Shown here: piece by piece, positions 1 to 32,000 of the stretch
Position numbering within the stretch: position 1 is the first letter of the stretch
Layout: every line of letters begins with the position of its first letter
Origin: an archaeon GW2011_AR10
GTDB taxonomy: Archaea; Iainarchaeota; Iainarchaeia; Iainarchaeales; GW2011-AR10
Assembly: GCA_000830275.1 (NCBI GenBank)
Contig: CP010424.1
Location: 1,140,001-1,172,000, forward strand
DNA: 32,000 nt
Direction: 5' to 3'
The notes under the pieces: generated by a model
Told to the model about the DNA's origin: nothing
Database searches by the model: none
Seen by the model: the letters and a program-made list of their open reading frames with translations, nothing else
Made by a program: the position numbers and the translations under genes

Positions 1-479
1 TTGAATCAATAGCAAAGCAGCATAATTCTGTCGTGGTATCGCATGAGTCCGTATTGAATGAGCTTTCGCTGCCGCCGAGCCAGATAAAGCCGGTTAAAAT
101 AGGTGATTTGTTTTCATGCAGGGGAGTAAATGTTGAAGTCAAGTCAGCCCACCAGCCGAACTCCTTTTATCCTGTGAGCTTTTTGTTGGAACAGGGCGGG
201 AAAAAAGTTTTTTTTGCAGGCGACACGCACTTAACTGACCAGTTTAGCGAAGTGCGAGCAGACGTTGCATTGCTTCCAATTGGCGGGAACCTCACAATGG
301 ATGTAACCGATGCAGTGAAGGCAGCGAAAACAATTAAGCCAGCTTACGCTATTCCAATGCATTACAACACTTTCCCGATAATTCAGGCTGATCCGCTTGA
401 GTTCAGCCAGAGAATTGAGAAAAGCATACTGAAAACAAAGCCAGTAATACTTAAGCCGGGAGAAACGTTCGAATTTTAA
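1..479 (+). CDS. MBL-fold metal-dependent hydrolase (UPF0173-like), 5'-truncated by the window edge
   Basis: Frame 3 is open from nt 3 to the stop at 477-479, so the track ORF at 33..479 begins at an internal GTG. FFAGDTHLTDQF...LLPIGGNLTMD...AIPMHYNTFP resembles the C-terminal half of beta-lactamase-fold UPF0173 hydrolases. Confidence 0.6.
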   Translation, partial: ESIAKQHNSVVVSHESVLNELSLPPSQIKPVKIGDLFSCRGVNVEVKSAHQPNSFYPVSFLLEQGGKKVFFAGDTHLTDQFSEVRADVALLPIGGNLTMDVTDAVKAAKTIKPAYAIPMHYNTFPIIQADPLEFSQRIEKSILKTKPVILKPGETFEF

Positions 480-504
480 TTGCGGGGCACTGTCAGGCAT
501 TTGA

Positions 505-1224
505 CTATAATTTCATTTCGTTTGCTTTTCTGAGGTCGTCTTCGTCTCCCACGTCAATGCACAGTCCTTCGTGGAGCAAAAAGCCCACATTTGCACCAGA
601 TTTCATCGCAATTTTTATTGAATCAACGATCTCAAACTCGTTTCTTTCGCTTAGCTTTGTTTTCTTGATTGACTCAAATATTTTGTCTGTGAACCTGTAA
701 ATGCCTGCATTGATTAGGTTGCTTGGCTCTTTTCCAGGAGCCGGCTTTTCCACGATGTCCACAACCTTGTTTCCCTGCACTTTGAGCACGCCGTAACGCC
801 AAGGGTCCTGCACCCTCCTTGCAACAATCATCACATCGAATGGGTCAAATTCATCCATTAATGCAAGTTTTTTCAGGAGCTCTGCATCAACCAGCACGTC
901 ACCGTTGAGCATAAGGAAGCGCTCTTCAGTGTATCCTTCCACTAGGCTCACTGCGTGCGCTGTTCCAAGCTGCCGTCCCTGCACAAAGTAGTTAAGCTTC
1001 ATTCCATTGAAGTCGCTGCCAAAATGCTCTTCAACAACCTCTTTTCTGTACCCCACAACCAAGTGCGTTTCCTTAACGCCTGCTTTAAGCAAATTTTCGA
1101 GTATTCTCTCCAGCAAAGGCCTGCCGGCAACTTTCACCATTACTTTCGGGATTCCTTCAGTTACCGGCCTAAGCCGAACTCCTTTTCCTGCAGCAAGCAC
1201 AACAGCTTTCAGCTGCCCCGTCAT
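505..1224 (-). CDS. sugar-phosphate nucleotidyltransferase (short-form NTP-transferase domain protein)
   Basis: The N-terminus LKAVVLAAGKGVRLRPVTEGIPKVMVKVAGRPLL is the classic G-x-G-x-R-L nucleotidyltransferase signature. The protein is 239 aa. Its ATG overlaps the rnz stop (ATGA), implying an operon. Confidence 0.75.
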   Translation of the reverse strand: MTGQLKAVVLAAGKGVRLRPVTEGIPKVMVKVAGRPLLERILENLLKAGVKETHLVVGYRKEVVEEHFGSDFNGMKLNYFVQGRQLGTAHAVSLVEGYTEERFLMLNGDVLVDAELLKKLALMDEFDPFDVMIVARRVQDPWRYGVLKVQGNKVVDIVEKPAPGKEPSNLINAGIYRFTDKIFESIKKTKLSERNEFEIVDSIKIAMKSGANVGFLLHEGLCIDVGDEDDLRKANEMKL

Positions 1225-2132
1225 ACCTCCAACTCCAAGAAATCTTTTGCAACCGTGACATTATTGAATTCGGTTCTTGCCTCGTTCTCCAGCTTGTCTT
1301 CCTCCTTGTGCCTTGCGCTTATATGCCATAGCACCAAGTGCTTGCACCTTGTCTGCTCTGCAACCATTCCAGCCTGCTTTGCAGTTGAGTGCTTCGTTTC
1401 CAGTGCGCGCTGCGTCAGCTTCTCACTGAATGTTGCCTCGTGCACTAATACATCAGATTCCTTTATTTCGTTGAAGTAATTTTTGCTTGGCTTGGTGTCA
1501 AACACGAAACTGATTTTTTTTCCTTTCTTTGCCTTCGAGGCATCAATTACCTGCTCTGGCCTGAACTTTTTTCCGTTGACTTCCACCACCTCGCCTTTCT
1601 GGAGTCTGCTCCACAAATGCCCTTCAGGAATTCCAAGAGCCAATGCATTTTTCCTGCTGAACTCGCCCACCTTATCCTTTTCTTTGAACGCGTATCCAAA
1701 GCAGGGAACATCATGCTCTAAAGGAAAAGCCCTCACACTATAGTTTTCTTCCTCCACAACATTTCCTTTCCTTACTTCTTTTGCTTTAACCTCAAAAGTC
1801 AGGCGCATCAGTGCAGCGTTCAAGATTTTGTCAACTCTTTCCTTGACTCCGCGCGGCCCAAAAATCGTTATGGGGTAATCGCGCTGGTGAATGCTCATTG
1901 TTGCAAGCAATCCCGGCAAGCCAAGGAAGTGGTCTGCATGGAAATGCGAAATAAAAATGTACCTTATTTTCAGCATTGACACATTGCAGTGCATCATCTG
2001 CCTCTGGGTTCCTTCAGGCACATCAAACAAAAGCCATTCCCCCATGTACTTCAGTGCAGCGCAGCTTAAACCCCTGTTCTTTGTTGGGGTGGATGCAGAG
2101 CTCCCCAGAAAAACAAGCCTTGCTTTCTCCAT
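1221..2132 (-). CDS. rnz: ribonuclease Z (tRNA 3' endonuclease)
   Basis: LVFLGSSASTPTKNRGLS...LLFDVPEGTQRQ...FISHFHADHFLGLPGLLATM...IFGPRG contains the HxHxDH metallo-beta-lactamase motif in RNase Z context. The 303-aa length is typical of short-form RNase Z. Confidence 0.85.
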   Translation of the reverse strand: MEKARLVFLGSSASTPTKNRGLSCAALKYMGEWLLFDVPEGTQRQMMHCNVSMLKIRYIFISHFHADHFLGLPGLLATMSIHQRDYPITIFGPRGVKERVDKILNAALMRLTFEVKAKEVRKGNVVEEENYSVRAFPLEHDVPCFGYAFKEKDKVGEFSRKNALALGIPEGHLWSRLQKGEVVEVNGKKFRPEQVIDASKAKKGKKISFVFDTKPSKNYFNEIKESDVLVHEATFSEKLTQRALETKHSTAKQAGMVAEQTRCKHLVLWHISARHKEEDKLENEARTEFNNVTVAKDFLELEV

Positions 2133-2270
2133 GTAAATTAAAAGAAATAATAAACTGTTTAAATTGATTCATTTCGCGGTTTTCTGTCCTGTTTTTGGGC
2201 CTTTAACTCATCATGTTTTTTTCATGAGTGCTGAAAACAAATAAATAATAGTAGAATTATTAATGTAAAG

Positions 2271-5200
2271 ATGGGTAAAGCACAGGTGCCGGTTGAGCTG
2301 ATTGCAATTGTTGGCGCTGCAGTCTTGCTTGTAGCCATTGGAACCATTGCAGTAGTTGTTTTAAGTCTTCCTCCGACCCCTGTTCCAGTTGACGGCAATG
2401 GCGGTGTTCCATCGTCAATTGCTTGCTCTGATGGAACGCCTGCATCAAACTGCGCGGTTAAGCAGCCTTTTTACTGCGATGAAACAGGAAACCTTGTGGA
2501 AAACTTTTGCTTTGGTCTGGATAAGGCTGTTGGAACATCAGATGACTGCGGCTGCCAAGCGGAAACTGCATGCAGCAACAGCGGTGAATGCGTTCAAATA
2601 ACGTCGCTTGAGGAAATCAAGTGCTCTGACGGAACACTCGCTGGAAGCTGCTCTGCAACAAAACCTTTTTCGTGCGATGAAAACGGCGTGCTCAAGAACA
2701 GCTGCTCTGCTTGCGGCTGCCCGGATGGCTATTCGTGTGAAGCCAGTGGCTCATGTGCCCCAATTGCTCCAAGTGATGCTATTGCTTGCTCTGACGGCAC
2801 GTCTGTTGATTCGTGCTCTACCTTGAAGCCTTTTTACTGCAGCAGTTCAGGCAGCCTGTTAACAGAGTTCTGTTTTGGCCCGGACAGGGCTGTTGGAACA
2901 TCAGATGATTGCGGTTGCCCGCAATATTATTCCTGCAATTCCGAGGGAAGCTGTGAAAGCGATGTTATTTCAACCAGCAATTGTTCCGATTCCTCGCTGT
3001 TGAATACCTGCTCTCAACAGAAACCATTTTACTGCAACAGTGCAGGAACGCTTGTCAACAATTTTTGCTTTGGCCCGGACAGAGTTAGTGGAAACGCTGA
3101 TGACTGTGGTTGCGCTGCTGGTTCAGAGTGCCTTCCTGACGGCTCATGCATTGTTGCATTTGTTTTCAATTCCTGTTCTGACGGCACTGAATTCGGCAGC
3201 TGCTCTCAAACAAAACCCTTTCTGTGCAATGATGCAGGCATCCTTGAAAGCAACTGCTCTGTTTGCGGTTGCACGCAGGGCTTTGCATGCAATATTTCTG
3301 GAGCCTGCTCTCCCATTGTTCCCTCGCTTTACTGCTCTAATGGAACAAGGCTTAATTCCTGCTCTGTTCTTAAGCCAAAGTACTGCAACAGTAGCGGAGA
3401 ACTTGTTGATAACTGTGCAAGCTGCGGTTGCCCCGACAATTATTCTTGCCAGCAGAATGGCTTGTGTGCTCCAATTGTTCTGCCATCGCAGTGTTTGGGA
3501 GGAATTCCCATTGACTCTTGTTCTCAGCAAAAGCCGCTTTACTGCACTCCTGAAGGGCAGCTGGTAAATGATTGCAATAGGTGTGGTTGCCCGGAAAACC
3601 TGCCTGTATGCGCTTTTAATGGCGCGTGCCAGCCAGTCAGCCAACAGGAACCGGCTGGCTTTTTCGTGCAATTTGTTGGCGCAAACCCAACCACGTGGGA
3701 ATCAAAGACAACTGTTTTCAATTTCCCGCGAGGCACTCCAGAGAATGACAGCTGGACTGGAAGCAGAACAGCGTTGAAAGACTTGGAGCCAATGCCTGAC
3801 GGTTCAGGTTACTTCGAGTTAATGGATTACCCTTCCATTGGCGGAGCACAGATTCAGTCAAAGCCGCAGAGCATTGCAGCAAACCTGAATTTGGGTGACT
3901 GCTGGGCAAAACCGAAGCCAGTTAAACTGAAAGTCAACTCTTCCGTTACCGGTTACTACATTCTGCAGGAAACAGGGAGAGTTTGCGCTTCAAGGCTTAA
4001 TGCGTTCGGCAACACCTTAAACATTTCCCCTGCAAAAGCAGTTGACTTGGAAATTGTTGCAAATAGTTCCGGCAACGTTGTCGGCTACTACATTCTTGAT
4101 TCAACCGGAAAAATCCACAATTTTGGTGAAGCCGGTGCAACCATTGACTTGGAGCGCATTTCAACAAATGCTGAAGTGCTTGACCTGGAGTTAACTCCTT
4201 CCGGCAAAGGCGCATTTGTTCTTGACTCTCAAACAAGAATTCATGCAAGGGGAGATGCTGATGCGCTGTTTTTTTCTGGAAGCAATGCTCCCCCGGTTCT
4301 GCCGCAAGGGTACGCGCCAAAAAGAATTTCAATGCTGTTCAATGAAAGCGGCGGACTGCAAGGGTATTTTTTGTTCGATTCATTCGGAGTTGCTCATGCA
4401 AGGGGCATTGCAGTTGAATCAGATATTCCTGCGTGGATTTTCCAGAACTTTGAGGTTGATGGAGGAGTCCTTGCAGGAAACCTTCCTGATGCGGAAATAG
4501 TTGCGTTCCCTGCTTTTGCTGACTTGAGTGTTGATGAAAGAGATATTTCTGTTTCAGGGGGAAAAATTTCTGCAACCATTAAAGCAGAAAAAGGCAGGGC
4601 TTCTAACATCAAGGTGAGTTTTTTTGAGGGCGACCCTGATTTAGTGGGAAGACTGCTTGGCAGCCAAACAATTTCTGCATTGCAGGAAGGCCAGGCAAGT
4701 GTTGTGCAACTAAATTATGTTCCGCCTGCTTCTTCAGTGCATATTCACGTGATAGTTGACCCTGATAATACTGTTACGGAAACAAAAGAGCAGAACAATC
4801 GCGCCTACAAAGTTGTCAACAGGAACTTTTCCTCAAGGATAACCATTAATGGATTGAAATTAATGGATGGGGGCAGCACTTGGAACCTTCACGGAATAAT
4901 TTATTTTGGCCCACAGGGAACTCCAGGAGCTGGATTAAATTTTGGTGATTTGACTGAATGGGAGGCAAAGGCCAAAAAAGTCATTGCAGCTGACCTCAGT
5001 GAAATGCAGCGAAGAAACTTTAATGCGGTTTTTGTTTTCGGCAACTTGTGCAACGTAGGAACTGCTTTTCCGCTTTCAAAAGACAAAGTTAACGAGCTTG
5101 CAACAAACAGGTTCAAGTGGTTCATTGATCAGGCGGAACTGCGTGGCATAAGGGTTTTTGGCTCGTGCCTTAACGACGGCATTGTCCCAAAACTTGGCGG

Positions 5201-7136
5201 CGATGGGTTTTCATCAGTTAACGCTTTGCCTGCATTCAATGCCTCAATGAGAACCGCGTTGGTTGACAGGATTGAAAAATATGATGATGAATTGGCTGAC
5301 CACCTTGGTTTTGTTGCCGGGTTTTCTTTTCCCGACAAAATATCTGAAAGCCTAATTCCTGAGTGCAATAATGTGCCTGCATGCAAGCAGTCGTGGAACG
5401 ACTGGTTAATGCAGAAATACGGAACTTTTTCCAACCTGCAAACTGCCTGGGGAGGCAAGCTCAATGAAAGGGAAACCTCTTTCGGAACAATTGAGGCTTA
5501 TTGGAGGAACCCTTTTATTTTAAGGGACACTTTCGCTTATCCGAGGCGACTTGACTGGCTTGAATTCGAGTATGCAATGCAGGAAAGAACCGCTTCAATG
5601 CTTGCTTCAAGGATAACTTACCCTGACCTCACTTTCCTTGCAACAGATTTTGAATCCTTTTTTGGCGCATCGCACAAGCACGAGTTCACTGCTCCAAGCT
5701 TTGACTTTTTTGGGTCTGAAAACTATGCAGTGCCAACATTTCAGCAGGAAAGCCACCCCTTTGTTGGAAAAAATTTTGCATTTGACTTGGGTTATGCTGT
5801 TGCATTGGGAAAAATTTGGCAGTCATCAGGGAAACCATTCTATCAGGTTACGAGTTACGGGCTTGTAAACAGCAAACAGCAGGCTGCAAAGAATTACTAC
5901 AACTCAATTGTTCCTTTGCTGTTTACAACAGGGAATGCAGGAGTTTTTTACTGGGATTTTGGCATTCAGGCAGACAGGTTCAATCATTTCATCAGGAGTG
6001 GTTCACCGGAAACCGGCATAACCTACAACAGCAGCGAAGTGAATGATGCAATTGAGCTTTGGGGTTATGCTGCAAAGAATTTCGGCATTTACGCAGACAA
6101 CTTGAATGCAAGTGCACTCATTCTTGTCAACAGGCCTGAATTTATAATCGCTCCGGATGGTTCCGGCACTGATTACACAGGTCCAATGAATAAGGTTCCG
6201 GCAATTGTCAACAGCTTAATGCAGTTAGGGGTTCCTTTTGATGTAAAGTATTCTTCTGTTGCAGACAAAGTAATTTCTGTTTCAGAGCTTGGAAAATACA
6301 AATTGGTAATTTTTGTAGGAAAAGACGTTGACCTGGAGCACTTCGAGCCAGGAAATAACTTTGGGCAAAGCCTGCAGCAGTATGTTACTGGTGGTGGAAC
6401 ACTGTTTTTGTTCACCGAGCCAAAGCCAACGCACAGGAACGAGCACTATGTTGAGGTTTCAACCCCGGAAGTTCACTCTCTTGTATTAAACCACTCCGGA
6501 AGCGTTAACACCAGCTTTTCACAGCATGAATGGATTTTTAGTGCTGACCCAAATTGGTCTTCAGGCACAAAAACAATTCCTGTGAGGACTGATTTGCCTC
6601 CTTTTACAGTTAAGGTTGCTGAATTCAAGTTCGCAGACTACAATGGTTTGGCAGGGCAGCCCGGAGTAAAAGTTCTGGCAAGCAATTCAGAGGGAAAGCC
6701 GACTTTGCTTAGAATAACCAGTGGTTCCGGAAAAGTAATTCTTTCAGCTTACAGCACCGCGTTCTTAAGGGATTTTACTATGAGCGACAGCATGGTGTTG
6801 CCTGACTCCAGCGAGGCAAACTTTTTGTTTGAGGGCCTTGCAAGAGAAGCCGGCATTCCCGTTGAAAAATTAGGTTCAAAAGTTTACAACATTAAAGCAT
6901 CAGGGCAGAGGCTCATACTGAATGAATTCTCTGAGGGAAGCCAAGCAAAGACAATAACATTAAATGACTGCGGTTACACTCAGCAGTTTTCCCTGCCGCC
7001 CAACGGCGTGCTTCTGGTGAACCCAAGAGTGCTGGTTGGAAACCCAAGCTCACTGCCTGCAGGTGCAACAGTTGTCAAGCGCGGCCCTGACAATTTGGTG
7101 GTTGCCAGAATGCCTTCAGGCATAAGATGTGGTTAA
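2271..7136 (+). CDS. giant (1621 aa) membrane-anchored extracellular mosaic protein: N-terminal TM anchor, 7 Cys-rich modules, propeller-like repeats, CARDB-like domain, GH42-like glycosidase plus trimerisation-like module
   Basis: Single uninterrupted ORF. Residues 9-33 are hydrophobic (ELIAIVGAAVLLVAIGTIAVVVLSL). The Cys modules occupy aa 52-453. NIKVSFFEGDPDLVG...VVQLNYVPP...IHVIVDPDNTVTETKEQNN looks like CARDB. WNDWLMQKYGTFSNLQTAWGG and LGVPFDVKYS...LGKYKLVIFVGKD...YVTGGGTLFLF resemble the GH42 beta-galactosidase catalytic and trimerisation domains. Confidence 0.8.
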   Translation: MGKAQVPVELIAIVGAAVLLVAIGTIAVVVLSLPPTPVPVDGNGGVPSSIACSDGTPASNCAVKQPFYCDETGNLVENFCFGLDKAVGTSDDCGCQAETACSNSGECVQITSLEEIKCSDGTLAGSCSATKPFSCDENGVLKNSCSACGCPDGYSCEASGSCAPIAPSDAIACSDGTSVDSCSTLKPFYCSSSGSLLTEFCFGPDRAVGTSDDCGCPQYYSCNSEGSCESDVISTSNCSDSSLLNTCSQQKPFYCNSAGTLVNNFCFGPDRVSGNADDCGCAAGSECLPDGSCIVAFVFNSCSDGTEFGSCSQTKPFLCNDAGILESNCSVCGCTQGFACNISGACSPIVPSLYCSNGTRLNSCSVLKPKYCNSSGELVDNCASCGCPDNYSCQQNGLCAPIVLPSQCLGGIPIDSCSQQKPLYCTPEGQLVNDCNRCGCPENLPVCAFNGACQPVSQQEPAGFFVQFVGANPTTWESKTTVFNFPRGTPENDSWTGSRTALKDLEPMPDGSGYFELMDYPSIGGAQIQSKPQSIAANLNLGDCWAKPKPVKLKVNSSVTGYYILQETGRVCASRLNAFGNTLNISPAKAVDLEIVANSSGNVVGYYILDSTGKIHNFGEAGATIDLERISTNAEVLDLELTPSGKGAFVLDSQTRIHARGDADALFFSGSNAPPVLPQGYAPKRISMLFNESGGLQGYFLFDSFGVAHARGIAVESDIPAWIFQNFEVDGGVLAGNLPDAEIVAFPAFADLSVDERDISVSGGKISATIKAEKGRASNIKVSFFEGDPDLVGRLLGSQTISALQEGQASVVQLNYVPPASSVHIHVIVDPDNTVTETKEQNNRAYKVVNRNFSSRITINGLKLMDGGSTWNLHGIIYFGPQGTPGAGLNFGDLTEWEAKAKKVIAADLSEMQRRNFNAVFVFGNLCNVGTAFPLSKDKVNELATNRFKWFIDQAELRGIRVFGSCLNDGIVPKLGGDGFSSVNALPAFNASMRTALVDRIEKYDDELADHLGFVAGFSFPDKISESLIPECNNVPACKQSWNDWLMQKYGTFSNLQTAWGGKLNERETSFGTIEAYWRNPFILRDTFAYPRRLDWLEFEYAMQERTASMLASRITYPDLTFLATDFESFFGASHKHEFTAPSFDFFGSENYAVPTFQQESHPFVGKNFAFDLGYAVALGKIWQSSGKPFYQVTSYGLVNSKQQAAKNYYNSIVPLLFTTGNAGVFYWDFGIQADRFNHFIRSGSPETGITYNSSEVNDAIELWGYAAKNFGIYADNLNASALILVNRPEFIIAPDGSGTDYTGPMNKVPAIVNSLMQLGVPFDVKYSSVADKVISVSELGKYKLVIFVGKDVDLEHFEPGNNFGQSLQQYVTGGGTLFLFTEPKPTHRNEHYVEVSTPEVHSLVLNHSGSVNTSFSQHEWIFSADPNWSSGTKTIPVRTDLPPFTVKVAEFKFADYNGLAGQPGVKVLASNSEGKPTLLRITSGSGKVILSAYSTAFLRDFTMSDSMVLPDSSEANFLFEGLAREAGIPVEKLGSKVYNIKASGQRLILNEFSEGSQAKTITLNDCGYTQQFSLPPNGVLLVNPRVLVGNPSSLPAGATVVKRGPDNLVVARMPSGIRCG
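2424..3629 (+). repeat. seven tandem Cys-rich coding modules (45-56 aa each, 8 Cys each) inside the giant surface-protein gene
   Basis: The modules start at C52, C118, C173, C238, C302, C355 and C408. Consensus: CSDGTxxxxCSxxKPFYCxxxGxLxxx(C | FCFGxDxxxGxxDD)CGCxxxxxCxxxGxC. The long form (modules 1, 3, 4) carries a roughly 10-aa FGxDxxVGTSDD insertion. Confidence 0.85.
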
Positions 7137-7139
7137 AAA

Positions 7140-7295
7140 TCATTAATTTACAGAGCTGCCTTCGCCAAAAAACTTTTAAAAAAAGTTTTATCAAAAATGG
7201 GCTTCGCCATAACCTTTTAAAAAACCCTAGCAAAATCATAGATTTTGCGGGCCACGTAAACCCTTTTCAGCAAAAGGTTTGCGAAAAGTGCCTTC
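7140..7295. repeat. copy of a dispersed composite intergenic repeat, inverted relative to the 23630-23823 copy
   Basis: The reverse complement of 7229-7255 (GTGGCCCGCAAAATCTATGATTTTGCT) is identical 27/27 to 23761-23787. The reverse complement of 7275-7288 (CTTTTCGCAAACC) matches the start of the 23630 unit. Internal tandem motif: GCCTTCGCCAAAAAACTTTTAAAAAA / GCTTCGCCATAACCTTTTAAAAAA. Confidence 0.8.
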
Positions 7296-7302
7296 AATAC
7301 AT

Positions 7303-7725
7303 TTAGTCTTTAATTTCGAATTTATTATTGGGATAATCAAATAAAACCCTAAAATGTTCAAAAAAACTTGAGCCTATTATAATGTTTTCGTGAGATTTAG
7401 TTTTACTTAACTGGACAGCACATTTACATCTTATTTGGATTTTTTCGTTCCTTTTTTGGATTTTAATTGTTACATAAGATAAAGAAGTAGCAAAAGAACT
7501 TCCAGAATAAGACTTTGCATTTTTAGTATTTTTTGTATCGTATTCAAGTTTTAATTCGTCTGCAATTTCTTTTGGGATTAAAATGAATGGAGAACCTGTA
7601 TCCAATATTGCGGTAAAATTAAGGGCTATGCTATCTTTTCCTATTAAAGTAATAGGCACTATTGGCTCTTTTATATATGTGCTATCTCCAATATGAACGT
7701 GTTTACAATTAAATCGTAAATTCAT
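7303..7725 (-). CDS. retropepsin-like (clan AA) single-domain aspartic protease
   Basis: AILDTGSPFILIP contains the D-T/S-G catalytic loop and IIGSSFFEHF is the conserved hydrophobic-hydrophobic-Gly motif. The 140-aa length fits a homodimerising retropepsin fold. The gene lies in the AT-rich island, 10 nt downstream of the 69-aa gene. Confidence 0.7.
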   Translation of the reverse strand: MNLRFNCKHVHIGDSTYIKEPIVPITLIGKDSIALNFTAILDTGSPFILIPKEIADELKLEYDTKNTKNAKSYSGSSFATSLSYVTIKIQKRNEKIQIRCKCAVQLSKTKSHENIIIGSSFFEHFRVLFDYPNNKFEIKD

Positions 7726-7735
7726 AAGTTTAAGT

Positions 7736-7945
7736 TTATAGGTAACTTGCTGTTTTTTTTACTTTAGATATTAGAACTTTTGAAAGAGGTTTTCCTTCAT
7801 TTTTTACTTTTTCTAAGACTTTTTTAAGAGTTAATCCATGGGCTATTACATTTTTTTCGTAAATGGCTATCCATTCTCCCTCTTTATAATTATCAAAATT
7901 GTTGTCTAGAAAATATTGAAAACTTTTTTCAATTGTAAGTCCCAT
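7736..7945 (-). CDS. small protein resembling the DUF5678 family (partner of the retropepsin-like protease)
   Basis: 69 aa. NYKEGEWIAIYEKNVIAHGLTLKKVLEKVKNEG matches, from memory, the xGKWVAIxxxKVIxxGxxxxEVxxKA pattern of DUF5678-type proteins. It is the first gene of a two-gene operon with the protease. Confidence 0.5.
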   Translation of the reverse strand: MGLTIEKSFQYFLDNNFDNYKEGEWIAIYEKNVIAHGLTLKKVLEKVKNEGKPLSKVLISKVKKTASYL

Positions 7946-8164
7946 TATATCACATATAGTGTTTCAACATTTAAAAAGGTTTTGCCACACAAGAAACTAT
8001 TTACAAACCTTTTTTTTGGGTTTTCTGTTTACAAAGCACCTTTCTCACCTCCTTTTAGTTTTTTTCATAAATAAGCTGAATACTGGAGACTTAAGAAATC
8101 ATCAAGACCCTCAACATACAGACAAAAAAAGAAAAAATTCTATTAGAGTTAAGATAGTAAACTA

Positions 8165-8171
8165 TTTATAT
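8165..8171 (+). promoter_or_regulatory. TATA-box candidate for the 8193 gene
   Basis: TTTATAT is centred about 25 nt upstream of the ATG at 8193, consistent with a leaderless or short-leader archaeal promoter. Confidence 0.4.
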
Positions 8172-8192
8172 GAGGTCAAATAATATCTTTTA

Positions 8193-8465
8193 ATGTCAGA
8201 GCCAACATTAGAAGATTTGCAAGAGCTCGCCAGAAAAACAGAAATGCAACTCCACGAACTTAATAGGTCACGAGAGTTATTGGTGCGTGATGCAAGCCCC
8301 CATATGTCTAAGGACTATTTTACCCAATTAAAAGGACATATAGCTACAATAGACAAAAAAATTGAAGATGTAACAAAAAAATTAGAAAAATTAAGGACTA
8401 ATATAAAAAGAAGAAAGGGAATGTCAAAACCTCAAAGAAACCTCCCTAGAAAAAGAAGATTTTAA
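8193..8465 (+). CDS. hypothetical 90-aa coiled-coil protein with a strongly basic C-terminal tail
   Basis: ATG-initiated ORF in the AT-rich island with a TATA box upstream. The core is heptad-like (LEDLQELARKTEMQLHELNRSRELL; IATIDKKIEDVTKKLEKLRTNI) and the tail is RRKGMSKPQRNLPRKRRF. I recognise no family. Confidence 0.5.
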   Translation: MSEPTLEDLQELARKTEMQLHELNRSRELLVRDASPHMSKDYFTQLKGHIATIDKKIEDVTKKLEKLRTNIKRRKGMSKPQRNLPRKRRF

Positions 8466-8550
8466 ACAAAAGCCCACGTTCAAAACTTTTTCAACAGAGC
8501 CCCACTTCGGCGTAACCTTTTTTAACCAATTTATATTACTATTTTATATT

Positions 8551-11500
8551 ATGCCTTCGACTTCTCCTAAGAAAAAGAAAATTGTTTCGATTAAGAGCAC
8601 GGCCGAAATTGAGGTGCCGAAAAGGCTTGTTGACCAAGCGATAGGCCAAGAGCAAGGCGTAAGCATCATAAAGAAGGCAGCAGCACAGAAAAGAAACGTT
8701 TTGCTTGTTGGGCCGCCTGGCACAGGCAAAAGCATGCTGGCGCAGGCAATGTCTGAAATTCTCCCGTTGAGCGAGCTAAAGGACATTTTGATTTACCCAA
8801 ACCATGATGACCCTAACACTCCTAAGGTTGTAACCGTCAAGGCGGGGCAGGGCAAAAAGATTGTAGATGATGCAAGGCTTGAGTCTAGGACGCAGGAAGA
8901 CAGCATCAGGCTCATTGGCTTTATTGTGCCCATTGCAATGTTCCTTGTAAGCTTTGTGGTCTGGAAGCTTGAGTGGATTCCTGATGTTGTTTTTGCTGCA
9001 ACGCTGATTGTTGTTGCGTTCCTGTTCTTCGGCTTTGCGATTGGAGCGCAGGTTAGAACCAAGTCAACTGCTGTTGTGCCAAAGCTTTTGGTCAGTAATG
9101 CAAACAAGAAGGTTGCACCGTTCATTGAGGCAACTGGTGCAAGAGCGGGGGCACTGCTTGGTGACGTGCGTCATGACCCGCTTCAGTGCATTTTACCAGA
9201 CCAACTTGTTTCATTGCCTAATGGAAAACAAGTTCAGGCATCTGATTTGATTGATCGATTTTTTGGTGAGGAAAAGAAGACGGAGAATGTATTGAGTAAA
9301 GATGAAAAGTTCAATGTTCTTAGTGGTCTTGGCCAAAAATTCTGTTACTCAAATGCCACCGTTACGAAAGTTTTCAAGAGGGACTATGAAGGTGAAATAA
9401 TTGAGTTAAAGACAAAAAAGGGCTACCATATTAAGGTTACTCCTAATCACCCTGTGGCGGTTTTTTCTGAAAATGCAGAAGTTGAGTTCATTGAGGCAGC
9501 CAAAATTAAAGCAGGGTATTTCTCGGTTGCCCCAGAGAAACTGCCAATTGATGTGAAATCAAGGCTTGATGACGCCAAAATTGTTTTGCTTGCTGACATT
9601 TTGGCTGATGGGTACATAGGGAATAGGAATGTGCAGTTCAAATTGAGGAGAGAATTCAAGGTAAAAAAAATTGAGTCAGACATAACGAATGCCGGTTTGA
9701 AGTTCACTAAAAGACTTGACGGAAAAAACATCAGAATTGACATCAATTCAGCTGAGTTCGTGAAGTGGCTCAATTCCATTGGTGCTGTGTGTAACCGCTC
9801 AAAATCCATTCCCTCAATTATTTTCGATCAAACTCGCGAAAGCATAGAGTTGTTCATAATCAATTATGTATCGCTTGATGGTTATGTGAGCAAACAAGGG
9901 CAGTTTGAGCTTCTTTCAAAAGAGCTAATTCCTGATTTCATTCCGCTGTTGTTGAAGGCTGGTTTGAAGCCAAATTACAGGCCGCGCTTGGACAGAGGCT
10001 TCAAGAAAGGCAATCTCCAGCCAAGAATAACTTTCCAGGATGTTTCTTTCGCCCAAAAATATTTCAAGCTCACTGCAAATCCATTTCACAAGAAGAACTT
10101 AGAAAAATATCTTTCAAAAACAGCTTATCATCATGTGACTTTTGATGATATTATTCCGGTAAATTTCTCTCTGCTAGAAAAGTTCAGAGACAAAACAGGC
10201 CTTTCAAAAGCAAAAGTCCACGAAGAGTATTATGCCCTGAATAAAAGCGTTAAAACTTCAAAGAGTCCTACTCGGCAGTTCCTGCAAGAGATTGTTTCCA
10301 AGTTCATGAGCATTACAAACGACCCTGAGCTTTTCGGGTTGAGGGATGTGGTACAGGGCACATTTTCCTACGATGAGATAATTGAAGTGAATAGGGTAAA
10401 TTATTCTGGGCCTGTTTACAATATGACAACTTCCACTGGAACCTATTTGGTTAATCTTGTACTAACGCATAATTCAGGGGGCTTAGGCACGCCACCTCAT
10501 TTGAGGGTTGAGCCTGGAATGATTCACAGGGTTAATGGCGGAGTTCTTTTCTTGGACGAAGTTGCAACCCTTTCTCCAAAAGCACAGCAAGAGCTGTTAA
10601 CTGTAATGCAGGAGAAAAAGTACCCTATTACTGGCCAGAGCGAGATGAGTTCTGGAGCAATGACTAGAACTGAGCCTGTTCCCTGCGATTTCGTGCTTGT
10701 TGCTGCAGGCAACTATGAGGACATCCAAAAGATTCACCCTGCGTTGAGGAGCAGAATCAGGGGCTATGGTTACGAGGTTTACATTAATCAGGACATGGTG
10801 GACAACGCTGAAAACAGGGACAAGATTATACAGTTCATTGCACAGGAAGTGAAAAAGGATGGGAAAATACCTCATTTTTCGGCTGAAGCAGTTGAGTCAA
10901 TAATTTTTGAAGCCAGGCGCCGGGCCAGCAGAAAAAACAAGCTAACCTTGAGGCTGCGGGATTTGGGTGGCTTGATTAGGGCTGCTGGGGACATTGCAAA
11001 AGAAAAAGGCCAGAAGGCAGTTGAAGCACAAGACGTCTATGAAGCAAAAATGTCTGCTAAAACACTTGAACAGCAAATGGTTACAAAGATGCTGGAGGAA
11101 AAAAAGGATTACGATGTTTACTTGTTTGAGGGGAGCGCTGTTGGGAGAGTCAATGGCTTGGCGGTTTCAGGTGACGGTGATGCCGGATTGGTGCTGCCAA
11201 TTGAGGCAGAGGTTGCACCTGCTTCAAGCAAGTCCGAGGGCAAAATAATTGCAACAGGAAAACTTGGGGAAATAGCAAAGGAAGCAGTGCAAAATGTTTC
11301 AGCCTTAATTAAGAAACTCAGCGGAAAGGATGTAAGCGAGTTTGACATTCACATTCAGTTCCTGCAGACTTACTCTGGGGTTGAAGGTGACTCGGCTTCA
11401 GTGAGCGTTGCAACCGCGGTTATTTCTGCTTTGGAGGGCATTCCCATAAAGCAGAGCCTTGCAATGACAGGCAGCTTGAGCGTTAGGGGCGAAGTGCTTC

Positions 11501-11799
11501 CAGTGGGCGGGGTTACCGCAAAGGTTTCTGCTGCAATAGCTGCGGGCTTCAAGGAAGTGGTAATTCCAAAGGCAAACAAGGATGATGTTGTGCTGTCGAA
11601 AGAACAATTAAACAAAATAAATATTGTTGCGGTTTCAACTCTTTCAGAGGTTGTTGACAATGCATTCGTTAAATCCAAGAAAACAAATGTGCTGCTCAAG
11701 AACCTGGGCAAACTTTTCTCGCTTGAGGTGCCTTCCCTGCTTGAAGGCGAGCTCGGCAAGGGAATTGTAAAGGCAGGCTTTTTATCCAAGCAAAAGTAG
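8551..11799 (+). CDS. lonB: archaeal membrane-bound Lon protease (LonB), interrupted by an intein
   Basis: Walker A motif VLLVGPPGTGKSMLAQA. A two-helix TM insertion (IGFIVPIAMFLVSFVVW...VVFAATLIVVAFLFFGFAIGA) lies within the AAA+ module, as in LonB. The proteolytic domain has GDSASVSVATAVISAL (catalytic Ser) and VGGVTAKVSAA (Lys). The extein total of 653 aa is typical of LonB. Confidence 0.9.
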   Translation: MPSTSPKKKKIVSIKSTAEIEVPKRLVDQAIGQEQGVSIIKKAAAQKRNVLLVGPPGTGKSMLAQAMSEILPLSELKDILIYPNHDDPNTPKVVTVKAGQGKKIVDDARLESRTQEDSIRLIGFIVPIAMFLVSFVVWKLEWIPDVVFAATLIVVAFLFFGFAIGAQVRTKSTAVVPKLLVSNANKKVAPFIEATGARAGALLGDVRHDPLQCILPDQLVSLPNGKQVQASDLIDRFFGEEKKTENVLSKDEKFNVLSGLGQKFCYSNATVTKVFKRDYEGEIIELKTKKGYHIKVTPNHPVAVFSENAEVEFIEAAKIKAGYFSVAPEKLPIDVKSRLDDAKIVLLADILADGYIGNRNVQFKLRREFKVKKIESDITNAGLKFTKRLDGKNIRIDINSAEFVKWLNSIGAVCNRSKSIPSIIFDQTRESIELFIINYVSLDGYVSKQGQFELLSKELIPDFIPLLLKAGLKPNYRPRLDRGFKKGNLQPRITFQDVSFAQKYFKLTANPFHKKNLEKYLSKTAYHHVTFDDIIPVNFSLLEKFRDKTGLSKAKVHEEYYALNKSVKTSKSPTRQFLQEIVSKFMSITNDPELFGLRDVVQGTFSYDEIIEVNRVNYSGPVYNMTTSTGTYLVNLVLTHNSGGLGTPPHLRVEPGMIHRVNGGVLFLDEVATLSPKAQQELLTVMQEKKYPITGQSEMSSGAMTRTEPVPCDFVLVAAGNYEDIQKIHPALRSRIRGYGYEVYINQDMVDNAENRDKIIQFIAQEVKKDGKIPHFSAEAVESIIFEARRRASRKNKLTLRLRDLGGLIRAAGDIAKEKGQKAVEAQDVYEAKMSAKTLEQQMVTKMLEEKKDYDVYLFEGSAVGRVNGLAVSGDGDAGLVLPIEAEVAPASSKSEGKIIATGKLGEIAKEAVQNVSALIKKLSGKDVSEFDIHIQFLQTYSGVEGDSASVSVATAVISALEGIPIKQSLAMTGSLSVRGEVLPVGGVTAKVSAAIAAGFKEVVIPKANKDDVVLSKEQLNKINIVAVSTLSEVVDNAFVKSKKTNVLLKNLGKLFSLEVPSLLEGELGKGIVKAGFLSKQK
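9187..10473 (+). mobile_element. 429-aa intein with a LAGLIDADG homing-endonuclease domain inserted in lonB
   Basis: The N-junction is GDVRHDPLQ / CILPDQLVSLPNGK (Cys1, residue 213) and the C-junction is LVNLVLTHN / SGGLGTPPH (His-Asn then Ser+1, Asn at residue 641). Block B is VTPNHPV. Two LAGLIDADG-type motifs are present (LLADILADGYIG and INYVSLDGYVS). Removing it restores the contiguous LonB sequence DPLQ-SGGLGTPPHLRV. Confidence 0.85.
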
Positions 11800-11803
11800 T
11801 TTT

Positions 11804-13051
11804 TTAAGCCCTTATCAGTATTCTGCCGCCCCTAAGATCAAACTTGTCCTGTGTAACAGTTATCTTTTGTTTTGTTCTGATGTTCCTGTACTCAATCAGA
11901 TTCTTGTTTTTCTGGATGTCCTCTACTTTTCCAATCCACTGGCCTTCCCTGCTGTAAACAGGCAAGCCAATCATAAGCTTTGTAATTTTTTTCCTGACGT
12001 CAAGCACGCTTGACAGCCTGTAAGCAATCAGCGCAACCGCTAGGGAAACCACTATGTTGACTGTGAGGAACTCTATTCCTGCATATGGCTCTCCAATAAG
12101 CACTCTCCTTCCTGTGTCAAGGATGAACCAAACCAATGCAATTGCAACAATGGAGAGAAAATACCTCCTCAAAAGGAAGGCTTTCTTCAGCTGCACCGAG
12201 TCAATGCTTTGCCCTAAAACAAATGAGACGCCTGCAATTGTGGTGAAGTTAATGAACTGTTCCACCGCTTCAATTGCTTTAATGAATACGGCTGGAGAAG
12301 GAGATGAAATGAATGCAAGGTAACTTGTATAGATTCCTATAAGAAAAATCATTATTGTCATAAGGTAAAGGGGAAAGCTGACTCTCTGAAGTGAAATGGC
12401 TTTTGTAACAGATGTGGCTGCAGCCGCGATTTTGTCTTCAAGACCGGTTCCTTTCAGTATCATGTATGCGCCAACAACAAGGGACATTGTTTGGAAAAAA
12501 ATTCTTTCCTGCCCTAGGAAGAAAAGCAGCCCCCACAAAATAACTACTATTCCCGGAATAAGGAAAAAAATTCTTGCTATGCTGGGGTCCTTTAAGGCTT
12601 CCTTAATTGAGTAGTATGTGCCCTCTACTTCTTTGGCCTGCTTTACAATGATTAATTCTTTGGAGATAAGTGGTGCCCGGCTTTGCAGGAGCGGGATTAT
12701 TTGGTCGTCTTCTGCGCCGTCTGTTACAAGCACAAAAGCGTCTGCCGGAAAATTTTCCAGCACTGAGTCTAGCTGCTCCATTATGATTTTGTCTGACTTG
12801 AAGCCTTCCTTGGAGTGGCCTGTAAGCGTTACAACCTCAACGTTTTTGAACTGTTCCTTGACTTCCTCGAAGACTTTCACTGCCCCAAAAATGCTGTTAA
12901 CATCAGAGTCCTCTGGGTCAGCCAACGCCAGTTTTGCTGCTGAGTTAAGGTTTTTTTGCTTCCCCACTATCGGGCCCTGTACGCCTGCTTTTCTGCCGAG
13001 GTCGTCATCTCGGTCAATGCATAAAACCAGTACATTGCTGTATTTGGCCAT
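11804..13051 (-). CDS. DUF373-family archaeal integral membrane protein with a C-terminal PRC-barrel-like segment
   Basis: The N-terminal soluble domain VLVLCIDRDDDLGRKAGVQGPIVG is as I recall for DUF373. It is followed by about 6 hydrophobic helices. The C-terminus GLPVYSREGQWIGKVEDI is PRC-barrel-like. Confidence 0.55.
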   Translation of the reverse strand: MAKYSNVLVLCIDRDDDLGRKAGVQGPIVGKQKNLNSAAKLALADPEDSDVNSIFGAVKVFEEVKEQFKNVEVVTLTGHSKEGFKSDKIIMEQLDSVLENFPADAFVLVTDGAEDDQIIPLLQSRAPLISKELIIVKQAKEVEGTYYSIKEALKDPSIARIFFLIPGIVVILWGLLFFLGQERIFFQTMSLVVGAYMILKGTGLEDKIAAAATSVTKAISLQRVSFPLYLMTIMIFLIGIYTSYLAFISSPSPAVFIKAIEAVEQFINFTTIAGVSFVLGQSIDSVQLKKAFLLRRYFLSIVAIALVWFILDTGRRVLIGEPYAGIEFLTVNIVVSLAVALIAYRLSSVLDVRKKITKLMIGLPVYSREGQWIGKVEDIQKNKNLIEYRNIRTKQKITVTQDKFDLRGGRILIRA

Positions 13052-13070
13052 TTAGACCCCCAATATATGA

Positions 13071-13095
13071 GTTTATATAATTTACTTTATATAAA
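13071..13095. promoter_or_regulatory. divergent promoter region with two TATA boxes
   Basis: TTTATATAA (13072-13080) is centred about 25 nt from the minus-strand ATG at 13051. TTTATATAAA (13086-13095) lies about 40 nt upstream of the plus-strand start at 13134. Confidence 0.45.
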
Positions 13096-13133
13096 TAGTT
13101 ATTAGTCACTTTTTAAAATGAATAAATTATTTT

Positions 13134-14018
13134 TTGGTGGTTTTTTTGGCTCAAAAACTCGTAAAGCAGGCAATTTTTGGTGGAGTCATAATTCTTTTGT
13201 TTATACTTTTGGTGGCAATAATCCAGCTGCAGGACTTTTTCTTAAGGAATATTTTGTGGATTTTTCTTGGTTTGATTGTGTTGTTCCTAGTTTGGAAGTA
13301 TGATTACCTTCTCCAGTTAAAGGACTTTGAGAGAGCAGTGATTTTTAGGCTGGGAAAAGTGCACAGAGTTGGTGGTCCCGGTTGGGCTATCTTGCTGCCC
13401 CCGATTGAAACTTACTATGCTGTGGATGTAAGAACCCAGACGATTGATGTCAAGCCCCAAAACGTTGTCACAAAAGACCAGGTTGAGGTAAGAGTTGATG
13501 CAGTGATTTACCTTAAAGTCAGAAAAGACAACGAGTCAGTAATTAAGTCTATTGTTGAAGTGCAGGACTATAGGCAGGCTTCCCAGCTTTATGTTGTTGC
13601 GCTGATTAGGGATGCAATCGGCACCATGAATTTAAGCGAGCTCATTTCAAACGTTGAGCAATTGAATGCTAAGATGGAGAAGGGCCTCTCAAACATCGCT
13701 CATTCTTGGGGCGTTACAATTGAGTCAGCAAAAATAACGACAATGGACATTCCGGCAGTTGTGCTGAGCGCAATGCACGACCAGAAGGCAGCGGTGCAGA
13801 AAAAGCTTGCGAGAATTGAAGCAGCTGAAGCCCAGAAAATTGAAATTGATGCAGTGAAAGCGGCTGCAGAGCAGCTGAACGAGAAAGCGCTCGCATACTA
13901 TTATGTTAAAGCCCTGGAAAAGGTTGGAGAGGGCAAGTCAACAAAATTCATTTTCCCGATGGAGTTAAGCAGGCTGGCTGAAGCAATTGGCGGCAGAATT
14001 GCCGGAAAAGAAAAGTGA
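13134..14018 (+). CDS. SPFH/band-7 (stomatin/slipin-like) membrane protein
   Basis: An N-terminal TM segment is followed by ERAVIFRLGKV...GPGWAILLPPIE...VDVRTQTIDV...VITKDQVEVRVDAVIYLKV, the typical SPFH core, then an Ala/Glu-rich coiled coil. The start is uncertain: TTG at 13134 or GTG at 13137, with no in-frame ATG near. Confidence 0.8.
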   Translation: MVVFLAQKLVKQAIFGGVIILLFILLVAIIQLQDFFLRNILWIFLGLIVLFLVWKYDYLLQLKDFERAVIFRLGKVHRVGGPGWAILLPPIETYYAVDVRTQTIDVKPQNVVTKDQVEVRVDAVIYLKVRKDNESVIKSIVEVQDYRQASQLYVVALIRDAIGTMNLSELISNVEQLNAKMEKGLSNIAHSWGVTIESAKITTMDIPAVVLSAMHDQKAAVQKKLARIEAAEAQKIEIDAVKAAAEQLNEKALAYYYVKALEKVGEGKSTKFIFPMELSRLAEAIGGRIAGKEK

Positions 14019-14052
14019 GCTAATTTTTTTCTGCAGTCTTGTGCATTGGAGT

Positions 14053-14925
14053 TTACCCCACAATCAGCCAAGCCTCAATTGCTGCTCCAATGAAGAGGAG
14101 AATGTAAGCGATTATTATCATTGAAAGGGTGTCCTTTGCGATTGTCTCGAATTGATGCGAACCATAAGTTTTTCCAGAGAGGACAGCTGAAATTATGCCG
14201 CCAGCAATGGCCCCCATGAAGTAACCCGTTATTTCCCACATGCCGTGCGGCAAATAACTGATGCCGCGCAGCAGCCCAGCAAGAGCATGAACTTCCACCA
14301 CTTCTTTGCCAATGAAAGTCCCTATTACTGATGCATTCCAGCCAATTAGGAAAATGGCTCCAGCACCAAAAAGGAAAGAGAACATTATTGCGAGGACCAA
14401 GACAAAGGAATTGTTTGAGAAAATGAAGAAAGTGCATTTTTCAATTGATTTTGTGGCGGGGTTCTTGCACTCATTTGCTCCCACTGCCCTGCCAGTTATC
14501 TTCGAAAAAACATTTTCCTGCTCGGAGAAGATTTTTTCCCTTGTAGGAAAACCGCAGTTTAATGCTTTTTCAGCGCCAATGCAGTTGGTTTCCGCTGAAG
14601 GCAGAACAACGTACCATAACGTGTAGCTTGCAATTAAGCCAAGGAACAGGAAGGCGTACAGTAACACCAACTCAAAGTGCCTTGTTATGAAGGCCGGCGC
14701 CCAACCAGGCTTTTCCACTTCCTCCATGGTTTCTTCCACGAACATTTTGTGTATTATTGGAACGAAGCCTATTGTGACAAAGGCCAGTGGAAGAATGCTT
14801 GAACTGTTGGGGAAAACGTAAAAGGAAACCCAGATGCTGACGCTTGAGAGTATAAGCGCCATGAAGAAAATAGTGCTTGGATGCCGCCTTGCAATCACGT
14901 CGCTTACTATTGACTCCAGCACCAT
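14053..14925 (-). CDS. SpoIIM/DUF95-family integral membrane protein
   Basis: Multi-pass membrane protein. GISYLPHGMWEITGYFMGAIAGG matches the PHGxxEIxa motif of stage II sporulation protein M-like proteins. Confidence 0.55.
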   Translation of the reverse strand: MVLESIVSDVIARRHPSTIFFMALILSSVSIWVSFYVFPNSSSILPLAFVTIGFVPIIHKMFVEETMEEVEKPGWAPAFITRHFELVLLYAFLFLGLIASYTLWYVVLPSAETNCIGAEKALNCGFPTREKIFSEQENVFSKITGRAVGANECKNPATKSIEKCTFFIFSNNSFVLVLAIMFSFLFGAGAIFLIGWNASVIGTFIGKEVVEVHALAGLLRGISYLPHGMWEITGYFMGAIAGGIISAVLSGKTYGSHQFETIAKDTLSMIIIAYILLFIGAAIEAWLIVG

Positions 14926-15098
14926 GTTCTCATATCTCTAAGGTTATTGAATACCTTTACTGGGCTTATAAACTTACAGTAATTAAGTTAATAAGTATTC
15001 AAAACCCTTATCCCTTTGCGGCGTGCTGGTTTAAATATATTTCTTTGGGTAAAATTATTAGAAAACCCCCCTTAAAATTCTGTTTTTTTGGTGATAAA

Positions 15099-15878
15099 TT
15101 GCAGAAAGAACTTGTTTTTCCAGGAAGCTTTCTTAGTACTGAAGAGGAGTTTTTGGCAGGCGCGAACACTTACATTGACAGCAGCGGCAGCATTTTTTCT
15201 GACTCGGTTGGAGTAAAGGAAGTTGATGAAAAAAACAGGGAAATAAAGGTGAAAGAGAAGCTAAAGGAAGTAAAAATGCTTGAGCGCGGCTGCACTGTTT
15301 ACGGTGTTATTTCAAATGTCAGAGAACAGATAGCAATGGTGGAGTTAAAGTTTGCCACTAAGGACGGTTACGAGCACCGAATCAACAATTCTTTCGGCAT
15401 TCTCCCTGTTTTCAATGTCAGCGACCGCTATATTGAATCCTTGGAGAACGAGTTCAAGATAGGGGACATAATCAAGGCGAACGTTGCAAACGTAACCACT
15501 TTTAATGTCGAGCTTGAAACCAAAAGCTCAACTGACTTCGGGGTTGTGAGAAAGCGGGAGAGCTTTCTTTCCGCTGATTTCAGGAACGAGTTAAAGGTAA
15601 AGGAAAACATGGAAAAAGAGAGAGGCGAAATTGCAGGAGACAGCAGGGAAGGCCCGAGGAGAAGAGATGGAAGCAGTGGCGCTGATCGAGATAGGGGCAG
15701 AGGAAGAATTGGTTCAAGAGGGAGATATGCAAGGAACGCAATTGGTGGAAGAGAAAGAGATGAAACTAGTGAGGGGAGAGGCAGAGGAAGAATTGGAATG
15801 AGGGACGGGGAAGGAAGAAGCGGAAGCTGGGGAAGCAGGAGAAACCCAGAAAGGAGTAGTGAGCGGAGATGGAGATAG
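15099..15878 (+). CDS. csl4: exosome RNA-binding subunit Csl4-like, with no Zn-ribbon and a C-terminal Arg/Gly/Glu-rich tail
   Basis: ELVFPGSFLSTEEEFLAGANTY is the Csl4 N-domain signature. An S1-like core follows (GCTVYGVISNVREQIAMVEL...IGDIIKANV). There is no Cys after the S1 domain. Instead the tail reads RRRDGSSGADRDRGRGRIGSRGRY...GRGRGRIGMRDGEGRSG. I moved the start to the in-frame TTG at 15099 because the track start at 14877 overlaps the neighbouring gene and the promoter. Confidence 0.6.
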   Translation: MQKELVFPGSFLSTEEEFLAGANTYIDSSGSIFSDSVGVKEVDEKNREIKVKEKLKEVKMLERGCTVYGVISNVREQIAMVELKFATKDGYEHRINNSFGILPVFNVSDRYIESLENEFKIGDIIKANVANVTTFNVELETKSSTDFGVVRKRESFLSADFRNELKVKENMEKERGEIAGDSREGPRRRDGSSGADRDRGRGRIGSRGRYARNAIGGRERDETSEGRGRGRIGMRDGEGRSGSWGSRRNPERSSERRWR

Positions 15879-16144
15879 AGTTAATAAAAAACAACAAAAA
15901 CATGGTTGAGTTCTCAATAAAGGGCGAGAGGCACACTTTTTCTAACCTGCTGAAGAGCAGGTTGCTGGAGGACAAAAGCGTTGAATTCGCTTCATACTTG
16001 CTTGAGCACCCAACTGATAACAGCGCAAAATTTATTTTGGCTACAAAGGGCAAGACCCCGAAAAAGGCGCTTGAAGACGCAATAAAAAAAATTGATGACG
16101 ACTTAAGCGAATTCGAAGACCTAATTAAAAAGGCTGTCAAGTAA
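15869..16144 (+). CDS. rpoL: DNA-directed RNA polymerase subunit L (Rpo11)
   Basis: MEIELIKNNKNMVEFSIKGERHTFSNLLKSRLLEDKSVEFASYLLEHP matches the RpoL pattern (xExxxxGEDHTLxNLLxxxLxxxxxVxFAxYxxxHP). It is 91 aa and overlaps the csl4 end by 10 nt. Confidence 0.85.
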   Translation: MEIELIKNNKNMVEFSIKGERHTFSNLLKSRLLEDKSVEFASYLLEHPTDNSAKFILATKGKTPKKALEDAIKKIDDDLSEFEDLIKKAVK

Positions 16145-16950
16145 TGTCATTGCGAGAAAAATGGCGGTCTTTCCGCAGAAAACTAAGGTGGCTGGACCCC
16201 TTCACTTACGTTGACGAATTTGTAATGCCGGTTGTTAACCCTCGCAATTCCGAAGTTCTGGCTTGGGCTGTTTACATTTTAAGCGCTCTTGTTTTTGCTT
16301 GGGCGTTTTATGCGTTGCTGGGCTTTGTGTTGAGCACGCCAACCCCCATAATGATTGTTGTTTCCGGCAGCATGGAGCCATTAATGCATCGGGGTGACCT
16401 CGTGCTCGTGCAGGGCGTTCAGGCAGAGCAACTAAAAGGACAGCAAGTGCCCTATGGCAGTTCACTGGAAAAAGTGCCTCTTCACTCTTTTGCAACAACG
16501 CTTTGCAGTCATTTCAATGAAACCGAGAGGCAGAGCCCGTGCGTAGAGTTTTTCCCAGAATTCAGGGAAGGACCGCCATACGGCTTTGAAACTGTTGGAA
16601 TTCACTTGATTGATGACAGGGAAATTTTCTTTGACAGGGAAGGAGACATCATCATTTATCGCTCTCCAACCAAGAACGAAGACATAATTCACAGAGTACT
16701 GCTAAAAGTTATCGCTGATGACACCTACCTTTTAACCAAAGGCGACAACCAGAAAACAAACCCTTTCCTTGACCAAGAAATAATTGGAGGGGCTGCAATC
16801 TCACCTTACCTTGTTCGGGCTGACTCAATTAACGGCAAAGCAGTGTTGTTTGTTCCGCTTATTGGTTGCGCCAAGCTCTGGCTCTTCGATGACCTTTCAA
16901 GCCTTGTGCTGCGCGGAAGGTTGCCAGAAGAATTCAGGGGAATCTGCTGA
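16144..16950 (+). CDS. archaeal Sec11-type signal peptidase I, with a long insertion
   Basis: After a TM helix come the Ser box VVSGSMEPLMHRGDLVLVQG and the His box GDIIIYRSP...IIHRVL. The ATG shares one nucleotide with the rpoL stop (TAATG). Confidence 0.75.
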   Translation: MSLREKWRSFRRKLRWLDPFTYVDEFVMPVVNPRNSEVLAWAVYILSALVFAWAFYALLGFVLSTPTPIMIVVSGSMEPLMHRGDLVLVQGVQAEQLKGQQVPYGSSLEKVPLHSFATTLCSHFNETERQSPCVEFFPEFREGPPYGFETVGIHLIDDREIFFDREGDIIIYRSPTKNEDIIHRVLLKVIADDTYLLTKGDNQKTNPFLDQEIIGGAAISPYLVRADSINGKAVLFVPLIGCAKLWLFDDLSSLVLRGRLPEEFRGIC

Positions 16951-16996
16951 TTGGTTTTTAAGGAGAATCCAGTTCAAGGATTTTAAGTGGTGAGCA

Positions 16997-17749
16997 ATGC
17001 TTAAACTGGTTTTAGATGACGCTGTTTTCTTCAAGAAAAGCATTGACGCAATATCTGTTCTGATTGATGAAGCTGAATTCATTGCAAGCGATTCAGGCTT
17101 GGAGCTGAAAGCAACCGACCCAAGCCAGATTTCAATGGTTGACTTCAAATTAGAGAAGAAGTCGTTTAAGGAGTTTAACGTGAATGGAGTGACGAGGCTT
17201 GGCCTTGACTTGGATTACTTGAGCCAAGTGATGAGCAGGGCAAAGCCAAAGGACTCGCTGGAGTTAAACGTTTCAGATAAAAGCTCGAAGCTTTCAGTGG
17301 TGTTTTCTGGCGCAGCAAAGAGAACGTTTGAGGTTCCACTAATTGATGTCAGCTCTGCTGAGCTACCTAACCCAAAAATAGATTTTGACGCTGAGCTGAA
17401 GCTGAAGGCTGATGTCCTGCAGGATGGTTTAAAGGATGCAACCCTGATTAGCACCCACATCACGCTTGGAGTTGACGCTGAAAAGTTCTTCATGCGGGCA
17501 AATTCAAGCAAGGGAACTTTAAACAACGAGATTTTGGCCAAAGAAAAGGGTGCTTTGCCGGAGTTGAAGGTGAAGAACGAGGCCAAGTCAATGTTTCCGC
17601 TTGACTATTTGTCTGACATAGTTAAGGGTGCTGCATCTGATTCAGATGTGCTGCTCAAAATGAAGTCAAATGCCCCACTAGAGCTCTCCTATGCAATAGG
17701 GAAAGCCCACATAAGGTATTTTTTGGCTCCTAGAATTGAAAGCGATTAA
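16997..17749 (+). CDS. pcn: DNA polymerase sliding clamp PCNA, paralog 1
   Basis: The 250-aa protein has FKKSIDAISVLIDEAEFIASDSGLELKATDPSQISMVDFKL...FEVPLIDV...LELSYAIGKAHIRYFLAPRIE, a typical archaeal PCNA layout with an acidic C-terminus. Confidence 0.9.
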   Translation: MLKLVLDDAVFFKKSIDAISVLIDEAEFIASDSGLELKATDPSQISMVDFKLEKKSFKEFNVNGVTRLGLDLDYLSQVMSRAKPKDSLELNVSDKSSKLSVVFSGAAKRTFEVPLIDVSSAELPNPKIDFDAELKLKADVLQDGLKDATLISTHITLGVDAEKFFMRANSSKGTLNNEILAKEKGALPELKVKNEAKSMFPLDYLSDIVKGAASDSDVLLKMKSNAPLELSYAIGKAHIRYFLAPRIESD

Positions 17750-17752
17750 GCC

Positions 17753-17840
17753 ATAGCAAACAGCTTATTTTTTGAACTTTTTATTTCTGTTTGCTAGATG
17801 CAAAACGCAATTTCAATGCTCAATTACTTAAGCGTTTTGC
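17753..17840. repeat. copy A of an ~88-bp long-range inverted repeat containing two 9-bp-stem hairpins
   Basis: Its reverse complement aligns to 31429-31516 at roughly 90% identity (about 8 mismatches or indels by hand alignment). The hairpins are AGCAAACAG-N23-CTGTTTGCT (17755-17795) and GCAAAACGC-N23-GCGTTTTGC (17800-17840). The second includes the rpiB stop codon and its last 5 codons. Confidence 0.85.
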
Positions 17841-18276
17841 CATGGATTGCGTCAATTTTTTTTACGCGCCTGCGGTGCCTTTCCTCTAAGCTAAAATCCG
17901 TGCCCAGAAAGGAGTCAACCATTTCCAGTGCTTCCTTTTCCTTGCTTACTCTTGCTCCCAGCGATAAAACATTTGCGTTGTTGTGCTCCCTCGCCATCCT
18001 TGCCATGTACTCGTTTGTTGCCAGAGCAGCCCGAATTCCTTTGACCTTGTTGGCTGCCATTGCAGTGCCAATGCCTGTTCCACACACAACAATGCCAATG
18101 CTTTTAGGGCTTTTAGCCACTTTTTCAGCCACTTTAACCGCGAAATCAGGGTAATCGCAGCTTTTCTCGCTGTCAGTGCCCTCATCCACGACCTCAAACC
18201 CTTTTCTTTTGAGGTGTTCTTTGATTTTTTCTTTCAGCCTGAAACCGGCGTGGTCTGCTCCAACGATGACGCGCAT
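17824..18276 (-). CDS. rpiB: ribose-5-phosphate isomerase B (RpiB/LacAB family)
   Basis: MRVIVGADHAGFRLKEKIKEHL...GIVVCGTGIGTAMAANKVKGIRAAL...AREHNNANVLSLGARV is the canonical RpiB sequence pattern, including the catalytic Cys in CGTGIG. Confidence 0.9.
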   Translation of the reverse strand: MRVIVGADHAGFRLKEKIKEHLKRKGFEVVDEGTDSEKSCDYPDFAVKVAEKVAKSPKSIGIVVCGTGIGTAMAANKVKGIRAALATNEYMARMAREHNNANVLSLGARVSKEKEALEMVDSFLGTDFSLEERHRRRVKKIDAIHGKTLK

Positions 18277-18351
18277 TCTTTCAACTGATTAATTTTTTAC
18301 TGGAAAACAATTTAAACAAATACATACATTCAATGTTTACGGGTGGGCTAA

Positions 18352-19074
18352 TTGATTGAACTGAAGAACACTTCCCCTTTAAGGAAGAGCATTGACGCCA
18401 TTTCAGCATTCATTTCAGAGGGAAACTTTCGCTTCAACGAGCAGGGCATTCACTTCAAGGCAATTGACCCGAGCCAGATTCTCCTCGTGAACCTTTTTAT
18501 GGACAAGAAGCACTTTGACTCTTTCAGCGTTGAGCCGACATTTGTCGGGGTTGATTTAGTGGAATTAAGCAAAATCATGGCTAGGAGCCTTCCAACCGAC
18601 AAGCTGAGAATAGATTTAACTGACTCTGAAATGAAGGTGAAGCTTGAAGGAGACTTCCACAGGAGCTTCAAGCTCCCATTAATTGATGTGAGCGAGGACG
18701 AAATAAACCTTCCAAGTAAAACCTATGATGCCTCTATTGAAATCAGCGCGCGCATAATGAAGGAAGCCTTGAAGGATGCTTCCTTGTTTGGTTCAAGCGT
18801 TATATTCAAAGTAAAAGGCAGCCAGTTTTTTGTTGAGGCGCGCGGCAGCCAAGGAACCCTGGATGCGGTTTCAAAGGAAACGAAGGGAATAAAAGTGAAG
18901 GCTTCAAAGGACGTAACTGCAAAATTTTCTCTTAACTTCCTGCAGAACATCATAAAAGAAGCAGACGCAGAGGAAAAAATTTTGCTTGAGCTGAAGACTG
19001 ACGCGCCAATGAAAGTTTCTTACAACATCGGCAAAAACAGGATTGAATTCTTTTTAGCCCACATGCTCCTATAA
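18352..19074 (+). CDS. DNA polymerase sliding clamp PCNA, paralog 2 (divergent)
   Basis: RKSIDAISAFISEGNFRFNEQGIHFKAIDPSQILLVNLFM...FKLPLIDV...MKVSYNIGKNRIEFFLAHM is collinear with paralog 1 at roughly one-third identity by eye. It has a TTG start and lacks the acidic C-terminal tail. Confidence 0.8.
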   Translation: MIELKNTSPLRKSIDAISAFISEGNFRFNEQGIHFKAIDPSQILLVNLFMDKKHFDSFSVEPTFVGVDLVELSKIMARSLPTDKLRIDLTDSEMKVKLEGDFHRSFKLPLIDVSEDEINLPSKTYDASIEISARIMKEALKDASLFGSSVIFKVKGSQFFVEARGSQGTLDAVSKETKGIKVKASKDVTAKFSLNFLQNIIKEADAEEKILLELKTDAPMKVSYNIGKNRIEFFLAHMLL

Positions 19075-19278
19075 ACGGAGAGGTCCGTTTACGACCTATA
19101 TGTGTGCCATCTTCGATGGCACGGTAATTTTGCTCCGTTCGGCTGAAACCTCAGCCGGCAAGGTGTGGAATACTCGTTTCACTCGTATTCCACTGGCTCG
19201 CTTCGCTCGCAAAACGGAGAGGTCCGTTTACGACCTATATGTGTGCCATCTTCGATGGCACGGTAATTTTGCTCCGTT
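19073..19278. repeat. two perfect 67-bp direct repeats (19073-19139 and 19212-19278) separated by a 72-bp hairpin-rich spacer
   Basis: AAACGGAGAGGTCCGTTTACGACCTATATGTGTGCCATCTTCGATGGCACGGTAATTTTGCTCCGTT occurs twice with no mismatch. Each copy contains the 8-3-8 palindrome GTGCCATC-TTC-GATGGCAC. Confidence 0.9.
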
Positions 19279-19299
19279 TACGAGGTGCGGCATCTTCGA

Positions 19300-19356
19300 T
19301 AACTGTTAAGGGATACGATTTTTAACTGTCAAGGAATACAATCTTAACTGTCAAGG
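19300..19356 (+). repeat. three tandem 22-23-bp repeats ending 15 nt upstream of the priL start
   Basis: TAACTGTTAAGG at 19300, TAACTGTCAAGG at 19323 and TAACTGTCAAGG at 19345, with related spacers (GATACGATTTT / AATACAATCT). Confidence 0.8.
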
Positions 19357-19370
19357 CAGGGGTTGTTGAA

Positions 19371-20405
19371 GTGTTTTCAGTGGAAGAACTTAGATTCGCG
19401 CAGAAGTACCCCTTTTCTTCAACTGCAAAAAGGGTTGTAAGGCAATCCAACCTTTCACTGGGAGAACTTCCAGTGGAAGTAATTGAAAGAGCGGAGGTGC
19501 TGGTGCGCAATGCACTCCAAGGCATTGAATATAAAGCCAACGTTGTTTCCTCCCAGGGATTACTATTAAACGAAGTGCTTGCATTTCCAGTTGCAAAAAT
19601 TATTGTTTCATGTATTGGAAAAGATGAAGCGATAAGAAAGTTTTCTGTGCTGATTGCTGCCAATACTTTGAGGCACTTGGAGGCAGAGCAACCTGAAACG
19701 CTTTTTGCGATTGCAGCTGACCTAAGCATAAGATTTGATCTCTCTGAAGGGGGGCAGGAGTTTGCAAGGGTTGTTCTCCCTGATTTTTTGGCAGCTGGAA
19801 CAAAGGACGAGTTCATGAAGCTTGTGAACAAGAAAGTCGAAAAAGGAAAGGTTGTTTTGAGCCGTGCATCATTTGAAAAATTTTTGTCCTATGCGGTTGA
19901 AAAAAATGTTTTAAGCTCACTTCCAGTGGATGTTACCGGTATTCCAAAAAATTTTGGAGAAATTTCCAGGCGGCTTTATAGTGGAGCAGTAGAGCAGCAG
20001 AAAAAGCAGTTCGAGGGCATTCCATCCGGGAAAGTTAAACCAGAGTTTTTTCCGCCATGCTTTAAAAGGCTCTACAGTGACATATTGGTTGGCAAAAAAC
20101 TCGGCCACATTGAAAGGTTCAACCTTGCAACTTTCCTGCTTGCAGTCGGAATGCCGCAGGAGAGAGTGATTGACTTATACAAGGCCACTCCAAACTTTGA
20201 CGAGAACACAACAAGGTATCATGTGGCGAGGCTGGCTGGCCGTTCAGGCAAACAGTACTCTGCTTCGAGTTGTTCCAAGCTGGCAGAGTACGGCTTAAGG
20301 TTGCCTGACTGCCCCTGCAATGCAAGCACAAAAATAAAGCACCCGCTGCAGGTTTACCGTAAAGCATTTTCCGAGAAAGACTCACCAACCCAAAATGAAG
20401 CCTAG
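19371..20405 (+). CDS. priL: DNA primase large (regulatory) subunit PriL
   Basis: FPPCFKRLYSDI...HIERFNLATFLLAVGMPQERVIDLY...TRYHVARLAG...YSASSCSKL...CPDCPCN is the PriL Fe-S cluster domain pattern (Cys ligands plus the conserved helix). The start is GTG. Confidence 0.85.
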   Translation: MFSVEELRFAQKYPFSSTAKRVVRQSNLSLGELPVEVIERAEVLVRNALQGIEYKANVVSSQGLLLNEVLAFPVAKIIVSCIGKDEAIRKFSVLIAANTLRHLEAEQPETLFAIAADLSIRFDLSEGGQEFARVVLPDFLAAGTKDEFMKLVNKKVEKGKVVLSRASFEKFLSYAVEKNVLSSLPVDVTGIPKNFGEISRRLYSGAVEQQKKQFEGIPSGKVKPEFFPPCFKRLYSDILVGKKLGHIERFNLATFLLAVGMPQERVIDLYKATPNFDENTTRYHVARLAGRSGKQYSASSCSKLAEYGLRLPDCPCNASTKIKHPLQVYRKAFSEKDSPTQNEA

Positions 20406-20498
20406 CTATTTATGGCGGGTTTTTTGCCCGGCTTCATTTTCCGTTGACGGTAAATTGACGTCCATTGGGAAACCTTGCACTTCAGTGTGGGGAGGACG

Positions 20499-23237
20499 TC
20501 ACTTGCTTAATGCTTTTTTGAGGGATAATTCAATGTATGGGACAAGAGCGCTTGCACTGCTCAAACCTAAAACCACCAGCCAGTCAACTGCGTTTAATGG
20601 CACGGTTTTGAGAACGTTAACAGTGCTTGCGTCAATTTCTTGGTTAATTGCCGTTGCAAGGTTAGGCCCGTAAACAACAAGCAACTGTAGTGCAAAGGAA
20701 ACCAGAACCATTTTAACCAAAAACTTGTTGCTGAAAGGGCTCAATTCTAATATGCCTTTGCCTTCCCCCCTGCAGCTGAAAACAAGGAAAAGCTCGAACA
20801 CAACCAGTGTTGTGAAGGCCATTGTTCTGGCCTTGCTTTCAAAATCGAACCCTTCCTTTGATGAGAGCTCTTCAAGGGAAATTCCTGCAAGTTCATCTGA
20901 CTGGAGGCCGTAAAAGAACGCAGCGAAAGTTACAATAGTTGCAATTATTCCTGCAATTACAATGAAGGTCTTTGTTCCATCAAGCACTCCTTCTTTTGTT
21001 GGGCGGGGCTTTTTCTCCATAACCTCTTTTTCTGATTCATCTGTGCCAAGGGCAAGTGCAGGCAAGGCATCAGTTGCAATGTTCAGCCACAGTATCTGCA
21101 ATGGAAGCAAAGGCAGTGCCCGGTTTGCAAGCGTTGCAATAGTTATAACTGCCACCTCCCCAATGTTTGCAGCAAGAAGGTACTTCACGAAGTCCTTGAT
21201 GTTTTTGTAGACCCGTCTGCCCTCCTTCACTGCTATAACGATTGTTGAAAAGTTGTCGTCCTTTAAGATCAAGTCAGAGGCTCCCTTCGTTACATCAGTT
21301 CCCTTAATTCCCATTGCAATGCCGATGTCAGCGCGCTTAAGCGCCGGCGCATCATTCACCCCATCGCCTGTTACCGCTACAATTTCCCCTGATTCCTCTA
21401 ATGCCTCAACTATTCTGAATTTGTGTTCCGGGCTGACTCTGGCAAAAACAGTGTTTTCTTGCACGGCCTTTGTGAATTCTGTTCCATTAAGCCTGTCAAG
21501 TTCCTGGCCTGTAACAACGTTTCCCGCGAGGCCAATTCTTTGCGCAATAGCATATGTGGTTGCAGGGTTGTCCCCAGTAATTATTTTGACTTTAATGCCG
21601 GCCCGCTGTGCCAGTCTTATTGCTTCAGGCACCTCCTTTCTTGGGGGGTCTTTCAGTGCAGCAAATCCCACAAAAACCATGCTGCTTTCAATTTCCTTGT
21701 TTTCATCTTTTTTTAGCTCCTTGAACGCGAAACCAAGAATGCGGTATGCGTCCCCTGCAAGTTTTTCGGATGTTTCAAGGATTTCCTTTTTCCTCTGCGC
21801 TGTAAGGTTTTTGATTTTTCCGTTTTCCTGCACCGAGCCGCTTATTGAAAGGATTACTTCAACAGCTCCCTTCGAGTAAGCAACCCGTTTGCCATTTACC
21901 TCGTGGATGGTTGTCATCATTTTTCTGGCTGAATCAAACTGTATTTCGTTCACGCGCTGCAAATTCCTTGTTATGCCTGCTTTTCTAGCCATCACTGCAA
22001 GTGCGCCCTCTGTGGGGTCACCAACAATTTTGAATGAGGTTCCATCAATTACCAGTGAAGAGTCATTGCATTCAGCTGAAATCTCGAGAAGCTTTTTCAG
22101 CTCCGCTTCCCCTGCTGCAGAAATTTTTTTTCCTTCTGCGATGAACTCTCCTAACGGTTCATACCCCTTGCCAGTGACCTCTACAACCCGGTTGTTTACG
22201 AATAATTTCTCTGCAACCATTTCATTCCTTGTGAGGGTTCCTGTTTTGTCAGAGCATATGACTGTTGTTGAGCCAAGCGCTTCAACTGAATGCATTCTTC
22301 TTACAAGCACGTTTTGTTTTGCCATCTGCAGCACGCCAATGCCAAGTGTTATCGTGATTACAACAGGCAGCCCCTCAGGAATTGCTGCAACCCCCAAGCT
22401 TACTGCCACTTTGAACATTTCGTGTGGGTCATTGCCGTACAGGGTGCCAACAGCAAACAGCACAACAATTATTGCCGAAATTATTTTTACCAAAGTTTTT
22501 GACAGCAGCCTAAGTTTTCGCGTTAGCGGCGTTTCCTCTTCTTCCAGCTCCCTGATCATTCCCGCTATTCGCCCGAACTCTGTTTTCATTCCCGTTGCAG
22601 TCACAATGCCCTTGCCCCTGCCGTGAGTTACAATTGTGTTGGAAAAAGCAGTGTTGAACCTTTCAGCAATGGGTTTCTCTCCAGCAATTGCTTCAGCAAA
22701 CTTTTTTGCCGGCGAGCTTTCACCTGTTAGAACTGCTTCGTCTATTTCTAAGTTTACTGCCTCGATAAGCCTTAAGTCAGCCGGCACCTTGTCACCGGTC
22801 TGCAGCATAACAATGTCTCCGGGCACTATTTCTGCGGCGTCAATTTCATGAATTTTGCTGCCTCTAACCACTGTTGCTTTCAGCGCCGTCATTTTCTTGA
22901 GTGCCTCCAGCGCTTTTTCTGCCTTGAACTCCTGCATGAAGCCAAGAGCTGCGTTAATAACGAGTATCACGAATATTGCAACTGCTTCAAGGACATCTCC
23001 AGTGAGCAAAGAAATTATGCCGGCAATTATCAGCACTACTACAAGCAGCCCCTTGAACTGATTCAGGAAAAGTTTAAGTGCTGAAAACTTTTTTGCTTCC
23101 TCGAGTTTATTCAAGCCAAAGCTCCCGGCTCTTTTTTTTGCTTCCCCCAAGCTTAAACCGTTCTCGCCTGAATTTAAATCGCGCAAAACAGCCTCAAACT
23201 CTTCGTTGTAAAACTTTTTTTCTACGGCCTCAGGCAT
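20499..23237 (-). CDS. cation-transporting P-type ATPase, P2 (Ca2+-ATPase-like)
   Basis: Motifs present: TGESSP, the TM4 motif IPEGLPVVITITL, the phosphorylation site CSDKTGTLTRN, TGDNPATT and VTGDGVNDAPALKRADIGIAMG. The 912-aa protein has about 10 TM helices. Confidence 0.9.
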   Translation of the reverse strand: MPEAVEKKFYNEEFEAVLRDLNSGENGLSLGEAKKRAGSFGLNKLEEAKKFSALKLFLNQFKGLLVVVLIIAGIISLLTGDVLEAVAIFVILVINAALGFMQEFKAEKALEALKKMTALKATVVRGSKIHEIDAAEIVPGDIVMLQTGDKVPADLRLIEAVNLEIDEAVLTGESSPAKKFAEAIAGEKPIAERFNTAFSNTIVTHGRGKGIVTATGMKTEFGRIAGMIRELEEEETPLTRKLRLLSKTLVKIISAIIVVLFAVGTLYGNDPHEMFKVAVSLGVAAIPEGLPVVITITLGIGVLQMAKQNVLVRRMHSVEALGSTTVICSDKTGTLTRNEMVAEKLFVNNRVVEVTGKGYEPLGEFIAEGKKISAAGEAELKKLLEISAECNDSSLVIDGTSFKIVGDPTEGALAVMARKAGITRNLQRVNEIQFDSARKMMTTIHEVNGKRVAYSKGAVEVILSISGSVQENGKIKNLTAQRKKEILETSEKLAGDAYRILGFAFKELKKDENKEIESSMVFVGFAALKDPPRKEVPEAIRLAQRAGIKVKIITGDNPATTYAIAQRIGLAGNVVTGQELDRLNGTEFTKAVQENTVFARVSPEHKFRIVEALEESGEIVAVTGDGVNDAPALKRADIGIAMGIKGTDVTKGASDLILKDDNFSTIVIAVKEGRRVYKNIKDFVKYLLAANIGEVAVITIATLANRALPLLPLQILWLNIATDALPALALGTDESEKEVMEKKPRPTKEGVLDGTKTFIVIAGIIATIVTFAAFFYGLQSDELAGISLEELSSKEGFDFESKARTMAFTTLVVFELFLVFSCRGEGKGILELSPFSNKFLVKMVLVSFALQLLVVYGPNLATAINQEIDASTVNVLKTVPLNAVDWLVVLGLSSASALVPYIELSLKKALSK

Positions 23238-23403
23238 GTAATTAATTACAGTTCAGGTGTATAAAAACATTTCAATCGCAAAACTTTCGTTAATCGATTA
23301 AAAAATAGAAAATTTTTTGAAATGCAAACGCTTAAATAGTTCCTCGTGCAAAATACTTTTGCAAAAATAATTTTTTTTGTAAAAAATGGTGGGAGGTAAT
23401 GTG

Positions 23404-23466
23404 ATGGCAGCAAAAAAGAAATCATCTTCAAGAAAATCAAGCAGCAGATCTAAATCTAGAAGATAA
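23404..23466 (+). CDS. candidate micro-ORF encoding a 20-aa Lys/Ser/Arg-rich peptide (MAAKKKSSSRKSSSRSKSRR)
   Basis: GGGAGGT (23391-23397) lies 6 nt upstream of the ATG. An in-frame alternative ATG is at 23386. An A/T-rich TATA-like stretch (23364-23385) lies upstream, and a hairpin plus T-tract follows directly downstream. The ORF is too short to judge by composition. Confidence 0.35.
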   Translation: MAAKKKSSSRKSSSRSKSRR

Positions 23467-23483
23467 GCGAATTTTTTGATTTT

Positions 23484-23520
23484 TGGCAGGGTCTTGCACC
23501 CTGTCATTTATCTTTTATTT
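23484..23520 (+). terminator. hairpin plus T-rich tract downstream of the micro-ORF
   Basis: TGGCAGGGT-CTTGC-ACCCTGTCA forms a 9-bp stem including one G-U pair, followed by TTTATCTTTTATTTTC. Confidence 0.4.
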
Positions 23521-23595
23521 TCTATCCTGTTTGTCAAAAACCGTACAATGAATTGAGCGGCATGGTTTTTACCTATAAAACGGTTTTTGACAGTA

Positions 23596-23823
23596 GTAAT
23601 TCCACTCCACTGTTTCCAGCGAAGCTGCGTTTTCGCAAACCTCCTCGTAAAACCTTTGGTTTTGCCGAAGGCAATTTTTCGCAAGCCTCCTTGCAAAACC
23701 TTTGGTTTTGCGAGACCCGCAAAATCTATGATTTTGCTTGGGTTTCCTAAAAGGCTTTATGTGGCCCGCAAAATCTATGATTTTGCTTGGGTTTCTTAAA
23801 AGGTTTTAAAACGGTGGAATTAC
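23596..23823. repeat. MITE-like 228-bp element: 10-bp perfect terminal inverted repeats enclosing two internally duplicated units
   Basis: The terminal inverted repeats (TIRs) are GTAATTCCAC (23596-23605) and GTGGAATTAC (23814-23823). Unit A occurs twice (23630-23665 and 23676-23711, 33/36 identical). Unit B occurs twice (23716-23754 and 23765-23803, 38/39 identical). Unit B also occurs inverted at 7229-7255. Confidence 0.7.
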
Positions 23824-23827
23824 CTGA

Positions 23828-23836
23828 TTTAAAATT
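23828..23836 (+). promoter_or_regulatory. TATA-box candidate for the priS operon
   Basis: ATTTAAAAT is centred 26 nt upstream of the ATG at 23858. Confidence 0.4.
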
Positions 23837-23857
23837 TCTTCCATTAATTAATTTTTA

Positions 23858-25084
23858 ATGAACGAAGCCGTTTTCTTGCGCGAAAAGTTCCGCGAATACT
23901 ATGAGCAAAATAAGGTTAGCGGTCCATCCGGCATTAGCCAGCGAGAATTCGGCGTTGGAGAGTTCGGCAAAAAGATTACCTCAAGGCACCTTTCTTTTTC
24001 AAGTGCAGATGAATTCAACTCTTTTTTGAGGAACAATGCGCCGCTTTTCATTTCTCACTCTTTGGGCTACTATGCTTTTCCTTCCGCTAGACCGATGAAC
24101 GCAAAGGAGCTGCTGAAGGCCGACTTGATTTATGAGTTTGACGCAGATGACCTCAAGACAGAGTGCAAGAAAAGCCATGACTCCTGGTTTTGCGGCAACT
24201 GCGGTTCAACAGGAAAAGGAAACGTATCCAATTGCTCGAAGTGTGGTGCAGGGGTTGAGGTGGACGAATGGGTTTGCCCGGACTGCTTAAAAGCAGTCAA
24301 AGCGCAGGTGTTCAAGTTAATGGAATTTCTGGAGGAAGACTTCGGGGTGAGCGAAGGGATTTCGCTGAATTACAGTGGAAGCAAGGGCTTTCACATTCAC
24401 ATTTCTGACGAAAATTTTTCCAAGCTGTCACCGCAGGCAAGGGTTGACTTAGTGGATTACCTTACAGCTTACCAGATTGATCCAGTTAGCCTTGGGTTTT
24501 TCCTCTCAAAGCAGAAAAAGTTTGTTTGCCCGCCTCCTGGGGTTGCAGCAGGATGGCAAAAAAGAATTCTTAATGGCGTAGAGGCCTTGTTTGAGCGCGG
24601 TTCATTCGAGGAAATTGCAGTTGCGGGAAACGTGACAACGGCATCAGCCAAACAGTTATTAAATGAAAGGAGCACAATTTTGAGCAAGCTGGCTGAAGGG
24701 GTTTTGTTTCAGCTGCCTGGAAAGAAGACTGAAGGTTTCTGGAATTCAGTCATCGAGTATGTTGTAAAATTGCAGCGCCTGGACATTGACAGGCAGACCT
24801 CAGTTGACATAAGCAAGATAATCAGGGTGCCGGACACGCTTCACGGCTCTACTGGTTTGGTCGCAAAAACAATTCCCTTCCAAGAGTTCAAAGAATTCGA
24901 GGCATTAAACAGTGCGGTTGTGTTCGGTGGGGAAGAAATAGTGGTGCAAGTTGCGAAAACTCCGAAGTTTTTTTTGCATGGCGAGTGGTGGGGGCCATTT
25001 GATGGAGAGAAAGCAGGGCTGCCAGAGTTTGTTGCAGTCTACCTTATCGCAAAATCAAAAGCCCATATTGTTAGTGGAGTTTGA
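23858..25084 (+). CDS. priS: DNA primase small (catalytic) subunit PriS
   Basis: The catalytic acidic motif is LIYEFDADD. The Zn-knuckle is CGNCGS...CSKCG...CPDC. SGSKGFHIHI and RVPDTLHGSTGL are the conserved archaeo-eukaryotic primase (AEP) motifs. Confidence 0.9.
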   Translation: MNEAVFLREKFREYYEQNKVSGPSGISQREFGVGEFGKKITSRHLSFSSADEFNSFLRNNAPLFISHSLGYYAFPSARPMNAKELLKADLIYEFDADDLKTECKKSHDSWFCGNCGSTGKGNVSNCSKCGAGVEVDEWVCPDCLKAVKAQVFKLMEFLEEDFGVSEGISLNYSGSKGFHIHISDENFSKLSPQARVDLVDYLTAYQIDPVSLGFFLSKQKKFVCPPPGVAAGWQKRILNGVEALFERGSFEEIAVAGNVTTASAKQLLNERSTILSKLAEGVLFQLPGKKTEGFWNSVIEYVVKLQRLDIDRQTSVDISKIIRVPDTLHGSTGLVAKTIPFQEFKEFEALNSAVVFGGEEIVVQVAKTPKFFLHGEWWGPFDGEKAGLPEFVAVYLIAKSKAHIVSGV

Positions 25085-25089
25085 CTGGA

Positions 25090-25650
25090 ATGGATCTTTC
25101 ATTTGACGAAATAAGGCGGATTCACAGGCTTGAAAAGAACACCTCGCAGTTGGTGGAAGTTGAAAAGGAATTCTATAATGAACTGCATGCCTTTCTCCAA
25201 AAGGAAAAGCAGGCATACCTTGAATCGCTGAAAGATTTTTCTGTTTCAGATACCCGCAGGTTTTCAAACCTCAAGAAAATGGTTGAAGAAATATTTTCAA
25301 TGCGTGAAAAAAAGCTTTTGAACAAGGCGCTGATTGCAAGTCGGACAAAAGAAGCCAGTGAAGAGCACATGGCGTTGCAGGAAAAGGAGCTCTTCAAAAA
25401 AATGCTTGAACTGCTTGAAGAGCATGGTGCGCTGCTCAACGGATTATTTGAAAATGAGGCAGCAGAGAAGAAGCCATCTAAAGATTTAAATAATCTTTCA
25501 GTGAGAATTCTTTCAGACATTCCCGAGTTTGTAGGCTCTGACATGAAGGAGTATGGTCCTTACCGGAAAGGGCAAAAAGTTGCCATTCCCCTCAAAATTG
25601 CGAAACTGCTTGAGTCAAGGAAACTCGGTGAAGTTGTTAGGGAGGGCTGA
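25090..25650 (+). CDS. GINS subunit (Gins51/Gins15-type)
   Basis: An alpha-helical N-domain (DEIRRIHRLEKNTSQLVEVEKEFYNEL...REKKLLNKALIA) is followed by a C-terminal B-domain (VRILSDIPEFVGSDMKEYGPYRKGQKVAIPLKIAKLLESRKLGE). The position immediately after priS is a known archaeal linkage. An alternative TTG start at 25081 overlaps the priS stop. Confidence 0.6.
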   Translation: MDLSFDEIRRIHRLEKNTSQLVEVEKEFYNELHAFLQKEKQAYLESLKDFSVSDTRRFSNLKKMVEEIFSMREKKLLNKALIASRTKEASEEHMALQEKELFKKMLELLEEHGALLNGLFENEAAEKKPSKDLNNLSVRILSDIPEFVGSDMKEYGPYRKGQKVAIPLKIAKLLESRKLGEVVREG

Positions 25651-25652
25651 AA

Positions 25653-25847
25653 ATGTCCAGAAAAGCATCTGTTCCAACCCAGAAAACAAAGTTTTTAAGA
25701 GTTAAATGCCCTGCCTGCGGCAACGAGCAAACCATTTTCAGTTCAGCAACCACCAAGGTGAAGTGCCTTGCATGCAACCATTTGCTCGCTGAAACCGGCG
25801 CCTCAAAAATCAAGCTTAAGACAAAGGTTTTGAAAGTATTCGGTTGA
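25653..25847 (+). CDS. rps27e: 30S ribosomal protein S27e
   Basis: FLRVKCPACGNEQTIFSSATTKVKCLACNHLLAETGASK is the C4 zinc-ribbon of eS27. The protein is 64 aa. The SD-like GGGAGGG lies upstream. Confidence 0.9.
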   Translation: MSRKASVPTQKTKFLRVKCPACGNEQTIFSSATTKVKCLACNHLLAETGASKIKLKTKVLKVFG

Positions 25848-25852
25848 TTTAA

Positions 25853-26623
25853 ATGCCTGACCTGCCGGAAGTTGGAGAAATAGTGGTGTGCAAGATAACA
25901 AAAATCCTTGATTACGGGGTTTTCACCGAGCTTTCAGAATACAACAGCATTCAGGGCTTTGTCCACATTAGCCAGGTTAGCAGTAGCTGGGTGAAAAACA
26001 TCAGGAACTTTGTCAAGGAAAACCAGTTGAGGGCAGCGCAAGTACTAAACATTGACACCCAAAAAAACCAGATTGATTTGTCCTTTAACAAGGTTTCAGC
26101 TGGTCTGCAGAGGGCAAAAATAGAGGAATGGAAGCAGGCGAAGAGAAGCCAGAAACTCATTGAAGTGCTTGCAAAGCAGAACAACACAAGCTTTGACGCT
26201 GCATGGAAGGAAGTTGCAGAGCCGCTTCTAGAGAAATATGAAACCCTCTATGACGCTTTTCAGGGAGTACTGCTTGAAAAAGAGCCAGCGCTTAGCGGCA
26301 TTGACAAAAAATGGGTTAAACCGCTGGTTGAATTGGTTGAAAAAAACATTGAAGTGCCCACCAAAACAGTTAAAGGCGTTTTAACTCTTTCCAGCAGTGC
26401 CTATAACGGGGTTGAGCTGATTAAGTCCGCGCTGATGCAGGCCCAGAGCGTTTCAAAGGATGCAGAAATCGACATATACTATGTCGGGTCCGGCAAGTAC
26501 ATGGTGAAAGTCAGCTCATTCGACTACAAGGTTGCTGAAAGGGTTTTAAAGCAGGTAGGCGAGACAGCAATTGATTCAATAAAAGCAGCAAAGGGCTTTG
26601 GGGACCTTTCAAGAATGAATTAA
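25853..26623 (+). CDS. eif2a: translation initiation factor 2 alpha subunit (aIF2-alpha)
   Basis: PEVGEIVVCKITKILDYGVFTELSEYNSIQGFVHISQVSSSWVKNIRNFVKENQ is the N-terminal S1 domain typical of a/eIF2-alpha. The 256-aa length fits. Confidence 0.9.
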   Translation: MPDLPEVGEIVVCKITKILDYGVFTELSEYNSIQGFVHISQVSSSWVKNIRNFVKENQLRAAQVLNIDTQKNQIDLSFNKVSAGLQRAKIEEWKQAKRSQKLIEVLAKQNNTSFDAAWKEVAEPLLEKYETLYDAFQGVLLEKEPALSGIDKKWVKPLVELVEKNIEVPTKTVKGVLTLSSSAYNGVELIKSALMQAQSVSKDAEIDIYYVGSGKYMVKVSSFDYKVAERVLKQVGETAIDSIKAAKGFGDLSRMN

Positions 26624-26624
26624 A

Positions 26625-27410
26625 GTGATGCCAATGAAAACAAGAGTAAAATTTTTGAAGAACATTAAGCTAAGAAACCCGGTTCTTTTTACTGGCCTGC
26701 CCGGAATAGGGCTTGTCGGAAAAATTTCTGTTGACTATCTTTTGAAGCAGTTGAAGGCGCAGAAAATTGCAGAGGTTTTTTCTGATTCTTTTCCGCCCAG
26801 TATTCACACAAAGGATGGAGTAATAAACATGATAAAGGATGAAATATTCCTCTACTCTTTTAAGGACAGGGATTATCTTTTCCTTGCAGGGCCAGTGCAG
26901 CCAGCACTTGATATCAGGAGCAGTTCAATGGCCGAGCACTATGAGTTTGCTGAAGCAATAATGGACTCTCTGAAAGCAAAAGGGTTAAAGGAAGTTTACA
27001 CGCTTGCAGGAATCAACATCGGGGAGAAAAGAATGCTTTCAGAGCCGAACGTGATCATTGCTGCAACCGACAAGAACATTTTGGCTGAGTGGAAAAAGTT
27101 TGGAGCGGTAGGCGACAGGCCCGAGGGCCTTATAAGTGGTGCAGCTGGCCTCATTCTTGGCGTTGCAAAAGAGAACGGAATTAGTGGAGCGTGTCTGATG
27201 GGTGAAACCAATGCAAGATTAGTTTATGGAGACCACGGTGCAGCAAAGAACGTGCTTGAATTGCTGATTAAAAAATACGGGTTCAAAGTGGACATGAGCA
27301 GAATTGAAAAGGAAGCAAAAGAAATCGAATCAGCTTTCACGCAATTAGCGAAACAGTTTGAAGACCAAGAAGAAAAACCCGCGGAACATGGTCTCAGTTA
27401 CGTCAGATAA
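26625..27410 (+). CDS. PAC2-family proteasome assembly chaperone-like protein
   Basis: RNPVLFTGLPGIGLVGKISVDYLLKQL...LFLAGPVQP...GISGACLMGET matches the archaeal PAC2/PbaA-like pattern. The start is ambiguous (GTG 26625, ATG 26628 or ATG 26634). Confidence 0.65.
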   Translation: MMPMKTRVKFLKNIKLRNPVLFTGLPGIGLVGKISVDYLLKQLKAQKIAEVFSDSFPPSIHTKDGVINMIKDEIFLYSFKDRDYLFLAGPVQPALDIRSSSMAEHYEFAEAIMDSLKAKGLKEVYTLAGINIGEKRMLSEPNVIIAATDKNILAEWKKFGAVGDRPEGLISGAAGLILGVAKENGISGACLMGETNARLVYGDHGAAKNVLELLIKKYGFKVDMSRIEKEAKEIESAFTQLAKQFEDQEEKPAEHGLSYVR

Positions 27411-27530
27411 AACGCTGTTCTTGTAATAGGGGTCTATCGATTAAGCAGGCAATGATGTTACCACATAATCAGCAAATTCTTTAATCAAAAAGAAGAAGGG
27501 ATAAAAAACTGCACAAGGAATTGTTATAAT

Positions 27531-28469
27531 ATGGACACTGTTGACACCCAAATTCTGCGCATAATGGGCTTAAGGCCTTATGGGCAGCTTCCACAGGACA
27601 TGAATGGTTTCAAACCAGCATATATCGCCAAAAAAATAGGCTTAGAACCAAAAACAGTGAAGGCGCGCATACAACGCCTCAAAGAAAGTGGCCTTATCAG
27701 TTTTTACCAGCTTTACCCAAACTTTAACCACCTAGAAGTCAATGGCTCTGCATACCTTTTTAACGTAAAGGAGCAGGACCAAAAACCAAAAATAATTAAG
27801 CGAATAGAAATGGTTGGCGAACTCTTGGAAGTTCATGATTTTTTGGGAAAAGAATTGTGTGTTGACATTGGATACCATACCAATTACGATTTGGATAAAA
27901 AAATCGGATTGCTTCGCGAGTTCACGGGCGACGCAAAACCAATTTGTTTTTATCACAGGCATATGCCTAAAGTTAACAGAAAGCTTTCATTGCTTGACTG
28001 GCGCATACTCAAGACACTCCGCTACAACGCACTGCAATCACCGGCAACTGTTGCAGCACAACTAAAAATCAGTTTGAAAACAGCAAAAAGAAGGATTGAA
28101 AGAATGGGCAAGGAAGGAAGTTTTTTCATTGTTCCTGCACTTGACCCAAGCAAGGCAATTGGCCTTGTGTTATTTGAACTTCTTGTTTACACAAATCAAA
28201 GCGTGAACAATTCTTCAATACAGCAAATTCTGCAAACAACAAAAGACCACTATGTTTACCATTATATTCCTGCTTCAAGTGCTCTTGGAAACTTTGACCT
28301 TATTTTGTTTGTAGACTCGATAGGAAAAATAGAGGAATTAAGGCAAAAAGTAAGCAAAATCAACGGGGTTGCAAAAACCAATGCACTAATATTCCAAGGA
28401 TGGCACGATTTTACTGGATGGATTGATTCTGCCATTGAACAAAAAATAAGCTCGTTGTCCAAAACCTGA
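27531..28469 (+). CDS. transcriptional regulator with two tandem Lrp/AsnC-like winged-HTH modules
   Basis: The first module is DTQILRIMG...YIAKKIGLEPKTVKARIQRLKESGLI and the second is LDWRILKTLRYNALQSPATVAAQLKISLKTAKRRIERMGKEGSF. Each is followed by about 80 aa of a possible effector-type domain. Confidence 0.55.
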   Translation: MDTVDTQILRIMGLRPYGQLPQDMNGFKPAYIAKKIGLEPKTVKARIQRLKESGLISFYQLYPNFNHLEVNGSAYLFNVKEQDQKPKIIKRIEMVGELLEVHDFLGKELCVDIGYHTNYDLDKKIGLLREFTGDAKPICFYHRHMPKVNRKLSLLDWRILKTLRYNALQSPATVAAQLKISLKTAKRRIERMGKEGSFFIVPALDPSKAIGLVLFELLVYTNQSVNNSSIQQILQTTKDHYVYHYIPASSALGNFDLILFVDSIGKIEELRQKVSKINGVAKTNALIFQGWHDFTGWIDSAIEQKISSLSKT

Positions 28470-28584
28470 AAAGCTAATTCTTAAAACGGACAAATTTTCC
28501 AAAAACCTGACCAAAACCGGTTTTTTGGTTTCCGGCAATTTTAGAAAGCACCTTAACAGAAAGAATAACAGAGGTGAATGAATT

Positions 28585-29139
28585 ATGAACGGAAAAATAA
28601 ACGGAATTGATGTGAATACATTGAATTCGACAATTGAAGCAGTAAAACAAAACCCTGTTTTGGCAAAATGCACTTTTAGCACGCACACGGTCTGGAAAAA
28701 GGGTTTTCAAAACCAAACAGAAATAAGCAGCTTTGTGCAAGCAGGAGAAACAGTCAATCGTGGTAAAACATTCAAATTAGGCGGAGACCATCCGGAAGTT
28801 CTTTTAGGGCAAAACACTGCGCCAGCAGCAGTTGAAACCCTTATTGCGGCAACTTCTGCCTGCATTGCGGGAGGATGGGCAACTTTTGGGGCAGCAATGG
28901 GCGTCCAACTAGATTCACTAAAAATCGACCTAGAAGGAGACATTGACCTGCAGGGATTCATGGGAACGAACAACAAAGTCAAGCCAGGGTTAAACAAAAT
29001 CAGGGGAAAAATTTTCGTAAAAAGCCATGCAAGCGACAAACAGCTACAAGAACTAAAAGAAATGGCGGAAAAAATGTCACCCGTGGTTAATTCACTAAAA
29101 GTGCCAGTACAAACAGAATTAGTTCACGTAAAGAATTAA
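28585..29139 (+). CDS. OsmC/Ohr-family peroxiredoxin-like protein
   Basis: GGDHPEVLLGQNTAPAAVETLIAATSACIAGGWA...KIDLEGDIDLQGF fits the OsmC-family layout with the conserved Cys. The SD GAGGTGA lies 9 nt upstream of the ATG. Confidence 0.7.
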   Translation: MNGKINGIDVNTLNSTIEAVKQNPVLAKCTFSTHTVWKKGFQNQTEISSFVQAGETVNRGKTFKLGGDHPEVLLGQNTAPAAVETLIAATSACIAGGWATFGAAMGVQLDSLKIDLEGDIDLQGFMGTNNKVKPGLNKIRGKIFVKSHASDKQLQELKEMAEKMSPVVNSLKVPVQTELVHVKN

Positions 29140-29445
29140 ACAGAAAAAAGTTGTGCCGGTGCCAGGGTGTAACTCCTATGCATGCCGGAGCAAAAATTTA
29201 TTTCCAATGCTATCAATACTCTTTGATGGGATTAGAAATTTGGCAGCTCCGGCAATGCAAAGTTGTTTCTCTGACTGATTAATTTCAATTGCTGTAATCC
29301 TATCACGTTTGAGCAAAAGGAAAATACCCCGGGAAAAATAAAGAATCCGCCTAAAAACCGTTAATTTTTAAGCATCACCATCATACGATACATACGGCAA
29401 TGATGAAGTGAAAACCGGTTTTAGTCGGTGGTTTTTAATAGTCGT

Positions 29446-30717
29446 TTAGAATTCTCCCAAAGTTTTCTGGCCGCTGACTTGGCTTGCATTAATATCTTTT
29501 TCAAGAATTTCTTTTCTTGAGTCAAACTCCTCCTTTGAGTCGCAGATTATTGGTTTGCCGTAGTTTCCGCCGCCCCCGGGAATGTAGAGTACAAGCCCTT
29601 CCCGGAATGCCTTCACTTTTTTTGCCACTTCCTGGTTTACTTCATTCAACTCCTCTTCTTCCGCGTCAACCAATACATTTATTTCGTTGCCGAACCTTTC
29701 CACGAAATCCATCCAAGTGCTCTGCACTTTCTGCGAGTTTATGTTGTTAACGCCAAATGCGGCTTGGATTATTTCAGCTAAGGGCAGCGAATGCATGTAA
29801 GGCGGCCTGAAGTCAGGGTGCGTTTCTTCCTTGAAATCAGCCAGCTCCTCAATCCTGTCCCGCACGCCTTTCTTGATTGCTCCCCTGCACTTCATGCACT
29901 TCCAGTTAAGCTGGTTTGCCTGCTCAGCTGAGTACTTTGTGAAGCAGGCATTGCAGGCAGATAGATGGTATTTTCCTTCCTTTGGGTTCAATCCAACATT
30001 CAAGGTAATGAGTTTTTCCTGTTTTCTTTCAAACGCCTTCCTTATTTCCTTGAAGCTGGGTTCCTTCAGCTTCATTCTAGTGAACTCTCTTCCAATGCGG
30101 TGAGGCCAAGGACTGTGGGCATCAGAGCTAGTGAGAAAAGAATACGAGTGGTTTTCTTCAATCAAGTCTGCAAGCGCCGAGTCAGCGCTCAATCCAAGCT
30201 CAATGAATGAAATGCTTTCAGCCATTCCCCCATAAGCTTTCCTGACCGAGTCATGGTGTGCATAAATTCCAGTATAAGGCGTGAAAGAGTGCGCTGGCCC
30301 AATGATGCCTTTGGCTTCCTCAACATTTTCAGCTATCTGCTCTGCGTTAAGCCTCAGCACTGGCCTTCCGCACATAGCGCAGTCAAGGTTGCCGAACCCA
30401 ATCAATTTCTCGCGGAGTTGTTCTGCAGCAGAAAAGTCAGGCAAGTAAATAAGGTGATGTGCCCTGTCCTTTGATTCAACCTCGGTTCCAACAACAAAAA
30501 AGCATTTGCTGTTTTTGTCGGAGAAAACGCCGTTGCTTTCTTCCACAATGCCCTGCTTTACGTGCTCGAACCACTTTTTGTGGAGGATATCAGCACTGGA
30601 AACAGCGTCAATGCCCTTAAGTTTAGCCTGCTCCGCAATTATCGGCACAAGCATGTTTTTGCTTACTCCGCCAGCGTAAACGCCGTGCAACTGAAGGTCA
30701 AGGTTGAATTCCTTCAT
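29446..30717 (-). CDS. endonuclease Q-like protein (PHP-type domain plus Zn finger; TIGR00375-like)
   Basis: The N-terminus is LDLQLHGVYAGGVSKNMLVPIIAEQAKLKGIDAV...ADILHKKW. Also present are AHHLIYLP, GPAHSFTP, SSDAHSPW and the C-terminal Zn finger CNACFTKY...WKCMKCRG. The 423-aa length is close to characterised EndoQ. Recognition is from memory of the family. Confidence 0.55.
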   Translation of the reverse strand: MKEFNLDLQLHGVYAGGVSKNMLVPIIAEQAKLKGIDAVSSADILHKKWFEHVKQGIVEESNGVFSDKNSKCFFVVGTEVESKDRAHHLIYLPDFSAAEQLREKLIGFGNLDCAMCGRPVLRLNAEQIAENVEEAKGIIGPAHSFTPYTGIYAHHDSVRKAYGGMAESISFIELGLSADSALADLIEENHSYSFLTSSDAHSPWPHRIGREFTRMKLKEPSFKEIRKAFERKQEKLITLNVGLNPKEGKYHLSACNACFTKYSAEQANQLNWKCMKCRGAIKKGVRDRIEELADFKEETHPDFRPPYMHSLPLAEIIQAAFGVNNINSQKVQSTWMDFVERFGNEINVLVDAEEEELNEVNQEVAKKVKAFREGLVLYIPGGGGNYGKPIICDSKEEFDSRKEILEKDINASQVSGQKTLGEF

Positions 30718-30740
30718 TCAATCCCCTATTAATTATAGCA

Positions 30741-30825
30741 GGCGACATTAATTTTTGAACATTTATTGTCGCCTGATAGATAGCAAATGACCTTGTTTTG
30801 TTCAAATATTTTTGTCATTTGCTAT
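30741..30825. promoter_or_regulatory. two adjacent inverted repeats whose AT-rich loops contain TATA-like cores
   Basis: AGGCGACA-N19-TGTCGCCT spans 30741-30775. Its loop on the minus strand reads ATAAATGTTCAAAAATTAA, about 35 nt upstream of the EndoQ-like ATG. TAGCAAATGAC-N22-GTCATTTGCTA spans 30782-30825. Its loop contains GTTCAAATATTTTT and it is followed by TATATATTAATATAAAAAA. Confidence 0.5.
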
Positions 30826-30920
30826 ATATTAATATAAAAAAGAATTAATATTTGGAGTATTGGGGAGTTTGGTAATATTTGGAGTATTTGGGTTTTTGGT
30901 AACGGCTGGTAAGCTGCATG

Positions 30921-31244
30921 CTATATTGGCATGTTGAAGAACTTTAGTATGAGTATTGCCCCTACTCCTGCCAAACCGAAGATGGCAGAAATTACTATTG
31001 TTGGAATAAGCTGCAGCTCAATTTTTAACACGAACACCATCACTGCCCAAGCGATAAGGCCGAGCGCTGAGTTAACAATTATTTTTTTGAGGTGAATGAG
31101 AATAAGTACCGCTGCAATAATTAGAATGAAGCCGATCACGAGAATCTGCCAGTTTCCCGCGAGCTGCTGTGTTATGTCGTTTGCTGTCTGGGAAGCGCCT
31201 TCAATTGCGCTGCCTTCCAGCGCCTGCAAAAACAAACCCTGCAT
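30921..31244 (-). CDS. BofA-like small integral membrane protein
   Basis: The 107-aa protein has 2-3 TM helices. KKIIVNSALGLIAWAVMVFVL...IPTIVISAIFGLAGVGAILILKFF resembles the BofA-family C-terminal pattern (INLVTTAISGILGIPGIAALVVIK). Confidence 0.45.
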   Translation of the reverse strand: MQGLFLQALEGSAIEGASQTANDITQQLAGNWQILVIGFILIIAAVLILIHLKKIIVNSALGLIAWAVMVFVLKIELQLIPTIVISAIFGLAGVGAILILKFFNMPI

Positions 31245-31267
31245 AAGTATGCCTTTTTTATTCTATG

Positions 31268-31377
31268 GCGAATGACATTAATAATTAAACATTTATTGCT
31301 CATTTGCTATATGTAAAAGACAATATATTTTGCCATATGTAAAAGACAATTATTTTCCAAACAAGAATGTCTTTTAC
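31268..31377. promoter_or_regulatory. inverted repeats and direct repeats in the divergent promoter region
   Basis: An imperfect inverted repeat, GCGAATGAC-N21-GCTCATTTGC, spans 31268-31307. A 16-nt direct repeat, ATATGTAAAAGACAAT, occurs at 31309 and 31335. The hairpin GTAAAAGACA-N19-TGTCTTTTAC spans 31339-31377 and is followed by TATATTATATTAA. Confidence 0.45.
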
Positions 31378-31428
31378 TATATTATATTAAGCTTATCAAT
31401 ATTATACTGTTTTGGTTTTATATTTATA

Positions 31429-31516
31429 GCAAAACGCTTAAGTAATTGAACATTGAATTGCGTTTTGCATCTAGCAACCAGCAGCATAAAGTTCAAAAAT
31501 ATAAGCTGTTTGCTAT
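31429..31516. repeat. copy B of the ~88-bp long-range inverted repeat
   Basis: GCAAAACGCTTAAGTAATTGAACATTGAATTGCGTTTTGCATCTAGCAACCAGCAGCATAAAGTTCAAAAATATAAGCTGTTTGCTAT matches the reverse complement of 17753-17840. It includes a relic of the rpiB 3' end (KTLK-stop) with no ORF attached. Confidence 0.85.
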
Positions 31517-31534
31517 ACTTCAATAGGTGAGTTT

Positions 31535-32000
31535 GTGGTTCAGGGTTTTTCAGAGGAACAGAAAAGGATTGCCGTTAGCCTGCTTCACGGCCCGAAAACA
31601 AGCGAGGAGCTAAACAAGCAGCTCAACATTGCATTCAACGAGCTCAACAAAGAGTTAAACGCCATGCTTAAACTGAAAGTAATCACTAAAAGCGGTTACC
31701 CTCTCCGTTACTCGCTGAAGCCCGAAATTGAGAAAGAGGTCAGGCGCAGAAAGGACCTCTCAGAGGAAGATGACTTCAGGCTGAGAGTAAGAGCCATCGT
31801 TGACGTTCAGACAATTGAAGAGGCACTAGCAAAAAAGTCTTTGGACGAGGTTGAAAAAGCCCTGAGAAAAGACAAGGACTTCACTATTTATGACATAACA
31901 AAGGCAGAGCCAATACAGCAGGGAGAGCACTTCACAAGCTACATGGAGGCAGACCTATCGGTTAAGGACTTCAAGGCACTTGTAAAGCTAATGTACTTTT
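31535..32000 (+). CDS. hypothetical protein with an N-terminal winged-helix-like domain, 3'-truncated by the window edge
   Basis: This ORF is not in the supplied track. Translating from the GTG at 31535 gives 155 codons with no stop up to nt 32000. The in-frame stop upstream is at 31502-31504. SD-like GGTGA lies 4-5 nt upstream of the GTG. EEQKRIAVSLLHGPKTSEELNKQLNIAFNELNKELNAMLKLKVITKSGYPLRYSL looks like a wHTH. The C-terminal part is unassigned. Confidence 0.55.
   Translation, partial: MVQGFSEEQKRIAVSLLHGPKTSEELNKQLNIAFNELNKELNAMLKLKVITKSGYPLRYSLKPEIEKEVRRRKDLSEEDDFRLRVRAIVDVQTIEEALAKKSLDEVEKALRKDKDFTIYDITKAEPIQQGEHFTSYMEADLSVKDFKALVKLMYF

What the first reader, a model, noticed from the sequence alone, without database searches (positions are those of the whole stretch)
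7137..8550. AT-rich 1.4-kb island with an uncharacterised small-protein / retropepsin-like protease pair and a basic coiled-coil protein
The composition drops abruptly between the giant surface-protein gene and lonB. Hand counts of 60-nt lines give 25-30% G+C inside the island (7381-7440 and 7801-7860) against about 45% in a flanking gene (6601-6660).

The island holds a minus-strand two-gene operon with only a 10-nt gap. The first gene encodes a 69-aa DUF5678-like protein (7736-7945). The second encodes a 140-aa single-domain aspartic protease with an intact DTG loop (7303-7725). A 90-aa coiled-coil protein with an RRKG...PRKRRF tail is transcribed divergently (8193-8465).

Both borders carry members of the short dispersed repeat family. 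The left border has GCTTCGCCATAACCTTTTAAAAAACC and GGCCACGTAAACCCTTTTCAGCAAAAGG. The right border has GCCCACGTTCAAAACTTTTTCAACAGAG and CTTCGGCGTAACCTTTTTTAACC.

A small protein tightly coupled to a protease is organised like a toxin-antitoxin, addiction or protease-triggered defence module. I know of no established function for this pairing. It is the best candidate in this window for an undescribed accessory system.
Basis: partly seen in the sequence, partly recalled or inferred. Interest (0 to 1): 0.7.

Follow-up and report, generated by a model that had tools for sequence, protein, structure and literature searches.

The report
Mobile small-protein plus retropepsin-like protease pair
A foreign-looking 1.4-kb AT-rich insert in a DPANN archaeon carries a small DUF5678 protein gene tightly coupled to a retrovirus-type aspartic protease gene; this pair recurs as a unit in many archaea and bacteria, has never been studied, and is organised like a toxin-antitoxin module.

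Summary
The observation largely holds. Window 7137-8550 has 29.8% G+C against 44% elsewhere (z = -6.6). GC3 is 14-19% in the two minus-strand genes against 44-54% in host genes. The genes are a 69-aa DUF5678 protein and, 10 nt downstream, a 140-aa clan-AA protease with an intact DTGS site. Its model matches the retropepsin fold.

The pair is a conserved unit. All 19 protease relatives found in named genomes have a DUF5678-type ORF directly upstream; 11 are from DPANN or uncultured archaea and 8 from bacteria. Of 59 distinct, assessable DUF5678 loci in metagenomes, 46 have the protease directly downstream, mostly with a +1 or -4 nt gap. The two genes' distance matrices correlate (Mantel r = 0.87). 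Neighbours differ between loci, and the pair is lower in G+C than its flanks in 19 of 20 loci.

Two claims fail. The 90-aa coiled-coil ORF is a species-restricted ORFan, not a partner. Only the left border carries a real dispersed repeat; the right-border "repeat" looks like the lonB promoter.

My best reading is a mobile toxin-antitoxin-like inhibitor/protease module. Function is inferred only. I found no literature on the pair.

The parts
7137..8550 (.). AT-rich island between the CARDB surface-protein gene (2271-7136, +) and the intein-containing lonB (8551-11799, +)
   Evidence: 29.8% G+C against a mean of 44.1% (sd 2.2%) for other 1414-nt windows, z = -6.6. Flanking genes were identified.
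7736..7945 (-). First gene of the pair: a 69-aa DUF5678 protein, the proposed neutralising or regulatory partner
   Evidence: Pfam PF18929 at 1.2e-8, 35.1 bits, above the 23.2 threshold. 100% identical to a protein of archaeon GW2011_AR10. The AF2 model has mean pLDDT 75 with helix-strand-strand-helix-strand order and a lower-confidence C-terminal tail. No PDB fold match. Best BFVD matches are DUF5678 proteins of pandoraviruses. GC3 is 0.14.
7726..7735 (-). 10-nt intercistronic spacer
   Evidence: Read directly from the sequence. In homologous pairs the gap is mostly +1 or -4 nt.
7303..7725 (-). Second gene of the pair: a 140-aa single-domain clan-AA (retropepsin-like) aspartic protease, the proposed effector
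   Evidence: Pfam Asp, gag-asp_proteas and Asp_protease_2 all score above threshold. TIGR03698 scores 29.5 bits, below its 57.35 cutoff. D42-T-G-S and G118-S-S-F-F-E-H are conserved. AF2 mean pLDDT is 84. Top Foldseek hits are Rickettsia APRc and the RSV, HTLV-1 and FIV proteases, at E = 3e-5 to 4e-4. GC3 is 0.19.
7971..7981 (-). Promoter-like AACCTTTTTAA motif (BRE/TATA type) 36 nt upstream of the DUF5678 ATG
   Evidence: The same motif at the same distance precedes lonB. The promoter function is inferred, not tested.
8193..8465 (+). Divergent 90-aa ORF with a coiled-coil-like body and a basic tail. It is an ORFan inside the island and not a conserved partner of the pair.
   Evidence: Only one homologue cluster was found, at 98% identity from the same population. 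Family hits are weak coiled-coil noise only. Genes beside the pair in other genomes are unrelated to it. GC3 is 0.28.
7211..7267 (+). Copy of a dispersed hairpin-containing intergenic repeat at the left border
   Evidence: 93% complementary to 23749-23805, E = 1e-18. It contains the hairpin GCAAAATC-ATA-GATTTTGC. Contig L073 leaves the window's sequence inside this repeat region.
8514..8524 (+). It is probably the lonB promoter.
   Evidence: One search shows no significant repeat anywhere in 8466-8550.

Best explanation
The island is a horizontally acquired insert in the genome of the DPANN archaeon GW2011_AR10. Its functional cargo is a self-contained, translationally coupled two-gene module.

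Proposed mechanism:
- The first gene makes a small cytoplasmic DUF5678 protein. The second makes a retropepsin-like aspartic protease that should act as a homodimer, with one catalytic Asp per subunit.
- The DUF5678 protein is the protease's dedicated partner and keeps it inactive. It would do this with its flexible, hydrophobic-ended C-terminal tail, either by occupying the substrate cleft or by interfering with the dimer-interface strands.
- When the small protein is lost or degraded, the free protease cleaves cellular or viral proteins.
- The pair would therefore behave like a type II toxin-antitoxin, addiction or abortive-infection module.

Shown: the gene pair, the fold, the intact active site, strict co-occurrence, co-divergence, mobility and foreign composition.
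Inferred: binding, inhibition, toxicity and the trigger.

The 90-aa ORF and the left-border repeat are passengers or context, not parts of the module.
For: Protease to partner: all 19 protease relatives found in one-genome-per-species contigs have a small same-strand ORF directly upstream. Eleven are from DPANN or uncultured archaea. Eight are from Paceibacterota/Parcubacteria, Acidobacteriota/Bryobacterales and Planctomycetales. The 11 archaeal ORFs hit a DUF5678 HMM at 1e-17 to 1e-41. Two of the four bacterial ORFs scanned pass Pfam's DUF5678 threshold, and the rest share the G-x-W-V/I-A-L core motif.

Partner to protease: a DNA pattern for the DUF5678 core found 84 stretches of metagenome DNA, of which 80 loci were analysed, and all 80 are DUF5678 by HMM. 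After removing duplicates there are 46 pairs, 13 solo genes and 8 cases with no room on the contig. D[ST]G[AS] is intact in 44 of the 46 pairs. Gaps are mostly +1 or -4 nt.

Asymmetry: I saw no solo protease, but 13 solo DUF5678 genes and one decayed protease (L097).

Co-divergence: Mantel r = 0.87 over 47 distinct pairs, with 0 of 2000 permutations reaching it.

Mobility:
- Close homologues sit next to CysRS and a Na/H exchanger, or next to proteasome-alpha and Rpp14, or here next to a surface protein and LonB.
- No neighbour recurs across loci. MNT, DUF5615/PIN, DUF433, Fic and integrase genes are scattered among the neighbours.
- The pair has lower G+C than its flanks in 19 of 20 loci. In this window GC3 is 0.14-0.19 against 0.44-0.54 in host genes.

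Fold: the protease model matches retropepsins. The DUF5678 tail has lower model confidence.

Precedents:
- Relatives of the protease form the B gene of the untested two-gene phage-defence candidates PDC-M08 and PDC-M52. Hits are weak for this protein (3e-4) and reach 4e-8 for the Paceibacterota homologue.
- The metalloprotease RhpP is toxic alone and is neutralised by the small protein RhpC (PMC6490944).
Against: - There are no experimental data on any member.
- DUF5678 shows no recognisable DNA-binding fold of the kind usual in type II antitoxins, and no PDB match at all.
- DUF5678 has no hit in PADLOC.
- The pair is absent from the plasmid, phage and IMG/VR collections searched.
- Most neighbours are housekeeping genes.
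- Each named genome gave one locus only, though the scan was pattern-limited.
- The absence of solo proteases is equally expected if the protease simply needs the small protein in order to function.
- The protease survey used peptide patterns from this clade, so it says nothing about more distant prokaryotic retropepsins.
- No empty site was found to prove insertion at this locus.
Confidence: 0.45

Rival explanations
1. This is a regulated-proteolysis pair and not a selfish module. DUF5678 would be an activator, adaptor, chaperone or dedicated substrate of the protease. The pair would perform a specific cellular processing task, as the retropepsin-like RimB does on polyglutamylated RpsF.
For: - Strict co-occurrence and co-divergence fit this model equally well.
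- Neighbours are mostly housekeeping genes.
- The pair is retained in the small genomes of DPANN and CPR organisms.
- Characterised bacterial retropepsin-like enzymes work with partner proteins (PMC11957791).
- The extreme C-terminus of DUF5678 is conserved in a way that could mark a cleavage or docking site.
Against: - The distribution is patchy and cross-domain.
- Close homologues sit in different contexts.
- G+C is consistently lower than the flanks.
- Thirteen solo DUF5678 genes were seen but no solo protease.
- Toxin-antitoxin genes are sprinkled nearby.
Confidence: 0.3
2. The pair is a relic or cargo of a virus or other mobile element. It would be, for example, a gag-pro-like processing cassette in which the protease matures a virion or element protein.
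For: - Retropepsins are typical of retroelements.
- The protease hits gag-asp_proteas and retroviral proteases by fold.
- DUF5678 proteins occur in pandoraviruses and uncultured Myoviridae.
- The composition is foreign.
- One short contig shows an alternative junction at a repeat.
Against: - No capsid, reverse transcriptase, integrase or terminase gene lies in the island.
- Integrase-family genes appear beside only 2 of the 67 distinct metagenome loci surveyed (128 neighbour ORFs scanned).
- No relative was found in IMG/VR, phage records or plasmids.
- The PHROGs hits are not significant.
- The module is only about 0.65 kb and stands alone in varied chromosomal contexts.
Confidence: 0.1
3. This is a three-gene system in which the divergent 90-aa basic coiled-coil protein regulates or partners the pair.
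For: - The ORF lies inside the same low-G+C island (GC3 0.28).
- It is divergently placed 247 nt from the pair with its own TATA-like sequence.
- It is present in all contigs of this population.
Against: - It has no homologue outside the population among 5.8 billion clusters.
- It has no family support.
- The genes beside the pair in L001 and L005 are unrelated to it.
- No third gene recurs in 67 + 13 surveyed loci.
Confidence: 0.03
4. This is ordinary core sequence whose low G+C is a local fluctuation and not an acquisition.
For: Every contig of this species population has the same arrangement, and no empty site was found.
Against: - z = -6.6 for the island, and GC3 is 0.14-0.19 against 0.44-0.54.
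- The closest homologues (74% identity) lie at a different locus in another archaeon from the same samples.
- The pair is G+C-poor relative to its flanks in 19 of 20 genomes.
Confidence: 0.03

Closest known systems
Prokaryotic single-domain clan-AA peptidases (COG5550 / TIGR03698 'clan_AA_DTGF' type; Pfam Asp_protease_2). The structurally characterised example is Rickettsia APRc.
   Same: - A single retropepsin-like domain of about 130-140 aa.
- A hydrophobic-hydrophobic-D-T/S-G-S/A active-site motif.
- The predicted fold matches APRc and retroviral proteases.
- A homodimeric mechanism is expected from established knowledge of the family.
   Different: - It scores below the TIGR03698 cutoff, 29.5 against 57.35 bits.
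- There is no sequence-level match to any solved structure.
- It has a conserved N-terminal beta extension (M-x-F/L-x-F/Y-x-x-K).
- No hydrophobic N-terminal segment is visible in the sequence, so it is probably cytoplasmic. By recollection, not checked here, APRc is membrane-embedded.
- It is obligately paired with DUF5678. The one review read here says 'little is known' about these prokaryotic peptidases and mentions no partner (PMC2642776).
Type II toxin-antitoxin modules
   Same: - A two-gene operon with the small gene first.
- +1 or -4 nt coupling.
- Patchy cross-domain distribution, variable context and low G+C.
- Orphan copies of the first gene but not of the second.
- Neighbours include MNT, PIN/DUF5615-DUF433, RelE-like and Fic genes.
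   Different: - The putative toxin is an aspartic protease, which I do not know from any established toxin-antitoxin family (my own knowledge).
- The comprehensive 2009 survey does not mention it.
- The putative antitoxin has no recognisable DNA-binding domain.
- Nothing has been tested.
PADLOC phage-defence candidates PDC-M08 and PDC-M52. These are untested two-gene cassettes found embedded in BREX, DISARM or type I RM systems.
   Same: Both are written as two-gene cassettes FAM_A>>FAM_B, and the PADLOC models named 'B' for both candidates are what the protease hits. This protease gives 3e-4 to PDC-M52B and 1.5e-3 to PDC-M08B, near full length. The Paceibacterota homologue gives 4e-8 to PDC-M08B.
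   Different: - The scores are weak.
- None of the five DUF5678 proteins tested hits any PADLOC model, so the A partner belongs to a different family.
- Those candidates were defined in RefSeq bacteria by embedding in known defence systems. The present loci are not embedded in such systems.
RhpP/RhpC of Pseudomonas savastanoi (a protease plus a small neutralising partner)
   Same: - A protease whose expression alone harms the cell.
- Toxicity requires the active site.
- Toxicity is suppressed by a small co-operonic cytoplasmic protein that binds the protease (PMC6490944).

This is the mechanistic precedent for the model proposed here.
   Different: - RhpP is a metalloprotease, not an aspartic one.
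- The small gene lies downstream of the protease gene.
- RhpC targets the protease to the periplasm.
- There is no homology to either protein here.
Aspartyl protease associated with type III CRISPR loci in Sulfolobales (PADLOC PEPT_D; Saci_1895 family)
   Same: It is a small archaeal retropepsin-domain protein in a defence context (PMC3973734), and gives a weak hit at 1.3e-3.
   Different: - It is about 100 aa.
- It is linked to cas genes, not to DUF5678.
- No CRISPR or cas genes lie near the island.

Membership tests
Pfam DUF5678 (PF18929) | Score above the curated gathering threshold for the family HMM | tested here: met
   35.1 bits against a threshold of 23.2, E = 1.2e-8, residues 22-62. 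The database cluster is also annotated as DUF5678.
Clan AA retropepsin-like aspartic peptidase | Family HMM match above threshold | tested here: met
   Asp 32.1 bits against 19.9, gag-asp_proteas 30.0 against 28.2, and Asp_protease_2 29.4 against 24.3.
Clan AA retropepsin-like aspartic peptidase | Catalytic Asp in a hydrophobic-hydrophobic-D-T/S-G-S/A motif | tested here: met
   A-I-L-D42-T-G-S. D, G and S are invariant in 16 sequences. The motif is intact in 44 of 46 paired homologues.
Clan AA retropepsin-like aspartic peptidase | Retropepsin fold | tested here: met
   AF2 mean pLDDT is 84. Foldseek top hits are APRc and the RSV, HTLV-1, FIV and EIAV proteases, with probability 1.00 and E = 3e-5 to 4e-4.
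Clan AA retropepsin-like aspartic peptidase | Homodimerisation and proteolytic activity | not testable with these tools
   This needs biochemistry or a multimer prediction.
NCBIfam TIGR03698 (clan_AA_DTGF subfamily) | Score above the curated cutoff | tested here: not met
   29.5 bits against a cutoff of 57.35. The protein is related but not a member.
Type II toxin-antitoxin system | Two small co-directional, tightly coupled genes | tested here: met
   The gap is 10 nt here, and mostly +1 or -4 nt in 58 homologous pairs.
Type II toxin-antitoxin system | Mobility: patchy distribution, variable context and atypical composition | tested here: met
Type II toxin-antitoxin system | Antitoxin with a DNA-binding domain (RHH, HTH, AbrB or Phd) for autoregulation | tested here: not met
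   No such Pfam or NCBIfam hit and no PDB fold or sequence match. This feature is usual for the family but not universal.
Type II toxin-antitoxin system | The toxin arrests growth, and the antitoxin binds and neutralises it | not testable with these tools
   This needs expression and rescue experiments and an interaction assay.
PADLOC PDC-M08 / PDC-M52 candidates | Both cassette genes (A and B) match the system's HMMs | tested here: not met
   The B component gives only weak hits, at 3e-4 and 1.5e-3. The A component gives no hit for any of five DUF5678 proteins.
Genomic island acquired by site-specific integration | Compositional deviation from the host | tested here: met
   z = -6.6, and GC3 is 0.14-0.28 against 0.44-0.54.
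Genomic island acquired by site-specific integration | Flanking direct repeats, a tRNA target or an integrase | tested here: not met
   There is no tRNA in the window and no integrase ORF in the island. A repeat is present at the left border only.
Genomic island acquired by site-specific integration | An empty site in close relatives | not tested
   Only same-population contigs were available, and all carry the island.

The most novel reading that the evidence does not exclude
The DUF5678/retropepsin pair is the first toxin-antitoxin or abortive-infection type module whose effector is an aspartic protease. It would be widespread in the ultra-small DPANN archaea and CPR bacteria. The small protein's disordered, hydrophobic-ended C-terminal tail would act as a built-in inhibitor, either a substrate mimic or a blocker of dimerisation. 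This would be a prokaryotic counterpart of the way retroviral proteases are held in check before maturation.
Probability: 0.3. Interest if true: 0.75.

Novelty: new variant of a known kind. Interest (0 to 1): 0.55.

Why it matters
Prokaryotic retropepsin-like proteases are almost uncharacterised. One review states that "little is known" about them.

This work shows that one clade of them is an obligate two-gene unit with a DUF protein. The unit moves between archaea and bacteria. That gives both families a concrete, testable functional hypothesis: an inhibitor or antitoxin paired with a protease effector.

If the hypothesis is confirmed, three things follow:
- A new enzymatic class would be added to toxin-antitoxin and defence effectors.
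- There would be a natural protein inhibitor of a retropepsin fold.
- There would be a marker of horizontal exchange among DPANN and CPR organisms.

If the pair instead proves to be a housekeeping processing system, DUF5678 would still be de-orphaned.

Tried and rejected
1. The 90-aa ORF as a partner. It has one homologue cluster at 98% identity only, and the neighbours of the pair elsewhere are unrelated to it. Rejected.

2. Repeats flanking both sides of the island. A short-word blastn of both borders against the window found a significant repeat on the left only.

3. Known RNA or tRNA in the window. None was found.

4. A viral, plasmid or phage origin. There were no hits in IMG/VR, plasmids or phage records.

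5. A metagenome scan using DUF5678 alignments. I replaced it with a hand-made degenerate DNA pattern.

6. Fusion (Rosetta-stone) evidence. Longer DUF5678 proteins are tandem duplications, not protease fusions. The one run-on, P0121, looks like a truncated or frameshifted call, so I did not rely on it.

7. A functional link to lonB or the proteasome. The pair lies next to lonB here and next to proteasome-alpha in L005. Neither gene recurred among the top 25 neighbour families listed for 184 neighbour ORFs, so I treat this as coincidence.

8. My recollection that RhpP was an aspartic protease was wrong. The paper says it is a metalloprotease. I keep it only as a mechanistic analogue.

9. The identity of the PDC-M08 and PDC-M52 'A' genes. 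The supplement gives only family numbers.

10. An empty-site test. It was not possible with the remaining quotas.
Full report
**Origin and observation**

The 69-aa protein is 100% identical to a protein of "archaeon GW2011_AR10", on a 1.24-Mb contig. The window is therefore from that DPANN archaeon.

The island is real. G+C in 300-nt windows falls to 27-34% between about 7150 and 8650, and is 42-49% on either side. The stretch 7137-8550 has 29.8% G+C. All other 1414-nt windows average 44.1% (sd 2.2%, minimum 38.3%), so z = -6.6. Third-codon-position G+C is 0.14 for DUF5678, 0.19 for the protease and 0.28 for the 90-aa ORF. Eight host genes have 0.44-0.54.

The flanks are core genes:
- a metallo-beta-lactamase-fold (tRNase Z-like) gene;
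- a 1621-aa CARDB surface protein;
- lonB with an intein;
- a DUF373 gene.

**The genes**

The 69-aa protein passes Pfam's DUF5678 threshold, 35.1 bits against 23.2.

The 140-aa protein passes the thresholds of Asp, gag-asp_proteas and Asp_protease_2. It falls below the cutoff of NCBIfam TIGR03698, 29.5 bits against 57.35. In an alignment with 15 homologues, D42, G44, S45 and the G118-S-S-F-F-E-H block are conserved.

The AlphaFold2 model of the protease has mean pLDDT 84. It matches Rickettsia APRc and the RSV, HTLV-1, FIV and EIAV proteases with Foldseek probability 1.00. It carries an extra N-terminal beta segment that is conserved across the family.

The DUF5678 model has mean pLDDT 75. 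Its secondary structure runs helix, strand, strand, helix, strand, with a lower-confidence C-terminal tail. It has no match in the PDB by fold or by profile. Its best matches among predicted viral structures are DUF5678 proteins of pandoraviruses and uncultured Myoviridae.

Neither protein shows a hydrophobic N-terminal segment on direct reading, so both are probably cytoplasmic.

**Is the pair a unit?**

*From the protease side.* Close homologues (74% and 55% identity) have a DUF5678 gene 10-11 nt upstream, but between quite different neighbours. One sits between CysRS and a Na/H exchanger, the other between proteasome-alpha and RNase P Rpp14.

A scan of one genome per species gave 19 loci. 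Eleven are from DPANN or uncultured archaea, including a Diapherotrites genome. Eight are bacterial: Paceibacterota/Parcubacteria, Bryobacterales/Acidobacteriota and Planctomycetales. Every one has a small same-strand ORF abutting or overlapping the protease start.
- The 11 archaeal ORFs hit a DUF5678 HMM at 1e-17 to 1e-41.
- The Paceibacterota and Planctomycetales ORFs pass Pfam's threshold.
- The Parcubacteria and Acidobacteriota/Bryobacterales ORFs share the same G-x-W-V/I-A-L core and tail pattern. Of the two of these scanned, one scored weakly against Pfam and one gave no hit.

*From the DUF5678 side.* A degenerate DNA pattern for the motif G-E-W-[VI]-A-I-x4-[VI]-[VI]-A-H-G found 84 stretches of metagenome DNA, of which 80 loci were analysed. 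All 80 are DUF5678 by HMM. Of these, 58 have the protease immediately downstream, 8 end too soon to tell, and 14 lack it.

After removing duplicates there are 46 pairs, 13 solo genes and 8 cases with no room. That is 78% of assessable loci. The catalytic motif is intact in 44 of the 46 pairs. One of the solo cases, L097, is a frameshifted and mutated protease remnant.

*Co-divergence and family size.* Over 47 distinct pairs, the two genes' distance matrices correlate with Mantel r = 0.87, and 0 of 2000 permutations reach that value. The genes are therefore inherited and diverge together.

A DUF5678 profile built from this clade's close relatives found only 156 cluster representatives among 1.84 billion proteins. 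Nearly all are stand-alone proteins of 60-80 aa, with a few tandem duplications.

**Mobility**
- Apart from near-identical genomes, the loci share nothing but the pair.
- The 128 neighbours scanned around 67 distinct metagenome loci have no recurrent family. The most frequent are MNT nucleotidyltransferase (3), DUF5615/PIN (2), integrase (2), DUF433 and Fic, scattered among housekeeping genes.
- Fifty-six neighbours in named genomes show no recurrence either.
- Solo DUF5678 genes lie next to HEPN/MNT-like and RelE-like genes in L081, L084 and L116 (from direct reading of the sequences).
- The pair is poorer in G+C than its flanks in 19 of 20 loci, by up to 13 points. The difference here is about 16 points.
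- No relatives were found in IMG/VR, plasmid or phage collections.

**What does not belong**

The 90-aa ORF has only one homologue cluster, at 98% identity and from the same population. It has no family support beyond coiled-coil noise. The genes beside the pair elsewhere are unrelated to it. It is probably a real gene, but a lineage-specific one that shares the island.

Of the "border repeats", only the left one is real. Window 7211-7267 is 93% complementary to 23749-23805 (E = 1e-18). That target is part of a tandem array of 46-49-nt hairpin-bearing units between the P-type ATPase and primase small-subunit genes.

The right border has no significant repeat. Its AACCTTTTTTA motif lies 37 nt upstream of the lonB ATG. 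The same motif lies 36 nt upstream of the DUF5678 ATG. I read both as BRE/TATA-type promoters, which is an inference.

All contigs of this population carry the island at this site. The exception is the short contig L073. It is 99.9% identical over the pair, then leaves the window's sequence inside the repeat region and runs into an unrelated 283-aa ORF. This is either a rearrangement at the repeat or an assembly chimera.

**Mechanism**

I commit to an inhibitor/effector model of the toxin-antitoxin type. DUF5678 binds the protease and holds it inactive, and loss of DUF5678 frees a cytoplasmic protease.

For the model:
- the gene order and translational coupling;
- the mobility and foreign composition;
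- the asymmetry of orphans: DUF5678 is seen alone, the protease never;
- co-divergence of the two genes;
- a flexible C-terminal tail ending in two or three hydrophobic residues, whose type tracks the protease subfamily;
- weak but near-full-length similarity of the protease to the 'B' gene models of PDC-M08 and PDC-M52, two untested two-gene phage-defence candidates;
- the RhpP/RhpC precedent, in which a protease that is toxic alone is neutralised by a small partner.

Against the model:
- DUF5678 has no DNA-binding fold;
- DUF5678 has no PADLOC hit;
- the pair is absent from plasmids and phages;
- the neighbours are mostly housekeeping genes;
- the orphan asymmetry is equally expected if the protease simply depends on its partner.

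I put about 0.9 on "conserved, mobile two-gene unit" and about 0.45 on the toxin-antitoxin-like mechanism. The main rival is a dedicated regulated-proteolysis pair, at about 0.3.

**Novelty**

Searches of the held literature for DUF5678, COG5550, retropepsin with antitoxin, and related terms found no description of this pairing. The one review that mentions these prokaryotic peptidases says little is known about them.

Both families are already catalogued, so the genes themselves are not new. What is new is the demonstration of an obligate, cross-domain, mobile pairing, and the hypothesis of an aspartic-protease effector. I rate it a new variant of a known kind of system, a two-gene mobile module of toxin-antitoxin or defence type. 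I rate it of moderate interest until tested.

Noticed in passing
window 19073-19139 and 19212-19278: Two perfect copies of a 67-nt element lie 139 nt apart (start to start) between the PCNA and primase large-subunit genes. Each copy folds into a closed stem with a 9-bp inner hairpin (MFE -26.4 kcal/mol, z = -4.0). There is no Rfam match.
   Followed up: partly
window 23630-23805: A tandem array of 46-49-nt units, each with a hairpin (GCAAAATC-nnn-GATTTTGC or AAAACC-AAA-GGTTTT), lies in the 620-nt gap between the P-type ATPase and primase small-subunit genes. One unit recurs inverted at the island's left border.
   Followed up: partly
window 17753-17843 and 31426-31516: A second dispersed element of about 90 nt is present as an inverted pair 13.6 kb apart, at 89-95% identity. 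Related 22-nt direct repeats lie at 31303-31350 (rows I3, I5, I14 and D12).
   Followed up: no
L073 (metagenome contig Ga0208977_1018556), 1-830 against 831-1885: The contig is 99.9% identical to window 7997-7168, which covers the pair and the repeat. It then diverges inside the repeat region into an unrelated 283-aa ORF with TPEQRSE repeats and no Pfam hit. This is either an alternative genomic junction at the repeat or an assembly chimera.
   Followed up: partly
window 7971-7981 (-) and 8514-8524 (+): The same AACCTTTTWWA motif lies 36 nt upstream of the DUF5678 start and 37 nt upstream of the lonB start. The only other copy in the window is inside the left-border repeat. It looks like a shared BRE/TATA-type promoter for short-leader transcripts.
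   Followed up: partly
window 8551-11799: lonB is 1082 aa long and carries an intein, seen as a Pfam Intein_splicing hit on the identical gene product.
   Followed up: no
window 2424-3571: The N-terminal part of the 1621-aa CARDB surface protein is built from cysteine-rich repeats of about 53-66 aa, seen as DNA repeat families at 159-363-nt spacing.
   Followed up: no
BFVD matches to the DUF5678 model; proteins P0045, P0083, P0145: DUF5678 proteins occur in pandoraviruses and uncultured Myoviridae. Some longer proteins from unidentified organisms carry two tandem DUF5678 domains behind a shared N-terminal helix. These have no visible protease link.
   Followed up: no
L001 4293-4722; L084 68-531; L081 1998-3040; L035 3350-3577: Other toxin-antitoxin-type genes lie close to the pair or to solo DUF5678 genes. 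They are DUF2283/DUF4258, a RelE-like pair, a HEPN/MNT-like pair and an AbrB/MazE-like ORF. Some of these identifications are from sequence reading only.
   Followed up: partly
window 23405-23467 (+): A 20-codon ORF encodes the very basic peptide MAAKKKSSSRKSSSRSKSRR, in the intergenic region upstream of the repeat array. It was read directly and not evaluated.
   Followed up: no

Follow-up and report, generated by a model that had tools for sequence, protein, structure and literature searches.

An 89-nt double-hairpin repeat in the intergenic DNA of a DPANN archaeon, probably a TA-duplicating non-autonomous transposon

Two inverted repeats of archaeon GW2011_AR10, found in a 32,000-nucleotide stretch of DNA that was analyzed as a whole (the window), belong to an 89-base non-coding element that is present in many copies between the genes of this DPANN archaeon from groundwater. 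The two repeats, copies A and B, are probably insertions of a non-autonomous DNA transposon (MITE) that is mobilized in trans and duplicates TA. The 13.6-kb segment from A to B is simply the DNA lying between two insertions.

The initial annotation reported an inverted repeat pair with about eight differences, and local alignment confirmed it: copy A (17753-17843, plus strand) and the reverse complement of copy B (31516-31426) align over 91 positions with 7 mismatches and 2 single-base indels (~90% identity). The same pair was recovered by repeat finding in the window, and a BLAST comparison of the two copies gave E = 7.7e-23, well outside chance. By alignment to copy B, the element in copy A occupies 89 nt at 17754-17842 (plus strand), with termini TAGC...GCCA and covariance-model matches at 17752-17796 (+, 48 bits) and 17798-17844 (-, 44 bits). 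It fills the gap between the convergent genes pcna1 and rpiB. Copy B (89 nt, TAGC...GCTA) lies in the inverted orientation at 31427-31515 (minus strand; matches at 31425-31470, +, 52.7 bits, and 31472-31517, -, 54.2 bits). It stops 18-19 nt short of an MJ0538-like winged-helix gene, on the upstream side; that gene starts with GTG at 31535. TA flanks copy B on both sides (31425-31426 and 31516-31517); CA (17752-17753) and TG (17843-17844) stand at the corresponding positions of copy A. A chimeric contig join was ruled out: junction A is spanned by 10 independent assemblies and junction B by 10, and the gene order does not differ in any of them.

Both copies can be folded into two hairpins. The stems of copy A are perfect (TAGCAAACAG/CTGTTTGCTA at 17754-17763/17787-17796, and GCAAAACGC/GCGTTTTGC at 17800-17808/17832-17840); those of copy B lie at 31429-31437/31460-31468 and at 31472-31482/31505-31515, the latter comprising 11 bp with one mismatch. 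The proposed stems are present, but on both strands of copy B and on the minus strand of copy A the lowest-energy structure is a single long imperfect hairpin with paired ends, and the two folds are about equally stable. Folding z-scores of the repeats range from -3.3 to -6.3. As had been claimed, the differences between A and B are mostly in the loops: loop 1 holds 3 mismatches and 1 indel and loop 2 holds 1 mismatch and 1 indel, against a single mismatch in a stem; the others are at a loop/stem edge and in the terminal GCTA. Selection on structure, which had been proposed from this pattern, is partly supported by stems that covary strongly across subfamilies; conserved arms with variable spacers, however, are also expected of transposase-binding terminal repeats.

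Further copies show that the A/B pair is not unique. In ~55 kb of this genome (the window and contigs reached via encoded neighbours), there are a third full copy, partial copies, and ~20 related units. The third, copy C, lies at 4532-4624 of locus L011, 5.2 kb past the window end, and is 94.5% identical to B. The covariance model recognized exactly 8 units (hairpins of ~45 nt) in the window, all intergenic, with 9-10 more in the next 10 kb rightward and 3 in the next 10 kb leftward. From a scan of metagenome contigs, the only sequences compatible with this organism were two short fragments (L133 and L165) and none of its long contigs. In its full architecture the element consists of two palindromic units of ~45 nt that face each other head-to-head, in opposite orientation, and so form a doublet with termini TAGCAAA...TTTGCTA and TA flanks. 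An ~11-nt terminal motif, TAGCAAAnnGC, occurs four times per doublet in alternating orientation. The terminal inverted repeats, TAGCAAACAGC and the reverse complement of GCGTTTTGCTA, match at 9 of 11 positions, and imperfect identity extends to ~24-25 nt. Stems are A/T-rich, as are the loops of 19-23 nt, and the 89 nt contain no ORF.

Two subfamilies were distinguished, with three full copies in subfamily I and at least three doublets in subfamily II. One doublet of the second subfamily (89 nt, 30736-30824, plus strand; model matches at 30734-30778, +, 57 bits, and 30781-30826, -, 63 bits) has perfect 9- and 12-bp stems and is flanked by TA (30734-30735 and 30825-30826); its neighbours are the stop of a 107-aa gene on one side and the start (30717) of a 423-aa MJ0043_C-domain gene on the other. 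Another (31262-31381, plus strand; matches at 31264-31309, +, 54.6 bits, and 31337-31381, -, 31.6 bits) has ~27 extra nucleotides between its units, is 86% identical to L011 2238-2306, and precedes the 107-aa gene of the minus strand, whose start (31244) is 18-20 nt away. Identity between copies is 90-95%, and they are fixed in the population assemblies that were sampled, which indicates that the insertions are not recent. No insertion polymorphism was seen among these assemblies; L011 and L012, for example, have 99.5% identity and do not differ in their units.

The element is read as a MITE because of the TA signature at copy C. When L011 4400-4720 was aligned with L174 11445-11680, a clean 91-nt gap appeared at copy C. 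The filled site is GCGAC-TA-(TAGCAAACAG...GCGTTTTGCTA)-TA-GCGAATGAC, its empty counterpart GCGAC-TA-GCGAATGAC; a reconstruction of the latter is 96.7% identical to L174 11527-11618 over all 92 nt. Copy C is an insertion of exactly 89 nt plus TA in a paralogous repeat, and the empty site persists elsewhere on the same contig. Judged from sequence, this pair bears the signature of a TA target-site duplication, a reading based on one filled/empty pair between paralogous repeats and on the TA flanks of the other copies. TA flanks all units examined other than copy A. A length of 89 nt and TA at either end are common to copies B and C and the doublet at 30736-30824; copy A has this length too, with degenerate flanks.

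A transposase supplied in trans would bind the terminal motifs, excise the element, and integrate it at a TA dinucleotide, which would thereby be duplicated. The most likely enzyme is a DDE transposase of the IS630/Tc1-mariner type, and the element is read as an IS630/Tc1-mariner-like or Correia-like MITE; because some elements of an IS5 subgroup also produce 2-3-bp duplications, the superfamily is tentative. Single strands of the element can fold as two hairpins or as one long hairpin. Since resident copies are flanked by TA and have A/T-rich loops, new copies may land in or beside old ones, so that arrays would fill the intergenic gaps. A search of ~170 loci for an autonomous partner, taken as an ORF of 220 aa or more between matching termini spaced 0.8-2.6 kb, yielded none. 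One candidate interval, on L097, was rejected, for it encodes FKBP and FtsZ and no transposase; the only transposase fragment nearby (DDE_Tnp_1, on L174) was also rejected, as it lies inside an inverted repeat with different ends. Searches for a viral or plasmid origin gave 0 matches in IMG/VR and none among PLSDB plasmids.

Copy A also overlaps a gene. For the last six codons of rpiB (H G K T L K) and its TAA stop, at 17824-17844 on the minus strand, the coding sequence comes from the second unit of copy A, namely its 5' arm and the beginning of its loop. The 17-mer GCAAAACGCTTAAGTAA in this part, which includes the stop (17824-17826), is found in both A and B; no ORF is attached to it in copy B, and it is also present in copy C with no gene attached. 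The RpiB C-termini of relatives are shorter or different (e.g., ...KIDRILG* compared with ...KIDAIHGKTLK* here), and the tail is lineage-specific. The suggestion that copy B carries a relic of the rpiB 3' end is thus reversed: the 17-mer is intrinsic to the element, and the element supplies the last codons and stop of rpiB, not vice versa. In relatives with 66-72% RpiB identity, where synteny is kept, no unit was found in 32 kb, including the pcna1/rpiB junction occupied by copy A here. The gap downstream of rpiB in relatives is just 3-39 nt, and at this divergence the relatives are too distant to define the element boundaries. Three doublets in the window, copy B included, end 17-20 nt from start codons, and the adjacent genes would therefore be transcribed from a promoter in the A/T-rich loop or through the element.

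A pattern scan of GTDB species genomes returned at least 100 matches. Among the matches listed, which do not include this organism, most are in DPANN MAGs, with several loci per genome, and the same doublets are found in MAGs of Woesearchaeota, Pacearchaeota, Iainarchaeota, and Micrarchaeota; also among those listed, the unit order is (+)(-), 2-5 nt apart, in ~38 cases and never the reverse. The 39 arrays that could be classified comprise 21 flanked by tandem genes, 9 by divergent and 9 by convergent ones; none lies within an ORF. This split is as expected of random intergenic insertion, with no bias in gene context. Distances to neighbouring genes in the other genomes vary from 0 to ~1000 nt.

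It is also conceivable, though unlikely, that the doublets are REP/REPIN-like, that is, single-stranded DNA mobilized or maintained by an HUH/Y1 enzyme (a RAYT or an IS200/IS605 enzyme, possibly domesticated) with no true target duplication. Palindromic units, inverted doublets, and mosaic clustered arrays are features of REPINs and BIMEs; the stem covariation suggests that hairpin formation is important, and cross-phylum conservation would be expected if a vertically inherited enzyme maintained the repeats. IS200/IS605 is moreover reported as the commonest IS family in archaea by a 2026 survey (PMC13343696). Against this, the element is symmetric and has TA at either end, and the filled site differs from the empty one by the element and exactly one TA, which fits a staggered double-strand cut better than a duplication-free 3' insertion. 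Recognition of IS200/IS605 ends takes place on one strand, but here the loops of the two hairpins are oriented oppositely; a conserved GTAG-like 5' tetranucleotide outside the stem is absent, and no Y1 gene was seen in ~55 kb of this genome. The absence of the GTAG motif and the presence of the TA duplication set the element apart from REP/REPIN-RAYT systems.

The stem covariation and the cross-phylum loop motif ATTAATWTTYGNAC exceed the needs of a simple MITE and hint at a structural or host function. On a rather improbable extension of this idea, the doublet found across DPANN archaea (Iainarchaeota, Woesearchaeota/Pacearchaeota, Micrarchaeota) would be maintained by a conserved, possibly domesticated, trans-acting protein that recognizes the TAGCAAA arms and the ATTAATWTTYGNAC loop motif, and would perhaps be co-opted as a portable promoter, terminator, or gene-end module. 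If so, this would explain both the doublets close to start codons and the stop codon supplied here.

We give still less credence to a structured module kept by selection at these sites, such as a bidirectional terminator, a portable promoter/operator, or a small RNA. Copy A lies exactly between convergent genes, and the A/T-rich loops of the three start-proximal doublets are ~30-40 nt upstream, where other genes of the genome have a TATA-like box at a similar distance; the low folding z-scores and the stem covariation could likewise reflect a structured module. However, neither the unbiased gene contexts nor the variable gene distances in other genomes fit a module of fixed position, and no units occur in the stretches of synteny sampled from relatives, the pcna1/rpiB junction among them. 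A portable promoter is attractive in the window; with gene distances unfixed elsewhere and contexts unbiased, it was kept as a local inference. The A/T-rich stems and 19-23-nt loops, with no consistent U-tract, are unlike those of intrinsic terminators, and 9 of the 39 arrays lie between divergent gene starts. Rfam gave 0 matches at gathering thresholds in the window, and only chance-level matches at E <= 1 in the repeat regions. The attC sites, C/D or H/ACA sRNAs, and ORB origin boxes were dropped since the required boxes or motifs were missing on sequence inspection. Of the three explanations first offered for the pair, a duplicated structured RNA or terminator comes nearest: the duplicated structured module stands, but it is best read as a small DNA transposon and not as an RNA or terminator. 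Trans-antisense regulation, another of the three, gained no support.

Inverted dispersed repeats such as A and B, 90% identical, can in principle mediate inversion, but it is extremely unlikely that they mark an invertible or once-inverted 13.6-kb segment, because only one orientation was found at both junctions in ~20 independent assemblies (10 per junction) from several samples, a domain scan of the genes neighbouring both copies (window 11.8-32 kb) revealed no recombinase gene, the repeat is multi-copy (at least 3 full copies), and relatives with 66-72% RpiB identity share the gene order and orientation at junction A. For fixed inversions the reading is in effect refuted. The present arrangement is thus ancestral: pcna2(-) rpiB(+) ... 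pcna1(-) is also how these genes are ordered and oriented in the relative with only 66% RpiB identity.

The preferred reading, a TA-duplicating MITE, removes a false lead, namely an invertible replication-gene cassette at this locus. It points to a dense, previously uncharacterized MITE family, an 89-nt double hairpin with TA duplication, in several phyla of DPANN archaea; full-text literature searches found no published description of it. DPANN genomes are otherwise highly streamlined. In a 2024 census, one Woesearchaeal genome was among those with the highest archaeal MITE densities (PMC11602168), and the 89-nt family may supply the concrete sequence behind this statistic. Elements of this kind cause breaks in assemblies and lead inference from repeats astray; gene ends can be reshaped by them, as the tail of RpiB shows here, and promoters may be displaced or donated.

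Several known systems resemble this family in part. The Correia elements (CREE/NEMIS) of Neisseria are orphan MITEs of ~100-150 bp with terminal inverted repeats and TA duplication; hundreds of copies are intergenic, often abutting genes, and they can fold as hairpins when transcribed. To our knowledge, no cognate transposase is known for them. A promoter in the neisserial repeat is cited in PMC11602168. The present element shares with them its small size, capacity to form hairpins, terminal inverted repeats, TA duplication, and intergenic, gene-abutting position. However, its hosts are DPANN archaea, there is no sequence similarity, each half forms a hairpin so that the terminal motif occurs four times, and the family spans several phyla instead of one genus. 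IS630/Tc1-mariner-derived MITEs (Stowaway-like; in bacteria, for example, MITEEc1/ERIC and Nezha) are similarly non-coding and multi-copy, with TA duplication and short terminal inverted repeats. CTAG is the classical IS630 target, and the sole empty site seen here reads CTAG; a difference is that no IS630-family transposase with matching ends was found among ~170 loci. The REP/BIME/REPIN sequences and RAYTs of Enterobacteria and Pseudomonas share palindromic units of ~35-45 nt, inverted doublets, and mosaic intergenic clusters, but the element here has a TA duplication, symmetric termini, no GTAG, and loops of 19-23 nt as opposed to a few nucleotides, and no RAYT gene was seen in ~55 kb. Rickettsia palindromic elements (RPEs) also overlap coding regions and add residues, as with the last six RpiB codons and stop here; RPEs, however, insert in frame within genes, whereas the present overlap is 3'-terminal only and no unit lies inside an ORF.

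Local alignment confirmed the inverted repeat pair described in the initial annotation. Positions 17753-17843 match the reverse complement of 31426-31516 over 91 alignment positions, with 7 mismatches and two one-base indels; the repeat finder returned the same pair (I3 and I5), and BLAST of the 89-nt copy A (17754-17842) against copy B (31427-31515) gave E = 7.7e-23. The predicted hairpins were also borne out, with perfect 9-10 bp stems and 22-23-nt loops in both copies, and the differences lie mainly in the loops, as claimed. The neighbouring genes match the names they had been given: pcna1, rpiB (17824-18276, minus strand, LacAB_rpiB) and pcna2 on the copy A side; priL, a P-type ATPase, priS, GINS51, S27e, eIF2-alpha, PAC2, an HTH regulator, OsmC, a 423-aa MJ0043_C-domain protein and a 107-aa membrane protein in the A-B interval; and, past copy B, an MJ0538-like winged-helix gene starting at 31535. 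The host is a Candidatus Diapherotrites (Iainarchaeota) archaeon of Rifle-type groundwater.

A third full copy, C, lies on the same contig 5.2 kb past the window end (L011 4532-4624); it is 94.5% identical to copy B in direct orientation, with diverged and partial copies in its vicinity. By inspection, each hairpin is one ~45-nt palindromic unit, with TA-TAGC(A/G)A-nnn-C on its 5' side, G-nnn-T(T/C)GCTA-TA on its 3' side and, in between, a 19-23-nt A/T-rich loop, often with TTTGAAC in it. In the 32-kb window, a covariance model built from 36 units matched exactly eight, 8/8 intergenic: 17752-17796 (+) and 17798-17844 (-) in copy A; 30734-30778 (+) and 30781-30826 (-); 31264-31309 (+) and 31337-31381 (-); and 31425-31470 (+) and 31472-31517 (-) in copy B. 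A search for further copies, suggested earlier, revealed more in the 10 kb on either side of the window: 9-10 additional units rightward (covariance model) and three leftward. At least two unit subfamilies occur in this genome. Because copy C and the other units were found, the A/B repeat is one (+)(-) doublet, a head-to-head pair of units, of a dispersed family. Copies differ from each other by 5-10%, against ~0.5% between strains of the population; measured against the population, the insertions are therefore old.

A paralogue of the copy C array, ~95% identical and without copy C, lies elsewhere on the contig (L174 11461-11640), and the alignment of the two shows a single clean 91-nt gap. 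The filled site reads GCGAC-TA-(TAGCAAACAG...GCGTTTTGCTA)-TA-GCGAATGAC and the empty site GCGAC-TA-GCGAATGAC, so that filled minus empty is the 89-nt element and one additional TA. An empty site rebuilt as 45 nt + TA + 45 nt matched L174 11527-11618 at 96.7% over 92/92 nt. In this one pair, the duplicated target site is TA, within a CTAG. An exact length of 89 nt and a TA at either end characterise copies B and C and the doublet at 30736-30824. Copy A shares this length, but its flanks are CA and TG and its terminal GCTA is changed to GCCA; these changes fall within the rpiB reading frame. The element's termini are imperfect inverted repeats. Its lowest-energy fold is one long end-to-end hairpin for both strands of copy B and the minus strand of copy A, and the two-hairpin fold is about as stable (single-strand folding). 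Together, length, inverted termini, TA flanks and folds indicate the anatomy of a TA-duplicating MITE. Such an element would depend for its mobility on a DDE transposase that acts in trans and duplicates TA, probably IS630/Tc1-mariner-like, since CTAG/TA is the classical target of that type. Arrays may grow as new copies insert into resident ones, at their TA flanks and within their A/T-rich loops.

Copy B had been thought to carry a relic of the rpiB end. GCAAAACGCTTAAGTAA is common to copies A and B, and in copy A it is the rpiB end. The 17-mer consists of the second unit's 5' arm (GCAAAACGC) and the loop start (TTAAGTAA), the latter being this subfamily's form of the loop consensus ATTAATAA; it is the element's own sequence, present in copies B and C with no attached ORF, and the relic interpretation does not hold. 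RpiB C-termini vary, with ...KIDRILG*, ...KKMEKK* and ...KISLIEKIKK* in the closest relatives and ...KIDAIHGKTLK* here. The simplest reading is that the rpiB frame enters the element and terminates at the element's TAA.

A degenerate unit pattern, scanned over one genome per GTDB species, gave at least 100 matches. Among the matches listed, most are MAGs labelled Woesearchaeota, Pacearchaeota, Nanoarchaeota, Iainarchaeum or Micrarchaeota; many loci in one genome are common, and stem variants are genome-specific. At loci from these listed matches, a second hairpin stands beside nearly every unit. The covariance model found ~38 (+)(-) doublets with 2-5 nt spacing and 0 in reverse order among the matches listed, and an independent nhmmer pass over loci from them gave (+)(-) order in 15/15. 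Three inner stem positions covary strongly in the same matches (97% of cells paired, 45 double changes), where the search pattern itself required purine/pyrimidine complementarity in most rows. This covariation would be accounted for if a tyrosine transposase mobilised the units in a REP/REPIN-like system, which has the doublet and mosaic anatomy in common with the element; however, such a system does not fit the symmetric TA duplication or the opposite loop orientation, and we consider it unlikely.

Among the matches listed, 39 arrays had classifiable neighbours (21 tandem, 9 divergent and 9 convergent), and none of the 39 lies inside an ORF. The 2:1:1 ratio is the expectation for random intergenic insertion, which speaks against a function as dedicated terminator or promoter. 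A conserved functional RNA or terminator is contradicted by these statistics, by the absence of units from the sampled syntenic DNA of relatives and by the lack of a U-tract; this explanation is quite improbable. The 89-nt element had no match in Rfam or among PLSDB plasmids, and the unit pattern had none among IMG/VR viral contigs.

Inversion of the A-B segment, proposed in the initial annotation, is without positive evidence and very improbable. Junctions A and B are each spanned by ten assemblies from several samples, some covering the whole segment, and all junction-spanning assemblies have one gene order and orientation; these are short-read assemblies, which rare inverted molecules could escape. 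An inversion in the past finds no support in synteny either. A relative's 519-kb contig (L121; RpiB 66% identical) is collinear with the window arrangement: MJ0043_C(+), PAC2(-), eIF2-alpha(-), S27e(-), GINS(-), priS(-), ATPase(+), priL(-), pcna2(-), rpiB(+), three additional genes, pcna1(-) and onward. Two other relatives, at 70-72% identity, keep the same order around rpiB. The present orientation is the ancestral one, judging from gene order. An unfiltered search found zero units in 32 kb of the relatives, where the gap downstream of rpiB is just 3-39 nt, which places the gain of copy A in this lineage. In L121 (10502-12049) and a second relative, L126 (1328-2851), a DUF3368 + UPF0175 toxin-antitoxin-like pair and a ~207-aa gene lie between rpiB and pcna1; in the window these are absent and the 89-nt element is found instead. 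Both PCNA paralogues flanking rpiB are kept in these relatives. Trans-antisense regulation, also suggested earlier, has no positive evidence.

In the window, the start codons at 30717, 31244 and 31535 each lie 17-20 nt from the end of a doublet, and other genes here have a TATA-like box ~27-35 nt upstream of the start. Given these distances, the genes beside the doublets would either have a promoter inside an element loop or be transcribed through the element. At many window genes, a TTTAWAWW box is centred ~27 nt before the start and there is no Shine-Dalgarno (for example, upstream of 8551, 20499-23237(-), 23858 and 1221-2132(-)), which suggests mostly leaderless transcripts in this archaeon.

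Other repeats were also noticed. Between pcna2 and priL, a 67-nt stretch is repeated perfectly in direct orientation (19073-19139 and 19212-19278). The window allele has a 139-nt block, one 67-nt repeat and a hairpin-rich spacer of 72 nt, that is absent from four assemblies (L003, L004, L006 and L007); L001 shows a third length. A further 67-mer copy, 95% identical and inverted, lies ~20 kb left of the window (L174 20348-20410); this repeat appears to be a second type of element that moves or duplicates. Upstream of priS (23630-23805), a third family forms tandem 46-49-nt units that contain a small hairpin, GCAAAATC-TAT-GATTTTGC. Its inverted copy, 93% identical, lies 16.5 kb away (7211-7267), downstream of the gene for a 1621-aa CARDB-domain protein (2271-7136) with cysteine-rich internal repeats of ~159-198 nt (D1-D3, D5); L174 13240-13340 and L011 4800-4890 hold related palindromes, CCTTTTTTAAAAGG. 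The MJ0043_C-domain gene (29446-30717, minus strand), previously called EndoQ-like, has no intein in the window. Other population assemblies carry an 870-aa allele with a LAGLIDADG-endonuclease intein (L012 10531-13143; L017 1423-4035), and several contigs break at this polymorphism. A 1082-aa Lon-type protease (8551-11799) also has an intein (Intein_splicing match, precomputed annotation). In the fetched loci, no transposase gene with matching ends was found. At L174 11683-13206, AGACTTGTAGATAAA and its complement bracket the gene for an Mrr-like restriction endonuclease and a 150-aa fragment of a DDE_Tnp_1 transposase; the region may represent a decayed IS or composite element, and its ends bear no relation to the hairpin units. 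The Bdellovibrionales-labelled MAG CAZKXU01 has a near-perfect 45-nt palindrome, TATAGCAAGTGACAGAATACCGTAGCGTTATTCTGTCACTTGCTA, on at least 14 contigs (including L021, L030, L031, L033, L041 and L064). Its 13-nt termini are those of the archaeal units, but its stem is ~18 bp and its loop short; it could be a related bacterial element, a mis-binned contig set or coincidence.

A literature search found no description of the 89-nt element. A 2024 census places a Woesearchaeal genome with the most MITE-dense archaea and does not describe the family (PMC11602168). The cross-phylum spread of the element and its dense presence in streamlined genomes are notable. Among its closest analogues are the Correia elements of Neisseria, which are orphan elements, and IS630-derived MITEs; REP/BIME and the Rickettsia palindromic elements have particular traits in common with it.

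Follow-up and report, generated by a model that had tools for sequence, protein, structure and literature searches.

In bacteria, REP/BIME sequences are short imperfect palindromes that lie downstream of genes or between the genes of operons, occur in small arrays of strain-variable copy number, number hundreds of copies, and are thought to act as stabilisers of RNA 3′ ends or as terminators. DPANN archaea have tiny compact genomes, for which, to our knowledge, almost no non-coding RNAs or cis-elements have been described. In Haloferax volcanii, hairpins are found upstream of some termination sites, and in a reporter 59% of transcripts were terminated by one of them; these hairpins do not form a conserved sequence family (PMC7237163). 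Small RNA genes of Pyrobaculum provide the preceding gene with its stop codon in 23 cases, may share transcripts with tRNAs and move from locus to locus (PMC6009581). The element described here, R, resembles REP elements and the hitch-hiking small RNA genes of archaea in its behaviour, and has a three-helix fold of its own. Neither Rfam 15 nor the literature searched contains a description of the R family.

The window, i.e., the whole 32-kb stretch of DNA that was analysed, is a replication-gene neighbourhood encoding two PCNAs, PriL, PriS and GINS51. Homologues of PriL and of other encoded proteins are annotated as Candidatus Diapherotrites or Iainarchaeum (DPANN archaea) and originate from groundwater metagenomes, the nearest PriL relatives being only about 50% identical. 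R is the 67-mer AAACGGAGAGGTCCGTTTACGACCTATATGTGTGCCATCTTCGATGGCACGGTAATTTTGCTCCGTT, which opens with AAACGGAG and ends with CTCCGTT. The pcna2-priL junction is organised as follows:

18352-19074, plus strand: pcna2, coding for a PCNA paralogue (Pfam PCNA_N and PCNA_C)
19072-19074, plus strand: TAA stop codon of pcna2, at the second base of which R1 begins
19073-19139, plus strand: R1, the first 67-nt unit, an exact repeat
about 19073-19132, plus strand: family core within R1, from comparison with the family
19081-19097, plus strand: H1 of R1, AGGTC-CGTTTAC-GACCT, a 5-bp stem with the conserved 7-nt loop CGUUUAC
19098-19130, plus strand: H3/H2 module of R1, where conservation across the family is highest, ATAT-G-U·G-[GTGCCATC TTC GATGGCAC]-G-TA-ATTT
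19140-19211, plus strand: S, a 72-nt spacer present in the two-copy allele only (absent from L004-L008 and L010)
19140-19157 and 19166-19193, plus strand: two perfect hairpins within S, without comparative support
19146-19165, plus strand: Y block, the 20-mer AAACCTCAGCCGGCAAGGTG inside S, which recurs after R copies at the tRNA-Glu locus
19212-19278, plus strand: R2, the second exact 67-nt unit (H1 at 19220-19236, H3/H2 module at 19237-19269)
19273-19303, plus strand: D, a degenerate partial unit sharing 19273-19278 (the last 6 bases of R2)
19300-19356, plus strand: 2.5 tandem copies of the 22-nt unit TAACTGTCAAGGAATACGAATCT, just upstream of priL and outside the R family
19371-20405: priL, with a GTG start at 19371 (Pfam DNA_primase_lrg)

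As stated in a preliminary description made from the sequence alone, the 67-mer at 19073-19139 is duplicated exactly at 19212-19278, with no mismatch and a period of 139 nt; a degenerate third unit is present at 19273-19303, and all the hairpins listed there exist as sequence. D matches at 88% over 16 nt (repeat family D5) and weakly matches a covariance model at 19272-19284; it retains a 3-bp H1 (CTC-CGTTTAC-GAG), and its H2 is broken. The 22-nt tandem units possibly correspond to the promoter or operator region of priL. The 19-nt palindrome, for which the description had proposed a genome-wide count, occurs in the 32 kb of the window at these two sites only, against an expectation of 0 from shuffles, and blastn-short detected no further fragments of the repeat region elsewhere in the window. 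The folding of the 251-nt region is much better than that of shuffles (z = -5.3 on the plus strand and -7.5 on the minus strand). The GC content is 0.44, with no AT-rich dip such as the unwinding element of an archaeal origin would give. A spurious 69-aa ORF spanning R1-S-R2 had no matches among 1.8 billion proteins. Other short dispersed hairpin repeats also occur in the window.

The repeat is polymorphic among strains. Exact lookup of the PCNA2 protein led, in independent assemblies, to ten loci that are nearly identical (99.3-100%). The R-S-R arrangement of the window is found in three of them (L001, L003 and L009), and six others (L004-L008 and L010) carry one R followed directly by D and are exactly 139 bp shorter, the pcna2-priL gap being 296 nt in the window and 157 nt in the one-copy allele. 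The remaining locus (L002, DUFG01000013.1) has 43 N inside R. This gap could be taken as a sign that the two-copy structure is an assembly artefact, the circumstance under which the preliminary description would have withdrawn its functional readings; the order repeat, spacer, repeat and degenerate terminal repeat likewise recalls a mini CRISPR-like array. However, both alleles recur in several independent assemblies made with k = 127-141. Most of the contigs were assembled with such values (the one-R contigs mostly with k = 141), which exceed the 67-nt R and thus make collapse by the assembler unlikely for either allele. Furthermore, CRISPR repeats of about 23-55 nt do not accommodate two 67-nt repeats and one 72-nt spacer, so that repeat length, repeat number and spacer content all differ. 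The spacer S has a 20-mer in common with other R arrays and no matches in viral contigs, and cas genes were absent from Pfam scans of all large ORFs. An artefact or a CRISPR-like array is, on these grounds, barely credible.

The flanking SNPs do not separate the two alleles. L003 (two-copy) and L010 (one-copy) have the nearest SNP markers in common on both sides, L008 and L009 have left-side markers in common despite their different alleles, and the one-copy locus L007 is identical to the window across the 3788 nt of left flank that BLAST aligned. The indel is thus recurrent or has been spread by recombination. For the one-copy form, the simplest source would be deletion, on more than one occasion, between the identical 67-nt direct repeats. 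As for S, no donor copy was detected. The perfect 67-nt repeat may represent a recent duplication in an unstable local array (R, S, R and the degenerate D), from which the R+S unit would be repeatedly lost, and possibly regained, via recombination or slippage between R copies.

In more distant organisms, pcna2 and priL form a tight pair. The gap between them is 0 nt in L011, 11 nt in L057, 12 nt in L014 and 47 nt in L051, and the 175-nt gap of L012/L013 is occupied by unrelated hairpins. A covariance model detected no R between pcna2 and priL of seven relatives, and R is also absent between rpiB and pcna2 of the window. R at pcna2-priL is thus best seen as a lineage-specific insertion, and we propose that an R element was inserted between the two genes. 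As it splits the pcna2-priL pair, variably among strains, it could alter priL expression.

R is not confined to this junction. The pattern TCCGTTTACGA-N5-15-CATCTTCGAT was scanned over species-representative genomes and JGI metagenomes, and returned three true relatives (L019, L029 and L045), most of the matches being chance occurrences in bacterial genes; as the scans used one stringent pattern, family membership is a lower bound. Two covariance models, R1 and R2, were built from the family sequences. Model R1 found additional copies and scores 86.7 bits on the first unit of the window (19073-19139), and model R2 scores 49.9 bits on the H3/H2 module of that unit. About 10 distinct family sequences are known, and some of the alignments were fitted to the model. 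The copies are located as follows:

L019 (Ca. Iainarchaeum): R-like unit starting in the TAA of a DUF1858+HesB/IscA gene (HesB identity reference, 100%)
L059/L060: R-like unit directly after the HesB stop (74% HesB identity)
L061: R-like unit directly after the HesB stop (57% HesB identity)
L058, HesB locus: remodelled copy after the HesB stop (70% HesB identity)
L058, tRNA-Pro(CGG) locus: R-like unit 4 nt after tRNA-Pro
L045: R 2 nt after an intron-containing tRNA-Glu, one base different from the R of the window
L029: R-like unit 120 nt upstream of the 16S rRNA gene
L014: R-like unit between the divergent rpiB and pcna2

In five independent loci (pcna2; HesB, in four species; tRNA-Glu; tRNA-Pro) the element starts at most 4 nt past a co-directional upstream gene, and it is co-directional in all three tandem-gene contexts. 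The tRNA-Pro case is unbiased, since that locus was fetched for HesB. At the HesB locus of L019 and L058 the register is the same as at pcna2, with the stop codon followed by ACGG. The HesB locus of L062-L064 (55% identity) has no R-like copy, and the exceptions to the 3′-flank position are L014, where the genes are divergent, and L029, upstream of 16S.

At the tRNA-Glu locus, L045 carries an array in the order R, D-like unit, second diverged R and the Y block; the D homologue found here still has 7/8 of the H2 pairs. The Y block directly follows an R unit in both L045 and L046, and in the window it opens S. L046, which comes from the same sample as L005, a contig of the window species, agrees with L045 in its downstream part and has, upstream of its R unit, other sequence and another Y block. 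This comparison hints that the tRNA-Glu locus may also be variable in unit number. The 32-kb window, a further 10 kb outside it and about 195 kb of Iainarchaeal DNA from related loci yielded no extra copies, and the family is thus of low copy number. Scans of viral contigs with the palindrome, the spacer hairpin and the family pattern gave two chance matches in coding DNA only.

The comparison of these loci reveals what is conserved in R. In a 61-column alignment of eight distinct copies, used for the helix test, compensatory changes support three helices, as judged from the sequences, and these are kept at unrelated loci, which answers the call for a covariation check made in the preliminary description. 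Two of the helices had been noticed there: the 5-bp stem with a 7-nt loop survives as H1, and the 8-3-8 palindrome as H2. H1 shows two-sided changes in 3/5 pairs across the family (GGTC/GACC, GATC/GATC, CCTC/GAGG and GCTC/GAGC). H2 consists of 8 bp with a triloop, plus an invariant U·G, and H3 is a 4-bp outer helix that joins the RUAY of the linker to the RUAY of the tail; H2 and H3 are separated by a UA bulge and by a purine-purine position, which is G·A in some copies and A·G in others. Taken together, H1, H2 and H3 comprise 18 pairs, with 95.8% of cells paired and two-sided changes in 9/18; neither the covariation score nor the percentage paired was reached by any of 500 shuffles (0/500), and slid registers were 32-50% paired. 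For the H3/H2 module alone (13 pairs), 96.7% of cells are paired, double changes occur in 6/13, and each of the seven distinct H2 stems pairs throughout. The invariant U·G, like the other G·U pairs, would be lost on the antisense strand and holds only in the orientation of pcna2 and priL.

Other foldings fare less well. The closing stem AACGGAG/CTCCGTT is limited to window-type copies, and its CTCCGTT(TAC) already opens the decayed unit that follows, D. The spacer hairpins of the preliminary description find no comparative support either, the 5′ arm of the first one being missing where the Y block recurs. The alternative hairpin AAACGG/CCGTTT does exist as sequence, but it is mostly invariant, so that comparison says little about it; its counterpart in L014, CAACGG/CUGUUG, retains pairing. 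The 5′ part of R may thus be two-state, forming either H1 or the alternative AAACGG/CCGUUU hairpin. Inspection by eye rejected a pseudoknot of the H1 loop with the 3′ tail, where a G-to-A change has no compensating partner, and likewise a k-turn where H2 meets H3, as the internal loop there has no tandem G·A pairs. A possible pairing of CGUUUACG with GUAAACG, which is conserved in 16S, was dropped, as the L014 loop differs.

Compensatory changes also bear on the proposal that R acts as duplex DNA bound by a dimeric protein, either as a priL operator or as sites like origin-recognition boxes (ORB). Such a role would agree with the invariance of the AAACGGA/TCCGTTT arms and of several blocks, with the position of R2, which ends 92 nt 5′ of priL, with the adjacency of the repeats to replication genes, known from ORB origins, and with a mild enrichment of TTCCAGTGGAA words in the window (12 vs 5.4 expected). 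However, the palindrome stems change compensatorily, in part through G·U pairs, which the complementary strand would show as A·C, unlike a sequence-specific duplex site. The element is also found behind HesB genes and tRNAs, beyond replication genes, and relatives have no such spacer at pcna2-priL. The nearby TTCCAGTGGAA words sit inside the priL coding sequence, and the ORB consensus TTCCAGTGGAAA, allowing up to 2 mismatches, does not occur inside 19073-19303. In addition, the check for a nearby orc1/cdc6 proposed in the preliminary description was negative, as Pfam scans found this gene neither in the 32 kb nor in the next 10 kb outside the window on one side. Duplex binding, whether at an operator or at an origin, thus appears largely refuted, and we consider it very improbable.

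We also compared R with other described classes of elements. An Rfam search, likewise suggested in the preliminary description, did not return a known structured RNA: Rfam 15 gave 0 matches in the whole window at gathering thresholds and 0 in 18950-19450 at E<=10, and on the related loci it recognised tRNA and SSU rRNA only. ARAGORN, run with and without introns, found no tRNA in the window; under relaxed settings all its models were implausible, with introns 137-192 nt long. Similarly to the C/D box sRNAs of Pyrobaculum and Nanoarchaeum (PMC6009581), R is about 60 nt long and lies on the sense strand; as with hitch-hiking archaeal sRNA genes, it starts at or inside a stop codon or a few nt after a tRNA, has no promoter of its own, and has paralogues that move between loci (PMC6009581). 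Differently from C/D box sRNAs, it adopts a two-hairpin fold without a k-turn, and no C box (RUGAUGA) or D box (CUGA) is present in any aligned member. Since the unpaired segments of R are conserved and not variable, they are not guides, again unlike those of C/D box sRNAs. The comparison with REP/BIME holds for position, as R consists of imperfect palindromes in 3′ or intercistronic position, and for the small arrays with strain-variable copy number. R differs from these bacterial elements in being archaeal, in its very low copy number, in its three-helix fold with conserved loops and in that no RAYT gene was seen. With the termination hairpins of H. volcanii (PMC7237163), R has in common that it is a structured element at archaeal gene 3′ ends. 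After H2 the window carries T4 and L059 T6, but L019, L045b and L014 have only T2-T3 within the next ~15 nt; the T-tract is thus inconsistent, several members having a short one or none, and a simple hairpin-plus-U terminator finds no consistent support. Finally, R recalls integron attC sites in that a structured site immediately follows a stop codon, but it lacks the R″/R′ consensus: its 7-mers ending in AAC or starting with GTT misfit R″ (RYYYAAC) and R′ (GTTRRRY), and there is no integrase in the window.

Covarying stems with conserved loops, strand-specific structure, position at the 3′ ends of genes and tRNAs and retention behind HesB together point to a structured RNA. The repeat, its polymorphism, the positional pattern, the fold and the membership of R in a low-copy family of ~60-nt structured elements in Iainarchaeia are shown by the comparisons above; that these elements fold on the sense strand as RNA and act as a 3′ extension we consider, from sequence comparison, about an even call. 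R would then be transcribed as a 3′ extension of the upstream gene, and the module would define or protect the 3′ end of the transcript, as a terminator, a processing module or a stability module; alternatively, it could be released as a small stable RNA hitch-hiking on the upstream promoter. The L014 element speaks against the RNA reading: no co-directional gene precedes it, and it sits ahead of a promoter of rpiB that is likely leaderless, so that its transcription is not obvious. Moreover, the covariation observed fits an RNA and a single-stranded DNA hairpin alike, and we infer the RNA nature of the folded molecule, as well as its role, from the features listed above. Both the structured small RNA and the small mobile or duplicative element that the preliminary description had considered fit the three covarying helices at unrelated loci and the strain-variable unit number.

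The main rival explanation is that R is mobile DNA, small and non-autonomous, the hairpins of which a transposase or recombinase would recognise in single-stranded form, as with IS200/IS605-derived PATEs, REP/RAYT or attC; the R+S unit would be gained and lost through that enzyme. Like archaeal MITEs and PATEs, R is small, intergenic, hairpin-bearing and dispersed, and is present or absent among close strains. It is sporadic at orthologous loci, the R+S indel recurs on shared haplotypes, a second locus (L045 vs L046) also differs upstream of an R unit, and the strand-specific structure with conserved unpaired bases is like that of transposon-end hairpins; the other hairpin repeats dispersed in the window are compatible with such an origin. 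On the other hand, Pfam scans found no transposase or integrase in the window, and of the features of IS200/IS605 the hairpins are present, with no matching transposase and neither tnpA nor tnpB in the DNA examined; the 5′ flanks differ (CCTAT, CGCA, CGCT, CACT and AGTG), with no consistent target sequence. A MITE is further disfavoured by the absence of a target-site duplication at any copy and by terminal inverted repeats that, being AACGGAG/CTCCGTT, are not conserved outside window-type copies. The IS adjoining the L019 copy has unrelated ends, which rejects R as a MITE of that IS. Copy number is very low for a mobile element, none having been added in the about 195 kb scanned. Differently from MITEs and PATEs, R is retained at an orthologous locus across species: its persistence behind HesB at 57-74% protein identity, with covarying stems, looks like vertical inheritance under selection. 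On balance, we regard a mobile DNA element as unlikely.

The two explanations could also be combined. R units might be structured RNA-coding units doubling as their own recombination sites, in cassette-like expandable arrays; a hypothetical enzyme would add and remove units and short spacers behind tRNA genes and protein genes, at their 3′ ends, as the arrays seen at pcna2-priL and tRNA-Glu might suggest. This joint proposal we consider distinctly improbable.

Returning to the RNA 3′ extension, R provides a covariation-supported structural motif, with two covariance models, that marks tRNA and mRNA 3′ ends in one DPANN class. If it proved to be a 3′-end signal or a stable sRNA, it would offer an entry to transcript-end formation in organisms not yet grown alone. 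If it were mobile instead, it would be a rare hairpin element under structural selection in a reduced genome. Note also, as a caution for users of MAGs, that a public MAG contains an unresolved gap exactly at the pcna2-R region.

Perfect hairpins, counted where the stem has at least 8 bp and the loop 3-7 nt, number 12 in the whole window as against 2.7 in shuffled sequences, and 11 of these 12 are intergenic; intergenic DNA makes up about 12% of the window. A single type, with an 8-bp stem and a 3-nt loop, accounts for seven of them. Such an abundance of hairpins in spacers seems to be characteristic of the genome as a whole. Besides R, the 67-nt repeat unit found twice between pcna2 and priL, the window contains a second short dispersed repeat family, with a unit of about 49 nt (GGYTTTRYGWGRCCCGCAAAATCTATGATTTTGCTTGGGTTTCYTAAAA). 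An 8-3-8 palindrome lies within this unit and has the same build as H2, the 8-bp triloop hairpin inside R. The copies of this family and the further repeats of the window are as follows:

23704-23801, + strand: two tandem copies of the unit of about 49 nt, between the ATPase and priS genes
7211-7267, inverted: single copy of the same unit (93% match), between convergent genes
23630-23711: tandem pair of a 46-nt sequence, adjoining the tandem units of about 49 nt
17769-17843 and 31426-31499: two copies of a stretch of about 75 nt, one inverted relative to the other (89-94% complementary), each in an intergenic region unrelated to that of the other

A 20-codon ORF may also lie in the long spacer between the ATPase and priS genes (23404-23466); its product would have many Lys, Ser and Arg residues (MAAKKKSSSRKSSSRSKSRR), and a GC-rich hairpin and a T-rich run follow it.

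In a relative whose PriL is 50% identical (loci L012/L013), the pcna2-priL gap (2826-3000) is occupied by hairpins unrelated to R, among them two copies of CAACCTTTT-AGG-AAAAGGTTG and, besides others, CAGTTTCAG-CAAAA-CTGAAACTG. As this hairpin set is unrelated, the same site was therefore colonised independently. The public MAG record DUFG01000013.1 (GCA_013332025.1), from a near-identical strain, carries 43 N at 3746-3788 of the locus L002, exactly within R, and matches the window at 100% outside this gap; the repeat was left unresolved by that assembly.

Two sequences recur near R copies. The first, GCTCGCTA, lies at the 3' end of a tRNA-Glu(UUC) with a 55-nt intron, encoded on the minus strand at 887-1017 of L045, a locus with R copies, and missed by ARAGORN in default mode; degenerate versions of it precede other R copies and also occur at the 3' end of S, the 72-nt spacer between both R copies in the window. 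The second is TCGCTTCGCTC, an 11-mer that makes up the loop in a remodelled hairpin behind HesB in another member of the Iainarchaeia (L058, 10640-10672) and is present too at the 3' end of S (19198-19208). At L019, an IS element (789-1691; DDE transposase of 250 aa, 18-nt terminal inverted repeats) adjoins the HesB gene bearing an R-like unit; comparison of its ends with R revealed no relation.

Further repeated words lie just before priL and inside it:

19300-19356: tandem array in which the 22-nt unit TAACTGTCAAGGAATACGAATCT is present 2.5 times, immediately 5' of the priL start
19375-19386, 19468-19479 and 19921-19932: words similar to the mini-ORB core TTCCAGTGGAA, within the priL coding sequence

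The 22-nt units are possibly promoter or operator repeats. Words resembling the mini-ORB core total 12 in the window, with 5.4 expected; those in priL are likely due to coding constraint, because the first of them (19375-19386) encodes the conserved N-terminal FSVEEL of PriL. Elsewhere in the window, the LonB protease gene (8551-11799) contains an intein (Pfam Intein_splicing, residues 221-641).
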